From Mantamonas sphyraenae STR306 (Eukaryota; Protista; CRuMs): a DNA stretch of 64,000 nt. Of this stretch, positions 1-64,000 are shown in pieces. Below the pieces are notes generated by a model. It had not been told where the DNA came from. It saw only the letters and a program-made list of their open reading frames with translations, and ran no database searches. Location of the stretch: the NCBI GenBank assembly GCA_026936335.1, contig JAPMXV010000001.1, positions 1-64,000 on the forward strand, read 5' to 3'. Every line of letters begins with the position of its first letter. Position 1 is the first letter of the stretch. Made by a program: the position numbers and the translations under genes.

Positions 1-234
1 CCCTAACCTACCCTAACCCTAACCCTAACCCTAACCCTAACCCTAACCCTAACCCTAACCCTAACCCTAACCCTAACCCTAACCCTAACCCTAACCCTAA
101 CCCTAACCCTAACCCTAACCCTAACCCTAACCCTAACCCTAACCCTAACCCTAACCCTAACCCTAACCCTAACCCTAACCCTAATTAACATTAACCCTAA
201 CCCTAACCCTACCCTAACCCTAACCCTAACCCTA
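1..234. repeat. Telomeric repeat (CCCTAA)n / (TTAGGG)n, chromosome left end
   Basis: Perfect CCCTAA array from base 1, with a few variant units near 181-215 (ctaattaacattaac, ccctac). Confidence 0.99.
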
Positions 235-502
235 TCCATCATATGGTGTATATGTGTGGTGAGACCGGTCTAGGTTGTGTGAGTTGTGCTTGTGTTAGCT
301 GGCGGGGTGGCTGAGTTGGGTGGTGACATGGGGCAGTGGGCATTGGGTGGGAGTGGAAATGTCGCTTGTGAGTGGCCGTAGTCCTGCAACGCCGCGCAGT
401 CGGCACTGCCCTTCTGCCTTCAACCAAAATATCACCAACACCCACAACACCTTCCACCAGTCCAACACAATCCACATACACTCCAGTACCACCACCACCA
501 TC

Positions 503-3500
503 ATGGACAAAGACTACTCAAACACTCCGAAGCAACAACACACACCCAACACCTACCCAGCGTGCGTTCTGCCTTCCACTCCGTTTTCTGGCTACCCGCT
601 TCTCCCGCTTCCATGCCTCCTCCATGCCTCGGTCGCCTCCCTGCACTCCTCCTCTGCCTCTCCACTTCCCCTTCACCACCTCCACTGCCTTCTTCGCTCT
701 TTTCCGATCCCCTCTCCCCTGTCACTGCCCTCCCCGTTGCCAGTTTCCCGGTCTGCCAATCTCCTCCGTTTTTCCCTCTCTGCTCGTTCCAGCCTCCCTT
801 CACCCCCGCTTCTGCCCTGACGGCGTCCCTTCCGCCTTCCGCTCACCGGTACCACCCCGCCCACCCCCCTCCCGTCTCCCACACAGCTACGCGTACATGG
901 TCCCTCCCATGGCTGCTCAGCCGTTCTCGAACATGCTGCCCGTTCAAGGCGTACAAAACCCGTACCAGCACCCACAACCACCCATCATCTGGGTCCCTGT
1001 CAACACCCACCCCCAGCAGCACCACTCATATGGTCATCAGGGCCACCCATACTACGCCTACCCTCCTCCGCCACCTCCGCAGCCGCGACAAACCGCCCAG
1101 GTGCACTTCGCTCAGACTCCGTTGCACCCTCCGCCTGCTCAACCCACCAAAAACCACAACCGCGTCCCAAAACGCATCAGCCCTGCGTTTGTCGGCATCA
1201 CACGGACCACATCCACCACCACATCGTCGTCGTCCTCCCACCAAGGCACGCGGCAGACTGGAGACAGCGACAACAACGACGCAGACCAGGACACACACAC
1301 ACAAGACACCGGCGACGTGGAGGACCTGATGTTCCTGAACTTTGGCCACCGTAAACCTTGGTTAACGTCCAGCAACACAGAGTGGATGAGCAGCTCATGG
1401 ATGGAGGCGTATGATGAAGAAGGCGAGGCACTCGACGCACCCCAGCAGCACGTTGAGGACGAGGTGGAAGCTCAGGGCCCACTCAGCTTCGCAGACACTG
1501 TTGAAGCCATGGATCAGGAGTATATGCCACAAGACGACGGCGACGACGACGCAGACGACATGGAGCAGGAGGACACGGACGAATGGCAGCCGAGACGCAC
1601 AAGCAGCAGCCGCACACGACGAGGATACCACGCCAGTCGACTCACTGGTACACAGAAGATGAATGGCAGCGGACAGCGCAGGCGCAGGGTCACGGCTGGC
1701 AGTGGCACAGAGGCAGGAACGTCGAGCACACGGGCAAGAAGGGCCAGGAACGGAGACAACGGCGCACGGAAGAAATCAAGCGAAGACAAGACGAACAAGT
1801 TGCCGGATGGAGTTGCGCGCAAAGGTTGGAAACTGGGGCCCAATGACGATCGCAGCCACAGCAACAAGAAGGAGCACACGGCACTGCTGAACCACATGCA
1901 CACGCTGGTCAACGAGCATCCCATCGACGACATCCCCGACCTCATGAACCTGCAGGCGCGTGTTGTGGTCTGCCATGGCACCCTGAACACGCTGCTCCGA
2001 CAGATTCAGCTCGCTTTGGGCAACATTCCTCTCTCCCAGGGCGACATGGCCCTCTGCCTCACCCTCCTCGGCCGTGACATGGATCAATATGCGTGCGGCC
2101 ATGCCTTCCTCAACGCTGGTCTGGCCATGGGTGTGACAAAGGCTGGGTTGAAGGTGGGCTCGCTGGAGGAGCCACACGACCACGGCGACCCCAACTACGC
2201 CCTCCTCCACCTGCTCAAGACAGAGATGGACACACTCGGCGACAGGCCCCATCCCACCACCTGGAAGGAGCACGAGCAGACCCAGCTGTGGCTGCAGGAG
2301 GCACGACGCCCTGCTGACAACGACAGCGACCCACACTGGACACAATGCGACTACGATCACCACCTCACCACCACCAATGTGAACAAGTGGCACCCTGAGT
2401 CTGTTCGCAGTGGCTGGAACGGTGCTCCAACAAGCGACGAGCGTGGCAGCTGCACGGCGCGGGAGTTCCAGACGCTGCTGGCACACATGAAGGCAATCGC
2501 AGCCAAGTACCCTCGCCATCAGCACGCACACGAGCACCAGGCACTGCGTGAGCTGATCAACAACGGCGACCTGCAGTCCCTTGTGCGACACATCATCCTG
2601 GCGCTGGGCAACGTTGGCGTGCCGCCTGTCGACCTGGCCTTCTTTGTCCGCCTCCTCAGGCCACGCCTCACCTACAAGCAGGTCCAAGGTGCAATCAGCA
2701 ACACCCTCACCCGCGGCCTCACCTCGCTCTCCCTCAAGATCGCCTGGCTCGACAACCCCAAACCCAGCGACGCCACACTGCACACCCTCCTCCACACCCT
2801 CCTCGACCGCATCACACCCCACATCACCACCCGACCCACCACCACACACGCCGTAAACGCCCTCCGGATCCATAAGCTTGTTCTGCCCAAGCCCACAGAG
2901 GAAGAGGAGATGATGGTCGTGGAGGATGGACTGCCAGATGGCGTTGTGTGCAGTGGCTGGACAACATGGCGCAAGAGCGAGCGCAGCCACAGCAACAAGA
3001 AGGAGCACACGGCACTGCTGAGGCACATGCACAACCTGGCCAACGAGCATCCCGTCGACGACATCCCCGACCTCATGGCCCTGCAGGCGCGTGTTGTGGT
3101 CTGCCATGGCACCCTGAACACGCTGGTCCGACAGATTCAGCTCGCTCTGGGCAACATTCCCCTTTCCCAGGGTGACATGGCCTTCTGCCTCACCCTTCTC
3201 GGCCGAGACGTGGATCAACATGCGTGCAGTGCTGCCATCCCCCACGCTGGTTTGGCCATGGGTGTGACAAAGGCTGGGTTGAAGGTGTGCTGGCTGGAGG
3301 AGCCACACGACCACGGCGACCCCAACTACGCCCTCCTCCACCTCCTCATGACAGAGATGGCCACTCTTGGCGACAGAACCCTTCCCACCACCTGGGAGCA
3401 GCACAAGCAGACCCAGCTGTGGCTGCAGGAAGCACGACGCCCTGCTGACAACGACAGCGACCCACACTGGACACAATGCGACTACGACCACCACCTCGCT

Positions 3501-4088
3501 ACCACCAACGTGGGAAAGTGGCATCCTGTGTCTGTGCGCAGTGGCTGGAGCAAGACCGCAGACGAGCGTGGCAGCTGCACGGCGCGGGAGTTCCAGTCGC
3601 TGTTGGCACACATGAAGGCATTTGCAGCCAAGTACCCTCGCCATCAGCACACACACGAGCACCAGGCACTGCGTGAGCTGATCAACAACGGCACGAAAAA
3701 GTCCCTGCTGCGACACATCATCCTGGCGCTGGGCAACGTTGGCGTGCCGCCTGTCGACCTGGCCTTCTTTGTCCGCCTCCTCAGGCCAAACCTTACCTAC
3801 AAGCAGGTAATGGATGCCAGCAGCGCCACCCTCACCCGCGGCGTCACCTCCCTCTCCCTCAAGATCGCCTGGCTTGACAACCCCCAACCCAGCGACGCCA
3901 CACTGCACACACTCCTCCACATCCTCATCGACCGCATCACACCCCACATCGCCACCCGTCCCACCACCTCCGCACTCGTCAACGCCTACCCCATCCCCTC
4001 CTTCACCCTTCCCAAGCGCAAAGTCCCTTCCTCCTCCTCCTCCTCCTCCTCCTCCTCCTCCTCCTCCAAACGCCAGCGCCTCGAATGA
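503..4088 (+). CDS. Orphan, probably nuclear, protein with four copies of an unknown ~170-190 aa domain (exons 503-561, 887-4088)
   Basis: ATG in accatcATGg context at 503. GTGCGT donor at 562 and CACAG acceptor ending 886 join in phase 2 to the long ORF. Pro/Gln/His-rich then acidic N-terminus, ABAB repeat 1800-4010, basic C-terminus (PKRK...KRQRLE). Confidence 0.8.
1800..4010 (+). repeat. Intragenic tandem duplication, period ~1131 bp, each unit made of two diverged sub-repeats
   Basis: LPDGV...RSHSNKKEHTALL at 1800 and 2931 with largely identical DNA. A and B halves align (GTLNTLLRQIQLALGN vs GDLQSLVRHIILALGN). Confidence 0.95.
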
Positions 4089-4135
4089 ACCCATCCAACC
4101 CCCCACCCTCACCCTCACCTTCCCGTCTTCCCCAG

Positions 4136-5275
4136 CTCTCTGACCAATTCCTGCCCTCCCCGCACAAACGAAACCACCTTGTCCACAACCCTTCCCACAT
4201 TCACCTACTGCGCCCTCTGCAAACACAGCCACACGCGTAAGCGCAAGCATGTGTACGACAAGGTGCACCAGCGCAAGCTAGCCCGTGCCGTCTCCAACGA
4301 GTCCGACCGCATCCGCGCTGCAGTCCTGTGTGCAAGCGCCTGCACTATTGCTGAGCGCCGATCCCGTCCTTCGCAGTGCAACATGCCCGAACCACCCTTT
4401 GACACCTCCATGTACACATCCACACTTGACAAGTCCTTGCACGGCCTGTTCTGGTGCTACTTCTGCCGAGTCGGTGTCCTGGAGCTCGTCGACCACGATT
4501 TTGTCGGGTGCGTTCCCCTTCCCCATTCCCCTCGTTCCCCACTGTATCATCGTCTCTCTTTCCTTTCGGCATACCATTCCCATGGCCCGTACCCGGCCCG
4601 CGCTCACCCCGCGCGCGCACGCCCCGCTTCAGTATGAACACAATTGAGCACTTGTGCACCTCTGCACACGCACAGAACGTAGAAACCTTTCTCAGAACAC
4701 AGGGTGGCGCAAAGATATCACCTAGTCCGCTTCTCGTGTCCCAGAAACAAGCCGCCGATGTAAGTGGTGCCCGTCCCGCCTCGATACTCTTTCCCAACAA
4801 ACTCACCGGTCCCTTGCCCCTGTCACAGCTCCGCCAAAAACAGCTGGTGCTCCTAAAGAAGCACAACGCGGCGCTGAAACGAGAGCAGGAGACACTCTCT
4901 TCAGCACAGCGAGCGTCCACTGCTCTCTCGACCCCTCGCCGCACGGTTTCCGCGCATGTGCCCACCAAACAAGAGTCTCAAACCTCATCTTCATCCTCTT
5001 CAGTGTCGACTTTATCGCAGCTGGAGCGTATGCGTGCCTACCACGCCCTCCTGGCCCAAACTGCCAAGCGCAAGTCCTCGCCTCCCACACCACAGACACC
5101 ACAGGAGCGCAAGCGACAACGTGTGTCGACAACGTGCACTGCGCAACGTGTACATAAGGACGTGCAGTCCAAGCCGGCGCCCAAGATAATCGATCTTGAG
5201 CAGGTGCGCAAGGAAGCCCTGCAAAAGAAGCGTGATGCCCTCAAGGAGCGCCTGCGCGCCAAAGCAAACAAATGA
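4136..5275 (+). CDS. CENATAC: CENATAC/CCDC84 (TITAN-like) zinc-finger protein; exons 4136-4507 and 4633-5275, ATG probably supplied by exon 503-561
   Basis: [22 protein letters not shown] and FWCYFC...[17 protein letters not shown] match the two zinc fingers of CCDC84/TTL. Phase-2 intron 4508-4632 (GTGCGT..TTCAG). No local in-frame ATG upstream of the first finger. Confidence 0.8.
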
Positions 5276-5869
5276 GTACTTCCAACACCATCCTCGCCCT
5301 GTACATTGTCAATAAGAGTGGTGGCATGATTTACAAGCAGGAGCTGGGCGCATCCTCCTCCTCCGAGCACAAGAAAGACTTCAACGAGCATATGCGCCTC
5401 GCCTCCATGTTCCACACCCTTTCTGTCATTGCCTCTGAGCTGTCCCCCGTCAGCGGCTCCTCTGGAATCGAAATGATGGAGGCAGACACATTCAGAATCC
5501 ACTCACTGCAAACCCTCACGAGTGCGTTGCCCTCCCACCCTCCCACCCAGCAGCCCCGCTTCTCCATCCGCTGCCGAACCCATGTGTGACATGTATTTAC
5601 TTGGAAACTCCTCTTTTGCATCCTGGTTCACGACAGCTGACACCCTCGCGCCCTCACGACACTCCGCGCTCTGCGCTCGATGCTCCCTCCCAGAAACACG
5701 CTTCTTCCTCGTCACCACCATCGACCACCAGGGCAACACCGAAGCCACTCTCCAGTCCATCTATGAACACTACGCCGACTACGTGCTCAAATGCCCCTTC
5801 TACGAACTCGAAATGCCCATCCAGGTGCAAAAGTTTGTCGAGGCCATCAATGAACTTCTCGTTCAGTGA
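5272..5869 (+). CDS. TRAPPC4: TRAPP complex subunit 4 (Trs23/synbindin); exons 5272-5521, 5694-5869
   Basis: [51 protein letters not shown]. Phase-1 GT-AG intron. Confidence 0.93.
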
Positions 5870-6076
5870 ACCCCCGCCGGCTTGCATTTGCTTGCAATCC
5901 ACCTAGTTTTCCTTCTTCCCAGCATATCACTGCCCATTCCCTGGTCGCCGTCACCACCCTGCAAATCACCCTACCCCAACGCCGCCCAAGAAAACTTTCA
6001 ACCCGTGCCACGACCCCACTGGCACATCACCGACATCCCTTTGTGTGGCTGTGCCCCAACCTCTCAGTTCTGAACA

Positions 6077-9000
6077 ATGTCCATGTTCAAGAAACTCAAG
6101 AACAAGCGTCCCAAGGGACAGCAAGAGGGAGACACCCCGAATCCCTCCGTCTCTGGCCAGGGCAGTTTCCGAGGCGCCTCTGCGGCTCTGGGAACCTCCA
6201 ACGACGCCATTATGGCCAAGGGCCCGCCCCCACCGCCTCCTCCTGCAGGTGGCGCTGGTGGTTCGGCCCGACAATCCCGCGGCCCTCCCGCGATGCCTGG
6301 AACTGCACCCCCCGCGTTTCCAGGCACGGCCGGCAATCACAACAGCGCATATGCCAACGACATTGGCTCTGGTGATGGTCAGGGACGATCCAACTCTTCA
6401 ACGGCTTTGCAGGCGCGCGTCGACTTGGCGGCCGAAATGGGTCTCCAAGGCCATCAGGCCGAGTGCCTCTATGCCTTTGCTGGCACGGCCAACGACCACC
6501 TGTCCATGCAACCGGGCGACGTCATTCTCGTGTCGGCTACACCCGACACCGATGCATGGTGGGCCGGTGCAAACCTATCTCACGGCGAGGGAGACGAACC
6601 TCCCGCCGTGGGTGTTTTCCCCAGCAACTATGTGCGCTTCACCACGCTCGTCTCTTCCGTGCCCTTGCCCATTCGCTCCTATGTGTCGCAGGTGCCAGTG
6701 CTCAAGAAACCCAGTAAGTGCCTGACCATGCCCTGCAGCCGTTTTTCCGTCCCCGGCAGAGGATGAAACCCCTCTTTTTTCACGCTGACACCATTTCTGT
6801 GTCTGCACCCCGCAGAGCCCAAGCCCGTGCTGGTCAAGAAGCTTGTGACTCGCACCGTGCCCAAAATGCGAAGTGCACATCTGGTGCGCACCGTGTATGC
6901 GTACGATGCCAGCGGCGCCGACGATCTGTCGTTTGCTGAAAACAAAGAGATCGAGATCCTGCAGCAAGACGGTGAGTGGTACCAGGGCATCCTCGATGGC
7001 CGCACAGGCTGGTTTCCGGTCAGTTACACAGAGAGCATGGGTCAAGTTGAACTCGAAGACGGCGTCGAGGAAATTCAGGAAGAGATCGAAGTGTGGGAAG
7101 AGCCTCCGGCCGACGACGACGACGACGACGAGCAGACTCCGCCACCGCCTCCACCTGCCTCCAGCAAGCCGCGCAAGCTCGTTGGTGCTGCGCCGGGCAC
7201 TCCACCGCCCAAGCCCAACATGCGTCTGGCCGAACAGCTGTCGCGAAAGGGGACCCCGCCGCCGATTCCTCCGCTACCGGACCGTCTGGATAGCCAGGAC
7301 GAGACTTCAGCAGACGAACAACAACTTCCCCCAGCGGACACGACCTCTACTGAGACCACGACGCCGCAAGAGCGCTTCCAGGTCATCGACTGGTACGAAG
7401 CGCAAGACGACGGCGAGATGAGTTTGCAAGAGGGCGACGTCATGGTGGTACTGGAGAAGGACGATGGCGGCTGGTGGTGCTGTCGTAGTGAACGCACAGG
7501 CAACGAGGGCTGGGTGCCCTCCAACTACCTTGCCAGCGAACCCCTCCCGAACAAGCCCAAGCCTGCAAAGAAGCCCGCCACGCTCATGCCCAGCCCTGGT
7601 GCTGGCGGGTTTTCCGGTGAACTGGCCATGCGACTGCAGAACAGGCAACAAGTTGACCAAAAGAAGGAGCCCGAACCCGAGCCGGTTATCCCGCAGATAC
7701 CCGCCACCCCGCAATCCAAGCCAGACACGCCTCCGAGCGCAGGGAAACCCCAGGTTTTGCCCCAGATGCCCGTTACACCCCAGACTAAGCCAGAATCTCC
7801 GTTGGCCTCAGCGGGGCTTGGGGGCATGGGCTTTGGAGACGAGCTTGCCCAACGCCTGGCAAAAAAGAGCGGCGGTGCCGCTTCGCCCAAGCAACAGCGC
7901 CCTCAACCGGCCCAAATCGCTCCGTCCGAACCCATGAGTGAGTTGCAGATGCGCTTACAGAAGCGACAGCAAGCAGAGACAACGAACGAGGAGTCTTCTC
8001 CCCCGCCCAGCCCTCCGCCCGAACCCGAGCCGGAGGCTGAACCAGCGCCTGTGTCGCCCATGCTCGGCGGCGGAGGTTTCGGCGACGAGCTGTCCCGTCG
8101 CCTGGCGCAGAAGAACGGTGGTGCTGCTTCACCAAAGCAAGGACGTCCTCAGGCTGCGCAAATGTCGCCTGTCCAGCCCATGAGTGAGTTGCAGATGCGC
8201 TTGCAGAAGCGACAGCAAGCAGAGACAACGAACGAGGATTCTTCTCCCCCGCCCAGCCCTCCGCCCGAACCCGAGCCGGAGGCTGAACCAGCGCCTGTGT
8301 CGCCCATGCTCGGCGGCGGAGGTTTCGGCGACGAGCTGTCCCGTCGCCTGGCGCAGAAGAACGGTGGTGCTGCTTCACCAAAGCAAGGACGTCCTCAAGC
8401 GGCGCAAATGTCGCCTGTCCAGCCCATGAGTGAGCTGCAGATGCGTTTGCAGAAGCGACAGCAAGCAGATGAAGAAGATGCACCTGCAGAGACGGCCACC
8501 ACCACAACGACGACGACTGAACCAGAGGCCGATATCATTGGGGCAATGGAGGTCAGCAGCAAGAAGCCGACCATCACCAAGCGTCCCAGCCGTGGCAAAC
8601 GGCGCCCAAGCAAGAAGGGCAACAACGCAGCGTCGGCCATTGCCGTCAGCCATGAACAGGCGAGTACAAAGTCTCGCAGTGCCGCGAGCAGCCCGGCGAG
8701 CACGGCCAGCTCCCGCTCGCCTGCCCAGTTCCGGTCACCCATCATGCCCGCCAAGATGGGAGGAAGTCGCGTGGACCTCGCTGCCCAGCTCAACGCCCGC
8801 TTTAGCGAATCCAGCGACGAGGGAGCCGCTGCAAGCAAACCCCAACCCCCGTCCAAGTCCATACCCACGCTCCCCAAGCCGCATGCTGTCAAGCCCAAGC
8901 CCACTTGCACGGCGTTTACCGACTACGACGCTGAAGACGACGGCGAACTTAGCCTGGCCGAGGGCGACGTCGTGGTAATCCTGGAGAAGGCGGATAACGG

Positions 9001-10372
9001 GTGGTGGCGAGGCCACAAGAAGGGCAAGCCACAGCCTGAGGGGTGGTTCCCGTCCAACTTTGTTGAAGAGGTGCCGCATGACACTTCAGCCGAGCCAGAG
9101 CAAGAGCAAGAGCAAGAGCCAGAGCCTGAGGAGCCTGAGCCTGAGCCTTTGGAGGTATTTGACGCAATCGAGAAAGCTCCCAAACGGCTCAACACAGTCA
9201 AGCGACGAGGTGGCTCGCGCTCGCGTCGCCGGCCCAGCAAAAAGCCTGCCGAGGTCAAGAAAGGCGTCAAGGAGTCGACATCAGCAGCAGCCACAGGCGC
9301 GGAGACGGATGTGGACTCTTTGAGCAGCTCGTCGTCGACCAAGCCACGTGCGGCCTCGCACGGACGCAACGCGAGTGGAGGTGTGCCTATGCTCGGCGCC
9401 AACTTGTTCCAGGGTGACGAGCTGCAGGCACGATTGCGCAAGCGCTCTGCCACCACCACAGCACGCCCGCAAACATCTGGTGACGACTCTTCCAACGCCG
9501 GATCTGTACCTCTCGGGCAAGATACTCAAGATGAGCTTGCAGCACGTCTCGCTCGCCGCAAGCAGATGAACGAGACCAAGATAGAGCCTTCCTCGCCTTC
9601 CTCTCAACCCGCCTCCCAGCCGCAAGACGAGCTCGCTGCACGCCTTGCCCGCCGCCAACAGCTCAACAACGAGACAACCTCCACCACCTCCACCCCCGAA
9701 CCCGAACCCAAACCGGAGCCCGAACCGTCCTCCCAACCACAAGACGAGCTCGCTGCACGCCTTGCCCGCCGCCAACAGCTCAACAACGAGACCCCCTCCA
9801 TCACCACCTCGTCCACCCCCGAACCCGAACCCAAGCCGGATGCCGAACCATCCTCCCAACCGCAAGACGAGCTCGCTGCACGCCTTGCTCGCCGCCAACA
9901 GCTCAACAACGAGACACCCACCACCACCACCACCTCCTCCTCCTCCTCCTCCTCCTCCTCCTCCACCTCCACCCCCGAACCAGAACCATCCTCCCAACCA
10001 CAAGACGAGCTCGCCGCAAAGCTCGCCCGCCGAAACCAACTCAACTCATCGTCTTCGTCCGACGACGACGACCAAGAGCAAACGCCCATCTTCCGAAAAC
10101 CGCGCAGCAACACAACCTACGCCGGCGGCAACGAACAGAGCGAACTTGCCGCCCGCCTTGCCCGTCGCCAGCAACTCAACAACGAAAAGCAGGAGGACAC
10201 CACGACGCCTTCCGCCTCCACAGACACTCTCACTGCCACCTTTGCCAACCAAAAGTCCAAGCGCAACTCCTCCTACATCCCCTCTGCCAGTAGCGGCGGT
10301 GGTGGCGGTGGCGGCGGCGATGAACTCGCAGCCATGCTTGCACGACGTAAACGCCTGAACAAAGAAGAATGA
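6077..10372 (+). CDS. Four-SH3-domain proline-rich adaptor (CD2AP/CIN85-like); exons 6077-6713, 6816-10372
   Basis: Four SH3 signatures (e.g. YAYDASGADDLSF..GWFPVSY; DYDAEDDGELSL..GWFPSNFV), polyproline tracts, GTAAGT..CGCAG intron with CTGAC branch site. Confidence 0.9.
7829..8467 (+). repeat. Coding tandem repeat, 246-bp unit, ~2.6 copies
   Basis: MSELQMRLQKRQQA recurs at about 7934, 8180 and 8426 with near-identical DNA. Confidence 0.95.
9526..10185 (+). repeat. Coding repeat (Q)DELAARLARRQQLNNE, about 7 copies with variable S/T/P/E spacers
   Basis: Visible directly in the DNA (gacgagctcgctgcacgcctt) and in the translation. Confidence 0.93.
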
Positions 10373-10442
10373 ACGCTGCATCATTGCAATCCAATCACCC
10401 CAACTGCACATTACCTCGTCCGGCTGAACCCCGTGCATCCAA

Positions 10443-11919
10443 TCACCCCAACTGCACATTGCTCTTGCTCGTCCGGCTGAACCCGGTGTCCACCCGCACA
10501 TCCTCGTACCGGCCCTTCGGATGCTCGCTCTCCCTTTGCACCGGCAGGAATCCTCCCTCTCCGCTCCCCTGGGACTTGACCCCACCCTTCCCTGACCACT
10601 TGTTTACCACGCGGGCCTCCTGAACCATATGCCTCGACTTGACCGCAAACCTGTTTGGCCGGTAGCCCTTCCCCTGTGTGCGCCCACCACCTCCGCCGCC
10701 GCCACCACCACCCACACGCCGCTTCCCGCCATCAATCCCTCGCACACTGTACTCGCTGTGGTACACAGGCTTGCGCACCTCGTTCACCTTGCCGAAACCC
10801 CCGCCGCTCACCTTGCCCACCTTGACTCCCAGCCCATCCTGCCTCCCGCTGCGCTCCACATACCTTGGTGTGCTGCTCACCTTGCTTCCTCGCAGCCCTG
10901 CATGTGATGAAGACGACGACCTCCAGCTGCTGCTGCTCCTCGCCGTCTCCACCTCCACTTCCACCTCCACATCCACCTCCAGCCCCTCATGTGTGCCATG
11001 TTCGTTCTCCTGCCCACTCACATTCTCTTGGTCATCCCTGGTCTCCCGCTTCTGCCGCTTCGCCTCCTTCAGCCGCTGCAGACTTTGACGCGTCCTCGCG
11101 TGCACCTCCTTCCCATCCAGCGTCGTCACACGACTCATCACAATCATTTTGTCTCTGTACTTTCTCTCGCTGCACACGGGGTTCTCGCTCACGTTCAGCG
11201 TCGTAAGCCGCCCACACCCGCCAAAAAGCCCTTTGAACCCCGTCAGTGCCCCGATGTTGTTGTTCGACACATCCAGCAAAGTCAGTGACTCCAACAGTCC
11301 GAGCACTTCCACGTCGTCCACATTGTTGTTTGCTAGCGTCAGCAGCTTCAGCGAACCGCTCACGCTGCTCAGCGAGTCCACACAAAACGTAAACGTCTCC
11401 TCCTGAATGCGCTGGTTGCTCAGATACAGCTCCTCCAGAAATGTACACTTCTCCAGCCCCTCCAGCCGCGAGATCCGGTTCCCGTTCAGATACAGCTTGG
11501 TCAGCAGCGGCAGATCCCCAAGCCCCTCCATCACTTCAATCTCGTTGTTCTGCAGGTACAGATGTGTCAGGCGCCCCACTGCGCTCAGCCCTTCCATTTT
11601 GCTGATGCTGTTGTCATACAGATACAACACCTCTGCATTTGGACACAACCACAAGTTCTCCTGCGTCACCAGCCCGCGCGCGCGTGTCAGTAACGGCTTC
11701 CGTCGCCCTTTTTTCATCTGCCCCTTCCACACCTTCACGCCACCTCTTACGCGCCCACGATCACCCCCACCCCTCACCCACGCCACCTACAATCACAGAG
11801 ATCTTCTTTTCTCCCAGCTGCAGATGTGTCAACCGCTCCAGAAACGCCTCCGTCTTTTCCCCCCTCTTCTTTGTTGTCTTGACATGCTTCAAGATCAAAT
11901 GCTCGTTGATACGTGTCAT
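10443..11919 (-). CDS. PPP1R42: Protein phosphatase 1 regulatory subunit 42 / LRRC67-like SDS22-type LRR protein; exons 11919-11791, 11660-10443
   Basis: MTRINEHLILKH..LERLTHLQL, VLYLYDNSI, LTHLYLQNNEI, ENPVCSERKYRDKMI..LDGKEV follow PPP1R42 colinearly. Phase-0 intron 11790-11661. Confidence 0.85.
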
Positions 11920-11996
11920 GCTGAACCTATCTGCTCTTTGTTTTCGGCTCTCTCTACCTTGCCTTCAAATCCCCTTGCCTCCGCGGGCGCCCAAAC

Positions 11997-13968
11997 TCAC
12001 GCGTAGATCAGGATGCTCTCCATGCTCTCATCCACAAACTCGGGCTCTGCATAGCCCTTGTCCACCTCGTCAAACACCTGCTTAAACACACGGTACACCT
12101 CCAGCGTCATCCGCTCGTCCATCCCTGTGTTCTTAAACTCCACAAACTTTTCCTTGTCCCCCTCGCGAGAATACAGCAGAATCTCAAACGCACAAGCAGA
12201 CGCAAAAACACACGCTCCCTCTTCCTCCATCTGCGCACGCACTCGCGCACGCAACTCGGCCTCCTCCGCCCCAATCTCCTCTTCCTCCACACGATTCACC
12301 GTGCACATCACTCCGTACCCAGTCTCGTCCAGTTCATACTCCAGTGCCATCCCCAGCTTCTTCTCCATCTCGTCCACAAACTTATCCTTCTCCAGCGTGT
12401 CCACAATCTCTCGCACAAGCTCATCCGGCGACAGAATCAGCGAGAACGTCGTCGCCAAGCAGTGCGCCTGGTCGTGGTACTCTGGCAGCAGCGACTCCAT
12501 CGCAGAGCGCATCTTCAGCACTCCTTCGTATTGCGACAGCTCGTCCTTCTCATCCTCCTTCAGCTTCTCCTTCTTTGCGCTGTAGTGCGGCAAGCTCTTT
12601 TCACTCACGTCAAACTCCACCATGTTGGTTTCCTTGTCCACCTTTTGCATCTGTGCAAGCAATGCAAGCAGTGCCTCATCCAGCGTAAACTTCAGCTCCA
12701 CACCCTTTGCCAGCTCGTGGTTCAGCTTGTACAGCGCGCTCCGTTTGATCTTCCGCACGTTCACACGGTCCTCTGCCAGCGGATGCCACATGTCCAGCAG
12801 CAACAGCACGCTTTCCTCTCCGTACACCTCTGCCATTTGCTCGTACGCAGGAAAGTTGCCCACTTTCGACGGCCACCTGTCTGCCGGCGATTCCTCACGA
12901 TAGTTGTCCTTGATGTGCTCGTACGCAGGGTCCAGCGCATTCAGCGTGTTGTGCTTCGGGAACGCCAGCTTGCCTGTCATCAGCTCAAACAGCAGACACC
13001 CAAACGCAAACACGTCATACGGTCGCACGGCGATCTTTGTTTTCGCGTTTGCTGACGAGCTCGACATGGCTTCCGCCACGCGCAGACGCGCCTCCGGATC
13101 GATGTAGTAGTACGTGCCCAGCAGCGCACTGCTTTCGCTTGCCTGCCACATCGCCGCAGATTCCTCCTCACCAAGCAGCTTCGACTCGCCGAAATCGCAA
13201 AACTTCACCGTGCTCTCGTCCGTGCATACCACGTTCTGCGGCTTGATGTCCATGTGTGCAATCTTTTGCTGATGCAGGTACTCCAGCCCTGTGTCCACCG
13301 CACCCACCCGTCACCCAAACCCGCGTGTCAGCCTTCCTTCCACCGGCCCGCAAACGCGACCCTCTTCCACAAACCACACAAATCCAGAACAAACTTCCCG
13401 CGCACCCCCGCTTTCTGCCCAGCTCTCCCCGTTCCCCCTTTCCCCATCCTCTCCCCTACAACACCAAAACCCCCAATCCCAACCCCCTTCCCCTCCCCCA
13501 AACCCCCTTACCATCCACAAGCTGCCGAAACAAACTCTGCACCACCTCCATCGGCTTCAATTCCTCGTTGCCGTCCAAACGCGCAATATGTTTTGTGTAC
13601 ATGTTGCCATGCGTGCCCAGCTCCTGAACCAGATACAACCGGTTGTCGTCCTGAAACACATCCAGAAATTTGACCACATTCGGGTGCGAGCACAACGAAA
13701 GAATCCCTGCTTCCCTCGCAAACTCCTTCACCTGGTGCGCCAGCTTCTTGTTCTTCATCAACACCTTCATACACACCGGTTGCTTTACATTCGTTGCCAC
13801 TGCAGGACACACCAGTCCTCCTCGTGTGCTGTTCCCTCCAAGGCTGTACGGCTGGAACGCCTTCTTTTTGAACAAGCCCCCGCTCTCCACGCTGTGGCCC
13901 GCCTCTTTGCTCGTCACCGCAGATTCGATCAATCGATACGACTTTACTTGCAACTGAGTGTTTCCCAT
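11997..13968 (-). CDS. Divergent protein kinase with possible N-myristoylation (MGNTQ) and a C-terminal extension; exons 13968-13512, 13288-11997
   Basis: VCMK, HPNVVKFLDVF, HMDIKPQN, DFG, GTYYYIDPE, DVFAFG motifs. Degenerate Gly-loop. Phase-1 GTAAGG..CACAG intron. Confidence 0.9.
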
Positions 13969-14013
13969 CCGCTCTTTTTGTCTTTGGCTTGCCTTGGCTC
14001 CCAGCGCGCCCCC

Positions 14014-16784
14014 TCACAGAGTCATGTCCGTGCTCGACCCATACCCGCCCGGTGCAATTGCCTTCACGCTGTACTTCTCCTCCATAAACAGTTTCACCTC
14101 TGCAAATGTGCTCAACAGACTCGCTTGCGTCTTCTGCCCAGGCAGCAGCACGCTCCACGCCCCTTTTTCGCTCAAGTAGCGCACGTCCATGTGCATCCTC
14201 TGCCCAGCCATCAGCTGCACGTAATGCGGCAGGTTCTCGCTCAGCCGAGTCACGTATCCTCCTTCTGAGCGTTGGTTCAGCTTCTTCAGCGCCGCCCCGC
14301 TATTCAGAAACTCGTGGAATGTCATCGACTTGTTCACCTCCTCCAGTCGCCCCCAGCAGTCCGGCACATCGCCAAACTTGCATGTAAAGTGTTCAAACAG
14401 CGTTTGACTCACCGGCAGCGTGTCCAGAAAGTCCATGTCGTTGCCCATGGCCTGTTGGTGCGCCGCAAAAACAGACGGAGGCACCAGCGCCGCACGCACC
14501 TTTTGTGACGACACCGTCTTGATGGGCACGTGCGCCGCAAACGCACTCCACTCCACCGTTTCCGCACTCTGAAAGTGCTGCCGCCAAAACACTTTTGCGT
14601 TTGGCAAAGTCAGCTTGCTCTCCTCCTCCACGGTTTCCTCCGGCAGCTCCCACGTCTGCTTTGCCAGCTTCATCAGCTTGGCAAACTTGCTACCGTTGTA
14701 CTGCACCGCCACCTGCCGAATGATTGCCGGATTCCCCTGCATCTTTTCAATCAGCACGTGTTCGCTGAGCACCTCGATCGCCGCCATCCGCACGCCAGCC
14801 CCTTTCACAACGTCCCTCTTCAGCTCACTTGTCGGGATACGATGCTTGTCGCACAGTCGCACAAACAGCCGAGCGCTGTCCAACGCATCCAGACCCCGCA
14901 GTTGATAGTGGTCCGGCGGCCCTTTCATCCTCTCTCGCGTGCTCACCAGAAACATCACCTTCTTCGACTGGATCTCCTCCAACATCTGAAGCATCGTCAC
15001 GCCCGACTCGTTGCTCCCATTGCTCCCATTGCTGCTGCTGCTGCTGCTGCTGCTGCTTGCCCCTGCTCCATCCCCACCCAACACCCTCGGCTCAACACCG
15101 TCCAGAATCACAAGCACCGTCTCCTCCAACTCGTCGCACTCTGCTCGAAACGCAGCCACCCACTCCGCATAGTCCGTCGTCGCCTCTACAGACCCTTGCA
15201 GAACAACATCGTTCAACTCCCGTTGCAGATCCCCCAAAGAGCCCACGATGCTCGACTCCCCGTCCACCAAGTGCACCGTGTCAAACAACGATTGCTCCTG
15301 TGCATACACACGCAGCGCACGTACAAACTCGCTCTTGCCCATCCCTCGCTCTCCGTGCAGGTTGAACACGTTTGTCGTGCTCCGGTCGTCCAACAGCCCC
15401 GCCATCCGATGGTAGCAGTTCAGCACATCCACCGACCGCCCAACAAACGGCGACGGGTAGTCATCCATCGCATGCGATTCCTCCAAAGGGTGTCCGCTCT
15501 CATCGCACAAACCCACCTCTGCGCTTCGTTCACAAAACACGTCCACCTGATCGTGCTTGTACATCTTGGCTTCGCTCATCACAAGGTCCCCTTCCCAGTT
15601 GCGACGCACCCACTTTTCATCCGGCATCAAATGCACATTCTCCGCCCATCCTGCACCAAACACCGCCTCGCCCACAACCTGCACCACCTGCGGCAGCGTC
15701 TCCTGCGTGTTGTGTGCCTCTCCCAGCTTCCTGTACAGCCGCTCGCAAAACTCACGCACATGCCCCAGGTGTGTGTGCCTGTTCTTTGGCCTTGCTGTGT
15801 CCTCAAACGTCAGCACATGCCCAAACCCGGCACGCAGAAACTGCAACCCGACCAAATGCGAGTTCTCCGTCGCAACCACCACCAGCTGGTTAAAGTCGTT
15901 CTCCGCCTCGCTGTCGTCCACATGGATGTCATGCAGCTCAAACACAATCTCTCGCAGCGCGTCCATCTCCTCCTCGCTCAGGCCGTACAGCCGCCCGTCC
16001 TCCAGCTCCAGACCCAACTTCTGCGGGATTCCGTACCCTCCATAATGGATGATGCTTGCGTTCAAACAGCTGTACAGGTTGCGCGCCGTCGCCCTGCACG
16101 AGCGCACCTGGAACGTCTCCACCAGCCCAGGCAACAACGCCTGGTTCAGCGCACGAAAGTTGTACGACTCACGCAGCGGGCTCAGCTGCTCGTCTGCGTT
16201 TGCCAGCGGTGCGTTGCACAACATTGCAATGTCGTATCGTACCTGTGTCCAATCCCACCAGCGCAAACAAACACATCCACCCCGAGTGTCCCCACACGCA
16301 CGCCGGCGTTTGCGTAAGTGACAAAACACCCTCTCGCCGCCCATTCTTCTTGCGCCTTCCAGCCTTCCCCTCTCCCTCAATCTTTCTCACTCACCTGCGG
16401 CACTTCCTCACGCCGAAATTGTTCCCAGTCCACGGGAGGTGGTGGCACCTGAAGCCGCTGCGTCCCGCCCGGCTGAACCTTCCCTTGACTCGCTGGCTGC
16501 TCCTCCTCCTCCGCTACCAGCTCGTACGACACCTGGAACGCAGACTCGGCCTGCTCTGCCACCAGTGCATACTTGTCAAACACCTCCCGGAACGTCACGT
16601 TGTACTGCAGCGGTTCCGGGACCCTTGAGCCCGTGTACAGCTGCAAACCCGTCACTCGGATCGGTCGCCCCAGCTTCCTCGACGCACGCTGCTCCACTTG
16701 CTTCACAAACTCCCCCACTCTCGTCTCCTCCGTCTTCAAAAACTTCACCGGCGTACTCTCCACCGTCAAATGAATCCAAAACAT
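14014..16784 (-). CDS. STAND-A: Ubl-like, CHAT-like, NB-ARC/STAND P-loop NTPase, and EF-hand-linker-SH2 domains; exons 16784-16395, 16242-14014
   Basis: PFVGRSVD, Walker A GERGMGKS, Walker B VLVILDGVE, GNPAII. CHAT-like IIHYGGYG / LVVVATENS. C-terminal FWRQHF..FHEFLNSGAALKKL..GGYVTRLSE resembles the Cbl/Shk-type EF-SH2. Confidence 0.8.
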
Positions 16785-16850
16785 GGCGCCAAACCCTTTT
16801 GTGCGTTGGGTGCCCCACCGCGCCCAGCCGAATTGCCACCCACCGCCACC

Positions 16851-19841
16851 ATGAGCATCCGCCAGGCCAAACAGCTCCGCGTGGTCGACCCTGCCTTCCA
16901 GCAGGTCTACAAGCAGACCCTGTTTCGCAACAGTCCCACCGTCGCCGCCTTCATCGCAGACAAGATCCAGAAGCGGCACAACCGCGAACGCAAACGCAAG
17001 GCCGGCCTCCCTGAAATCGCCATCACGGAACTGTGGGTCGAGCCCAGTTCAGAATCACGCCGCGAAGGCGTCGATCTGCCCGCCCGCAAGCTTGCCGCAG
17101 ACTCTAGCACCGACGACATTAGCGAGGACGAGCTCAACCACCTTGTCGCTTACGGTACGTCCTTGCCCACCCCCACCCCCCTTTCCCCCTCTCGTGTGCA
17201 CAACTCACCTCACACATTGCCCCCCCCTCCCCCCCACACACTCAGTCGAGGGCTCCGAACGCCAAAGCGGGCCAGCTCTTCTCCACTCGGCCATCGATGC
17301 CCAGGAAAACTCTGCCGAATCGACTCTGAGCAATTCCAACAGCCGCGCACAGACACCCTCGGCCGCAACATCCTCATCCTCCACCAATATCACTTCTACC
17401 ACGGAAACAGCCTCCAGCAGCTCCGGCACGGGCTCGGCCGAACAACCTGTGCCGGAGCTCAATGCACCCTCCCCGCACTCCACCACAGACGACTCTACCT
17501 CCCAAAGCAGCAGCAGCAGCACGCGCTCAGACGCGCATTCACCACGTCGCAAACTCTCCCCCACGCCCAAACTTGGCCACACCACACCAGCAGACGACGA
17601 CGACGACGACTCGGCCTTCACCACCTCCGGCCTCGACTCTCAAACCGCCACCAGCACCGAAGCCGAGCTCGTGTGCGTCAAACTCGCAAACCACTCTCTG
17701 TATATTCATTTTCCGCTCAGCGAACGAGTCACCGTACGTCTCCACTCCTTCCCACCTTTGCCGCAAGTGCCCTTTTTACATCGGGGCAGGTGCCAGCCCC
17801 TCTCCCCATGAAACTCACCCTCCTGCGCGTTGTCCCCACACCCCGCCCACAGGAACTTATCGACTCCCTCTCCCGCCAACTGCACCTCCCTGTCTCTGAA
17901 CTCCACTGTGTCGTCAACACCTCGTGCGTTCTCCATATTCGTCCTGGGACATCGCCACTGTCCCTCGCCAAACTGCGTCTGCGCCCTGCTCACAACCCTC
18001 CTCGCTCTCCTCGCACCCCCACCCACACAATCACACCCACACATACACAGTATGTATGACGTCGAGCAGCACATGTGGGCCTGGATCGAACCAGAGCTTA
18101 CCCTTGAAGAAGTGCTCAAAGACAAACCTCTCGGCTCCGACTTTGTCGCCTACGGTACGCTGCTGCTGCGCCCCTACCCTCCACATCATAGCCTGCGTTC
18201 ACTCACGCGTGCCCTCGCCCCTCCCGAATTCCCTCAGTTGGACCGCCCGACGACTGGAAGGCGCAACAAGAAGCTTTGAGCTCCCACTGCGCCCAGATCG
18301 CCTTTCTGCACAACGCCCCGCTTGTCCAACGCAACATAGACGGCCGCATCTCACCCGTACCTCTGTTTCCATTCCAATCAGCCATCGATGCCTACGCCTC
18401 CCTCGTGACAGACTCTTTCGACACATTTGCCGGCCTCTGCACTCGGCGCACCCTGTACAGCCAGCTCAACGCAGAAATCCTCCACTTTGGCGGGGTTGGC
18501 CCTGCTAGTGACAGCATGAGTCTGCCTGTCGTTGATATTCAAGGCTTCTCTGAATCTGTGCCTCTGCAGGAGCTCACCCAGATGATGGAGGCCAGCGGAA
18601 GCAGGCCCACTCTCGTCGTCTGCGCTTGCTCAAATTCCCCTCGAGCCGCTGCCATCTTTTCCAAAATGGGAGTCCCGTACGTCGTCGCCTTCAAGGGAAG
18701 CAGCGAAGGCGAGACGGTGTGGGACCAACAGCACATCCGCCTCTTCCTTCACACCTTTTACTCTGCTCTCGGCAAAGGCGACGCCGTCGCCGACGCCTAC
18801 ACCACGGCCGTCGATCGCACTAGTGTCAAGTGCCAGGTCTCTTCCGACGCATTTATCCTTCTGCCTCGTGGTGTCTCTCTCAACTACCTCTCCCTCACGG
18901 GTGCCTCGTCCAGCGGCGGAAAGGACACCATGCCTCTGCAGGGCCTGGCCCAGCTTCCAGAGTATCCCGAAGACTTTGTAGGCTATTCCTTGGACCTGTA
19001 TTTATTGCTTCGGTGTGCCCGGCTCGAGCAGCTGGTGTACGTGGTTGGCCACGCCGGAATGGGCAAGTCCACGCTGCTCAGTCTGCTGAGTTTGTACGCG
19101 CACGCCGGCTGTTGGTTCCCTGGAGGCGTGCTCTACATCGACGTCAAGTCTCTGGCCAACACCGATTCCCTTGTGGACCAAGTGCTCTCCATTGCTGACT
19201 CCTGGGGCCGCGCAGACCTCGACAGCATGCCTGCAAACACGGTGCTCGAGGCGAGGCGTGACCTTGCTTGGCATCCAACAGGCGGTGGGGCCTCTTCTTC
19301 TGCCAGTGCGACTGTCAACGACTTGGTCCAGGCACTCGAGCGCGCGTCGGGCAGGCAAGGCCCATTGCTCCTCATACTGGACAACTGTGAACCCGACTTG
19401 CAGGCCTTGGACGACCATGTTTCCAATTGGCTCATCGATCACTTGTCCCAGGTCACGCACCTCTGCCCGTTCCTCACCGTGGCCGTCAGCTGCAGCGAGG
19501 AACCAACGCTGAGTAGCAATACCACCCTGTCCTCCTCCTTCTCATCATCGGGCTCTCTCAGTGTCACAAACGGCGGTGTTTCTGGCAGTGGAAATGCCAT
19601 GCAGGAGGATGGCCAGTCCAACGTCCTGCACCTGCGGGGGCTGCAGGGTACAGATGCAGCGCAGCTCCTCTCCAAGCTGGCTCAACCCACAGAGCTCTGC
19701 GACAGCACAGGCTTGCAGCTTCGCGTGGAACAGGTGGCCGCTTTGCCACTGTTTGCCAAACACACGCTGTCACCATCGCGCATTGCTGATTTGGCTGCGC
19801 AAGTGAAGAGCGGCGTTGCGGTCGACCGATTGGCAAGGTGA
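16851..19841 (+). CDS. STAND-B: two Ubl-like modules, CHAT-like domain and STAND NTPase; exons 16851-17154, 17246-17733, 17853-17923, 18051-18154, 18238-19841
   Basis: gccaccATG start and four phase-consistent GT-AG introns. DFVGYSLD, Walker A GHAGMGKS, WFPGGVLYID, Walker B LLILDNCE. CHAT-like ILHFGGVG / LVVCACSNS. Confidence 0.8.
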
Positions 19842-19869
19842 CGCGCGGTCGCACACAGTAAATCGCACA

Positions 19870-20730
19870 ATGTTCTCCCGACGAGCTGCAGCGGGCGCAA
19901 GTACCCTCTCAGTGGCAGGTAAGGTCAACTCGGCATCTGTAGTCGGCTTGGCCGAAGCGACCTTGCTTCCGGCCCAGAGTTTCGCAGACTTCCAGCCCAT
20001 GCACCTCCAAGGCCATCGGTGGAACTGCCTGAGCAGTAGTGCCGTCCTTAACGACGACGATGATGACGAGGAGGAGGGTGAACCGCAGGGTGTGCCGTCG
20101 CAGTTCCGCGCGCGAGAGACGGAGTACATGCGCCAGCGCCGAGTGTACAAACAACAGCTCAGTCAGCTGCGCAAGCAGTATCAAAAGGTATGTACAGATA
20201 CGCCGCCTCGTCCCCGTCCATCTTTCCACGCTGGAAAGCGTACGACGCGCCAAAACGGTGATGCAGCACTCAGCCGCATGTCCTCACTCTCCCGCACCCG
20301 CCCACCTCACTCGCAGGAACTTGAGAGCGATCAGGCAGAGCAGGAACGTCTGGAAATGCTGGAGCGTGAGCGTGTACAGAAGGCCAAGCAGGCACGACTG
20401 GCCGAAAAGGCACGCAAGCGGGCTGAGAGTGAGAAGAAGCAAGAGGAAGCGCGCAAGGTCGCCCAGGCTGCCCGTGAGGAGAAAAAGGCACAGCGTGCAG
20501 AGTTTAGGCGGCAAAAGGAAGAGGAGCTTCGTATGCAGAAGCTGGCATGGCTCGCCAACTTTGCAGACAATGTGGAGAAGGAAACCAGCGCCACACCGCT
20601 TGACGACGTCCTGTCCACTCTCGACCGCTTGCCCGACACGTCACAGGATTGGAATCCGTACTATGACCCAAACAATGTTGACTACGACCACAGCAAGCGC
20701 CCAAGCAAACGCAACGATGACTTCTTCTGA
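19870..20730 (+). CDS. Coiled-coil protein with mitochondrial-type presequence, possibly mitoribosomal mS26-like; exons 19870-20187, 20317-20730
   Basis: MFSRRAAA.. presequence-like start, YKQQLSQLRKQY followed by an E/K/R-rich helix, in-frame GTATGT..GCAG intron. Identity tentative. Confidence 0.6.
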   Translation: MFSRRAAAGASTLSVAGKVNSASVVGLAEATLLPAQSFADFQPMHLQGHRWNCLSSSAVLNDDDDDEEEGEPQGVPSQFRARETEYMRQRRVYKQQLSQLRKQYQKVCTDTPPRPRPSFHAGKRTTRQNGDAALSRMSSLSRTRPPHSQELESDQAEQERLEMLERERVQKAKQARLAEKARKRAESEKKQEEARKVAQAAREEKKAQRAEFRRQKEEELRMQKLAWLANFADNVEKETSATPLDDVLSTLDRLPDTSQDWNPYYDPNNVDYDHSKRPSKRNDDFF

Positions 20731-20984
20731 TGGCAAAACACAATCAGGGTGAAGGGAAAGGAAATGCACGCCATGAACAACCAGAAGTGATTTGCGCCAA
20801 GGTGCATAGTGGAGGGTAGACAGGTTCGTCTTGGCACCCATGCGCAAGTGCGAGCACCTGAACAGCAGCAGCCGGAACCTTTCACTTTCCGTCCACGCAC
20901 ACACGTACACGTACCAAGAGAGGAGCACACGCACAACGCAACCACAGCTACCACTACCACACAACACAAAGGAACGAGAGAACA

Positions 20985-21926
20985 ATGAGCGCGCAGAACA
21001 AGATCCAGGTGCCGACGGTGACGTTGAACAACGGAGTTGAGATGCCCGTGTTTGGCCTGGGCACATGGAAGTCATCGGATGAGGACGCACGGACGGCCCT
21101 GCGTGCAGCGCTGGAGGCAGGGTACACGCACATTGACGGAGCTGCAGTGTATGGCAACGAGGCAGTGCTGGGCGAAGAACTCAAGGCGCTGCTGGAAGAG
21201 GGAGTCATCAAGCGAGAGGAGCTGTTCTGGACGTCCAAGAACTGGAACACGGACCGCCACGACGTGCGCGCAGCTTTGGAAAAGACACTGAAGGACCTTC
21301 AGCTGGACTACGTGGATCTGTACCTGATCCACTGGCCGCAGGCGTTTGTGAAGCGAGAGGGCGAGGTGTTCCCCACAGACGAGGACGGCAAGGTGGTGAT
21401 GGACCCGGAGCCGCTGACGATTGCAGAGGTGTGGAAGCAGATGGAAGCATGCCTGGAGGCAGGTCTGACACGGGCCATCGGCGTGTCCAACTTCAACGCG
21501 GCGTCGATCGAGAAGCTGGTGGAAACGGCGACCGTGGTGCCTGCGGTGAACCAGGTGGAGTGCCATCCGCTTCTGCCGCAGACGGATTTGCTGGACGTTG
21601 GCCATGGCATCAAGTTGACAGCATACTCGCCGCTGGGGTCGCCCGGAGGCAGTGCAGGCCTGAACTTGCTCAAGGACGAAACGATTGTGGGGCTGGCAGA
21701 AAAGTACGGCAAGAGTGCAGCCAACATCCTGTGTCGATGGGCCATCCAGCGTGGCAGCATTGTGATTCCGAAGAGTGTGACGCCGAGCCGCATTGTGGAG
21801 AACATGGCTGTGTTTGACTTTGAGCTGACGGAGGAGGAGATGGCAAGCGTGGACAAGCTGGGTGAGAAGGGCCCTGCACGTGCAGTGGACCCCAGCTGGT
21901 TTGACTTTGACAAGGTGTACGAGTGA
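20985..21926 (+). CDS. Aldo-keto reductase, copy 1
   Basis: MPVFGLGTW, catalytic D/Y/K/H (IDGAAVYGNE, TSK, LIHWP), IGVSNF, AYSPLG, VIPKS. Confidence 0.97.
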   Translation: MSAQNKIQVPTVTLNNGVEMPVFGLGTWKSSDEDARTALRAALEAGYTHIDGAAVYGNEAVLGEELKALLEEGVIKREELFWTSKNWNTDRHDVRAALEKTLKDLQLDYVDLYLIHWPQAFVKREGEVFPTDEDGKVVMDPEPLTIAEVWKQMEACLEAGLTRAIGVSNFNAASIEKLVETATVVPAVNQVECHPLLPQTDLLDVGHGIKLTAYSPLGSPGGSAGLNLLKDETIVGLAEKYGKSAANILCRWAIQRGSIVIPKSVTPSRIVENMAVFDFELTEEEMASVDKLGEKGPARAVDPSWFDFDKVYE

Positions 21927-22166
21927 TGTGGTGCTGGAGTGATGAGAGTGTGCACGGGAGGAGGTGGGGAGAAACGGAGCAATGGAATGCAATTCGATGC
22001 GGATGATGGTGGATGGAGTGAGGAGATGGAGACGGCATGACGGGTGGGAGACGGGTGAAAGCAGGTGGGGAAAGCGATGCGCGAGTGGCAACAAGGCAAA
22101 AAGGAAGAGGAAGCCGACCCCGTTTTCGGACAACCACAAGCACACACACAAGCACACACGGAAATC

Positions 22167-23486
22167 ATGTCGCACGCTGAGGAAGAAGAATACGAAGAAG
22201 GGGAAGAGGAGGAGGAAGAAGAGGGAGAGTACGGGCCGATGCCTGTGCAGACGCTGGAGCAGAACGGGATCAGCGCAGCCGACTGCAAGAAGTTGATCGA
22301 GGCCGGGTTCAACACGGTGGAGGCAGTGGCGTACTCGACAAAGAAGGTGCTGATGGACATCAAAGGAATCTCGGAAGCCAAGGCAGACAAGCTGATTGCA
22401 GAGGGTGAGTGGAGCGGGAAGGGGGGAAAGAGAGAGCAAGGGTGGGAGGTGAGCGAAGAGGTGAGCGATGGAGCGGATTTTGGCGGGAACTTCCCGAGAA
22501 CCTGTGTTTTGTTGGCGAGTGTGTGGAGGTGGAAGCATGGGTTGGGTTGGGGGTTGGATTGGGTTTGATGAGGGATGTTGGGGGCATGAGGGGAAGGGGG
22601 GGGTGTGGGAAGGAGGCGGATGGAGGGAGGTGTGTGCGAGTGGCTGGGTGTGTGTGAAGTGGCTCGGGCGAGAGACTGACTGAGAAGGGTGGGCACAGCA
22701 AGCAAACTGGTGCCGATGGGCTTCACGACGGCGACGGAGGTGTACAAGAACAGGCAGGAGATCATCCAGCTGACGACGGGCTGCAAGGACCTGGACCAGC
22801 TGCTTGGAGGCGGCCTGGAGACGGGAAGCATCACGGAGATCTTTGGCGAGTTCAAGACGGGCAAGACGCAGATTTGTCACACGCTGTGTGTGACGTGCCA
22901 GCTGCCTGTAGAGAACGGAGGGGCGGAGGGGAAGGCGATGTACATCGACACTGAGGGCACATTCCGACCGGAGCGGCTGGTTGCTGTGGCGGAGCGGTTT
23001 GGGCTGGACGGGTCGGACGTGCTGGACAACGTGGCGTATGCGCGTGCGTACAACAGCGATCACCAGATGGCACTGCTTGTGCAGGCATCGGCAATGATGA
23101 GCGAGTCGCGGTATGCGCTTCTGGTGGTGGACAGCGCGACAGCGCTGTACCGCACAGATTACAGCGGGCGTGGCGAACTGAGTGCGCGACAGATGCATCT
23201 GGCGAGGTTCTTGCGCTCGCTGCTGCGTCTGGCAGACGAGTTTGGGGTGGCCGTGGTGATTACGAACCAGGTGGTGGCGCAAGTGGACGGGGCGTCGATG
23301 TTTGCGGCGGATCCGAAGAAGCCGATTGGAGGACACATCATGGCGCATGCATCGACGACACGCCTGTCTCTGAGGAAGGGCAGGGGAGAGACACGTGTAT
23401 GCAAGATCTACGACTCGCCGTGTTTGCCCGAGGCAGAGTGCACGTTTGCGATTGCGGCGGATGGAGTGAACGATGTGAAGGATTGA
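22167..23486 (+). CDS. RAD51: DNA recombinase RAD51, copy 1; exons 22167-22404, 22699-23486
   Basis: [10 protein letters not shown] Hh[44 protein letters not shown]. Phase-1 intron. Confidence 0.98.
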
Positions 23487-23572
23487 TGGAGACGGGCGGG
23501 GGGTGGTGGGGGACAAGGAATGCAATGCATGTGGTCGACTTCATTCCATCGCGCACGCGCAGCCAAGCACGA

Positions 23573-26005
23573 ATGGCAGCAGGAACGGCCGGCGGTGACC
23601 AAGGGCCGAGCACGTGGCAGTGGACGGCCGTACGCCTGTTGGTGTACGTGCTGTCCCTTGCTGTGTTGTGGACCGCAGGCGTGTTCTTCTTCACTCCCTA
23701 CTTTAATGTTTACGGGAACGACGCAATGTACAACGGGCCGGTGGATCTCACGCTGACCCGAAACTCATACCTGCTGAATGTCAAAGCGTCAAGCACCCTG
23801 AGCAAGTTCCCGCAGCTCATGCTGGGTCTGGGAGTGCAGATAGCATCGAATAGCACATCCAATAGCACGTGTCCAGACCACTTCTCGCGTGTTTCGCCCT
23901 CCCGCTACGGCGCCACATGTCTGCAAAAGACCTGGGTTCCCATCAACTTTGTCAAACTGTCTCGCAATGCCCTGACGTCGCAGGAACTCATTGGCGACAC
24001 GGTCGACCAGAGCAGGAAGGAGAAGAAGCTCGGCTTCTCCCTCTCTTGGACCAGGCTGGAAATCGGCGACCCTTCCAACGCCGTTGCACAACCAGAAGGC
24101 ACCATCGACGCATCCAGGCCCTTTGTCCGCTCTCAGAGCAGCACTGGGACTCTGTCCACCGCACCCTCACTCAACGCAACCTTTCAGATGGACCTGTGGC
24201 TGTTTGCAGGTGCCGCGTCGCCAAATTCACTCGTACGTCGCTTTACCCCGCGTGTTCCCTCCCAAGTGCGCCTTGTTGCTGACCCACCTTGTTGACGCAC
24301 CCATCCCTCCAGCTGCCGCTCTCCAGCTGCACGAACGATACGCAGTGTGCCGACTTTGTGCAAGAGCTCAATCGAACCAGTGTCACAGACCAGCTGCATC
24401 TCAACGAGAGCGATGTCCGCTGCTTTTCGCCCGACGAAACACCCAATTGGGGGGTGTTTGGTTGTGCTGTGGTACGTCCAAGCCTGCCTGGCTTTTCGCA
24501 CGGAAACTCCCTTGCTAACAAACGTCGCCCCTCGTTCTCACACACAGAAAATCCGGGCCAGCCAGCCTTCAGAATGTGACCTACAGCAGGTACAAGACCC
24601 TTTCTTTGCTGGCACGTACAATTTTGGTCCGCAGTGTAACTTTATCAACCTGTGGACCCTGTTTGTGTACCCGGGGGACTATCTCAATGCCGCCGGCCTG
24701 TGGAGCTGGGGTTCCATTGCCTTTGTTAGCCTCTTGGCTCTGTGGTTTTACTATGCACTGTTGTACGGCCGTCATCTGCATCTGCGGTACCTGGACAACT
24801 ACTTCTTTGTGTCGGGCACCGTTGATCTGGAATTGGACGGCAAGTACGACTTTAAGCTGTACGTCACGGGAGAACAGTTTACACGCAAAACCGGGTCGTT
24901 CAGAGTGCAACACGATGGTGACACCTTGTTTGAGTTTCCCTTTGTGGCTCGCTTTGACGAGGAGACCGTAGAAAACACAGGCAAGTCGACGCTGGTGTTT
25001 CGCAACAGCTACCATTGCACAGATGCTCGCAGCGAGGCCACGTACGACGTGCGATGGGACGGTGATTTCCACATGGCTGGATTCCGTGCACCTGAATGCC
25101 AGGTGGTCATCCGAAGGCGCATTCCCTTTGGCGTCAAGACCCGGATGAACATGTTCACCATGCCGTTTATGTGCGCGCTGCAACTCATCACAGGGCTGCC
25201 GCATCGCTCCGACTTTGCCCGATTCGACCAGTACTTGTTCACGGCTGTCTATTTTCTGTTTGTGCACGTGCCCTTCTGGCTGGTGGCGGCATGCATGCTG
25301 CTCTCATCCACCACGTCGCCAACCTCCGGTTCATCGTACTGGGGCTACCTGGACCAGCGTCCAAATCTCCCCGTGGTGCTTTATGGTGTTTTCTGCGTGT
25401 GTGTGTTGGCTTGTGTCATTATGAGCTTGTTGCCGTTTGGGAGGAGCGTGGAAGCGCGCAAGGATCGCAATGCTGGCCAAAACAACCTACCGGACGAGTT
25501 CCTGGCGGCAAACGGCATCGCACAGCCGCAAGCCAAACTCATGGAAGAGAATGCGGTGTTGATTGTCAACGACATGGGCGGCGTCAGGACCGAAGGAGGA
25601 AAGAACACAACACGGGCTGGCGAATTGGACGTGGAGTACGTGAACATGGGCACTGGTGAAGGCGCCACGCATTCTCGCAATTGGGATAGCGATGATGAGG
25701 ATGTGGGAGACGACGAAGAGGATATCACAACATACGAGCCATCTCGAGCAGACGAGCGTGACTTGGTGGTGGACACAGCCCAACTCAACTTCAAACCAGC
25801 GTCCAACCGTGAGCCAAGATTCAACAGGTACGAACGAGGCACAAGCGACGTGGACGAAACAGAGGTGCTGGCTGCAGCTATCCGCAAGTCGGCACCCAAG
25901 AGCCAGCAACGGAAGCTAAGGAAAGCAAAAGGTGTGGATCTTCGCTCGAGTGTCGATCTGCGGGAAGCCAAGACGGGAAGCAACCCGCTGAAGGGACGCG
26001 AATGA
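23573..26005 (+). CDS. Orphan multi-pass membrane protein (~758 aa) in the inverted-repeat spacer; exons 23573-24232, 24313-24471, 24548-26005
   Basis: Two phase-0 GTACGT..CAG introns join three ORFs. About four hydrophobic helices, a Cys- and N-glycosylation-bearing region after TM1, and an acidic C-terminal tail. Confidence 0.8.
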
Positions 26006-26062
26006 AGTCGACCACATGCATTGCATTCCTTGTCCCCCCACCACACCCCCTGCCCGTCTCCA

Positions 26063-27382
26063 TCAATCCTTCACATCGTTCACTCCATCCGCCGCAATCG
26101 CAAACGTGCACTCTGCCTCGGGCAGACACGGCGAGTCGTAGATCTTGCATACACGTGTCTCTCCCCTGCCCTTCCTCAGTGACAGGCGTGTCGTCGATGC
26201 ATGCGCCATGATGTGTCCTCCAATCGGCTTCTTCGGATCCGCCGCAAACATCGACGCCCCGTCCACTTGCGCCACCACCTGGTTCGTAATCACCACGGCC
26301 ACCCCAAACTCGTCTGCCAGACGCAGTAGCGAGCGCAAGAACCTCGCCAGATGCATCTGTCGCGCACTCAGTTCGCCACGCCCGCTGTAATCTGTGCGGT
26401 ACAGCGCTGTCGCGCTGTCCACCACCAGAAGCGCATACCGCGACTCGCTCATCATTGCCGATGCCTGCACAAGCAGTGCCATCTGGTGATCGCTGTTGTA
26501 CGCACGCGCATACGCCACGTTGTCCAGCACGTCCGACCCGTCCAGCCCAAACCGCTCCGCCACAGCAACCAGCCGCTCCGGTCGGAATGTGCCCTCCGTG
26601 TCGATGTACATCGCCTTCCCCTCCGCCCCTCCGTTCTCTACAGGCAGCTGGCACGTCACACACAGCGTGTGACAAATCTGCGTCTTGCCCGTCTTGAACT
26701 CGCCAAAGATCTCCGTGATGCTTCCCGTCTCCAGGCCGCCTCCAAGCAGCTGGTCCAGGTCCTTGCAGCCCGTCGTCAGCTGGATGATCTCCTGCCTGTT
26801 CTTGTACACCTCCGTCGCCGTCGTGAAGCCCATCGGCACCAGTTTGCTTGCTGTGCCCACCCTTCTCAGTCAGTCTCTCGCCCGAGCCACTTCACACACA
26901 CCCAGCCACTCGCACACACCTCCCTCCATCCGCCTCCTTCCCACCCCCTCCCCCTCCCCGCATGCCCCCAACATCCCTCATCAAACCCAATCCAACCCCC
27001 AACCCAACCCATGCTTCCACCTCCACACACTCGCCAACAAAACACAGGTTCTCGGGAAGTTCCCGCCAAAATCCGCTCCATCGCTCACCTCTTCGCTCAC
27101 CTCCCACCCTTGCTCTCTCTTTCCCCCCTTCCCGCTCCACTCACCCTCTGCAATCAGCTTGTCTGCCTTGGCTTCCGAGATTCCTTTGATGTCCATCAGC
27201 ACCTTCTTTGTCGAGTACGCCACTGCCTCCACCGTGTTGAACCCGGCCTCGATCAACTTCTTGCAGTCGGCTGCGCTGATCCCGTTCTGCTCCAGCGTCT
27301 GCACAGGCATCGGCCCGTACTCTCCCTCTTCTTCCTCCTCCTCTTCCCCTTCTTCGTATTCTTCTTCCTCGGCGTGCGACAT
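26063..27382 (-). CDS. RAD51: DNA recombinase RAD51, copy 2; exons 27382-27145, 26850-26063
   Basis: Protein identical to copy 1. Confidence 0.98.
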
Positions 27383-27622
27383 GATTTCCGTGTGTGCTTG
27401 TGTGTGTGCTTGTGGTTGTCCGAAAACGGGGTCGGCTTCCTCTTCCTTTTTGCCTTGTTGCCACTCGCGCATCGCTTTCCCCACCTGCTTTCACCCCTCT
27501 CCCACCCGTCATGCCGTCTCCATCTCCTCACTCCATCCACCATCATCCGCATCGAATTGCATTCCATTGCTCCGTTTCTCCCCACCTCCTCCCGTGCACA
27601 CTCTCATCACTCCAGCACCACA

Positions 27623-28564
27623 TCACTCGTACACCTTGTCAAAGTCAAACCAGCTGGGGTCCACTGCACGTGCAGGGCCCTTCTCACCCAGCTTGTCCAC
27701 GCTTGCCATCTCCTCCTCCGTCAGCTCAAAGTCAAACACAGCCATGTTCTCCACAATGCGGCTCGGCGTCACACTCTTCGGAATCACAATGCTGCCACGC
27801 TGGATGGCCCATCGACACAGGATGTTGGCTGCACTCTTGCCGTACTTTTCTGCCAGCCCCACAATCGTTTCGTCCTTGAGCAAGTTCAGGCCTGCACTGC
27901 CTCCGGGCGACCCCAGCGGCGAGTATGCTGTCAACTTGATGCCATGGCCCACGTCCAGCAAATCCGTCTGCGGCAGAAGCGGATGGCACTCCACCTGGTT
28001 CACCGCAGGCACCACGGTCGCCGTTTCCACCAGCTTCTCGATCGACGCCGCGTTGAAGTTGGACACGCCGATGGCCCGTGTCAGACCTGCCTCCAGGCAT
28101 GCTTCCATCTGCTTCCACACCTCTGCAATCGTCAGCGGCTCCGGGTCCATCACCACCTTGCCGTCCTCGTCTGTGGGGAACACCTCGCCCTCTCGCTTCA
28201 CAAACGCCTGCGGCCAGTGGATCAGGTACAGATCCACGTAGTCCAGCTGAAGGTCCTTCAGTGTCTTTTCCAAAGCTGCGCGCACGTCGTGGCGGTCCGT
28301 GTTCCAGTTCTTGGACGTCCAGAACAGCTCCTCTCGCTTGATGACTCCCTCTTCCAGCAGCGCCTTGAGTTCTTCGCCCAGCACTGCCTCGTTGCCATAC
28401 ACTGCAGCTCCGTCAATGTGCGTGTACCCTGCCTCCAGCGCTGCACGCAGGGCCGTCCGTGCGTCCTCATCCGATGACTTCCATGTGCCCAGGCCAAACA
28501 CGGGCATCTCAACTCCGTTGTTCAACGTCACCGTCGGCACCTGGATCTTGTTCTGCGCGCTCAT
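27623..28564 (-). CDS. Aldo-keto reductase, copy 2
   Basis: Protein identical to copy 1. Confidence 0.97.
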   Translation of the reverse strand: MSAQNKIQVPTVTLNNGVEMPVFGLGTWKSSDEDARTALRAALEAGYTHIDGAAVYGNEAVLGEELKALLEEGVIKREELFWTSKNWNTDRHDVRAALEKTLKDLQLDYVDLYLIHWPQAFVKREGEVFPTDEDGKVVMDPEPLTIAEVWKQMEACLEAGLTRAIGVSNFNAASIEKLVETATVVPAVNQVECHPLLPQTDLLDVGHGIKLTAYSPLGSPGGSAGLNLLKDETIVGLAEKYGKSAANILCRWAIQRGSIVIPKSVTPSRIVENMAVFDFELTEEEMASVDKLGEKGPARAVDPSWFDFDKVYE

Positions 28565-28803
28565 TGTTCTCTCGTTCCTTTGTGTTGTGTGGTAGTGGTA
28601 GCTGTGGTTGCGTTGTGCGTGTGCTCCTCTCTTGGTACGTGTGCGTGTGTGCGTGGACGGAAAGTGAAAAGTTCCGGCTGCTGCTGTTCAGGTGCTCACC
28701 CTTGCGCAAGGGTGCCAAGACGAACCGCTACCTCCACTACTGTATGCATCACACACCTCCCTCCAACCCGCATTTCATTCCAATCCCATTCTTCTCACCC
28801 GCC

Positions 28804-31800
28804 TCAACGCCAGCGCGAGTCCTCACCCCAACTCGAGTTGTTGTCCGTCATAAAGTCACCGTCAATCGACGTGCAGTTGCGGATGGCAAACTGAATGCGT
28901 TGGCGCATGATGTCCACCGAGGAGTAGTTGGGCATGTCGACGCTGAAGAAGCACGTGTGTGCCACCGGCATGCGCGAGTCTGGGTTCGATCCGCTCAATT
29001 GGTCAATCTTGAAGCGCCTATCAAAGTCGGCGTCTGTTGCAGGCAGCCTTGTGCGGCCCCACACAAACTTCAGGAACAGACGCTTGTCCGACTCGGAAAA
29101 GTCTTCAAACACCTGCCAGAAGAAGCGCACCGTTTGGTCGCTCACGCCGTAGCCTGTCTCCGCCGTGCGCTTCAGCATGGCCACGTCCACAGTTGGTTCG
29201 CCGCACACTGCCATCTCCAGCTCTTGCCACGTGAACCAGTTCAGCTGGCCGACGGGCACCAGCAGTCCCAGACCGTACAGCACAGCCTCGATTTGCGCAG
29301 CGCACTCCTTCTCCCTCACCTCGCGCACCAGGCGCACGTACTCGTGCCTGTTCTCAAATGTGAGCGGGATGTTGGCTCCGTTTGGCTTCAGCTCCACCCG
29401 GCGTCCGTCGCTCAGTGTCGTCACAAACACCTCGTCAAACACCTGTGCAAACGTCTCGGCGTCCACTCCCTCCTTCTCAATGTCCAGGATGCCCTTGAGA
29501 CATTGGAAGCACATCTGGTCCATCGAGTACAGGTCCTCGATCGTCACTTCCTCGCCCACCAGCCGCTTCCACACAGTCTTGGACAGGTTCAGGTCCAAGT
29601 AGTTCTTCGTGCGGATCGCTGAGCCCATGAGCATGCCCAACAGTTCGTACAGTTGCAGGTGCGTCGAGCTCGTCGACGACGGCTTCAGGATGAACTTGTC
29701 TCGTTCGTCGCCCACGTTGGCCTGTCCGTTCGGTGTGCGGATCATCATCGGGAACTCCGGTGCCTGGAATTCGGCCATCAGATCCTGCATCGACTCGCGG
29801 TACGGTCCGCCCGCGTCTTCTGACCCCTCGCCGATGAAGTTGATGCGGTACATACGACCGTCCTGTCGCAGCGCCTCCACGTTTTCGGTACGCAGCTTCT
29901 CGTTCACCTGGTGCATCAGGGATCCCTTCACACGGCCCGACTCCTTTGCAAACATGGCCTGCGGGCGGCTTACGTTGATCTCCGGGCGGCTCGACTGCGA
30001 GTTGGTGCTCGACAGCTTTGTCAGGAAGCGACTTTGGCGGATGTCCGCACACATGGCTCCCTTGAACTGAAGCACCATCGCACTCATCGACCAGCCTTCG
30101 TTTGCAAACTCTGCGTTTGTAAACGGAAGCAAACGCTGCACACGCTTCGACAGCTTCACCATATCGCGGAATTTGTCGCGGATCTCCATCACGTCCAACG
30201 CCGCCGCGCGTTTGTACTCGCCCGAGTTCTCCTGCACCAGCACGCTGAACTGCTTCTCCCGGAACGCGTTGTTGTTCATGTTGCTCACCTTGACTCCCTT
30301 CTTGGCTGCGTATCGCGTGCACAGCACCATCACCTCTTGGTACAACGCAAGCTGCTCCCGTTCGGAAACCAGGCGATGCAGGTCCGAGCGCAGGTCCAGC
30401 GCATATCGTGTGAACCAGCGTCGCGTGTCCTGCGTCCCGATCGGCTTGCGCGTGGGCCCACCCATCGTTGCAATCTCCTCCTTCGACATGGCAAAGTCGC
30501 GCACCTGCATGTGCGTCAGGTATCCCGCCGTCGACTTGACGTGGTCCATCTTGCCCAAGATCAGAAACTCGTCGTTCAACGCGTCTGCGCCGTCAACCCC
30601 GGAGTACACGGCAGACTCCACCAGCAACTCGCCATCCAAGTAGCCACGCATCGTGTTGCTTGCCTGGTCAAACGTGATGCCCAGGCGCACCAGCTTGTTG
30701 TACGGCACCGCGTTGGTACTCCAAGTCGAACCCACGCACAGTGCACCCGTCGATCCACGCAGGAACACACCACTCGCTCCCGTAATGTCGGTGCGCATCA
30801 ACACAATGTTCTCTTCCGCCTGGCTCGGAGGGAGGATGATGTCCATCAGCAACGTGTACGAGTTGACCTTGGCGCTCCCTGCAGGGGTGGCCGGCAGGCC
30901 GTGTCTCACATGCAGCGTCGAGTTGCTCGTCAGCTTCAGCGCCTCAAACTCTTCGCCCATCGAGTACGCTGTGCCCACTGTCGCTCCGCTCACGTTGCTC
31001 ACATACACCGACCCTCGGTGCTTGAACCCTCGGTCGCTCAGGTTCCAGTTGGACAAGTTGCCGCTCGACGGGTAGCCGTGCTTGAAATAGTCGCCATTCT
31101 CCCACAGCTTCTGCCTTGGACCTGTGCTGCTGCCGGCGCCACTGCTACCGCTACTGCCGCTGCTGCTGCTGCTGCTGCTTGACGATTTGCCCTGTCCGTC
31201 ACCGCCCACGTCGCCGAAAAAGTCCAACACCTCGTGGCTCTGCGAAAACAGCCCGTGGTCTTCGTGCTCCTCCAGCAGCTCCTTCATGGCACGTGACTCC
31301 TCCAGCTGACGCTGCAGAGTCAGGAACTGATCGATTTCGCCCTGCAGCATGCGCATCGTCGCTTCGCTCAGATCCACCCATGTTTCCTGGTGCACAGTGC
31401 TGCCGTGCGATCCTCGTCCCTTCTTGCGCTTCTTGGACTTGGTTGTGATCTTGTACAGGAGCTTGTTACGCCGCAGGTACTTTTCCATCGGTCCGTAGTC
31501 CAGCGAGAACGAGTGCTTCCACAGGGTGCCCTCGTTGTACTTGCGGAACTTCTGGTGCACAGACGACATCGACACCGCGCCCGCCACACACAGGTCTCGC
31601 AGGCACTCCAACAGCACCTGATCCACAGGCGGCAGCCTTGCCAAAACCTCCTCCGTTGTCTGCGGTTGCACCTCTTCCTCCTCCTCCTGCGCGTCCTCTT
31701 GTTGCTCGTTCTCGCCGCTCTCCTTGGCCTTCTTCTTGGCCGCCTTCAGCTCCATCAGCCTTTCGTGCTCTTCCTTGGCCTTGCGTGCCTGCTCGTTGCG

Positions 31801-34800
31801 CTCGACGCGCTTCGTGATGGCGTCCTGTGCGGTTTCCATGGCCACCGACAGCTCAAACAGCTCCTGCACCATGGCCGAATGCGTCGGGTTGTGCTTCTCC
31901 TGCGTTTGCAGTGACACCATGTACTCCATGGGGGCTTCGAGCGAGCTCAGGTCAGGCATCACCGAGGCAGGTGTAAATTGCTCCAGGTGGTACAACCATC
32001 GGCACAGCAGCTTGATCACCTGCGTGCGTACCTGCAGGTCCCACGTGCCGAGCCCATTGCTCAGCTGCACAAGCATGTCCTGGTTGTAGAATGCGCGGCT
32101 GCCCACATCTGCCAACAGCGACAGTACGCGCACTGCCAGTTTCTTGTTCGGCAGGTACATCGCCTCTGCAGGGTTGGCTCGCGCATCGTGGTACAGCGGC
32201 ACAACCTGCAGTTTGAAGCCCCAGTGGCTGGTGTGTTTGTGGCCCGGGTTGAACTTGATGTGCACCCTGCTGCCGGGTACAGAGAACGACGCCCAGTCGG
32301 TCGGCGAAGGACCACCCACGCGACGCAGCAAGTTGTTGTTGCCGTCGTAAAACTCCACCTGGTCGTCCTTGTGCGTTGCACAAGAAGCATGGAAGATCAC
32401 CTGCATCTTTGACGCATTCTTCATGTGGATCGAGCGCGACGAGATCGCGTCCTTGCCAGTGTACGGATGCCCCGTGCTCACGCTCTTTGCGCCGCGGCTG
32501 CTCTGGTCGCACAGGTCCGCAGCACACGCCATCGCAAGACCCACGTCCACGCCACTCAGCGTATCGGTGCTCGTCACAGACCCGTCCTGCACCGTGTACC
32601 ACGTCGACTCGGTCGTCTGTGTCACGCCGCTCTCCTGCGACTCGGCACTGTTCTCCTCCTGCGTCAGCCCCAGCCACTGGCCAACCACCTCAAAGCCCAT
32701 CTTGGCCTTGCCCTTGCCCTTGGCGTCCTTGCCTTCCTCCTCTTGCGCCTCGTCGAGCACCTCCTCGTCGCCATCGCCCTCAAGCAATTCCCCAATGGGC
32801 GTGTCCTGCGTCTTCTTGGCGTGTCGTGCGCCCTCACCCTCGCCTTCGCTCGGCGACGCATCGCTCGACACCTGTACGTCCATAATCACCTTGAGTTGGT
32901 CCAGCAGGCGGTTGACCATGGCCACCCCGCGTCCATGCGAAGGGTCGGCGTCCATCAACTTCAACAGTCGGTAGTACCAGTCCCCGCTGTCGTGAGCGCC
33001 AATCAGGTCGGACAACGGCAATTGCTTCGGCCAGTTGGTCACCAGGTTAATCAGCACGGTGCGCGCGTGGTAATCCTTCAACATGGAAAACACTCGCATC
33101 ATCGTCTTGCTGAACGCCTCGGCCGACGAGAGCATGGCAAGGTCGCCGTACTCCTTCTCCACGTTGGCTCCCACAAAATCGCGTGCCGTGTTTCCTGTGC
33201 TGCTGCCTCCACTGTCCGCTTCCTTGTCCTGTGACGTGCTGTCCCCTCCGCTCGACAGACTTGCCAGCGACGACGAGGACGAACTCGACGACGAGGACGA
33301 ACTCGACGACGAGCTGCCTGTGCTTTCCGACGGCAGTTCCACCGTCGTAACGCCACCTGTTGCACGCAGAGCCGCAGCGTCCCGATCACTCTCCGAGCGC
33401 CACGTGTTGTGCATCTCTTCAGCAACGGACGAGTCCACAACCATGTGAGCCGCGCCCCTTGTCCTTGCCGCCTTGACCTTCTTCTCCAGCTCCTGGTCGC
33501 GCATGTCGTGCGGGCGCATCTTGAGCGCATACATCGTCTGCGTTTGCGCAAGCAGCATCTGCAGAGCCACCGCCTTGGCCTCAGCCTCTTCCACAGGCAC
33601 CCAGTCGTTCTTCTTTGTGAAGCTGGGTTGCAGAGCACACTCGATCATCGTGTTGAGCGCCTGCTGGTCGATACACAGCTGCGCCCACTCCGACGACTCC
33701 ATCACGTTGGCCAGTGCCTGGAACATCGCCGCACGCAGCGCCGTCGACAGCGGCGTTTCCGTGCGCATCTCCTCCATGTTGTGCATGAGGTAATGGAACG
33801 GCTCAAAGTTGTCTGAACTCGCCTCAAAGTGGGCCACGTCCTGCGGCGAGAAGCGGTGTACTGGCCGCAGCTGCTCCAGCGGGATGTTTTTCACCACGCC
33901 TTGCGACGCCGTAAAGTCCAGCAACACCTTGCACTTGGTTTTGCCTGGATGGTAGTACACCACCGTGCCTTGGCTGACCACGCCGTCTGCGTCCACCACG
34001 ACCGTCGCCCCAAGGCGGAGGTGCTCTTGCAGTCCACCCAGAACCGTAAGCACCGCCGGAATGGCGAGCACGTTCATCTGCCATTCCTCGTCCTGCCCGT
34101 CTGTCTGCTCCTGCGACCACTCGCCACTGGCCTCCTCAAAGCCGTCCACAAATGCAGGCAGCATGCGCCAGGCGCCAAGCAGCTTCGGCATGACGATGTC
34201 GCGCCACTTGTCGCCCTGCAGCACCTTGCGCAGGAGAAGAGCACACTCGTTGGCCAGTGCACGGTCGGACATGGCCTGCTCGTGCGTGAGCACAAACCCG
34301 TCCAAGTCTTCCAGGGTTCCCTTGCCCTTCTTGGCAGTCGATGATTGCTTGCTGTCGCGTTTGGTCTTGCCCTTTCCTCCCTTGACGCCGCCCGAACCAC
34401 CGACACCACCACCACCACCACCACCACTGCTGCTGCTGCTTCCACCCTGCGACTCTGGCTCGTCCGAGTGTCCCAGGCTCATGTCAAACTCGCGCAGCAG
34501 TTCTTCGTCGACCAACGAATCCGACGCGTCCTTGTTCAGGAGGCGCTCGTGCGTGTGGTTCCAGAACGGATGCAGACCCGCCCAGGTGCGTGCGATCTGG
34601 TTGAACAGAAACACGACCAGGTTCTCATCGGGCTGTGCGTCCTCGTGCGAAAACGCAAGCCCCATGATGCGGAACAGACCGTTGGTCCACACGGAGCAGC
34701 GCTCGTGCTGGTGCGTCGCCTGGAGGATCAAGTAGTACAAGCGCATCCACGAGCGTGTGCCAATCATGCCACGGATCAGATGCGACGGCGAAGCAAGCGT

Positions 34801-37800
34801 GTGCAGAAGCGCAAGCAGTTCCATCATGTGGCACACGTCTGCCTTGCGCGTGCGCTGTTCCGTGTGCATGTTGTCCACAATGCGTGTCATTTCGTCTTGG
34901 ATCAAGTGCAGCGTGTGCAGAACCAGCGTGCGCGACGCGCTCTCCTCCACGGCCTCGTACTCGTCTGCGTTCTGGCAAGCACGCACAGCAAGCAGCGAAA
35001 ACAGGTTGTAGCTGCTGGTCTGCAGCAGTACTTCCAGGTACTGCCTGTTCACCTCCTCTGCAGTCAAGCCAGACCTCTCCAGGAACATGTGGTCCAGCAC
35101 GCGCGCCTCGTTCTCTGCCTCTTCCTTGGCCGCCTGGGCTTCCAGCGCCTTTGTCTCCTGCTCCTTCGCCATGAGCCTTCGTCGGCGACGCATGCGCCTG
35201 CGTGCATTCTTGCTTAGGCTCTTCCACCCATCTGTGCCGGGCTCGATCAGGCCGTCGTTGGCCTTGTCCTTGCCCTTGTCCTTGTCCTGCGTCTCGCCAA
35301 CCGTTTGCGTCAACGTTTCCTTGGCATCCTGAAGCTGGAAGAGGGCGTCCAGAAGCACATCTTCCTTCTGCACAACCATCGAGTGCGACGTAGCTTTGAG
35401 TAGCGGGTCTGCCGCAAGGATTTCGTCCAGAGTGTCCAGCAGCCCGACCTCCAGCAGGAAATCGTGCTGAAGCGCCGGAAAGTCCAGGTTGTACGCCTTC
35501 ATGATAAGCAACTTGACCTGCATGCTGATTTCCGTGCTGCCCAAAAGTCTGGTCATGCGCTTGTACACGGCAAAGAAGGCCTCGCGTGTCTGTTCACTCA
35601 CAACGACGCCGCAGCCCTGGATGCCATGCATGTAGTGCGTCTTGATGCACTCGGTGCGTGCGAGCACATCGGTGACGCTGAGAAGGCCGTCGTTTGTACG
35701 CACGCTGAGCAGACGCGCCAGGCACGACATGCCTGTCAGGCGTCGCTCACCGCGCAGACGTCGCAGCTCAAACACTTCGTACAGCTCTTGGGTGCGCACT
35801 GAAGATTGCAGGAAGGAGAGAGTCGACGAGGCAATGCTCGAATGCACTGCGTGGGCGTGCGAGTCAAAACCCGCCTTGCTGATGTCCTGCCACAGGGCAA
35901 AGAAGAAGCGCATCCTGCGAGCCCCCTCGGTCAGCTTGCGTTCCTTCTCCACATCCGCACGCATGGCGTCCAGGTTGGTCACTGCGCCAGAAGTTGTGCG
36001 CGGCAGATGGCCAGCCACCATGCTGGTGGTCACGTTGCCCGACACTGTGCGAATGAGCTGCGGACCCGCGGTGCGCGTAGGCGCAACCGCGCCCGAAACA
36101 GTGCGCGACAGACCACCCGCAACGGCGTTGCTCATGCCACTCTTGGTGCGGCTCAGAGTGCGTGTCAGCGAGCCTTGCGTCTGCAGCTGCGAGCCCGTGC
36201 CCGACGGCTGCCGTTGCAGCGACAGAGTGCGTGACGTCGAGCTCAGGCTGCCGCCAGCCGAGTCCAGCGACTCGGACGCAGACGACTCGGTGTCGTCCAG
36301 GCGCGGCGCAACCCAAGTGGGCACCACCTCCATCAGGAAGCGTGCCCGTTCGGCCACGCGTTTCTCCAGGTCCTCGTAGCTCTCCTCGTCTTCGTTGCGC
36401 TTCTTGGCACACCACAGATACAGCGTGTGTGCTTTGGACCACATCTTTTCAAACTGGTACATCGTTGTGTCGTCCACGTCGCCGCCCGTAGCCCAGATGG
36501 CCACGTCGTTGGCGGTGCCGCTCATGTGCACCGTGGCGGCGAGCAGATGCCGGATCGCGCTCCACAGGTGAGGGTTCTTGCTCACGATGCGCTTGCGCTT
36601 GAACGTCTTTTTCAGCTGCGCAATAAACGTCTTGCCGATGTCTGTCTCGTGCACAATGGCTTGCAGCACCATTTCCGCAGCCTCGCGCTCCTGGCGCTCA
36701 AATTCGTCCTGCGGCGGGTTGAGATCGCGCAGACCACCCACCAGCAGACGCGACTCGATCCAGTCCAGCAGACGCGACTCTGTGTCCTGCACGTCCACGG
36801 TCATGAGCATGGCGCACAGCTCGGTGCTCATCAGAACCACCGTCTTGTACACGTCCAACAGCCAGCCGCGCACTCCGGTGCCGCCCAGCTTCTCCATGTC
36901 CAGGACAAACAACGCGTCGAGGCTTTCGACCAGTTCCGTGGACGCCTCCACGATGTCCTGCACCTCGCTGAGCATGTCTTGCTCGCGCAGAAGCAGCAGG
37001 CACGTGGCCACAAAGGGCACCAGCTCGCCCACCAGCGAGGTTTTCAGCACCGTGTTGGCAAAGTGCACACGCTCTTGCACAGGCTGATCGTTGTTGCCCA
37101 ACTCGCGCACGTGCCACTGCATGACCTTTTTCAGGATGCGGGTGGCGCCGTTCATCACCAGGCGCACGACACGTTGCAGCATGTGCATGCGTGCGTCGCG
37201 CACAGCTGTGCTCACTGCCTGCTCGGACACAAGCACGAGCACGGTCTGCACAACTGCACTCAGTGTGCTCAAGTACTCGCGCGGTGCCGTGCTGGCTTGC
37301 GCCTCGCGCTGCTCTTTGCTCAGGTGCAACCCGACTGCCAGGACGTCAGAGATGTGCTCTTCAGCCATTTGCACAATGGTGTCCACCACCAGGAGGACGT
37401 TTTTGGTCGGCGGCATCTGATCCTCGGCGCCTCCGTGGACGAGCTGCACAAGGGCTTCGGGCTCACGGTATTCAGACATGAGTGTTTCCAGAAGCGCAGC
37501 TCGGCCCGGACGGTCACGCACAAAGTGCTTGCCGTACGTTTGGCGCTCGGACAGCAGGCTCCCGAGAAGGCTTGCACGAAGGTTTGCGTCGGGGAATTCG
37601 CGCAGGGCACGCGACGCCTCCAGCTCTACGGTGTGCGTCAGGCGTGCGCTCTCTGCACTCACTTGTTCGGGTGATGCACCTGCGTTGGCGCCCACTGCAG
37701 CCTTGCCCTTGCCCTTGGCGCCGCCCTTTTCGGCGGCGTGGGCCACGGCCTCTCTGTGCTGCACAACGGCGCGCACGTCCAGAGCACCAAGGTACAGTTC

Positions 37801-40419
37801 TTGCAACTCGCTCATGACGCTGGTTGCACGAAGCATAGCTTGCGTCTTTGCGTCGTGGCCGTTCACAACCACGGCGGCGACGTGCGTAAGGTCAATGTCG
37901 GAAATCAGCAGTTGGTGCTGGTGCACCTGCAGGAAGCGCAGTGCACGCACAACCACCTCCAGGGCCTGGTTCAGTGCCACATCGCTCGTCTCGTCGCCTG
38001 CACGCACCGTCGCCATTGCAGTCTTCAAGATGGCCAACAGATGCTCAAATGGTTCCAGGTGCACGTCGTACGACAGCGGGCCACGCATGCTGGAGGTGTC
38101 CACCACAACGGGCAGCGAACCAGCGAGGATTTCCTGAGCAGGCTCCAGCAGACGGTCCATGAGCTGCAGCGCAAAGGTGTACGGCGACTCGGTCCACACG
38201 GCGAGTTCGTTTGCCTTGGCCTTGCCCTTGACATCGCTGTCGTCGGGTTTGCTAAAGGCGTTGATGGAGCTGAGGTCGTCGTCGTCTGTGCTGGCGGCCG
38301 GCTTGACCTGGAAGCCCAGTTGTTCCACGACCTTGACTGGCTTGACCTTCTTGATGGGCGTGTTGCCCAAAAAGGCTTTGAGAGTATCCATGTGCAAGGG
38401 TTTCAGGGTGACGGGCCTGAGCACCATGGGAGACCCAGAGCCCACTGTCCACGAACAATGAGAGCGATGGTCGACCTTGGCCGTGAACTCGGTCCACGCG
38501 TGCGGGTCGCCCATGTTTTCTTGAAAGTAGATTTCGTCGCCAAAGCCCACTGTGTACAGGCCGGATGAGCCTGCCGGGAAGTGGATGGCCTTGCACTCGG
38601 GGCACTCCAGAAAGACGTGGGACATGGAGCCACACCCGTCGGTGAAGCGGCTAAAGTTGATGTGCGTGAGCTCCTTGGGGCCGATAAACATCCAGTGGAT
38701 CACGTTGGGTCCACCGCAGGAACGGCACATGGGTGTGTTGATGGTGCTGCTGCGGCAGCCGTCGACAGCGCAGCCGAGAGCAAAGCGCGTGTGGCCTTCG
38801 TGGCGCACGGAAAACAAGTAGTCGTGCTCTTCGCAACGAGGCACCTCCATCTCGCAGCAGTTTTCACAAATGAGGAAAGCCACACGACGTTCGTTGTCCG
38901 CCGGTTGGTTCTTCTTGTGCTTGTGCTTGCCATGCTTGTGCTTGTGCTCATGGTCGTCCTCGTTCCCGTGCTTGACCTGCTCCTGGTGTTGCGTCTGCGT
39001 GCGGCTGATCTGCACAGTGGGCATTTCAGACAAGAGCGCGGTGGCGTTCACCATGGGTGCGTGCTGGTCAAGGAGGTTGGTGCGTTCGGTGGCGGCAGAG
39101 TGTGCGCCGAGCAGATGGCGCACGAGCTCGAGAAAGAGGGAAACGTGGCCCTGCTTGAGCGCCAGCTCGTACACAAGCACCAGGGCCTCGCGCTGCTTGT
39201 CGACGTCGTCGAGGCTGTGCAGCACGTCGTAGGCAAAGGCAGTGATGCGTTGGACCAACTGGCGCACGGGTGTGCTGAGGCTGGACAGACTGAGCGGGGC
39301 ATACTTGGGCGCCGCAACGACAGCCAGCATGGAGGAGAACACTGTGTCCAGGAGGACGCGGTGCTCCGAGTTGTCAACCACGACCGTGTCGACGAGCGAC
39401 TGCATGGCGGTGGCAACAAAGGTAAACTGCGCAGCCACGTTTTGCTCTGCGGTGGTCGAGTCCAGCAGGCGCCCGTGCTTGTTTGTGCGGTCGCTGTGGA
39501 GCTTGAACACAATGCGGTTGTTGACAATGAGCAGCCGCTGAGCGAGGATGCCCAAGCAGAGCTTGCGCAGGGCCAGCACGGCGTTGTACTGCTCGTCCTG
39601 GATGATCAGGTCTGCCTGCTCGCGCAGGAGACGCTGGTAGGCCAGGTTCGCAGCGACCTCACTCTCGGCGGACATTTCCACCATCATGGCCTGCGTGCGC
39701 ACGTTGATGTCTGTGTTGAGCGCACGAAGGACCATGAGCAGATTCTTGGGGATAAACTCCTCAAACGTGTTTGCAACAAGAATGGGCTCGAGCGGTTCCG
39801 TTTGCAATCCGCCTTGCGCGCCCTGCTGCCCTTCAGTCGTTGTCATGTCTGTCCCGGTGTCAGAGGCATTCGCTGCGCGTCGTCGTTGCCAGATGTCGCG
39901 CGGGTTGCTCTTGAGAGGCACGTCCTCTTGGCTGATGCCGAACGTGGACAGCACCTCGGAGATGGCCTTGCGCTTGAAGAGCTTGCGTGTGTCAAAGCCC
40001 ACGAGCTGGATGTCGTCGGCCGAGAGCTCCATGTGCTCTGCACCGGTTCCCTGCATGGTGCCCTCTCCGTACTTGCGCAGGAGCGTATCGTAGTCGATCT
40101 GGTTGGACCAGCCGTCGCCGCTTGCCCAAGCGTGCGCGGCGTCTGTGCTTGCTGACCCACTGGACTGGGTCTCGTAGAAAGAGTCCATCTCGCTAAAGAG
40201 CCCCGTCAGCATGCCGCCTGCGTCTTCTTCGCTGGAATTCGAGTCGATGGAGGCGGTGCGGCCATGGCGGGACCCATGGCTGTGGCGGTGCGAGCGGTGG
40301 CTATGGTGATGGCGCCCGCTTGTGTGTTGGTCCTGGGCGCGGGAGGCCGACGTGGCCTCGTGTGTGTTTGCGCCTCCTCCGCTTGCTGCTGAGCCGTCAC
40401 CGCTCTGTGCGTTTCCCAT
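28804..40419 (-). CDS. Giant (~3870 aa) HECT E3 ubiquitin ligase with HERC/HECTD4-type HECT, apparently intronless
   Basis: FIGEGSEDAGGPYRES, FLKFVWGRTRLP, catalytic PVAHTCFF. MGNAQSG myristoylation-type start. CUB-like (TGHPY..HWGFKLQV) and LamG-like regions. Confidence 0.95.
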   Translation of the reverse strand: MGNAQSGDGSAASGGGANTHEATSASRAQDQHTSGRHHHSHRSHRHSHGSRHGRTASIDSNSSEEDAGGMLTGLFSEMDSFYETQSSGSASTDAAHAWASGDGWSNQIDYDTLLRKYGEGTMQGTGAEHMELSADDIQLVGFDTRKLFKRKAISEVLSTFGISQEDVPLKSNPRDIWQRRRAANASDTGTDMTTTEGQQGAQGGLQTEPLEPILVANTFEEFIPKNLLMVLRALNTDINVRTQAMMVEMSAESEVAANLAYQRLLREQADLIIQDEQYNAVLALRKLCLGILAQRLLIVNNRIVFKLHSDRTNKHGRLLDSTTAEQNVAAQFTFVATAMQSLVDTVVVDNSEHRVLLDTVFSSMLAVVAAPKYAPLSLSSLSTPVRQLVQRITAFAYDVLHSLDDVDKQREALVLVYELALKQGHVSLFLELVRHLLGAHSAATERTNLLDQHAPMVNATALLSEMPTVQISRTQTQHQEQVKHGNEDDHEHKHKHGKHKHKKNQPADNERRVAFLICENCCEMEVPRCEEHDYLFSVRHEGHTRFALGCAVDGCRSSTINTPMCRSCGGPNVIHWMFIGPKELTHINFSRFTDGCGSMSHVFLECPECKAIHFPAGSSGLYTVGFGDEIYFQENMGDPHAWTEFTAKVDHRSHCSWTVGSGSPMVLRPVTLKPLHMDTLKAFLGNTPIKKVKPVKVVEQLGFQVKPAASTDDDDLSSINAFSKPDDSDVKGKAKANELAVWTESPYTFALQLMDRLLEPAQEILAGSLPVVVDTSSMRGPLSYDVHLEPFEHLLAILKTAMATVRAGDETSDVALNQALEVVVRALRFLQVHQHQLLISDIDLTHVAAVVVNGHDAKTQAMLRATSVMSELQELYLGALDVRAVVQHREAVAHAAEKGGAKGKGKAAVGANAGASPEQVSAESARLTHTVELEASRALREFPDANLRASLLGSLLSERQTYGKHFVRDRPGRAALLETLMSEYREPEALVQLVHGGAEDQMPPTKNVLLVVDTIVQMAEEHISDVLAVGLHLSKEQREAQASTAPREYLSTLSAVVQTVLVLVSEQAVSTAVRDARMHMLQRVVRLVMNGATRILKKVMQWHVRELGNNDQPVQERVHFANTVLKTSLVGELVPFVATCLLLLREQDMLSEVQDIVEASTELVESLDALFVLDMEKLGGTGVRGWLLDVYKTVVLMSTELCAMLMTVDVQDTESRLLDWIESRLLVGGLRDLNPPQDEFERQEREAAEMVLQAIVHETDIGKTFIAQLKKTFKRKRIVSKNPHLWSAIRHLLAATVHMSGTANDVAIWATGGDVDDTTMYQFEKMWSKAHTLYLWCAKKRNEDEESYEDLEKRVAERARFLMEVVPTWVAPRLDDTESSASESLDSAGGSLSSTSRTLSLQRQPSGTGSQLQTQGSLTRTLSRTKSGMSNAVAGGLSRTVSGAVAPTRTAGPQLIRTVSGNVTTSMVAGHLPRTTSGAVTNLDAMRADVEKERKLTEGARRMRFFFALWQDISKAGFDSHAHAVHSSIASSTLSFLQSSVRTQELYEVFELRRLRGERRLTGMSCLARLLSVRTNDGLLSVTDVLARTECIKTHYMHGIQGCGVVVSEQTREAFFAVYKRMTRLLGSTEISMQVKLLIMKAYNLDFPALQHDFLLEVGLLDTLDEILAADPLLKATSHSMVVQKEDVLLDALFQLQDAKETLTQTVGETQDKDKGKDKANDGLIEPGTDGWKSLSKNARRRMRRRRRLMAKEQETKALEAQAAKEEAENEARVLDHMFLERSGLTAEEVNRQYLEVLLQTSSYNLFSLLAVRACQNADEYEAVEESASRTLVLHTLHLIQDEMTRIVDNMHTEQRTRKADVCHMMELLALLHTLASPSHLIRGMIGTRSWMRLYYLILQATHQHERCSVWTNGLFRIMGLAFSHEDAQPDENLVVFLFNQIARTWAGLHPFWNHTHERLLNKDASDSLVDEELLREFDMSLGHSDEPESQGGSSSSSGGGGGGGVGGSGGVKGGKGKTKRDSKQSSTAKKGKGTLEDLDGFVLTHEQAMSDRALANECALLLRKVLQGDKWRDIVMPKLLGAWRMLPAFVDGFEEASGEWSQEQTDGQDEEWQMNVLAIPAVLTVLGGLQEHLRLGATVVVDADGVVSQGTVVYYHPGKTKCKVLLDFTASQGVVKNIPLEQLRPVHRFSPQDVAHFEASSDNFEPFHYLMHNMEEMRTETPLSTALRAAMFQALANVMESSEWAQLCIDQQALNTMIECALQPSFTKKNDWVPVEEAEAKAVALQMLLAQTQTMYALKMRPHDMRDQELEKKVKAARTRGAAHMVVDSSVAEEMHNTWRSESDRDAAALRATGGVTTVELPSESTGSSSSSSSSSSSSSSSSLASLSSGGDSTSQDKEADSGGSSTGNTARDFVGANVEKEYGDLAMLSSAEAFSKTMMRVFSMLKDYHARTVLINLVTNWPKQLPLSDLIGAHDSGDWYYRLLKLMDADPSHGRGVAMVNRLLDQLKVIMDVQVSSDASPSEGEGEGARHAKKTQDTPIGELLEGDGDEEVLDEAQEEEGKDAKGKGKAKMGFEVVGQWLGLTQEENSAESQESGVTQTTESTWYTVQDGSVTSTDTLSGVDVGLAMACAADLCDQSSRGAKSVSTGHPYTGKDAISSRSIHMKNASKMQVIFHASCATHKDDQVEFYDGNNNLLRRVGGPSPTDWASFSVPGSRVHIKFNPGHKHTSHWGFKLQVVPLYHDARANPAEAMYLPNKKLAVRVLSLLADVGSRAFYNQDMLVQLSNGLGTWDLQVRTQVIKLLCRWLYHLEQFTPASVMPDLSSLEAPMEYMVSLQTQEKHNPTHSAMVQELFELSVAMETAQDAITKRVERNEQARKAKEEHERLMELKAAKKKAKESGENEQQEDAQEEEEEVQPQTTEEVLARLPPVDQVLLECLRDLCVAGAVSMSSVHQKFRKYNEGTLWKHSFSLDYGPMEKYLRRNKLLYKITTKSKKRKKGRGSHGSTVHQETWVDLSEATMRMLQGEIDQFLTLQRQLEESRAMKELLEEHEDHGLFSQSHEVLDFFGDVGGDGQGKSSSSSSSSSGSSGSSGAGSSTGPRQKLWENGDYFKHGYPSSGNLSNWNLSDRGFKHRGSVYVSNVSGATVGTAYSMGEEFEALKLTSNSTLHVRHGLPATPAGSAKVNSYTLLMDIILPPSQAEENIVLMRTDITGASGVFLRGSTGALCVGSTWSTNAVPYNKLVRLGITFDQASNTMRGYLDGELLVESAVYSGVDGADALNDEFLILGKMDHVKSTAGYLTHMQVRDFAMSKEEIATMGGPTRKPIGTQDTRRWFTRYALDLRSDLHRLVSEREQLALYQEVMVLCTRYAAKKGVKVSNMNNNAFREKQFSVLVQENSGEYKRAAALDVMEIRDKFRDMVKLSKRVQRLLPFTNAEFANEGWSMSAMVLQFKGAMCADIRQSRFLTKLSSTNSQSSRPEINVSRPQAMFAKESGRVKGSLMHQVNEKLRTENVEALRQDGRMYRINFIGEGSEDAGGPYRESMQDLMAEFQAPEFPMMIRTPNGQANVGDERDKFILKPSSTSSTHLQLYELLGMLMGSAIRTKNYLDLNLSKTVWKRLVGEEVTIEDLYSMDQMCFQCLKGILDIEKEGVDAETFAQVFDEVFVTTLSDGRRVELKPNGANIPLTFENRHEYVRLVREVREKECAAQIEAVLYGLGLLVPVGQLNWFTWQELEMAVCGEPTVDVAMLKRTAETGYGVSDQTVRFFWQVFEDFSESDKRLFLKFVWGRTRLPATDADFDRRFKIDQLSGSNPDSRMPVAHTCFFSVDMPNYSSVDIMRQRIQFAIRNCTSIDGDFMTDNNSSWGEDSRWR

Positions 40420-41030
40420 GGTCGGGTAGGTGCTCTGTGCGCATGTGTGAGCAAAGCATGTGTTGTGTCGCTTGTGTGTCAGCCTCGTGCCGTCCCGTCC
40501 CATGCATGGGTGCATGGGCCTGCGGTGCCAGGCTGCGAGAGGGCACCGCAAAAATCGGGCAAGCCACTTCAAAGAGGAGCCTCTCTGGCCTCCACCGTGC
40601 ATTTTTTTCTCCCGGCCAGACTTTTTCAGCGAAAAGCCATGGCCGGCTCACGGTGGCATGCAATGGCGCCACAGGCCCAGGCCATGGGCAGGAAAAGGTG
40701 CAACGGTGGGACATGAGGACGACATGGACATCCGGCGGGAGTTGTGCAGGTACTCACCTGGGTGTCGGCAACAAGAAAGGATGTGCCCAGATGCGCGGCA
40801 CAAAACCCCTGCACGAAACTGCCACATCATGACATAGCATGGCCACAGGACATTCTTTCGGATGGACAAGGTGATCGACCAGTCTGTGGTCATGACGCAG
40901 AGCAGATCACCATCTGCGCAGGCTGCGGCAAGCAAACTCCCGCACCGTTCACTACACCAGACTCGGATCCCGGGGAAGTGCTAGCACGTCCACATTTTTG
41001 CATTAACCCCGTAGTCACAGCCTGTGTACC

Positions 41031-42449
41031 ATGGGACAACTTTGTTCGCGACGCTCTCGAGGAGAGCTGTACGTGCCGGGCGAAGCAGCGATTGCCGACG
41101 AGCCACAGAGCATCACATCGGTGGACAACGTCCTGCAGCTGCCATTGGAGGTTCTACAACGCATCTTTGCGATGTTGGATGCCCGGACAAAGCTGCGCTG
41201 CCTGAAAGTGAGCCAGGAGATGCGAGAGATCCTGCACGCGCCGGAGTTCTGGGAGGAACTCGACCTGTCGCCGTATCACGAGCAGCTGGGAGACCAGGCC
41301 CTGTTCCAACTTACAGACAAGAAGAAGGGTGCGGGCAAGGTTTGTGCGCTGGTGCAGCGGCTGGACATCCACGGCTGTTCGTCGGTGACGGACATTGGCT
41401 TTGAGCTCGTGGGCAAGTACTTTGGCAACCTGCGCGAGCTGAACGCGTCCCACTGTAAAAAGATGACCGAGGTGGGCTTCACAGAAATGGCTGCTCGGCT
41501 GGACCAGCTGGAGGTGCTGGACATCTCCTACTGTAAAAAGGTGACGGGCGACGCGTTTGAAACGTTTGTCGAGTCGTGCTCGCCCCTGAAGCGCGTGACC
41601 ATGTACCACTGCGACTCGCTGGGCGACCGCGCCCTGGAAATGCTGGGCCTGTTTCCCACCCTGACGCACCTGGATGTGGGTGCGTGCAAGAAGCTGACGG
41701 ACTTTGGTGTGACACACGCGTGCCGCAACCGTTCCTTGCACAAGTTCAACATTTCGCAGTGCACCAAACTCACCGACGAGGCTGTGGAGTCCATTGCACA
41801 GAACCCACATCTGATGGACGTCAATCTTGTGGGATGCAGCAAGGTGACGGACGCGGCGCTGGTCTCGTTGGGCACAAACTGCGCCTACCTGCGCGAGTTT
41901 CGTGTGGAAGGCTCCGACAAAATCACGGACGTGGGCATCCAGGCAGTGGCTTTGGGATGCCCTCACTTGTATACGCTCGAACTGCGGCGGTGCGTGCGAC
42001 TGACCGACGCGTCCATGAGAGACATCGGCAGCAGCTGCACTGAATTGCGCAATCTTGCCTTGTCCCGCTGCAGGTACATCACCGACGAGGGGTTGCAGGC
42101 GCTTAGTGAACTGGCCAACCTTCGTACCCTGGAACTGCACGACTGCTCCCGCATCACAGACAGCGGCGCTGCCGTGATCGGCCAATGTTTCCCTCGTCTG
42201 GTGAAGCTGGATCTCAGTGGATGCACAAAACTGACAAACGGCACCCTTTACTCGCTTGTCGACCGCTGCCCCAAGCTGGAGGAGCTCAACGTGAGTGGAT
42301 GCAGCATGAACGACGAGGCCAAAGACGAGGTCGCCAGCTTGCTGCCAATGCTGCACGTGTTTGAACGCGGTGCAGACGACGAAACAGTGGCCCAGATTGC
42401 GCGAAATGCCAGCCATGGCCACGCGAGCGAAGACGAAGAGAGTGATTGA
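41031..42449 (+). CDS. F-box/LRR protein (FBXL, cysteine-containing LRRs)
   Basis: LPLEVLQRIFAML F-box, many CxxxTD LRR_CC repeats, MGQLCS acylation-type N-terminus. Confidence 0.95.
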   Translation: MGQLCSRRSRGELYVPGEAAIADEPQSITSVDNVLQLPLEVLQRIFAMLDARTKLRCLKVSQEMREILHAPEFWEELDLSPYHEQLGDQALFQLTDKKKGAGKVCALVQRLDIHGCSSVTDIGFELVGKYFGNLRELNASHCKKMTEVGFTEMAARLDQLEVLDISYCKKVTGDAFETFVESCSPLKRVTMYHCDSLGDRALEMLGLFPTLTHLDVGACKKLTDFGVTHACRNRSLHKFNISQCTKLTDEAVESIAQNPHLMDVNLVGCSKVTDAALVSLGTNCAYLREFRVEGSDKITDVGIQAVALGCPHLYTLELRRCVRLTDASMRDIGSSCTELRNLALSRCRYITDEGLQALSELANLRTLELHDCSRITDSGAAVIGQCFPRLVKLDLSGCTKLTNGTLYSLVDRCPKLEELNVSGCSMNDEAKDEVASLLPMLHVFERGADDETVAQIARNASHGHASEDEESD

Positions 42450-42492
42450 GGTGTTGATGCAGCAAAGCAGAGCGGGTCATCTGTCATCAACC

Positions 42493-43539
42493 TCATTTCC
42501 ACCATTCGTTGCCCAGCCACCGCAGCACACGATCCAACACCTCGTCTGGCAGCGTAATCCATCCTTCCCATCCATGCTCCTGCACATAGGCATCCATCCC
42601 GCCAGCGGCAAACATCACTTCGCGTTCATCCCCGTTCATCACCAGCGCCAGCTCTGTGGCCTCATCCATGGGTGTGCTCGCGCATGCCCACTGCTGTTTC
42701 TTGGATTGTTCCTTCATGCGAAGCACAGGTGCACCGATGAGCGCGTCCATCCCATCGAGATCTCGCCAGCTGTTGTTCCGGGCTGCGAGGTACACCTTTT
42801 GCTCCTCAGAGAGCAAACCCCTATACAATTCGGGGTCAAATACCTCTTGCAGCCTCTCCTGCTCCCAGTCTTCCATTGCAGCGCCTGCTTGGAGGAGAAC
42901 AAACGTCAACGGAGCCGAGTCGTACCCGTAGAGCGCCATGCCGAGAGGCGAGAAGCCATCACGATCATGACAGCCGTTCACGGCCGCACCCATCTCTGCA
43001 AGGGTTGCGAGCGCCCACGGGTGTCCCTCTTGCACGGCGTAGACGAGCGGCGTCGATTGCGCAACGTCTTCCCGTTCCAGCTCTGCGTCCAGTCCCAAGT
43101 CCAGAACCACCATCATCGCTTCCAAATCTCCGGCACCTGCAGCAGCATGCAGTGCGCTGAAGGTATCTTTGGCTGCGTGCACGTCGGCGCCGTGGTGTAG
43201 CAAAAGGCGCCACACTTCTCGTTGGTGGCTGTGGATGGATGCAGACAATGCTGACATGCGCCATTCATCCTCAAGTGCATCGACGTGTACTCCTGCCTGC
43301 AACAACGCGACCACGATGTCGACAAGGCCACGGCTGGCGGCAAACACGAGCGCCTGTGCACCCTCCCTTTGCGTCCACGAGCCTGCAGCGAGCGCATCCT
43401 GCAGTGCTGTCATGTTGCCGGAGGCCGCAACTGAACGGAGGTTGCTCACTGTGGCCGCAGTTCTGACCATTGATGTGGTGCATCGAGCGCGATGGCCCAG
43501 AACGAGGCAAGCGAAACGCAACACCGGCCACCATGTCAT
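42493..43539 (-). CDS. Ankyrin-repeat protein with a C-terminal F-box-like motif (start uncertain)
   Basis: SALHAAA, TPLVYAV, SPLGMAL, LLHHGADVHA ankyrin motifs. C-terminal LPDEVLDRVLRWL. Confidence 0.85.
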   Translation of the reverse strand: MTWWPVLRFACLVLGHRARCTTSMVRTAATVSNLRSVAASGNMTALQDALAAGSWTQREGAQALVFAASRGLVDIVVALLQAGVHVDALEDEWRMSALSASIHSHQREVWRLLLHHGADVHAAKDTFSALHAAAGAGDLEAMMVVLDLGLDAELEREDVAQSTPLVYAVQEGHPWALATLAEMGAAVNGCHDRDGFSPLGMALYGYDSAPLTFVLLQAGAAMEDWEQERLQEVFDPELYRGLLSEEQKVYLAARNNSWRDLDGMDALIGAPVLRMKEQSKKQQWACASTPMDEATELALVMNGDEREVMFAAGGMDAYVQEHGWEGWITLPDEVLDRVLRWLGNEWWK

Positions 43540-43793
43540 GGACAGACTGGAATGTGTGGCAAGTGGCTGCCAGCGGATCTTCGGTAGGTTGTTTTGTGTT
43601 TGGGGACGATGCCGTCCGGTGTGGTTGCCCTTCTGTGCGGGCCAAACTCGACCTCGCATTTCCCGAGAAAAGCCGGTGATCCAGCCGACCGACCGACCAC
43701 CGACCACCGACGGAGAACATAGCCAAGCTGACAGCCGCGTTCACCGGATGCCACGTACCCTTGATCGCCTTCTTGGGCGGACGATAGGATGAC

Positions 43794-46700
43794 ATGCGCA
43801 GCCTATTGCGTGTGTCGGACCAAAGCTGGGGCGGAAGCAAGCGCCGCGAACGGGAGGAGCGACGCTGGCGTGCACAGGAAACAAATGACAGGGACAGCAT
43901 GGGACGCACAGCACTGCACGTGGCGGCCAGCTTGGGGCGCGTTGGGATGCTGGAAACGCTTCTGGAAGCAGAGGGAGACGTGGACGCACGCGACGACGAG
44001 AGCGGTTGGACGGCGCTGCACCGAGCTCTGTACACACGCAATCTGTGTGCAGCGGCCACACTGTTGAGCCGTGGAGCGAACCCATACAAAAAGGACAAGG
44101 ACGGTGCGACGGCAATGGATTTGGTGCATGCCGGGCTGCTCAACGCTGTGTCGGGCCATGAATGGGCTCGGCTCTCGTTTGACCAGGCTAGCAAGCGTCA
44201 GATGCAGCGTCTGGGTAGTGTGGACGCACACGGGAGAGGAGGCGACCGCACATCGGAACTGGAGAGGAGCACAATGAGCTCGGGCGGCGGCATGTTTGAT
44301 GCGCTGGAAGTGATGGCCAGCGAAAGCAGTAGCGACGACGAAGGGGACACGGATGCATTGTGGAGAGGCAGTAGCAATAGTGGCGGCGATGGAGGCCCGG
44401 CCAATGGCGTCGCCGTTGCTGGAGAGGGGCAGGATTTGGATTCGCTGGGACTGGTCTCATCGAACCTGCTGTACTCGTTTGGATCGGGGTACAACTTCCA
44501 ATTGGGCAACGGAAGCGACGACGGACACCAAATGGTGCCGCTCCCAGTGCAAGCGCTGTTTGAGTGCCGTGTGGTGTCGATAAGCGCCGCTGAGCTGCAC
44601 TCGCTGGTTGCCGTCGTGCCCGCTTGGGCGGAGAGCAGAGAGCAGAGGGGTGAATTGATGACACGTGTGTACAGTTGGGGTGTGGCCGGCGTGCGAGATC
44701 GCTTGGGCCACGGCACGGGCGACATGCAGCTTCTGCCGTCGGAAATCACGGCGTTGAGGGACCAAGGCGTTGTCAAGGTTGTGACTTCCAGCAGCAGCTC
44801 GGCAGCAGTCACGTACGATGGCCGTCTGTTTGTATGGGGCGAGGATGTGGCAGATGGCGACGCCGGCAGTGGCAGTCATCGCGACCAATACGCGAGTGAG
44901 CCACTGCAGGTGACAGGCCCGTTGGTGGAGGAACACGTGGTCGATGTGAGCATGTGTGGACGCCACGCCGTATGTGTGTGCTCATCCGGAAGCGTGTACA
45001 CGTGGGGCGGCGACGTGGAAACCGGAGTGCTCGGATACATGGCGTCGGAACCCCAGTGCACGCCTGTGTGTGTGCGGCAGCTGGAAGGCCGTACGGCAGT
45101 GCAGGCTGTGACATGTACGGACCACACGAGTGTGCTGCTCAACGACGGCACTGTGGTATTCTTTGGGCTGGGCGATCACCGTGCACGCAAGGTGAGCATG
45201 GAGCAGCGCGGAAGCACGGAACTGGACCTGCACATGTTCACAAAAAGGGCCATTGTGCGACTGAGGGCAAGCGAGCACGAGACCATGTGCATTGCGGACG
45301 ATGGGCAGGTGTTCCGGTTTGCTTCTCGCCCCAATAAGCTGTTCCAGGTGCGCATGGGCCGTTCCGCAAGCGAAGACGAATCTGGAGCAGGCATGGTGGC
45401 AAGCACGCAGGGCTCATCGAGCAGCAGTAGCGAGGGACAGGACATCGAGGGCGAAAGCAGCGAGTCTGGTGAATACGTGGCGTGGCAAGTGCGCCAGCTA
45501 CGCAACATCCACGTGCGTGACATGGCCGTTGGCGTGGAACACGTGATTGTAACAGACGTGCGTGGGCGCGCGTACAGCTGGGGCAACGCCATCCAATGCG
45601 GCAACAACAAGCCCCAGTCGGGTTTGAAGTCCACGGGGAAGCAGGTACAGGTGTACTACGCACAGCCCAAGCGCATCCGCACGCTATCGCGTGTGGAAAT
45701 GCTGACGTGTGGAGCCAAACACTCTCTGGTTGTGGTTGGCAAGTGGATGGTGGACAGGAATAGGGTGGCGCTTGGTGAAGCACAACTTGAAGCACAGCTG
45801 GGACAGATGCGGTTGCCGAGCGCACCTGCGGGTAAGCTGTCGCGTACTCTGTGTGACGAACAGCACGTGGACGTTGTCCTGCACCTGGCTGGTGTGCAAC
45901 ACCCGTGCCACAGTTGCGTCCTTGCTGCGCGATCGCCATTCTTCCGCACCTTGCTGGAGAACGACCGGCACCGAGTGCTCAAGTTGGATGCTGTGTGTCA
46001 GCAACAGATGCACGAGCGTATGGACTCGCGTGCTGCAGAGGAGCTGGCCCTTGACAACGCAACGCTGGTCGAGGTGCTGGAACACATCTATGGCGACAAG
46101 CAGGGGATGGACGAGCTGCGCGAGCGTATGCACACAATGCCATGGAAAGCAGTGGGACGATTGGCTGCGGCAGGTCGCTTGTTTGGCCTGCCATGGATGG
46201 AGGATGCAGCGAGGATGGAGCTGACACGCGATGAAACGGAGGGCATGGAGCAAGCCGAGAAACAACGTGTGGTCCAGCTGCTGCCCACCTTCAACCGCTA
46301 TGCGGCGGACCTGCACACTGGTCGTGAACAGGCGAGGAATGGCCTGGGCAGGCGTCTGGGCGAACTGTTTGTTGAGATCAACCAAGGCCTGTTCTCGCGT
46401 GCGCAGCTTGACCGTGGAGTATTTGACGATGCAAACAAGGAGGCGGGATGTGACTCCTTTGTGGCAGGGCCTAGTCCTGCCGACGTGGAGTTTGTGTGCG
46501 ATGGCCGGATTGTGCGGGCACACAAACTGATCTTGTGTGCCCGCTCCGAGTTTTTCGCGGGTATGTTTGCCGCCGAGCAGATGGCGGACCTGTGGTCTGC
46601 CGAAAGCGGCACCGACGGCTTGTTTGAGATGGAGGGGGCCTTTGCGCCCGCGAACCAGGAGGAGGAGGAGGAGGAACGCTTGGCGCACACACAGCAGATG

Positions 46701-48686
46701 GAAATTACGAGTCTTTCGTACGAAATGCTGGTGAAGGTGTTGGAACACCTGTACTGTGAAGACCACATGGTGATTGGCATGGAGCAAGCAGCAGACCTGA
46801 TGGTTGTGGCCAAGTCGCTGCTGTTGGAGAGACTTGCGTTGCTTGCGACACGCGTCGTGGCACAAAGCGTCGATGCCACCAGTGTGGGTGGTCTTTTGGA
46901 GGCCGCAGAACAGTATGGGGTGCCTGAGCTACGTGACGTGTGCCTGGAGTTTGTTGCCCTGAATCTGGACACTTTCTTGCAATCGTCCGCTCTGCAGTCG
47001 CTGTGGGCCGACAACGCGCCGCTGATGCACATGGTGGAGGCTTATGTACGTGACCGCTTCCGAGGAGTCGCAGGCTACCACCAACTCAAGTCAGCACAAG
47101 AGATAGAGGCGGACGCCGGCACACAGGAAGCTGCGCCGATTCGTGTGCCCGTGGTTGGCGACTATGCACCCGACATGTGCGTGCAAGACATCCAAGACTG
47201 GACAGGAGGCAGCAGCGCCAGCGGTCACGCCTCTCCTGCACAGGGATTGTCGCCTGGTGTGGACGACAACAGCGGCGCAAAACGAGTGCGAACGCTTCGC
47301 AAGAAGCTGGTGCAGATTCTGCGTCTGGAGGTGGCTGACAAGGCGTTGAACGAACAGGAACAGGCCAAGGTTGCACGAAAGGACGAGTACGTAAGCGAGC
47401 TGCGTCAGCTGAGCGGAATGGACGCGCAGGAGCTGGCTGCACATCTGGAGAGTCTCCAAATGGAGGCAGCGTCGACGCGCACACCACAACGAAGTCGCAA
47501 CAGACGCAAAGACAAGAGCACGGCGCAGGAGCAGAGTGGTAAGGTTGAACTGAAGAGCAGGAGCGCAACAGGGTCCAGCCGCGATTCGTCCGTGGACGAA
47601 TGGGATCTGGAGCTGCAGGGGATGGTGCGCACCGAGAGCGAAGACTCTGTCACGGGACAGAGCTGGGGCGATGGGGCAACGGGTCGGTCGTGGTCCTCCA
47701 GCGACGGGGGGTCGTGGAAAGCAAGCAAGCCGTCTTCGCTCCAGGAGATCATGCGGCAAGAGCAGGTTCACAAGACGGAGCAGAAGCAAGAGAAGCACAA
47801 GGCAGGGTTGCATGGTCCGTCGACAAACCCAGGGACCACAGCAAAGCCCCAGCGCGGTTCGCCCTCTCCGTCCATGTTTCAAAAGCAGGCAGTGGCGGGC
47901 GTGGCGGCGGAGGCCAGGGCAGCGGCACATGAGAAGCGGCAGCAGCGCAGGGAACGCAAAAAGAGGATGGAAGAGGAGTTTCACACACATGAGAACGAGT
48001 TTGGCGGCAAATGGATGTCGCTGAAGCGTGAGGATGAAGTTGGACGAATTGGGTCCAAAACGCGCTTCTCGCTGATGGATTTCATGGACGAGGGCCAGTT
48101 GGAGGCAGTGAATGGGGACATGGGGGACGCAGAAGCCGAAAGTGGTTTCCGATGGGGCAAGTTTGCCGAGAAGCAAGGCCTGGCAAAGCAGCAGAGTGGG
48201 GAGGAGACAGCGAGCAGTTCGCAGGAGGAGCGGAAGATGTCGTTTTGGGAGATTCAGGCAGAACAGGAGGAGGTGGAGAATGTGAGCAGTGGTGGGCGAG
48301 GACAAAGTGCACCGGGAGCGGGTGGTGTGTGGTCAAGCGGGCCCGGGAATGGTGGAGGAGGGGGAGGGGCACGCAAGAAGCGGGGAAAGGGCAACACACG
48401 AAAGGAAAACGTGCAGTGCTGGAGCATGGGACGTGTGGACGAAGACTTTGCCCGCGAGGCAAAGCGAGAACGTACGTTTCAGGAAATCCAGGCTGAAGAG
48501 TTGCAAGAGGAGCAGCGACAGGCGGAGGAGGCCGAGTTTGAGCGCATGATGGCGCTTGCGCTGGCAGCAAGCATGCAAGAGCAAGGGAGTGGGACGCCAT
48601 CGAAGGAAGGAAGCCCTGGCGGGGACGGGATGGGCAAAAAGAAGCGACGACGACGCAAGAACAAAAAGAAGAAGGCAGCGGCGTGA
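43794..48686 (+). CDS. IBTK: IBTK-like ankyrin-RCC1-BTB-BTB protein
   Basis: GRTALHVAAS, ESGWTALHRALY, RCC1 repeats (YSFGSGYNFQLG, VYSWG..RLGHG), two BTB domains (HSCVLAARSPFF; HKLILCARSEFF), SLQEIM/SFWEIQ tail motifs, UIM-like ALALAASMQE. Confidence 0.9.
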   Translation: MRSLLRVSDQSWGGSKRREREERRWRAQETNDRDSMGRTALHVAASLGRVGMLETLLEAEGDVDARDDESGWTALHRALYTRNLCAAATLLSRGANPYKKDKDGATAMDLVHAGLLNAVSGHEWARLSFDQASKRQMQRLGSVDAHGRGGDRTSELERSTMSSGGGMFDALEVMASESSSDDEGDTDALWRGSSNSGGDGGPANGVAVAGEGQDLDSLGLVSSNLLYSFGSGYNFQLGNGSDDGHQMVPLPVQALFECRVVSISAAELHSLVAVVPAWAESREQRGELMTRVYSWGVAGVRDRLGHGTGDMQLLPSEITALRDQGVVKVVTSSSSSAAVTYDGRLFVWGEDVADGDAGSGSHRDQYASEPLQVTGPLVEEHVVDVSMCGRHAVCVCSSGSVYTWGGDVETGVLGYMASEPQCTPVCVRQLEGRTAVQAVTCTDHTSVLLNDGTVVFFGLGDHRARKVSMEQRGSTELDLHMFTKRAIVRLRASEHETMCIADDGQVFRFASRPNKLFQVRMGRSASEDESGAGMVASTQGSSSSSSEGQDIEGESSESGEYVAWQVRQLRNIHVRDMAVGVEHVIVTDVRGRAYSWGNAIQCGNNKPQSGLKSTGKQVQVYYAQPKRIRTLSRVEMLTCGAKHSLVVVGKWMVDRNRVALGEAQLEAQLGQMRLPSAPAGKLSRTLCDEQHVDVVLHLAGVQHPCHSCVLAARSPFFRTLLENDRHRVLKLDAVCQQQMHERMDSRAAEELALDNATLVEVLEHIYGDKQGMDELRERMHTMPWKAVGRLAAAGRLFGLPWMEDAARMELTRDETEGMEQAEKQRVVQLLPTFNRYAADLHTGREQARNGLGRRLGELFVEINQGLFSRAQLDRGVFDDANKEAGCDSFVAGPSPADVEFVCDGRIVRAHKLILCARSEFFAGMFAAEQMADLWSAESGTDGLFEMEGAFAPANQEEEEEERLAHTQQMEITSLSYEMLVKVLEHLYCEDHMVIGMEQAADLMVVAKSLLLERLALLATRVVAQSVDATSVGGLLEAAEQYGVPELRDVCLEFVALNLDTFLQSSALQSLWADNAPLMHMVEAYVRDRFRGVAGYHQLKSAQEIEADAGTQEAAPIRVPVVGDYAPDMCVQDIQDWTGGSSASGHASPAQGLSPGVDDNSGAKRVRTLRKKLVQILRLEVADKALNEQEQAKVARKDEYVSELRQLSGMDAQELAAHLESLQMEAASTRTPQRSRNRRKDKSTAQEQSGKVELKSRSATGSSRDSSVDEWDLELQGMVRTESEDSVTGQSWGDGATGRSWSSSDGGSWKASKPSSLQEIMRQEQVHKTEQKQEKHKAGLHGPSTNPGTTAKPQRGSPSPSMFQKQAVAGVAAEARAAAHEKRQQRRERKKRMEEEFHTHENEFGGKWMSLKREDEVGRIGSKTRFSLMDFMDEGQLEAVNGDMGDAEAESGFRWGKFAEKQGLAKQQSGEETASSSQEERKMSFWEIQAEQEEVENVSSGGRGQSAPGAGGVWSSGPGNGGGGGGARKKRGKGNTRKENVQCWSMGRVDEDFAREAKRERTFQEIQAEELQEEQRQAEEAEFERMMALALAASMQEQGSGTPSKEGSPGGDGMGKKKRRRRKNKKKKAAA

Positions 48687-48717
48687 CGCTTGCGCCTGCG
48701 CGAACATTTCATCCACA

Positions 48718-50661
48718 ATGGAATCGGAGGATAGTCTTGTGGCAGACCTGAGCAGTGTAAGCGAAGTGGAGGCAAGCGTGGATGTGCTTGAGGACACTGA
48801 GGCAGAGGAGGGGGTGTCGAAGAAGGCGGTGATCACAGCGGTGGAGTTTGAAGAGGACGTCAGCAAGCTGGAGGAAGGCGAACGGAAGCTGCGGGAGCAG
48901 GAGGCCAAGAACAAACAGCGTGCAGCCCGGTTTGGGACGGAGTTTGTGCAACCGCGCAAGGCGCTGGTGATGACGTGGGAGGAAATGCGACTGAACAAGT
49001 GGAAGGCCAAAGACGGCGGCTTCCACACGGGTGGGGTGGATCCGATGAGCGAGGTGAGTGCAAGTGGGATGCGTATGGTGTGTGTGCGGTACATTGGGTG
49101 TGCATGTGTGATTTTTCGTGTGTTTGTGTGGACGGTGCGGTCTGACAAGGACACGGGCACTTCTTCTTTGGTTCATCAACCCCTTTGACGGCCATTGGCA
49201 ACACAGGAGGAGCTGAAGCGCATCGAGAAGCGACAGGCACGCTTTGGGGTTGTGGAGCGGCGTGTGGAGGAGGACGAAAACGTGGATGCAGACGAGACGG
49301 AGCTGGAGAAGCGGCAAGCGCGCGCGTCGCGCTTCAACGAAGATTGGAAGGCACAGACACAGGGCCCGTACGGGTCGAAGGAGAGCGAACTTCTGCACAT
49401 AGGGCGTACGTTGGGTGTAGAGAGAGGGGGCTCCGGGTGAGAGAGGGTGGCTGTGTGCATGGCAAGGGGCATGGGGTGTGCAAGAGGACACAGCTGCGCG
49501 GGGCACTCACAACCATGGGGTGATACAGAGGCGCGGTGTCGACGCAAGGACATGGCCGACTCTGTGGCTCGACGGTTGGACTGTGTGCACGCGTACGGAG
49601 TGGACAGGATGTCAAACAGTGACGTATTGCGGTACTTTAGCAACTACGGGCCGAAAAAGGTGGAGTGGATCGACGACTCGTCGTGCAACGTGGTGTTCCA
49701 CGACGAAACTACGGCACGACGCGCATTGTTTGGATTGAGCCAACCGATCCCGACTGCTGTGCTGCTGGCAGATAGAAAGCACAAGCGCGAACAGCTAGCC
49801 GAGTTGCAACGGCGCAAGGAGGCGCGTGAGCAGCGGCGGCGAGAGCGGGAAGAGCGACGACGAGAACGGCGGCGAGAGGAGGCAGCCAAAGAATTGGCAG
49901 CATCCGAAGCCGTAGAGGAGGCGATGCAGGCTGTGGAAGCAGCCGCGTCAGGACAAGAGGTGGTGGAGGTGGTTGTTGGCGTCGAGGGCGATGAGCAGGA
50001 GGAGCAAGAAGAGAAGCAGGAGGAGAAGCAAGAGGAAGATGAAGAGGAGGCGCAGGAGAAGCAGGAACAGGAACAGGAACAGGAACAGGAACAGCAGGAG
50101 GAGCGGGCAGACGACAAGGAGGAGGCGGAGGACGCGGTGGCACTAAACTCGCTGGTGGAAGAAGAGGTTGTGGAGGAGGAAGGGATCAATCCACTGTATG
50201 CTTGGCGACGAGGCGTGATGTTTAAGCGCAAGGACAGCATTCTGCTGTTGCGGTACGCGACGGTGGACGATGTGAAGCCAGGGCAGCACAAGCGCAAGCG
50301 ACGGCTGATGAACAACCCGCTGACACAGGAAAGCGGCGTGGACCGGGCAGCGCAGCTGCAAGGCGTCGAAGTGCTGCAAGGCGAGGCCCTGCAAGACAGG
50401 AAGCGTGCACGTGCAGAGGAGCAAAGTAGCGGGCATTCGGGATCGCTGAAAGGCCTGGAGGGGTCGCTGATGGACCGTTGGGACAGTCGAGGGCGTGGAG
50501 GCGAACGCAGGGAGCAGAGCAAGAAGAATGGGCGCAAGGGGAGACGTGCGGGGAAGGGGCGACGTGAAGCAAACGCATCGTCGTCGTCGTCGTCGTCCAC
50601 AGGTGGCAAGGGCGGCAAGATGACCAAGGAGCAGGCTCTGGCGATTCTGACTGGCAAATGA
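48718..50661 (+). CDS. NCBP3: Nuclear cap-binding protein 3-like; exons 48718-49053, 49207-49405, 49529-50661
   Basis: RAARFG motifs, VHAYGVDRMSNSDVLRYF..VEWIDDSSCNVVF RRM, LLRYATVDDVK. Confidence 0.88.
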
Positions 50662-50694
50662 TGATGCGAATGAATTGACCTTTGTTTTTGCTGT

Positions 50695-52209
50695 TCAGGG
50701 GGTCTCGTCCATCTGCACAAAGTCTGCAGGCACCCAGCCGGCCTTGCCTGTGTCAAGGTTGACGGCTGCGAGCCAGCCCTCCTCTGTGGACTGGTAGTAC
50801 ACCTCGAGCTTGTCACCGACATGGACGCTGAGCTGCTTCTCTTGCTTGCGCTTGTAGGGAAAGATGGCACGAGCGGGCAGGGGGTCCTCGTAGTCAGCCG
50901 AGATGTTTTTGCCCGAAGACGAGGAGGCCGGAGTGGAAGGCTTGGCGGGCTGTGCGGCCACATGGTCCATGACCATGGTGGCCACGGAACGAATGGCCTC
51001 CATCCACTCATCGATCTCCTCTTGGGACTCGCCGTACATCTTGTAGGGCTTCTTGGGGGTGATGATTTCAAAGCAGAACTTCTTGCCCTTGGCGTTGACC
51101 TGGTTTACCTGGCACGTGAGGCAGGCAATCTGTCCCAGCTGGTCACGTTCCGACTCGTCTTTGTAGTATTTGAGGTACTCGCCTTCGAGGACAAACCAGC
51201 GGTCTTTCCACTTTTCCAGCATGTTCTTGCCGGCCTTCATCAGATGGCCCTTTTTTGCGCCTCGCTTCTTCATCTCCTTGGCCAGTTTCGAGTCGTCTTC
51301 CACAATGCTTCCCAGTTTCTTGAGTCGTTCCACCTCCTTGGCCGCCTTTTTTGTCTGTTTGCCCGTGCCCATGAGCGACACGCGACGCTTGCCCAGCTCC
51401 TCCTCGCGCTTCAGCCGCTCCTCCTCGGCCAGCATGGCCATCTCCTCTTCAAACTTTTGCTCCTCCTCCAGCTCGCGCGCCTCGCGCTCCAGACGCTCCT
51501 CCAGCTTCTTTGCATACTCTGTGTGTGCATGCGTGTGGGCGCGTTTTATCCGTTTTTGTCAGCGAACGCCGACTTTGCGGAAAAGAGGGGAAAACGCACA
51601 CGCGGCACCGATTGCGAGCCGCGGCGAAGCATGCGCGAGTCACTTGCAATCCAACCATGGAGAGTAGTGAGGCTGCGGGTTTGCGCGGGAGGGAGGGAGG
51701 GGGAGGACACCTACCATTCCAGCTGGCGAGGGCGTCGGCAAGTTCCTGGAGGCCTCGGCAAACCTTGTCGCAGTCCTGAGGCGAGGAAAAGGCCAGGGCC
51801 CACGTCACGTTGCTGTTGTCAACCCATTGGGCCCACACGCTGCTCTGTTTGGTCACCTTGAGCGGCTTGGTGAGCTGGTTGTAGATGACCAGCTGTGGGA
51901 TAGTGTGTGAGTACACCTCGTGCACAAGTGGGAAGAGAGGGGGGCGAAACGCGCGCAGCACTCCTCCTCGTCTACCTTGCCACTGGAAAGATTGCCACCA
52001 ATGATGCGCCCGCGTCGGTTGAGAGGATCCGAGGTGAGTTCGATGTATTGTGTGCTGTTGCCCTGCGAGACCCATTCCCTGCTCTGCGGGTCGCACAGGT
52101 AAACCCGCGCCTGCACAGAAACAATCAACGATTCGTTGACCTTCCTCGACGTGCTGCTGGACGCCTTGGACTTTTCAAAGTCGATGTTGGTTCCCAAGAG
52201 ATGGGCCAT
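50695..52209 (-). CDS. EVH1/WH1-like, coiled-coil, PH and SH3 protein; exons 52209-51976, 51892-51715, 51518-50695
   Basis: ARVYLCDPQSREWV..WALAFSS (EVH1-like), KKGHLMK..WKDRWFVL..EIDEWMEAI (PH), GWVPADFV (SH3). Phase-consistent introns. Confidence 0.85.
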
Positions 52210-52366
52210 CGTGGAGGTTGGGTTTGATTTGCTCCGGAGTGGGAAGGGCCCTTGCGCCCTCGTTTGTTTTCTTTCGTGCCGTGCCGTGCCGTGCCCACAC
52301 ATCATCGGCAACTGAGCGTCGTTCCCGTTTTGGCACGTGTTGTGCCGTGTCTGGACTGGCAGTGCA

Positions 52367-53392
52367 TCAGTCGCTGGAGACGGAGATGGAGTCGTCGGCG
52401 TTGGCCAGGTTGTCCGGGATAAAGGCAAACGGGAGCAGGTCCATAGAGTTGATGACGACATACGAGTTGTCCGGCGACACCAGGTAGACCGGAAAGTTGC
52501 CAAACTCGACCATGAACTGGCGGCACGAGCCACAGGGAGACGTTTTGGCCGAAGTCCGCGTGGTGATGGCGATGGCCTTGAACTGTGTTTCGCCTGCGCT
52601 GACTGCCGCAGAGAAGCAGGACTGTAGGATGGGAGAGGGGCGATGGATGGGGTTGCACACACATGTCAGTGTCACGTTCAGCTGTGGGTGCGGTGAGAAA
52701 GGACTTTGGCAGGCCGTCCATGGAAGTTTTTCCAGTGGCTCTTTCGGATTTTTCTGCTCTCGAGCATCGTCGGAGGAAACGTCGGAGCGTGCGGCAAGGG
52801 AAAGGCAGGAACGTACTCGCTCTGCACAGATGGTGAGGCCATAGGAGGCGTTCTCGACGTTGGCACCCGTATAGAGGGTGTCCGAGACGCCAATGGCCGC
52901 AGCACCGACGTGAAAGTGCGAGTACGGATTGTACGCGTGTTCTGTAGCCTCGTGCGCGGCCTGGAACAGGGTGGCCAGGTCGTAGTCGAGGTTGCTGTCG
53001 TGCGGCTTGTCCAACGTGTACACATTCAGATCCTGTTCTGCACTTTGTGGGCTTGAGAATTGCTTGTCGTCGTTGCTGTGTGGACAGGTGCACGACTCAG
53101 CGGTGCACCTGCATTTCGAATCTGATGTTGCCCAAAAAAAATCCCAGCCTGTGAGCAACGGCGGTGTTGATCAACCCACGCTCACGTTCCACTCCCACTT
53201 ACCTTCATTGTCCACGTTCTTGGTGTCCATGCTGGTCTTGTCCAGGTTTGACTTTGTCTTTGAGGATTCGGCTGCTGGGGCGTTGTCCGTGCTGTACCAC
53301 ATAGCGGCAGCCCCAACCATGGCCACGGCAGCGCCCAACGTGGCCGACGCCAGGTCGAATCCCATCCATGCGGCGGACTTGTTTCCAGACAT
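52367..53392 (-). CDS. CDA: Cytidine deaminase (homotetrameric type) with N-terminal extension; exons 53392-53203, 53148-52817, 52621-52367
   Basis: AYNPYSHFHVGAA, GANVENASYGLTICAER, SPCGSCRQ, LLPFAF. First exon inferred from a phase-1 GTAAGT..CACAG intron. Confidence 0.9.
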
Positions 53393-53476
53393 GCAAACAA
53401 CAATAGCTGAGCTGGGGGAAGCGAGGTTTGCTTGCCGGGTGTGGAGCCATCGCAAAACCCCCCAATTGCAGCTGCA

Positions 53477-54307
53477 ATGTCAACGTCTTTGCCGAAACTC
53501 AAGCTTTATTCCTACTGGCGCTCGTCGTGCTCGTGGCGTGTTCGCCTGGCCCTGGCGATGAAGGGCATCGAGTACGAGTACGAAGCGGTGCATCTGCTGC
53601 AGGACGGCGGCAAGCAGAACTCGGAGGAGTATGAACGGTTGAACCCCATGCACCAGGTACCTGCTTTGCAGGTGGACGAGAACACGGTGCTGGTGCAGTC
53701 CTTGCCCATCATCGAGTACCTGGAGGAGGAGTATCCCGAGCCGTCCCTCTTTCCTGGCAACTCGCTTCAGCGTGCACGCATCCGAGCTCTGGCCGAGCTC
53801 ATCGGCTCGGGCATCCAGCCTGTGCAGAACCTCTCTGTGCTGCAGTACCTCGGCAGCGAGAGGAAGCTGGACTGGGGCAACCACTTTATTACAAAGGGAT
53901 TTGAAGGTGCGTCAGCCCGCTCTGCGTCCCGTTTTGTGGCCGACGGGAGAGTTCCATGCCAAACCACCCACCCCATGCACCATTGCTCACACTGGATGCG
54001 CGGTGCGACCCTTTATGCCATGCCACTGTCGCATGTGCTTGCCCCTGTGCCCGCTTACACATGTTGACTCGACACAGCCTTGGAGAAGGAGTTGAACCGC
54101 GACGACATCCAGTTCCCAAGCGGCAAGTACTGTGTGGGCGACGTCGTCACTGCCGCCGACCTGTTCCTTGTGCCACAGGTGTACAACGCCAACCGCTTCA
54201 AGGTGGACATGGACAAGTTCCCAGTCATTGCCCGTATCCATGACTCGCTTACGGAGCTGCCCGAATTTGAAGCGGCACAGCCCTCCAACCAGCCTGACGC
54301 CGAATGA
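53477..54307 (+). CDS. GSTZ1: Glutathione S-transferase zeta / maleylacetoacetate isomerase; exons 53477-53906, 54078-54307
   Basis: YWRSSCSWRVRLAL, SGIQPVQNL, AAQPSNQPDA. Confidence 0.96.
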
Positions 54308-54355
54308 AGCGGTTTGGCGCCGAATGACAATCCCGTCGCCAAGCCCAAGCTGTAT

Positions 54356-55013
54356 TCATTCACGGTTCCGCCTTTCCCTGCGCTCTTGCAATTCCTCCAG
54401 CAGTTGCTGTTGCTTGTCGCGAGGCAATTTGCTCCAGTGTCCGTAGTGTTCCATCAGCAGGCGTTGCTTGTCCACCAGGTCCGTCTCCTTGCCAATGAGG
54501 TAGTTGTATGCATCGCGCACCTGGCTGAATTGCTTCTTGCATGCGTCTGTGTCGCACACGTCCGGGTGGCTGCACGTGACGTGTCAGCGCCAGAGCCCAC
54601 GTGCGCTCCATCCGTGCTCCCCACGCCACTCACGAGACACCCTGTGCATCCCTCCCTCGTTCTCACATAGGCACTTACTACATCTTGGCCATGCGCTTGT
54701 AGGCTGACGAGATCGTCTTGCGCGACGCGCCGTGGGGAAGGCCCAACACGGCAAACAATCGCGTCTCCTCTTCCACCACGGGGTCAAAAGCGAGCTCGTT
54801 GTAGCGTACATACATTACACCCAGCACAAAGCATCCAATGAGCACCATGATGAAGCGCGTACACCATTTCTCTGCCGTTTCGGCGGCCTCCTTTTGCGCT
54901 TGCCGTTTCCTGACTTGCTCCATGGTCTTGCCTGCCTTGAGTTCCTCCATCTCTTGGCTATGGGTTCGCTCCAGCATTCGCGCCTCGCGCTGCCGCATGC
55001 TTTGTCGTCGCAT
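54356..55013 (-). CDS. Membrane-anchored DnaJ-domain protein; exons 55013-54679, 54569-54356
   Basis: TM segment, then FAVLGL..ISSAYKRMAKMY-HPD (HPD restored across the phase-2 intron)..FSQVRDAYNYL. Confidence 0.9.
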
Positions 55014-55073
55014 GGCCGGAAAACACGCGACGGATTTTTCTGCGCCGTCGAGTGCATCCCAAAAAGCGTACGA

Positions 55074-56153
55074 ATGTCCGGAAAGAAGATCCGCCGCAAC
55101 CGACGAAAGAGCACCAGTTCTCAGAGCGATGTTGAAGAGGTGGTGATGCGCCAGCGTGCGCTGTGCGTGGCGTTCAAGCCGCGCCGAAAGCTGCTGATGA
55201 AGATGGTCGCATGCGATTGGGAAAACCTGACGAGCCACAACCCGGCAGACGTCGAGGTGTGCCTGGTCGGTTCCCAAAAGCACGAGGGTCAGTGGGTGCT
55301 GCCGGCTGGCAAGATTGAGCGTGACGAGACGGACATCGACGCGGGCGAGCGGGAAACGGAAGAAGAAGCCGGCTTGCTGGGCATGGTGGTGGAGGAGCCC
55401 CTGGGCGTGGTTGTGGAGAAGGAAAAGGCTCGTCCCAGCGAAACGACCTGCTATGCATTCGACACAATGCAGGTGCTGGACGAGGACGAGTGGGACGAGT
55501 CGCACCGTGGTCGCATGTGGGTTTCGGTGGAAGATGCGCACGACCTTTTGGAGTGGAAGCCCTCCTGTGCCGTGGCCATGCAGCTGTTTGAGATGATTGT
55601 GGAGGAGCGCGGCTTGGTGCTGTCTGCCCACCCGCAGCTCATCACAACCCTCATCGCCGACGAGGACAACGAAGTGTTTGACGCCATCGACTGGGTCAAG
55701 CCCGTCGACGCAGACGATGAGGAGGAAGACGAGGAGGATGAGGAGGAGGACGAAGAGGACGACGAAGACGACGATGAAGAGACCGCCTACCTCATCGAGG
55801 CCCTGGAGGACGAGGAGGACGACGACTCGCAGGAGGAGCTGGACGACGACGAGCGGGATGACGACGAAGTGGAGTATGACGACGACGGCGAAGAGGACTT
55901 TGAAGGTGATGGTGACGAGGAAGAGGTGTTTGACGACGGCGATGTGTTTGAAGTCGACGAAGACGGAAACCTGTGGCACGTGCGCGAAATCGACCCGGAA
56001 GAAGTCAACCTCCAAGACCTGGGCGAGGGCTACATCATCGACGGCGACGACATCTACGTCATTGAGGATGACGACGAAGACGAGGAAGAAGACTCTGAGG
56101 ATTCGGACGACGAGGAGATCGATTCTTCGGACGTGGAGAGCATTGACGAGTAG
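55074..56153 (+). CDS. Nudix hydrolase (DIPP/Ddp1-like) with a long acidic tail
   Basis: VCLVGS..WVLPAGKIERDETDIDAGERETEEEAGL Nudix box, EWDESHRGRMWVS, D/E-rich C-terminal half. Confidence 0.85.
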   Translation: MSGKKIRRNRRKSTSSQSDVEEVVMRQRALCVAFKPRRKLLMKMVACDWENLTSHNPADVEVCLVGSQKHEGQWVLPAGKIERDETDIDAGERETEEEAGLLGMVVEEPLGVVVEKEKARPSETTCYAFDTMQVLDEDEWDESHRGRMWVSVEDAHDLLEWKPSCAVAMQLFEMIVEERGLVLSAHPQLITTLIADEDNEVFDAIDWVKPVDADDEEEDEEDEEEDEEDDEDDDEETAYLIEALEDEEDDDSQEELDDDERDDDEVEYDDDGEEDFEGDGDEEEVFDDGDVFEVDEDGNLWHVREIDPEEVNLQDLGEGYIIDGDDIYVIEDDDEDEEEDSEDSDDEEIDSSDVESIDE

Positions 56154-56210
56154 AGAAGGAAAAAAACGTCCTGCAATTGCCCCCGAGGGGTCCCTGTCTT
56201 TCTTCACGCA

Positions 56211-58410
56211 TCACCTGATCACCACCGAGGATGAGTCGAGTACAGAGGTGTCTTGCGAGCCGGTGGACGCGGTGCTGTTGTAGCCAAGAAACCAGAAGCG
56301 AAGGGTTTCGTCGCCGGCGCCGCTGACAATGGTCGACCCGTTCGGACTCATAGCCAGGTAGAGAACGCGCATGGTGTGACCTGTGAGAGTGCCCACGGGC
56401 TGCATGGACGGGTAGCGCCAGACGATGATTTGGTTCTGAGAGTACCCGTGTGTGGAAATGAGCTCCAGGCAAGTCTTGGCCCACATGAGGTTGCACACCT
56501 GCGAACCCGTGTCAATGCTGTTCAAGCACTTGCCACTGTCTAGGGTCTTCCAAATTTTGATGTTCCTGTCCGCGGTGCCGCCGCCACTGGCCAGGACGCC
56601 GCGCTGGTGGGGCGACCACGCAATGGCCTTGACGGCGGCCGTGTGTTCTTCAAACCGCAGCACAGGACTGCTCTGGCCCGAACTCCAAATGAGCAACTTG
56701 TTGTCGTTGCCTCCCGACGCCAGCTGCTGACCATCGGGTGACCATTTCAGGCCGCACACCTCCTGGCGATGGCCTTCGAACTTGCTCACGTACGACGCTC
56801 GCGAACGCATGTCCCGGTTGAGGATGGTGCGGTCGCGCGAACCGGAGGACAGCACAGGGCCGTTCCAAGCAAGAGCCCCTGCGCGGATCGTATGGCCAGG
56901 CAAGGAGCGCACCAGCGACAGCTGCTGTGCATCCCACAGCTGAACACGTCCGGTGCTTGTACCCACGGCGAGATGGCCTCCGCGCTGAGTCCAGGCCACA
57001 GACGCCACCGTTCCGTATGCGTCGTCGAGCGTGCACAACTTGGTCACCTTGCTTGTGCAAGCGCTCCACAGATAGATGCTGGAGCCCAGACCAACAGCGA
57101 GCACATTGCGAGAGCCCCAGTCCAGCAGATTGAGATAAAAGTCGTCCTGAAGCGAGGGCGCGTCCAGGACCTTGAACGGCGTCTTTGGAATCTTGCGTGG
57201 GGCCTTGCGTGGAGACTCGAGCAGTTTGTGTGTGCTTGCGCGCAGTGGAGACAGCGAATAGGCCTCCATGCGTCGCTGCACCTCTTGCTCTGCGTCTGTG
57301 AACATGCTGGTCCCATGTCGCGCGCTCGTGCGGAATTTGAACATGGACTTGCCGTGACCGCTCCTCTCGCTCGCACGCCCGTCCTCTGCGTCCATCTGCT
57401 CCGAGGAAGAGGATGATGTCGATGAGGAGGAGGAAGAGGAGGAGGAGGAGGAGGAGGACGTGTGGTCGTCTTCGCCCAGCAGCTCGCTCTTGAGCATCAT
57501 GGAATAAATATCACCATCATCGTTTGCTGTAGGCCAACGCAACGCGCAAGGCAAGGCCGATGCCCGGCGTCAGTGCTTGTGTGTGTGTGTGTGTGTGTGC
57601 GTGCGTGTCTTTGGTGGTGGTGGGGCAAGAAAAGGGCGTGTGCGTCTCACCTCGTTCGCTCCCGCTGCGCTCTTTGCGTTTGGACGGCGATGTAAACTTG
57701 AGCGAGTACGACTCGGCGTAGGAGGAGTCTCCGCGAGACGGGATGTATCTGTGGGCAGGGTAGAAACAGGGTAAAGTGGATCAGGGTCAGCGTAAGGGCT
57801 TGCAGGACAGGTTGAGAGCGCGCCAAACACACCGATCACTGTAGGCGTCCTTGCTGGATGACACATGGTGGCTTGAGGCGGCCTCAAACATGGAGCGCGT
57901 CTGTGTGTCACTGAAGGCGTCATCGGCATCACTTGAAGTGCTTTGTACGTCGCCTGGCTCGTCAAACTCGTCGTCGAGGGCAGCGTTGGCGCGCATCGTT
58001 TGGGCGAGCTCTTCAAGCTCCATTCCCGAGTCGGAGGCCCCTGCCGGACCACCCTCGTCATGCCTTGCATCGTCTTCGTCCATGAGCAGACGCTGGGCAA
58101 CTGGAGACGCTTTGCTGGATGCGTTCAGAGGGCGCCGCCGTTGCGTTCGCGACGCAGACGAGCGTGCCGAGTTGCCCGTCGACGACTGGCTCCCGGGGGA
58201 CACGAGGAGGCGGGAGACACGCACGGGACTGGCAGTACCAAAACCTGGCGACGCACTGACGGTCGAAGCTGCAGATGGGCTGTTCAGTGAGGCCGAAGCT
58301 CGGGACGCGGACGACGGCGTCGCAGGAGGCGTGCGGCTAGCAGGCGAGCCCCGTCGAGGCGAGGCTCGGCGTATGGGAGAACGCAGGCGTGATGCAAACG
58401 ACGAGTCCAT
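56211..58410 (-). CDS. FZR1: APC/C activator CDH1/Fizzy-related; exons 58410-57833, 57748-57651, 57526-56211
   Basis: C-box DRYIPSR across intron 1, PFKVLDAPSLQDDFYLNL, WD40 repeats, RVLYLAMSP, C-terminal IR tail. Confidence 0.96.
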
Positions 58411-58484
58411 GTCTGCGATTCGGGAGGTGGGAGATGGTTTGGTGCAGGGGGCGACGGCTTCCCCATTGAAACCTTTTTTTTGCC

Positions 58485-61400
58485 ATGAAACTCCACGTGG
58501 CTCTCCCTGCGTTTCTTCTCCTGCTGCTCGCCCTATGCGTGGCTAGCGAGAACAACGGACGCATGCGCACAGAAACAGACCTGCTGTGCATCGACTGCGC
58601 GCTCCATGAAGCCGCAGTGTACGTCGACTGGCAACCCGGCTCTGTCGGTACCGGTGCGTTTTTTTTCTGGCTGCAACCGACGGCGGAGGCCACGCGACAC
58701 ATCTGGCACCGACGCTCGACACTCACACTCGCACGCATGCCCACACCCTCGACCACAGGCTCAGTGCAACTGGCCATCCGCCACAACGACGAACTGGTGA
58801 CAACGACCATCCAGGCCACTCACCAGGGCGTGTCGCTCTTTGGAGGTAGGTGGCGGAAAAGGTGGCAGCGGGCGGAGGCCTTGAATTTCCGAGCATTCGC
58901 GAAAACAGCCTGGTTTCCGTCGTTCGACGGCCCGTTGTGTGTCGTGCACCAGTCTCCCACACCCTCAACACACAGCACACACTGACACCCATCACATGCA
59001 ACCTCTTTACACACAGCTGTGCACGCACAGGCATCGCAATGTCTGGAAATCAACACACACAATCTCACAGTGCGCGGGAACGAACTCGGTTCGCGCTTCC
59101 TGTCGGGCTCAGTGGTCCTCAACGCGGCACAAGGCGTGCGCGTACAGCCGGGAACCAAGCTGGACTCTACAGGGGGCACCCTCCTACTGGATGACAACCA
59201 TCTTAGTGGCGACAAGGTCGAAGGCGGGACAATCAACGCAATCACGCTCAACAACCTGCTGGTCACTTCTACACTGCAAACTGCAGCGGGTGCGGCCACC
59301 ATGTCCACCAACACCCTTTCCGGCGCAAACACACTCACTCTCAGCCCTACAGGCTCGGGTAAGGTCCGCTTGGCCGGAAAGAATCTGGACCTGACAGCTG
59401 GCTCGCTCAACCTCGACAACGACGAGCTCAGTGGCGACAAGGTGGAAGGAGGCACCATCAACGCAATCGCCATCAACACGCTGACTTCGGGTCAGGTGAC
59501 CGTGGACAACCTGCGCCTGGACGGAAACACTCTCTCCTCGCTCACAGGCAGCCTGACACTGCGCACAAACGACGGCAGCGCCGTCATTGTGCCTGCGGGC
59601 GAAACTCTGGACGTGAGCGCGGCCACCTTTACGCTGGCCGACAACCAGATTAGCGGAGACAAGATCAACGGAGGCACAGTCGACGAACTGCGCATCACAC
59701 GCCTCAACAGCTCCGAAACAGACATCGGCACTCTGCATCTGCAGGGTGACACCATCAGCACCGTAGGCGACAACCAAGACATCGTCCTGTCGCCCAAGTC
59801 GACCACAGCTCGTGTACGTGTGCAAGCATCGCACACCATGGCCTTCTCCGGCGCCACTCTGGACCTTACTGGCGGCACACTCGTGTTGGACAACGACGAG
59901 ATCAGCGGTGACAAGGTGGAGGGAGGCACGATCAACGCCATCACCATCAACACGCTGACATCTGGCCAGGTCAACGCAGACAACCTGCGCTTGGACGGCA
60001 ACACAGTGAGCTCGACCAATGCCAACGGACACATCGTGCTCACGCCCAACGGAGCGGGCAACGTCGTGGTCACAGTCGGTAAATCCCTGGACCTCACGGG
60101 CGCCACGCTCATCCTGGACAACGACGAGATCAGCGGCGACAAGGTGGAGGGAGGCACCATCAACGCCATCACCATCAACACGCTGACTTCTGGCCAAGTC
60201 AACGCTGACAACGTGCGCCTGGACAACAACGAGGTGAGCACCATCAGCGGCAACCAAGACTTGCGACTGAACGCAGACGGCACGGGCCAGGTGCGCGTGG
60301 TCAGCGGCAAAGTGCTCAACGCCTCGTCGACAACAGTGGACATGCGCTACAGCGTGGTGCTTCTGGACGACGACGAAATCAGCGGAGACAAGGTGGAGGG
60401 CGGCACCATCAACGCCATCACCATCAACACGCTGACCTCGGGCCAAGTCAACGCAGACAACCTGCGCCTGGATGGAAACACGCTCATGTCAACCGACACC
60501 AACGGCAACATCGTGCTCACGCCCAACGGAGGCGGACAGGTGGTTGTTACGCCTGGCAAGACGCTGGTGTTGACAGGTGCCACCGTGGTCTTGGACAACG
60601 ACGAGATCAGCGGCGACAAGGTGGAGGGCGGCACGATCAACGCAATCACCATCAACACGCTGACCTCGGGCCAGGTCAACGCAGACAACCTGCGCATGGA
60701 CGGCAACACCCTCTCGTCGACCAACGCCAACGGACACATCGTGCTCACGCCCAACGGCGCTGGAAAGGTCGTGATCACGGCTGGCAAGTCGCTGGACCTC
60801 ACGGGCGCCACGCTCATCTTGGACAATGACGAGATCAGCGGAGACAAGGTTGAGGGTGGCACCATCAACGCCATCGCCATCAACACCCTGACATCTGGCC
60901 AGGTCAACGCAGACAACCTGCGTTTGGACGGCAACACAGTGAGCTCCACCAACGCCAACGGACACATCGTCATCACCCCGAACGGCGCAGGAAAGGTGGT
61001 GATCACACCCGGAAAGACGCTGGATCTCACGGGTGCCACACTCATCCTCGACGACGATGAGATCAGCGGTGACAAGGTGGAGGGAGGCACCATCAACGCC
61101 ATCACCATCAACACGCTGACTTCTGGCCAGGTCAACGCAGACAACCTGCGCATGGACCTGAACACACTGTTCACCACAAACACAAACGGAAACATCATCA
61201 TGACTCCAAACGGCCAAGGCCGAGTGGTCGTGTCTGCACAAAAGTCCCTCGATGTGACTTCGGCCACCGTCATTGTCGACGACGACGAGATCAGCGGTGA
61301 CAAGGTGGAAGGCGGTACGATCAACGCCATCACCATCAACACGCTGACATCTGGCCAAGTGAACGCAGACAACCTGCGTCTGGACAACAACCGCATCTCG

Positions 61401-64000
61401 GTGACCAACCCCGATGGCGACCTGTACCTTACCAGCGGTCCCACACAGCTTGTATGCAACACAAACGAGTATTGCCAGAACGTCACCGTATGCCAGAACC
61501 AAACCAGGTGCAACTGGCAGCACGAGAGCTGCCCGACACTGACCACACAGTGCAGCACGGTGGCGTTGTGCAGCAACACAACTCTCGGGACGAACTGCAC
61601 ATGCTGCACAGGTGCCAACAGCACCAACTGCACTGCAATGGCAAACTGCACAGGGCCTGCATGCATGGCGTGCAACTGCAGCTCGTGGAACACCACGCAG
61701 ACGTGCAACACCACCCAAGAGTGTGTCAACACCACATCTTCCACAAGCACACCGGCCATGACGTGCAGCAACACGACCACATGCAGCAACACAACTCTCG
61801 GGACAAACTGCACATGCTGCACAGGTGCCAACAGCACCAACTGCACTGCAATGGCAAACTGCACAGGGCCTGCATGCATGGCGTGCAACTGCAGCTCGTG
61901 GAACACCGCACAAACGTGCAACACCACCTCCACGTGCGTCAACGTCTCTGCATGTGTTCTCAACGTCACCTCCTGCTCGAACTACACTGCGTGTGCAAAC
62001 ACTTCCATGTGTGCCAACGTCACGTCATGCTACCAGACAGCCACAAGCATCGTTTTCCAGCCAGGCAACACCTTGGACATGACCAACACGACACTCGCCT
62101 TGGACGACGATGAGATCAGCGGCGACAAGGTGGAAGGAGGCACCATCGACGCCATCACCATCAACACCTTGGCCTCTGGCCAGGTGAACGCAGACAACCT
62201 GCGATTGGATGGCAACACAGTGAGCTCCACGGATGCCAACGGACACATTGTGCTCACGCCCAACGGAGCGGGCAACGTCGTGGTCACAGCTGGCAAGACG
62301 CTGGACCTTACAGGAACGACCCTGGTGCTGGACAACGACGAGATCAGCGGAGACAAGGTGGAGGGCGGCACCATCAACGCCATCGCCGTCAACACCTTGA
62401 CGTCGGGCCTCATCGACGTCGACAATCTTCGAATCGACGGCAACAGCATCGTGGCCACGAATGCACAGGGAAACATCGTGTTCACTCCGGCTGGAAGCGG
62501 ACACGTCGAGGTGTCGCCCGGCAAAGCGCTCGTGGCGGCCAATATCACCGTCATCCTGGACGACGACGAGATCAGCGGTGACGCCATCCGTGGCGGCACC
62601 ATCAATGCCACTCTCATCAAGCACACCATTGCACATAAGATTTGGATTGACGACATGCTCATTGACGGCAATCGCATCCAGTCGCGCAACGACTCTGTGC
62701 AGCAGCTCGTCATCCGTCCCGAAGGCCAGGCCAACTTCAAGCTCACTCCAGGCGCGTATCTCGATGTACGCAACACCAAACTCGTCATCGATGACGATGA
62801 AATCAGCGGCGACAAAGTCGAGGGCGGCACGATTTTCAACATCACCATTCGCCGTCTCGCTTCCGCCCAGATGACCGTGGACAGCCTGCGCCTCGACGGA
62901 AACACACTGAGTGGCCTCAACGCACAAGGCCCTGGTGACGTCGTCTTTGTGCCCAAGGGAACTGGCAAGCTCGTGCTGGAGCCTGGTCACGAGCTGGATC
63001 TGCGCGGCACAACCCTGCTGCTTGACGACGACGAGATCAGTGGCGACAAGGTGGAGGGGGGCTCCATCGACCAAATTGCCATCGTCACCATGCTCAGTTC
63101 GCTGATCCATGTGGACAGGCTCAAGCTGGAGAACAACACCCTGAGCACCATGCAAACAAACGGGGACATTGTGCTCACCAGCGCCGGCACAGGCAAGGTC
63201 ACAGCCTCAAGCTACGTGCACGTGGACAACATTCACCTCGACGCAGATCGCATCACCACCCTGGGTGGCAACGTCGACCTCGTGTTTTCCCCCAACGGGC
63301 CGGGTGTGGTCAAGGTTGCGGCGGGCCGCTTCCTGGACTTGCGCAACGCCACCGTCACTCTTGACGACGACGAAATCAGCGGCGACAAGGTCGAGGGAGG
63401 CACCATCAACTCCATCACCATCAACACGCTCAACAACCTGTTTGCGTATGTGGACAACGTGACGCTGGACCAAAACACAGTGGGCACAAGCAACGGCACG
63501 GACCTTGTCATCGAGCCGGCGTCCACCACAGTGGACTTTCAGTCGGGCAAGCAGGTGAACTTTGTGGGCACCACGCTGCTGCTTGATGACGACGAAATCA
63601 GCGGCGACAAGGTGGAGTACGGCACCATCGAAGGCATCACGATCAACACCCTGAGCACAAACCAGATCAATTCGGTGAACATCAACACAAGCCATTTGGA
63701 AGCCATGACGATGTCCAACTCCAAGATGTACGCCACGCAGGTGAATGTGGACTCGCTTATCCTCACCAACGCCACGATCTCGGCCAAGGCAGACCGTGAC
63801 ATCCTGCTTACTCCCAGTGGCTCCGGCGCTGTGCGTGTGGCCGCAGGCGACACGTTGGTGCTCACGGGTGTCACCCTGATCCTGGACAACGACGAGATCA
63901 GCGGCGACAAGGTGGAAGGCGGCACCATCAACGCCATCACGATCAACACGCTGACGTCGGGCCAGGTCAACGCGGACAACCTCCGAATGGACGGCAACAC
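58485..64000 (+). CDS. Giant secreted repeat protein, truncated by the window end; exons 58485-58845, 59017->64000
   Basis: Signal peptide MKLHVALPAFLLLLLALCVAS. Phase-1 intron GTAGGT..CTGAC..CACAG. The frame appears open to the window end, which explains its absence from the ORF track. Confidence 0.9.
59180..64000 (+). repeat. At least 18 copies of a ~228-bp (76-aa) coding repeat LDNDEISGDKVEGGTINAITINTLTSGQVNADNLRLDGNT..
   Basis: ISGDKVEGG cores at about 59200, 59430, 59650, 59900, 60130, 60380, 60610, 60835, 61060, 61290, 62115, 62345, 62570, 62800, 63035, 63375, 63600 and 63900. Confidence 0.97.

Follow-up and report, generated by a model that had tools for sequence, protein, structure and literature searches.

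Gene Models and Expression

Two divergently oriented genes, here termed A and B, occupy positions 14014-19841 of the window (the whole 64,000-nt stretch of the Mantamonas sphyraenae STR306 genome that was analyzed), limits that run exactly from the TGA stop of A to the TGA stop of B. Gene A is encoded on the minus strand in two exons; exon 1 (16784-16395) encodes 130 aa and is followed by a phase 0 intron (16394-16243) with GT..AG boundaries that is skipped in contig 13 of transcript run X3, and exon 2 (16242..14014, coding to 14017) contributes 742 codons and the TGA stop. The model built from the spliced X3 contigs begins with the ATG at 16784 and gives a protein of 872 aa; the contigs are colinear with exon 2 except for one 48-nt coding repeat. 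Gene B, modeled from the same run, lies on the plus strand and encodes 856 aa from the ATG at 16851 in five exons (16851-17154, 101 codons plus 1 nt; 17246-17733; 17853-17923; 18051-18154; and 18238..19841, coding to 19838 and ending with the TGA stop). All four of its introns have GT..AG boundaries, and a single X3 contig carries the five exons and the stop. Both genes are expressed, as spliced contigs for A and B are present in this one run.

The two start codons are separated by 66 bp (16785..16850, read directly), and the transcript-based models thus agree with the divergent arrangement first proposed from the sequence. Since the A contig ends at 16787 and the B contig starts at 16852, the spacer must contain both core promoters, forming a single 66-bp promoter region common to A and B. 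A second in-frame ATG for B is located at 16770; it lies outside the B transcript contig and would overlap the start of A if used. Such spacing is ordinary for the Mantamonas genome, given that a divergent gap of about 50 bp separates another member of the family described below from an SNF2 helicase gene unrelated to it, and that the ATG of a kinase gene follows the gene A stop in tandem after a gap of 45 nt.

Domain Architecture of A and B

Exon 1 of A (16395..16784, minus strand) encodes a candidate ubiquitin-like (beta-grasp) domain followed by the motif PPPPVDWEQ. This region aligns with the N-termini of the paralogues C51 and C49c, and its Atlas matches to beta-grasp domains (among them Par3 N-terminal, CIDE-N and TDP-43_N) are weak, with scores of 0.82-0.90. 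Exon 2, for which the AF2 model has a pLDDT of 82.3, begins with a CHAT-fold domain (15520..16242; VIA Z 16.9, rmsd 3.3 over 194 residues against SAVED-CHAT 8tl0_A) containing the His motif HYGGYG (16030-16053) and the Cys motif VATENS (15859-15882). It is followed by the nucleotide-binding and first helical domains of a STAND NTPase (14638..15477), identified by VIA and Foldseek, in which the Walker A (GERGMGKS, 15331-15354), Walker B (LVILDGVE, 15091-15114) and GxP-like (GNPAIIRQ, 14713-14736) motif columns were checked. The highest VIA Z score of this domain is to ZAR1 (16.4), followed by MalT (15.2), NRC2 (15.1), CED-4 (14.7) and Apaf-1 (12.8), and plant resistosomes are its best Foldseek matches.

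The C-terminal 200 or so residues of A are predicted to fold as an EF-hand-like domain and an SH2 domain. The former, a helical domain of the Cbl/STAT type (14341..14622), is located directly before the SH2 domain; model residues 541-730 match the Cbl TKB 6xar_A with a Z score of 11.9, the Cbl-c TKB 3vrr is matched by Foldseek at 2e-6, and the Pfam Cbl_N2 match is weak in A (0.027) and above the cut-off in its paralogues. The SH2 domain (14041..14340, exon-2 residues 635-734) aligns with the SAP SH2 domain 1ka6 over 97 residues (VIA Z 12.4, rmsd 2.1), and structure comparison also matches it to the SH2 domains of STAP-1, Csk and SHP2; a Pfam search of A, in which the module is too diverged, did not match SH2. 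The Arg of its YVTRLS motif (14239-14256) aligns with the paralogue motif FL[IL]R[LF]S, and from this single conserved residue the domain is assumed to bind a phosphotyrosine ligand. The Cbl TKB and the STAT linker-SH2 region (1uur) likewise have an EF-hand-like domain packed directly before an SH2 domain that retains the phosphotyrosine-binding Arg; in A this unit is fused to a protease-NTPase module, in place of the RING ligase or DNA-binding domain of Cbl and STAT.

Gene B begins with an extra N-terminal module, encoded by exon 1, for which a Pfam search gave no match; its end (..HLVAY/G, the slash marking the exon end) is similar to that of exon 4 (..DFVAY/G). Exon 2 encodes a linker rich in Ser/Thr and the first part of a candidate ubiquitin-like domain that continues through exon 3 and ends in exon 4, and exon 5 encodes a PPDDW motif, the CHAT-like domain and the NTPase. 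The CHAT-fold domain (18285..18917) aligns with 8tl0_A over 188 residues (VIA Z 18.2, rmsd 3.1) and scores lower against the DdvA CHAT domain (12.4), separase (11.4) and Craspase (10.8); its His and Cys motifs are HFGGVG (18477-18500) and CACSNS (18615-18638). The STAND NTPase, again comprising the nucleotide-binding and first helical domains (18933..19838; VIA, and Pfam AAA_16 at 3.8e-9), carries the Walker A motif GHAGMGKS (19047-19070) and the Walker B motif LLILDNCE (19368-19391), with VIA Z scores of 14.1 to MalT, 13.8 to Apaf-1, 13.4 to ZAR1, 12.7 to CED-4 and 12.3 to Avs3. The protein ends after the first NTPase helical domain, with the stop codon located within the transcript contig, and therefore has no C-terminal domain. 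The AF2 model of B has a pLDDT of 82.5 and a pTM of 0.85.

These structural matches bear out the assignment of CHAT and STAND domains to both proteins, as well as their proposed asymmetry, with EF-SH2 in A and extra N-terminal exons and no C-terminal domain in B. The caspase-like fold is shared with CHAT proteases (PF12770: SAVED-CHAT 8tl0, Craspase Csx29, DdvA and separase), the type III CRISPR SAVED-CHAT being the best structural match of both domains. In A and B, unlike these proteases, the catalytic His and Cys are missing, and the place of an upstream SAVED cyclic-oligonucleotide sensor or TPR/Cas partner as the switch is taken by a fused STAND NTPase; the genes are also eukaryotic and contain introns. 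With STAND/NLR switches (Apaf-1, CED-4, Dark, ZAR1/NRC/Sr35, MalT, AfsR and Avs) they share the nucleotide-binding and first helical domains, the Walker A, Walker B and GxP-like motifs (Z of about 13-16), and a layout in which an effector-type domain is N-terminal and a ligand reader C-terminal. However, the N-terminal domain is CHAT rather than CARD, CC, TIR or PYD, and the sensor position is occupied by the EF-hand-like and SH2 domains in A and is empty in B. Pfam searches of A and B for LRR, TPR and WD repeats gave no match, as the preliminary description had held. No winged-helix/MHD domain was recognized after the NTPase in A or B, so their regulatory logic may differ from that of classical STAND proteins.

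Homology and Loss of the Protease Dyad

BLASTP aligns A and B at 2e-14 with 26% identity over 370 aa, a homology that, judged by sequence comparison, is far above chance level. Each of the motif pairs from which the genes had been described as diverged paralogues is present: IIHYGGYG (A exon-2 residues 64-71) with ILHFGGVG (B exon-5 residues 80-87), GERGMGKS (297-304) with GHAGMGKS (270-277) in the same exons, and ILDGVE/ILDNCE, FVGRSVD/FVGYSLD, PPPVDWEQ/GPPDDWKA and LRGLDALDSARL/LRGLQGTDAAQL. The PPxDW motif common to A and B is absent from the upstream exons read in other Mantamonas units. A clade of A and B is not rejected (p-AU 0.35), and both branches are very long, at about 3 substitutions per site, which fits relaxed constraint and an arms race equally well. 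A search of other species found no orthologue of A or B.

At the CHAT catalytic columns, 91 of 97 relatives have the His and 96 of 104 the Cys. The residues found there in A are Tyr and Glu, respectively; B has Val at the first column and Ser at the second, the latter directly preceded by a Cys. This loss is restricted to A, B and a few other relatives. The motif states mark A and B as putative pseudo-proteases, neither having an active effector, and the suggestion that their CHAT domains act as caspase-fold effectors does not hold. Walker A (GxxGxGK[ST]), the Walker B Asp and most fold-defining columns are retained in both. With the His/Cys dyad gone and the Walker motifs intact, A and B are read as non-catalytic switch subunits; no clear executor can be picked out between them, in contrast to plant NLR pairs, where the helper has that part.

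The Gene Family in Mantamonas and Other Organisms

The M. sphyraenae genome (25 Mb, 9,416 genes) encodes at least 11 such units, and a profile search recovered 807 relatives at E<=1e-30, the named ones belonging to Mantamonas and Rhizaria. The family architecture consists of a candidate ubiquitin-like N-terminus, CHAT protease, STAND NTPase, EF-hand-like domain and SH2 domain; the paralogues exceed the Pfam cut-offs for CHAT, NACHT/NB-ARC, Cbl_N2 and SH2, and the family profile matches the PDB sequences of Dictyostelium STATa (1uur, 7.9e-18), AfsR (2.3e-15) and CHAT 8tl0 (7.4e-15). A literature search found no paper on the combination of CHAT, STAND NTPase, EF-hand-like and SH2 domains, and the family is large and apparently undescribed.

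Degenerate units account for 5 of the 11, leaving six catalytically intact paralogues, and they tend to occur in physical linkage with other units. A cluster on C49 has the order active, degenerate, active, and C5 carries a 2387-aa ORF fusing one active and one degenerate unit, a Rosetta-stone hint that units cooperate. Chance adjacencies expected among about 11 of 9,416 genes amount to only ~0.01; the adjacency of A and B is non-random, yet it is explained by local inverted duplication. In other organisms, four distant family members stand alone, with no paralogue as a neighbor.

Proposed Function of the Pair

A and B are old duplicates set in inverted orientation, from a protist NLR-like switch family. 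Our main reading, to which we assign a probability of roughly 0.5, is that they are NTP-switch subunits, co-expressed and without catalytic activity, that serve either to modulate or to nucleate oligomers of the CHAT-STAND-SH2 family. The paired-NLR-like module of the preliminary description stands in part; the expressed paralogues and shared promoter region support it, while the active effector is missing and the spacing is ordinary. An obligate pair in which A senses through its SH2 domain and B transduces, as a dedicated hetero-oligomer like RGA5/RGA4 or RRS1/RPS4, would account for the head-to-head expressed genes, the clear asymmetry, the loss of the same catalytic His in both and their private PPxDW motif, and the fused double unit on C5 suggests that units can work in pairs. 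The plant pairs are likewise head-to-head STAND paralogues that share a short promoter region and differ in domain content; however, their helper retains a working signaling domain, whereas both CHAT domains here are dead, and A/B have no integrated decoy. Plant NLR sensor partners often have a degenerate P-loop, whereas both P-loops are intact here, and together with the normal spacing and the four unpaired relatives this makes an obligate sensor/helper pair unlikely.

It is also conceivable, if doubtful, that A and B are historic neighbors only, left by the old duplication and now independent, as separate modulators or in unrelated roles. The low chance of adjacency requires a duplication and nothing beyond it, the family is also clustered on C49, similarly short distances separate unrelated genes, and A/B identity is down to 26%. 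That the two genes have stayed adjacent through such extreme divergence, with complementary domains and the same catalytic residue lost in parallel, is mildly suggestive of linked function. Decay into pseudogenes after protease loss, to which the very long branches, the lost dyad and the failure to find close orthologues could point, is highly improbable, as the frames are intact (872 and 856 codons), six exon junctions are correctly spliced, both genes are expressed, the Walker motifs and most fold-defining columns are conserved and the AF2 models are confident.

Canonical members of the family would probably read a phosphotyrosine ligand through the C-terminal EF-SH2 module, at the position of NLR sensor repeats; the NTPase would then drive oligomerization and the CHAT protease would be activated through proximity. 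A would be a non-catalytic switch subunit with its SH2 reader retained, and B one reduced to a pseudo-CHAT domain and NTPase. They would be produced together from the 66-bp bidirectional promoter region and may assemble with one another, with the six paralogues that retain the catalytic dyad, or with both, acting as regulatory subunits, whether nucleators, adaptors or dampeners. Their role could be comparable to that of the pseudo-caspase cFLIP, which acts on caspase-8; the analogy is functional only. As with cFLIP, the clan-CD protease of which A and B are dead paralogues is probably activated by proximity, and the two could influence how the active enzyme assembles, although cFLIP uses death-effector domains and lacks the NTPase found here. 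The genome encodes a phosphotyrosine toolkit that includes PK_Tyr_Ser-Thr-type kinases, classical PTPs and 13 SH2 loci.

Divergent gene pair and its transcripts

The locus at 14014-19841 comprises two divergent, intron-bearing eukaryotic genes. Gene A, on the minus strand, consists of exon 1 (16784-16395), an intron with GT..AG borders (16394-16243) and exon 2 (16242-14017) followed by a TGA stop codon, and encodes a protein of 872 aa. Gene B, on the plus strand, has five exons (16851-17154, 17246-17733, 17853-17923, 18051-18154 and 18238-19838), also followed by TGA, and encodes 856 aa. The preliminary description of two divergent genes with ATGs separated by 66 bp (16785-16850) is borne out, and contigs of sequencing run X3 contain the spliced forms of both A and B. 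None of the runs carries an RNA label, and expression of the pair is read from these spliced contigs rather than from contig depth. Run X3 is recorded as 'DNA?' and holds five exact GT..AG exon junctions within the locus; as its contigs carry spliced forms, it is in effect a transcriptome despite its label.

The X3 transcript contig of A stops at 16787 and that of B starts at 16852, which places the 5′ ends of both genes in or beside the 66-bp spacer. Contigs that end no more than 3 nt from both ATGs imply either that the 5′ UTRs are very short or that coverage drops off there; a spliced leader as the cause was ruled out, the contigs being without extra letters. An additional in-frame ATG for gene B is present at 16770-16772, 81 nt upstream of the annotated start, and is not reached by the transcript contig; with translation from this codon, A and B would share 15 nt of coding sequence in a head-to-head overlap. 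Exons 1 and 4 of gene B both end in ..[LF]VAY|G followed by gtacg (17140-17160 and 18140-18160) and are preceded by similar residues (LWVEP and AWIEP), a likeness which suggests that the last exon of B's candidate ubiquitin-like module was duplicated within the gene. A 48-nt repeat at 15022-15069 corresponds to a Ser/Asn/Gly run in gene A, and the contigs of all runs break there. Past the TGA of gene A lies a protein kinase gene (11997-13968, minus strand), with Pfam Pkinase matches in both exons and the motif HMDIKPQN, indicating the Ser/Thr type. Its ATG is on the same strand and in the same frame, 45 nt after that stop codon, and its product opens with MGNTQ, a possible myristoylation signal.

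Domain architecture of A and B

The two proteins are paralogous, as initially proposed: BLASTP of the large exons gives an E-value of 2e-14 with 26% identity over 370 aa, and all of the motif pairs first quoted from the sequence were found in A and B. Searched exon by exon, neither protein had a Pfam match to CHAT (even at E<=1) or SH2, and the Pfam matches obtained were weak ones to P-loop, NB-ARC and NACHT families along with Cbl_N2 in A at 0.027. Less diverged paralogues matched CHAT, NACHT/NB-ARC, Cbl_N2 (EF-hand-like) and SH2 above the curated cut-offs; the Pfam CHAT profile (PF12770, cut-off 24 bits) scored 38.2 bits with the paralogue on contig C13 and 24.3 bits with that on contig C51, both of which are homologous to A and B. 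Given the weak Pfam results for the pair itself, the large exons (exon 2 of A and exon 5 of B, by which model residues are numbered) were folded with family alignments as input, yielding predicted models with pLDDT 82.3 and pTM 0.71 for A and pLDDT 82.5 and pTM 0.85 for B. Domain calls for the pair rest on the paralogues, the family profile and these predicted folds.

In structural searches against representatives, the best match to residues 1-241 of A was the activated SAVED-CHAT filament (8tl0_A; Z 16.9, 194 aligned residues, rmsd 3.3), and residues 16-226 of B matched the same chain (Z 18.2, 188 aligned, rmsd 3.1) as well as DdvA, separase, Craspase and gingipain. Downstream, residues 256 to ~540 of A matched ZAR1 (Z 16.4), MalT (15.2), NRC2 (15.1), CED-4 (14.7) and Apaf-1 (12.8), while residues 232-533 of B matched MalT (Z 14.1), Apaf-1 (13.8), ZAR1 (13.4), CED-4 (12.7) and Avs3 (12.3). 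The C-terminal part of A matched the tyrosine-kinase-binding (TKB) domain of Cbl (residues 541-730, Z 11.9) and, within it, SH2 domains (residues 635-734), including that of SAP with Z 12.4 and rmsd 2.1 over 97 residues. Foldseek with A ranked plant resistosomes first and also listed the Cbl-c TKB domain at 2e-6. The family profile, compared with PDB sequences, retrieved the Dictyostelium STATa linker-SH2 region (7.9e-18), the STAND regulator AfsR (2.3e-15), the CHAT domain of 8tl0 (7.4e-15) and Cbl (6e-11).

The CHAT, STAND and EF-SH2 assignments made from the sequence thus hold by predicted fold and family profile. Both proteins are predicted to contain the caspase-like alpha/beta fold of CHAT (clan CD), as well as a STAND nucleotide-binding domain and helical domain 1 resembling those of Apaf-1, CED-4 and plant NLRs; an SH2 domain preceded by a Cbl/STAT-type EF-hand-like helical domain is predicted in A only. 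The transcript, model and profile search of B all lack the EF-SH2 region, and B has no domain beyond the first helical one of its NTPase, which confirms the asymmetry originally noted between the two genes. The beta-B5 arginine (FLVRES position) of the SH2 domain is found in the YVTRLS motif of A, aligned with FL[IL]R[LF]S of six paralogues, and is the predicted phosphotyrosine-binding residue. In the NTPase region of the sequences and large-exon models of A and B, no winged-helix domain with an MHD-type nucleotide sensor was recognised beyond helical domain 1, a possible departure from classical STAND proteins. A GxP-like motif is located ~20 residues from the end of B and, in A, ~35 residues before the EF-hand-like domain. 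The Pfam NB-ARC match in C51, the longest among the paralogues, ends at profile position 203 of 248.

Active-site and nucleotide-binding motifs

Motif columns were read in an alignment of 104 sequences. The catalytic histidine of CHAT (H..GHG) is conserved in 91 of 97 sequences and replaced by Tyr in A and Val in B, and the catalytic cysteine (SAC.S), conserved in 96 of 104, is replaced by Glu in A and by Ser in B, where a Cys is found one position earlier. The Walker A (GxxGxGK[ST]) and Walker B (hhhhD) columns, conserved in 94-103 of the 104 sequences, are intact in both A (GERGMGKS and LVILD) and B (GHAGMGKS and LLILD), including the Walker B aspartate. With the dyad absent, A and B have the family fold while protease activity is predicted for neither, and the proposal that CHAT serves as a protease effector of this pair fails for both members. 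By these motifs, A and B are putative pseudo-proteases with apparently working nucleotide switches.

The CHAT-STAND family

The published Mantamonas sphyraenae assembly is 25.06 Mb in 78 contigs with a GC content of 59.19% and 9,416 genes (PMC10492846); the genome searched here has 25,061,354 bases in 78 contigs. A profile built from eight paralogues identified at least 11 CHAT-STAND units in it: A and B on contig C1, one each on C3, C13, C51 and C73, two within one ORF on C5, and three within 17 kb on C49. By motif, six units appear active (C13, C51, C73, the first C5 unit and the C49 units at 453 kb and 467 kb) and five degenerate (A, B, C3, the second C5 unit and the C49 unit at 460 kb). 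Units of the degenerate kind tend to occur in linkage with others; on C1, both are degenerate. The C5 gene (C5:274959-282119, minus strand; 460-7620 of excised locus L021) is a single uninterrupted ORF of 2387 aa, in which a unit with the canonical dyad (HYSGHG, SACHS) and a degenerate unit (HLSCNG, CSLYS) are separated by a TPR-like helical region; the joining of the two kinds in one protein hints, in the manner of a Rosetta-stone fusion, that family units act together. The C49 cluster (C49:453015-469517; excised loci L022, L015 and L020) contains three family genes on the plus, minus and plus strands in the order active, degenerate, active, the middle gene having the degenerate motifs HLYGRS and LLENC. 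The C49 genes at 460 kb (minus) and 467 kb (plus) were considered as a second head-to-head pair and rejected; they are divergent, but ~3.3 kb containing other minus-strand ORFs lies between them.

Searched against 1.84 billion representative proteins, the family profile matched 807 at E<=1e-30 and 6,221 at E<=1e-10, and the EF-SH2 part was also covered in ~26 of the best 150 matches. The top match outside this genome is a Mantamonas plastica transcript, and the other named sources are the foraminifer Nonionella stella, the cercozoan Mataza, the chlorarachniophyte Norrisiella and MMETSP transcriptomes. Word-indexed protein searches with the whole of A exon 2, A 1-385 and B 1-335 returned no match at E<=0.001; no close orthologue of A or B is therefore known, and the family was found only by exhaustive profile search. 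No description of a CHAT-STAND-SH2 architecture was found in a search of the full-text literature. STAND/NLR switches normally read their ligands through LRR, WD40 or TPR repeats and signal through death-fold, TIR or CC domains, whereas this family has a Cbl/STAT-type EF-hand-SH2 module at the sensor position and a CHAT protease at the effector position. It is a variant of the STAND/NLR theme with hundreds of members, the named ones coming from Mantamonas (CRuMs) and Rhizaria.

Origin of the pair and its spacing

Two of the ~11 family genes would be expected to adjoin among 9,416 genes only ~0.01 times by chance, and a local inverted duplication is therefore needed to account for their adjacency. 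Immediately before the CHAT domain, A and B share a PPxDW motif, which was not seen in the upstream exons read from other Mantamonas units. Phylogenetic trees group A and B with C3 on long branches and with weak support (65/73), which does not settle whether A and B are sisters; an A+B clade is not rejected by the AU test (p 0.35). The branches of A and B are ~3 substitutions per site, and either the duplication is old or the genes are evolving very fast; the C49 467-kb gene, by contrast, is close to its M. plastica orthologue, the two branches measuring 0.16 and 0.19.

As a control for tight divergent spacers between unrelated genes, ~50 bp separate the ATG of the C13 family member from that of an SNF2-type helicase gene, unrelated and divergently transcribed (C13:241256 and 241307; 8257 and 8308 of excised locus L016). 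Together with the kinase start so close behind the stop codon of A, this indicates that the 66-bp spacer is not distinctive in the M. sphyraenae genome. At four distant relatives on long contigs of other organisms, no paralogue was found beside the family gene.

Functional interpretation

The family is more remarkable than the A/B pair, whose spacing is ordinary for the genome and whose functional coupling is hypothetical. Canonical members have an NLR/apoptosome-like layout, with EF-SH2 at the sensor position and CHAT at the effector position. CHAT proteases can be switched on by oligomerisation, as in SAVED-CHAT (the title of 8tl0 suggests it). In canonical members, a phosphotyrosine ligand would be bound by the SH2 domain, the NTPase would next assemble, and the CHAT protease would be activated by proximity. 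For A and B themselves, we put at about one in two the probability that they are switch subunits without catalytic activity, expressed together, which serve to nucleate, bridge or dampen family assemblies. A complex prediction limited to the CHAT-like domains (A 1-250 with B 1-235) scored 0.08 against a mark of 0.34 and bears neither way.

The preliminary description had proposed a paired immune or signalling module. Its head-to-head paralogues stand and both are expressed; a division of labour in which one partner retains a working effector or signalling domain is not seen, both CHAT domains lacking the dyad. A strict sensor/helper pair as in plants would agree with the shared promoter region and expression of both genes; however, neither protein retains an executor domain in its CHAT region, the sole other candidate output domain being the putative N-terminal ubiquitin-like region, and the head-to-head arrangement has its counterpart beside an unrelated gene on C13, which together make such a pair rather unlikely. 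Historic adjacency alone, in which the two genes are neighbours with no joint function, is a minority reading about as likely as the sensor/helper one. Decay of A and B towards pseudogenes would fit the lost dyads, but the frames are intact, spliced and expressed and the Walker motifs are conserved, making this very improbable.

A bolder reading, which we regard as speculative and improbable, is that these proteins give deep-branching protists an apoptosome-like protease system gated by phosphotyrosine, in which the A/B locus provides a dedicated, non-catalytic nucleator/adaptor pair: A would read phosphotyrosine through its SH2 domain and recruit B, and the pair would seed or restrain polymerisation of active paralogues. 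Such a network would resemble those of NAIP/NLRC4 or cFLIP and would have an origin separate from the NLRs of animals and plants. If the logic proposed for canonical members holds, lineages far from animals would couple phosphotyrosine signalling to regulated proteolysis or cell death, and a family in which active and dead units coexist, among them a dead head-to-head pair and an active-dead fusion, would offer a natural system for studying pseudo-enzyme control of NLR-like assemblies.

As the background that such phosphotyrosine logic would need, the genome contains at least 119 PK_Tyr_Ser-Thr-type kinase matches, at least 11 matches to the classical PTP profile and at least 13 SH2 loci, five of them in the CHAT-STAND family. 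At C42:396985-398181 (plus strand), matches to SH2 and to the PK_Tyr_Ser-Thr kinase profile fall within one ORF of 1354 aa, and this SH2-kinase fusion may be a writer or a reader of the presumed phosphotyrosine signal.

Follow-up and report, generated by a model that had tools for sequence, protein, structure and literature searches.

A gene for a giant, predicted secreted protein with phage-fibre-like repeats and a terminal Peptidase_S74 domain in the nuclear genome of Mantamonas sphyraenae

Gene structure and genomic context

The window (the whole 64,000-nucleotide stretch that was analysed, the start of contig JAPMXV010000001.1, hereafter C1) contains from position 58485 on the plus strand a nuclear gene of Mantamonas sphyraenae for a predicted secreted protein of ~10,300 aa in total. 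In the window translation its frame 58986-63998 is stop-free and exits at the 3' side, and because it runs off the window the gene is missing from the ORF list. A preliminary description had noticed this unlisted frame of more than 1700 aa, which is real and open through the window, in a protein about six times larger than that description saw. On the whole contig, the frame stays open as far as C1:78491 (6,502 codons); a one-base shift of frame near C1:78330 leads on to a second open frame of 3,809 codons, which ends at C1:89740 (stop codon C1:89741-89743). The features in and around the window part of the gene are as follows.

58411..58484, no strand: spacer of 74 bp between the divergent ATGs of a CDC20/Fizzy-type gene (58410, minus) and the fibre gene (58485, plus)
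58485..58544, plus: signal peptide of 20 aa, MKLHVALPAFLLLLLALCVA, predicted cut before SE (translation, Kyte-Doolittle)
58485..58653, plus: exon 1, signal peptide and short LCIDC...YVDW module, phase 1 end before GTGCGT (sequence)
58654..58758, plus: predicted intron 1, 105 nt, GTGCGT...CACAG (frame arithmetic, local translation)
58759..58845, plus: exon 2, 87 nt, SVQLAIRHNDELVTTTIQATHQGVSLFG, phase 1 end before GTAGGT (alignment with exon 2 of the paralogue, E 5e-5)
58846..59016, plus: predicted intron 2, 171 nt, GTAGGT...ACACACAG (sequence, frame)
59017..64000, plus: exon 3, extending past the window (open to C1:78491, after the one-base shift to C1:89740)
59046..61439, plus: shaft repeats 1-11, 76-aa units (HMM, Tandem Repeats Finder period 228, phrog_15769, Melnitz tail fibre)
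61440..61913, plus: Cys-rich insert with many NxS/T sequons within repeat 11 (translation, HMM gap after model position 55)
61914..64000, plus: shaft repeats 12 to ~22 in the window (HMM; the array runs on to C1:65576)

The signal peptide reported earlier is present, and in a Kyte-Doolittle scan it is the sole hydrophobic segment of the whole protein; its predicted cut has small residues at -3 and -1, and an equivalent peptide is found in a shorter paralogue 86 kb away. Exon 1 aligns with exon 1 of this paralogue at the protein level (E 2e-6) with an identical donor position, and no DNA similarity between the two genes is found across intron 1, though the flanking exons align. Intron 2 holds an in-frame stop (58983-58985) and a CTGAC ~30 nt before the acceptor, and its signals resemble those of the neighbouring host gene (GTGAGA, CTGAC, CCTACAG). 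Both predicted introns are GT-AG and phase 1, at positions common to the fibre gene and the paralogue, so the splicing proposed earlier holds as a prediction, but with two introns in the best model instead of one.

As described before, the gene stands head-to-head with a CDC20/Fizzy-type WD40 gene (CDH1 in the preliminary description; Pfam WD40_CDC20-Fz, E 2.6e-127, 56211-57551, minus strand), and downstream Pfam identifies an aminoacyl-tRNA synthetase of class II that carries a WHEP domain, and also a MyTH4-RhoGAP gene. The contig is 441 kb long with host genes on both sides of the fibre gene, and no viral hallmark genes lie beside either the fibre gene or its paralogue, the flanking ORFs being host genes. 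GC is 0.58-0.61 throughout with no deviating composition at the gene, and its codon usage is host-like (RSCU correlation with neighbouring genes 0.94; GC3 0.78). With its host neighbours, host codon usage and introns shared with the paralogue, the fibre gene is integrated in the host chromosome, as had been claimed, and is a chromosomal host gene, not an endogenous viral element. A Capsid_NCLDV profile search of the genome was blank as well, which carries no weight because the search control was likewise silent. The longest transcript in the published transcriptome (32.28 kb; PMC10492846) was considered as the transcript of this gene; we dropped the assignment because the genome has other ORFs of 10,699 and 10,900 codons.

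Repeat shaft and Cys-rich insert

The repeats fill the first 2,200 of the ~10,300 residues. In the main frame the unit has the form DDDEISGDKVEGGTINAITINTL...DNLRLDGNTVSSTNANGHIVLTPNGAGNVVV, with a period of 228 nt by Tandem Repeats Finder, and an HMM trained on six units of the protein itself detects 29 of the 76-aa units, complete or partial, over C1:59046-65576, ~21-22 of them inside the window (at least 18 of ~76 aa had been counted before). Among repeats 1-11 the first four are more diverged and units 5-10 nearly regular; the array terminates at the tip motif GNVGIGTTNPQYLLQVG. Compared with each other, the units have dS of 0.36-1.5 and a median omega of 0.14, i.e. strong synonymous and little replacement divergence, and the shaft repeats are under purifying selection. 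The Cys-rich insert is in itself an internal duplication, carries 34 of the 35 cysteines of the fibre region and has no Pfam match. Matches of the repeats to YdaS_toxin, Dehydratase_SU, NAD_kinase_C and diol dehydratase were rejected as spurious, since they are short patches summed over repeats; NCBIfam scores on the repeats are far below the curated cut-offs, and most Pfam rows are without any single passing stretch.

Homologues of the repeats

The preliminary description had pointed to a likeness to marine phage fibres and proposed a homology search with one repeat, and the searches bear the likeness out. The family phrog_15769 matches the repeats in six stretches (E 1.5e-24 and 2.4e-11), and a protein of Methylophilales phage Melnitz annotated as tail fibre matches them at E 1e-7 (tblastn) and E 6e-14 (BLASTP), with identity reaching 62% over 60 aa. 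Melnitz, a cultured marine myophage whose 648-aa tail fibre is encoded inside a tail-fibre gene cluster, is the only cultured match. Metagenomic homologues number hundreds of proteins (674 word-search hits), 13 IMG/VR loci are related to the repeats, a scan of genome contigs gave one Planctomycetia fragment only, and a PDB sequence search using the repeats gave no match.

The contigs of six homologues were looked up, and four are phage-like whereas two are bacterial chromosomes. P0001 adjoins Phage_stabilise; the contig of P0121 (3,756 aa) carries a DUF4815 gene and a faint Phage-Gp8 match; the contigs of P0007 and P0009 carry phage-type replication or tail genes; and one phage-fibre homologue bears a PTL_trimer domain. 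The bacterial chromosomal settings are those of P0010 (Mur ligase and EPSP synthase genes) and P0003 (GldH and Por_Secre_tail genes). P0016 is found in a 1.42-Mb record of 24.5% GC with eukaryote- or giant-virus-like neighbours.

Like Melnitz-type tail fibres (phrog_15769), the protist protein has a long repetitive shaft with the module DNLxLDGNTxSSTNxNGxIxLTPNGxGxVxV, and it has the module ISGDKVEGGTI in common with other phage proteins. The two sub-modules of the 76-aa unit are found apart from each other in homologues, and in phage tail fibres they are mostly separate, with periods of 35-71 aa, whereas the protist has a fused regular 76-aa unit in ~27 copies. Phage tail fibres belong to the virion and come from tail gene clusters, without signal peptide or introns; the protist gene, in contrast, is not in a virus genome and has host flanks, introns and host codon usage.

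C-terminal region and paralogue

Retrieval of the downstream C-terminus, also proposed earlier, shows that the protein ends in Peptidase_S74, which serves phages as a chaperone for trimeric fibres and spikes (61.2 bits, cut-off 22, E 1.1e-16, C1:89303-89464). The S-D-x-R-x-K cleavage motif (Ser, and Lys five residues later) lies in NLFSDERLKTDV, and its SDERLK aligns with SDRRIK in a solved phage long-tail-fibre chain (PDB 6f45 chain A). The S74 domain comes closest to that of 'tail fiber domain-containing' proteins (40-53% identity), and the named ones are bacterial (Armatimonadota, Arcicella, a marine bacterium). By analogy with phage proteins, the S74 domain should bring about trimerisation and afterwards cut itself loose. 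In the assembly the one-base change, beside a short run of C near C1:78330, separates the fibre part from this domain, so translation would stop short of the chaperone if the change were genuine and fixed.

Between shaft and S74 domain, propeller-like sequence is unbroken for ~7,700 aa, with SBBP beta-propellers (PF06739) at 80.1 and 101.4 bits (cut-off 20.5) in C1:68001-88000. The stretch (~17 propellers per chain) is inserted in the fibre tip and flanked by two RCE...C motifs. Most of the protein's length is beta-propeller, not the fibre of the earlier description. According to its Pfam description, SBBP is found mainly in prokaryotes; SBBP arrays are present in several other giant ORFs of the same genome, while S74 and the fibre repeat are restricted to the two C1 loci.

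The paralogue consists of fibre and S74 without propellers, its S74 coming directly behind the shaft with the motif SDARLK, and it carries at least five frame changes; the Ser...Lys motif is kept in both copies. The paralogue may retain the older plan, the long copy having probably gained its propeller array from a host-expanded family, so that the two would form a before-and-after pair for the propeller fusion.

Fold and oligomeric state

An AF2 monomer of the repeats (pLDDT 74.5) is extended and has no intrachain strands. Foldseek with this monomer gave nothing significant against PDB (best E 7.6) and stayed below significance against BFVD (best E 3.9e-3), and the best score of a VIA wide search (Z 3.6, gp5/VgrG beta-helix chains) was below noise. 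ESMFold2 on three chains of four repeats each scored 0.22, 0.71 and 0.25 in its runs, the median of 0.25 being under the mark, and so speaks neither for nor against a trimer. The beta-helix adhesin profile DUF2807 is sub-threshold on the repeats (19.8 bits vs a cut-off of 24.2), and Bactofilin matches occur in some repeat homologues.

Discussion

This is a genuine nuclear protist gene, and we consider it probable that it encodes a secreted, probably N-glycosylated giant fibre that assembles in phage-fibre fashion. The signal peptide as sole hydrophobic segment speaks for secretion, as does the Cys- and sequon-rich insert. Since phage-fibre repeats are combined with a terminal S74 domain, a phage fibre therefore seems to have been taken over as a cell-surface filament. 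The protein runs from a predicted cleavable signal peptide through a small N-terminal module and ~27 composite 76-aa repeats to the tip motif, then through ~7,700 aa of SBBP beta-propellers to the Peptidase_S74 intramolecular chaperone. In the secretory pathway, the C-terminal S74 domains of three chains would bring these into register, the shaft would then fold to an intertwined trimer, and the chaperone would release itself by cleavage at the Ser of NLFS|DERLK. This would yield an extracellular filament on the order of 100 nm, bearing three long propeller strings, with a possible role in adhesion or ligand binding at the cell surface. The fibre-plus-chaperone core may have come from the phage or bacterial world and be long resident.

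Origin from a virus, as proposed in the preliminary description, is the leading option, but a phage donor is not established because the repeats and S74 are also found in bacterial chromosomal genes. The same anatomy could have come from a bacterium (e.g. prey), if a bacterivore acquired a 'tail fiber domain-containing' gene, either one for a surface protein or one left over from a prophage. Full composite repeats in ordinary bacterial chromosomal neighbourhoods (P0010, P0003), bacterial named S74 relatives and the chiefly prokaryotic SBBP point that way; against them stand the phage-like setting of four of the six looked-up contigs and a phage as sole cultured match, and bacterial copies may be prophage-derived themselves. 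We regard this source as credible but unlikely. Rather less likely is a eukaryotic virus (polinton-like virus, virophage or giant virus), even though such viruses are known for large modular S74-ended fibres and for integration into protist genomes, with S74-terminated modular fibres as long as 3.9k aa reported for polinton-like viruses from many protists (PMC12220804), and P0016 has eukaryote- or giant-virus-like neighbours. Both copies here are without an adjoining viral hallmark gene and are flanked by host genes, and the described polinton-like-virus fibres use laminin-G, collagen and PTR repeats, not the 76-aa repeat.

The repeats might instead form a monomeric beta-solenoid adhesin, the distant S74 being a relic or merely a self-cleaving module. 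The sub-threshold DUF2807 match (an adhesin-head beta-helix), the Bactofilin matches in homologues, a three-copy ESMFold2 result that speaks neither way and the ~7,700 aa between shaft and S74 are in line with such an adhesin; we think it improbable, as the AF2 monomer is without any intrachain sheet despite its pLDDT, the homologues are phage fibres (one with PTL_trimer), and in the paralogue S74 follows directly behind the shaft, with the Ser...Lys motif kept in both copies. It is hardly believable that the gene is dead, arose from misassembly or belongs to a contaminating bacterium or phage: the culture was xenic and the assembly long-read (PMC10492846), and frame changes occur (one in the fibre gene, at least five in the paralogue), but the gene lies inside a 441-kb contig among host genes with predicted spliceosomal introns and host codon usage, and its ~10,300 codons are open but for a single one-base shift, with omega of 0.14-0.15.

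The giant fibre that we favour can be compared with other S74 systems. In eukaryotes, the host gene MYRF (myelin regulatory factor) has taken on the self-cleaving S74 trimerisation domain of phages; its product is a transcription factor bound to a membrane, which has a DNA-binding domain of the NDT80 type but lacks a fibre. Both are thus S74 domains in eukaryotic host genes, but the Mantamonas protein keeps a phage-like shaft, and it has no NDT80-type or other DNA-binding domain (Pfam) and no transmembrane segment (hydrophobicity scan). Against the favoured fibre stand the frame change ahead of the S74 domain, the fold searches below significance and the ~17 monomeric-type propellers between a trimeric shaft and its chaperone, an arrangement for which we know of no precedent. 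Endosialidase-type tailspikes and fibres likewise have a C-terminal S74 with the Ser...Lys cleavage motif behind a fibre, but there the chaperone (the C-terminal intramolecular chaperone of Schwarzer et al. 2007, as cited in PMC12220804) stands directly behind the trimeric stalk, whereas the protist protein has the propellers between. The modular fibres of polinton-like and giant viruses (PMC12220804) are also large repetitive proteins in protist genomes with a Peptidase_S74 end; those sit inside viral elements and have laminin-G, collagen or PTR repeats, whereas the protist gene stands alone among host genes, is 2.6 times larger and has introns and another repeat.

S74-chaperoned trimeric fibres are thus already known from phages and protist viruses, and the chaperone alone from MYRF. 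In the literature searched, we did not find a free-standing eukaryotic gene with the whole fibre plan, signal peptide, introns, glycan/Cys-rich insert and ~17 host-family propellers. The host lineage, CRuMs, is deep-branching and its cell surface almost unstudied, and the gene is a testable case of phage structural modules reused by eukaryotic cells. More speculatively, and in our judgement with rather little probability, a bacterivorous gliding flagellate captured a phage receptor-binding fibre with its chaperone and grafted host propellers into the tip, and the trimer catches or recognises bacterial prey or grips the substrate. If this reading of prey capture or gliding grip were true, a part of a eukaryotic organelle would be built by the assembly rules of phage fibres.

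Gene start and open frames

The fibre gene opens with a classical signal peptide, as the preliminary description had it, and this is the sole hydrophobic segment within the ~10,300 residues that its two open frames together encode. Splicing is needed at the gene start because of an in-frame stop at 58983.

Features of the fibre gene and its paralogue (C1, positions on the 441-kb contig)
From ATG 58485, plus strand: classical signal peptide, MKLHVALPAFLLLLLALCVA, cut before SE
58654-58758, plus strand: predicted intron 1, GT-AG, phase 1, GTGCGT...CACAG
58846-59016, plus strand: predicted intron 2, GT-AG, phase 1, GTAGGT...ACACACAG, CTGAC upstream
61440-61913, plus strand: insert of 158 residues, breaking one repeat unit after position 55
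G000:C1:143911-151000: shorter paralogue; signal peptide, both introns at matching positions, ~24 repeats, a tip motif and an S74 domain; no propellers

The intron model was checked against the paralogue (from C1:143911 onward), with the exons compared one by one. Since the paralogue's exons 1 (with the signal peptide and LCINC...YVDW) and 2 align with their fibre-gene counterparts at the protein level (E 2e-6 and 5e-5, respectively), donor and acceptor codon positions are identical, and the intron signals of the adjoining CDC20/Fizzy gene are similar, the 5' part of the gene probably holds two predicted introns, where the preliminary description had a single spliceosomal intron. The intron DNA of the two genes shows no similarity.

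The window covers the opening 64 kb of C1. The plus-strand frame is free of stops from 58986 to 63998 and exits the window end, which is why the gene is absent from the mechanical ORF list. With downstream DNA included, this first frame is open as far as C1:78491 (6,502 codons) and overlaps by ~180 nt a second, fully open frame (C1:78314-89740; 3,809 codons). From one to the other the propeller sequence is unbroken across a short C run near C1:78330, inside a propeller blade, and the break looks like a one-base indel and not an intron. As the downstream frame is fully open, the frame change (C1:78314-78491) may be an assembly error.

Repeat array

TRF finds a 228-nt period, and an HMM trained on six units of this same protein marks 29 full or partial 76-aa units from 59046 to C1:65576, ~21 of them within the window, in keeping with the at least 18 repeats of ~76 aa counted earlier. 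Selection has preserved these old units: between pairs, dS is 0.36-1.5 and dN 0.04-0.3, and the median omega is 0.14. The insert holds 34 of the 35 cysteines of the fibre region and many NxS/T sequons. Judged by sequence, the 76-aa unit is composite, because its two parts recur separately in matched proteins (HMM scan of matches): positions 26-65 (DNLRLDGNT...PNGxGxVxV) occur alone with a period of ~35 aa in many phage proteins, and positions 1-25 (LDxDxISGDKVEGGTI) together with GKTLDxxxGTLxL make up a 71-aa unit in other matches.

Relatives of the repeats

The fibre repeats match the PHROGs family phrog_15769 in six stretches (E 1.5e-24). Using tblastn against cultured phages, we found matches only in the four Melnitz phages (T4-like Kyanoviridae that infect a marine Methylophilales strain); the matched gene carries a tail-fibre annotation and lies within a row of tail-fibre genes. 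By BLASTP the two proteins (...VDVDNLTLDGNTVSSTNSNGDINLTPNGTGTVVV...) are 62% identical over 60 residues. The PHROGs and Melnitz matches bear out the link to marine-phage fibres proposed in the preliminary description. Pfam and NCBIfam gave patchy matches to the repeats, rejected as spurious.

A word search with the repeats matched 674 proteins, and four of the six whose contigs were read lie on phage-like contigs. Among the metagenomic matches, P0001 has a K1-lyase_C end and adjoins Phage_stabilise, P0007 shares its 55-kb contig with genes for DnaB, RNR, Thy1 and Dam, and P0009 contains PTL_trimer and has Pam3_Gp34 and a D5 primase as neighbours. P0121 has 3,756 aa, in which the DNLxLDGNT module occurs 24 times or more, and is encoded on a contig (L018:1677-21271) with a faint Phage-Gp8 (baseplate) match and an adjoining gene for a 2,703-aa DUF4815 protein; giant forms of this fibre therefore occur in phages too. 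IMG/VR holds 13 contigs with relatives of the repeats.

As a separate observation, NCBI record HG999358.1 (GCA_905367645.1; 1.42 Mb, 24.5% GC) encodes a 71-aa ISGDKVEGGTI repeat variant (L022:8001-9900), and the repeats run on in another frame past the end of the called gene; neighbouring genes (Tcp11, PI-PLC-X, papain-type peptidase) are eukaryote- or giant-virus-like.

Tip, propellers and chaperone

The last fibre repeat is followed by GNVGIGTTNPQYLLQVG, then ...EIRCEVVCG, then ~7,700 aa of beta-propeller sequence of the SBBP family (PF06739; Pfam 80 and 101 bits, with continuous self-similarity), and then ...VQRCEFYSKACG...VANAWNLFSDERLK. The C-terminus, which the preliminary description had left to be retrieved, is a Peptidase_S74 domain (61.2 bits vs a cut-off of 22), the self-cleaving chaperone of trimeric phage fibres. 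Its Ser...Lys motif can be aligned with a phage long-tail-fibre chain of known structure, and the nearest S74 sequences are 'tail fiber domain-containing' proteins (40-53% identical). An insertion of the propeller array into the tip is suggested by the paralogue, whose copy of the tip motif leads directly into the chaperone (...GIGTETPQYLLQVGTSGDGSVAVGNAWNLFSDARLKK). SBBP arrays also fill giant open frames on other contigs of the genome; these frames encode a family of very large propeller proteins, none with an S74 domain.

Other giant SBBP open frames
C25:~146000-207500: 10,699 codons
C26:~152900-163700: 10,900 codons
C67:~9000-21900: 7,123 codons
C30:~25800-37800: 6,665 codons

Paralogue and history

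Paralogue and fibre gene resemble each other as a mosaic: a 2.1-kb tract is 92% identical, one of 2.4 kb 68% and one of 0.64 kb 85%, and in exons 1-2 protein identity is only ~30-35%. This pattern suggests gene conversion. In the assembly the paralogue has at least five frame changes of one or two bases, one inside S74; the dS of 0.16 and omega of 0.15 in the 92% tract imply that it was constrained until recently, or that its breaks are assembly errors.

Since S74 and the fibre repeat occur in the genome only at these two loci, and SBBP arrays in other giant frames as well, the simplest history would be that a foreign fibre-plus-chaperone gene was duplicated and one of the copies fused with a propeller family that had expanded in the host. 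Rather than a phage, the donor could have been a bacterium, and two relatives of the repeat do have ordinary bacterial chromosomal surroundings, or a eukaryotic virus; in polinton-like viruses, fibres that end in S74 and reach 3.9k aa are described (PMC12220804). That the gene is an artefact is very unlikely. It is set among host genes: upstream, a CDC20/Fizzy WD40 gene whose start codon diverges from that of the fibre gene across a 74-bp spacer (58411-58484), implying a very compact bidirectional promoter, and downstream, genes for a WHEP-domain class II aminoacyl-tRNA synthetase and for a MyTH4-RhoGAP protein. GC level is even over the region, and codon usage agrees with the neighbours (RSCU r 0.94; GC3 0.78 vs 0.68-0.75). 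In the literature searched there was no account of such a gene in Mantamonas sphyraenae, nor of any protist host gene for a domesticated fibre of phage type.

Structure and proposed working

That the repeats form a monomeric solenoid is unlikely. An AF2 model of four repeats (mean pLDDT 74.5) has essentially no DSSP strands, and its confidence dips at unit borders, a pattern that hints at a chain needing partner chains for its sheets. In ESMFold2, three copies reached a median score of 0.25, under the scoring mark. Fold searches with the AF2 model returned nothing significant; the weak top rows (Z <=3.6, below significance) are single chains from triple-stranded beta-helices (gp5, VgrG).

The protein would probably be secreted and trimerised by its C-terminal S74 domains, the shaft would then zip up, and the chaperone would cut itself off. 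T4 long tail fibres extend about 70 nm for every 1,300 residues, and a rough analogy with them would put the length of the shaft on the order of 100 nm. The product would be a long extracellular fibre bearing propeller strings for binding, with prey bacteria, substrate or the cell's own coat as possible targets.
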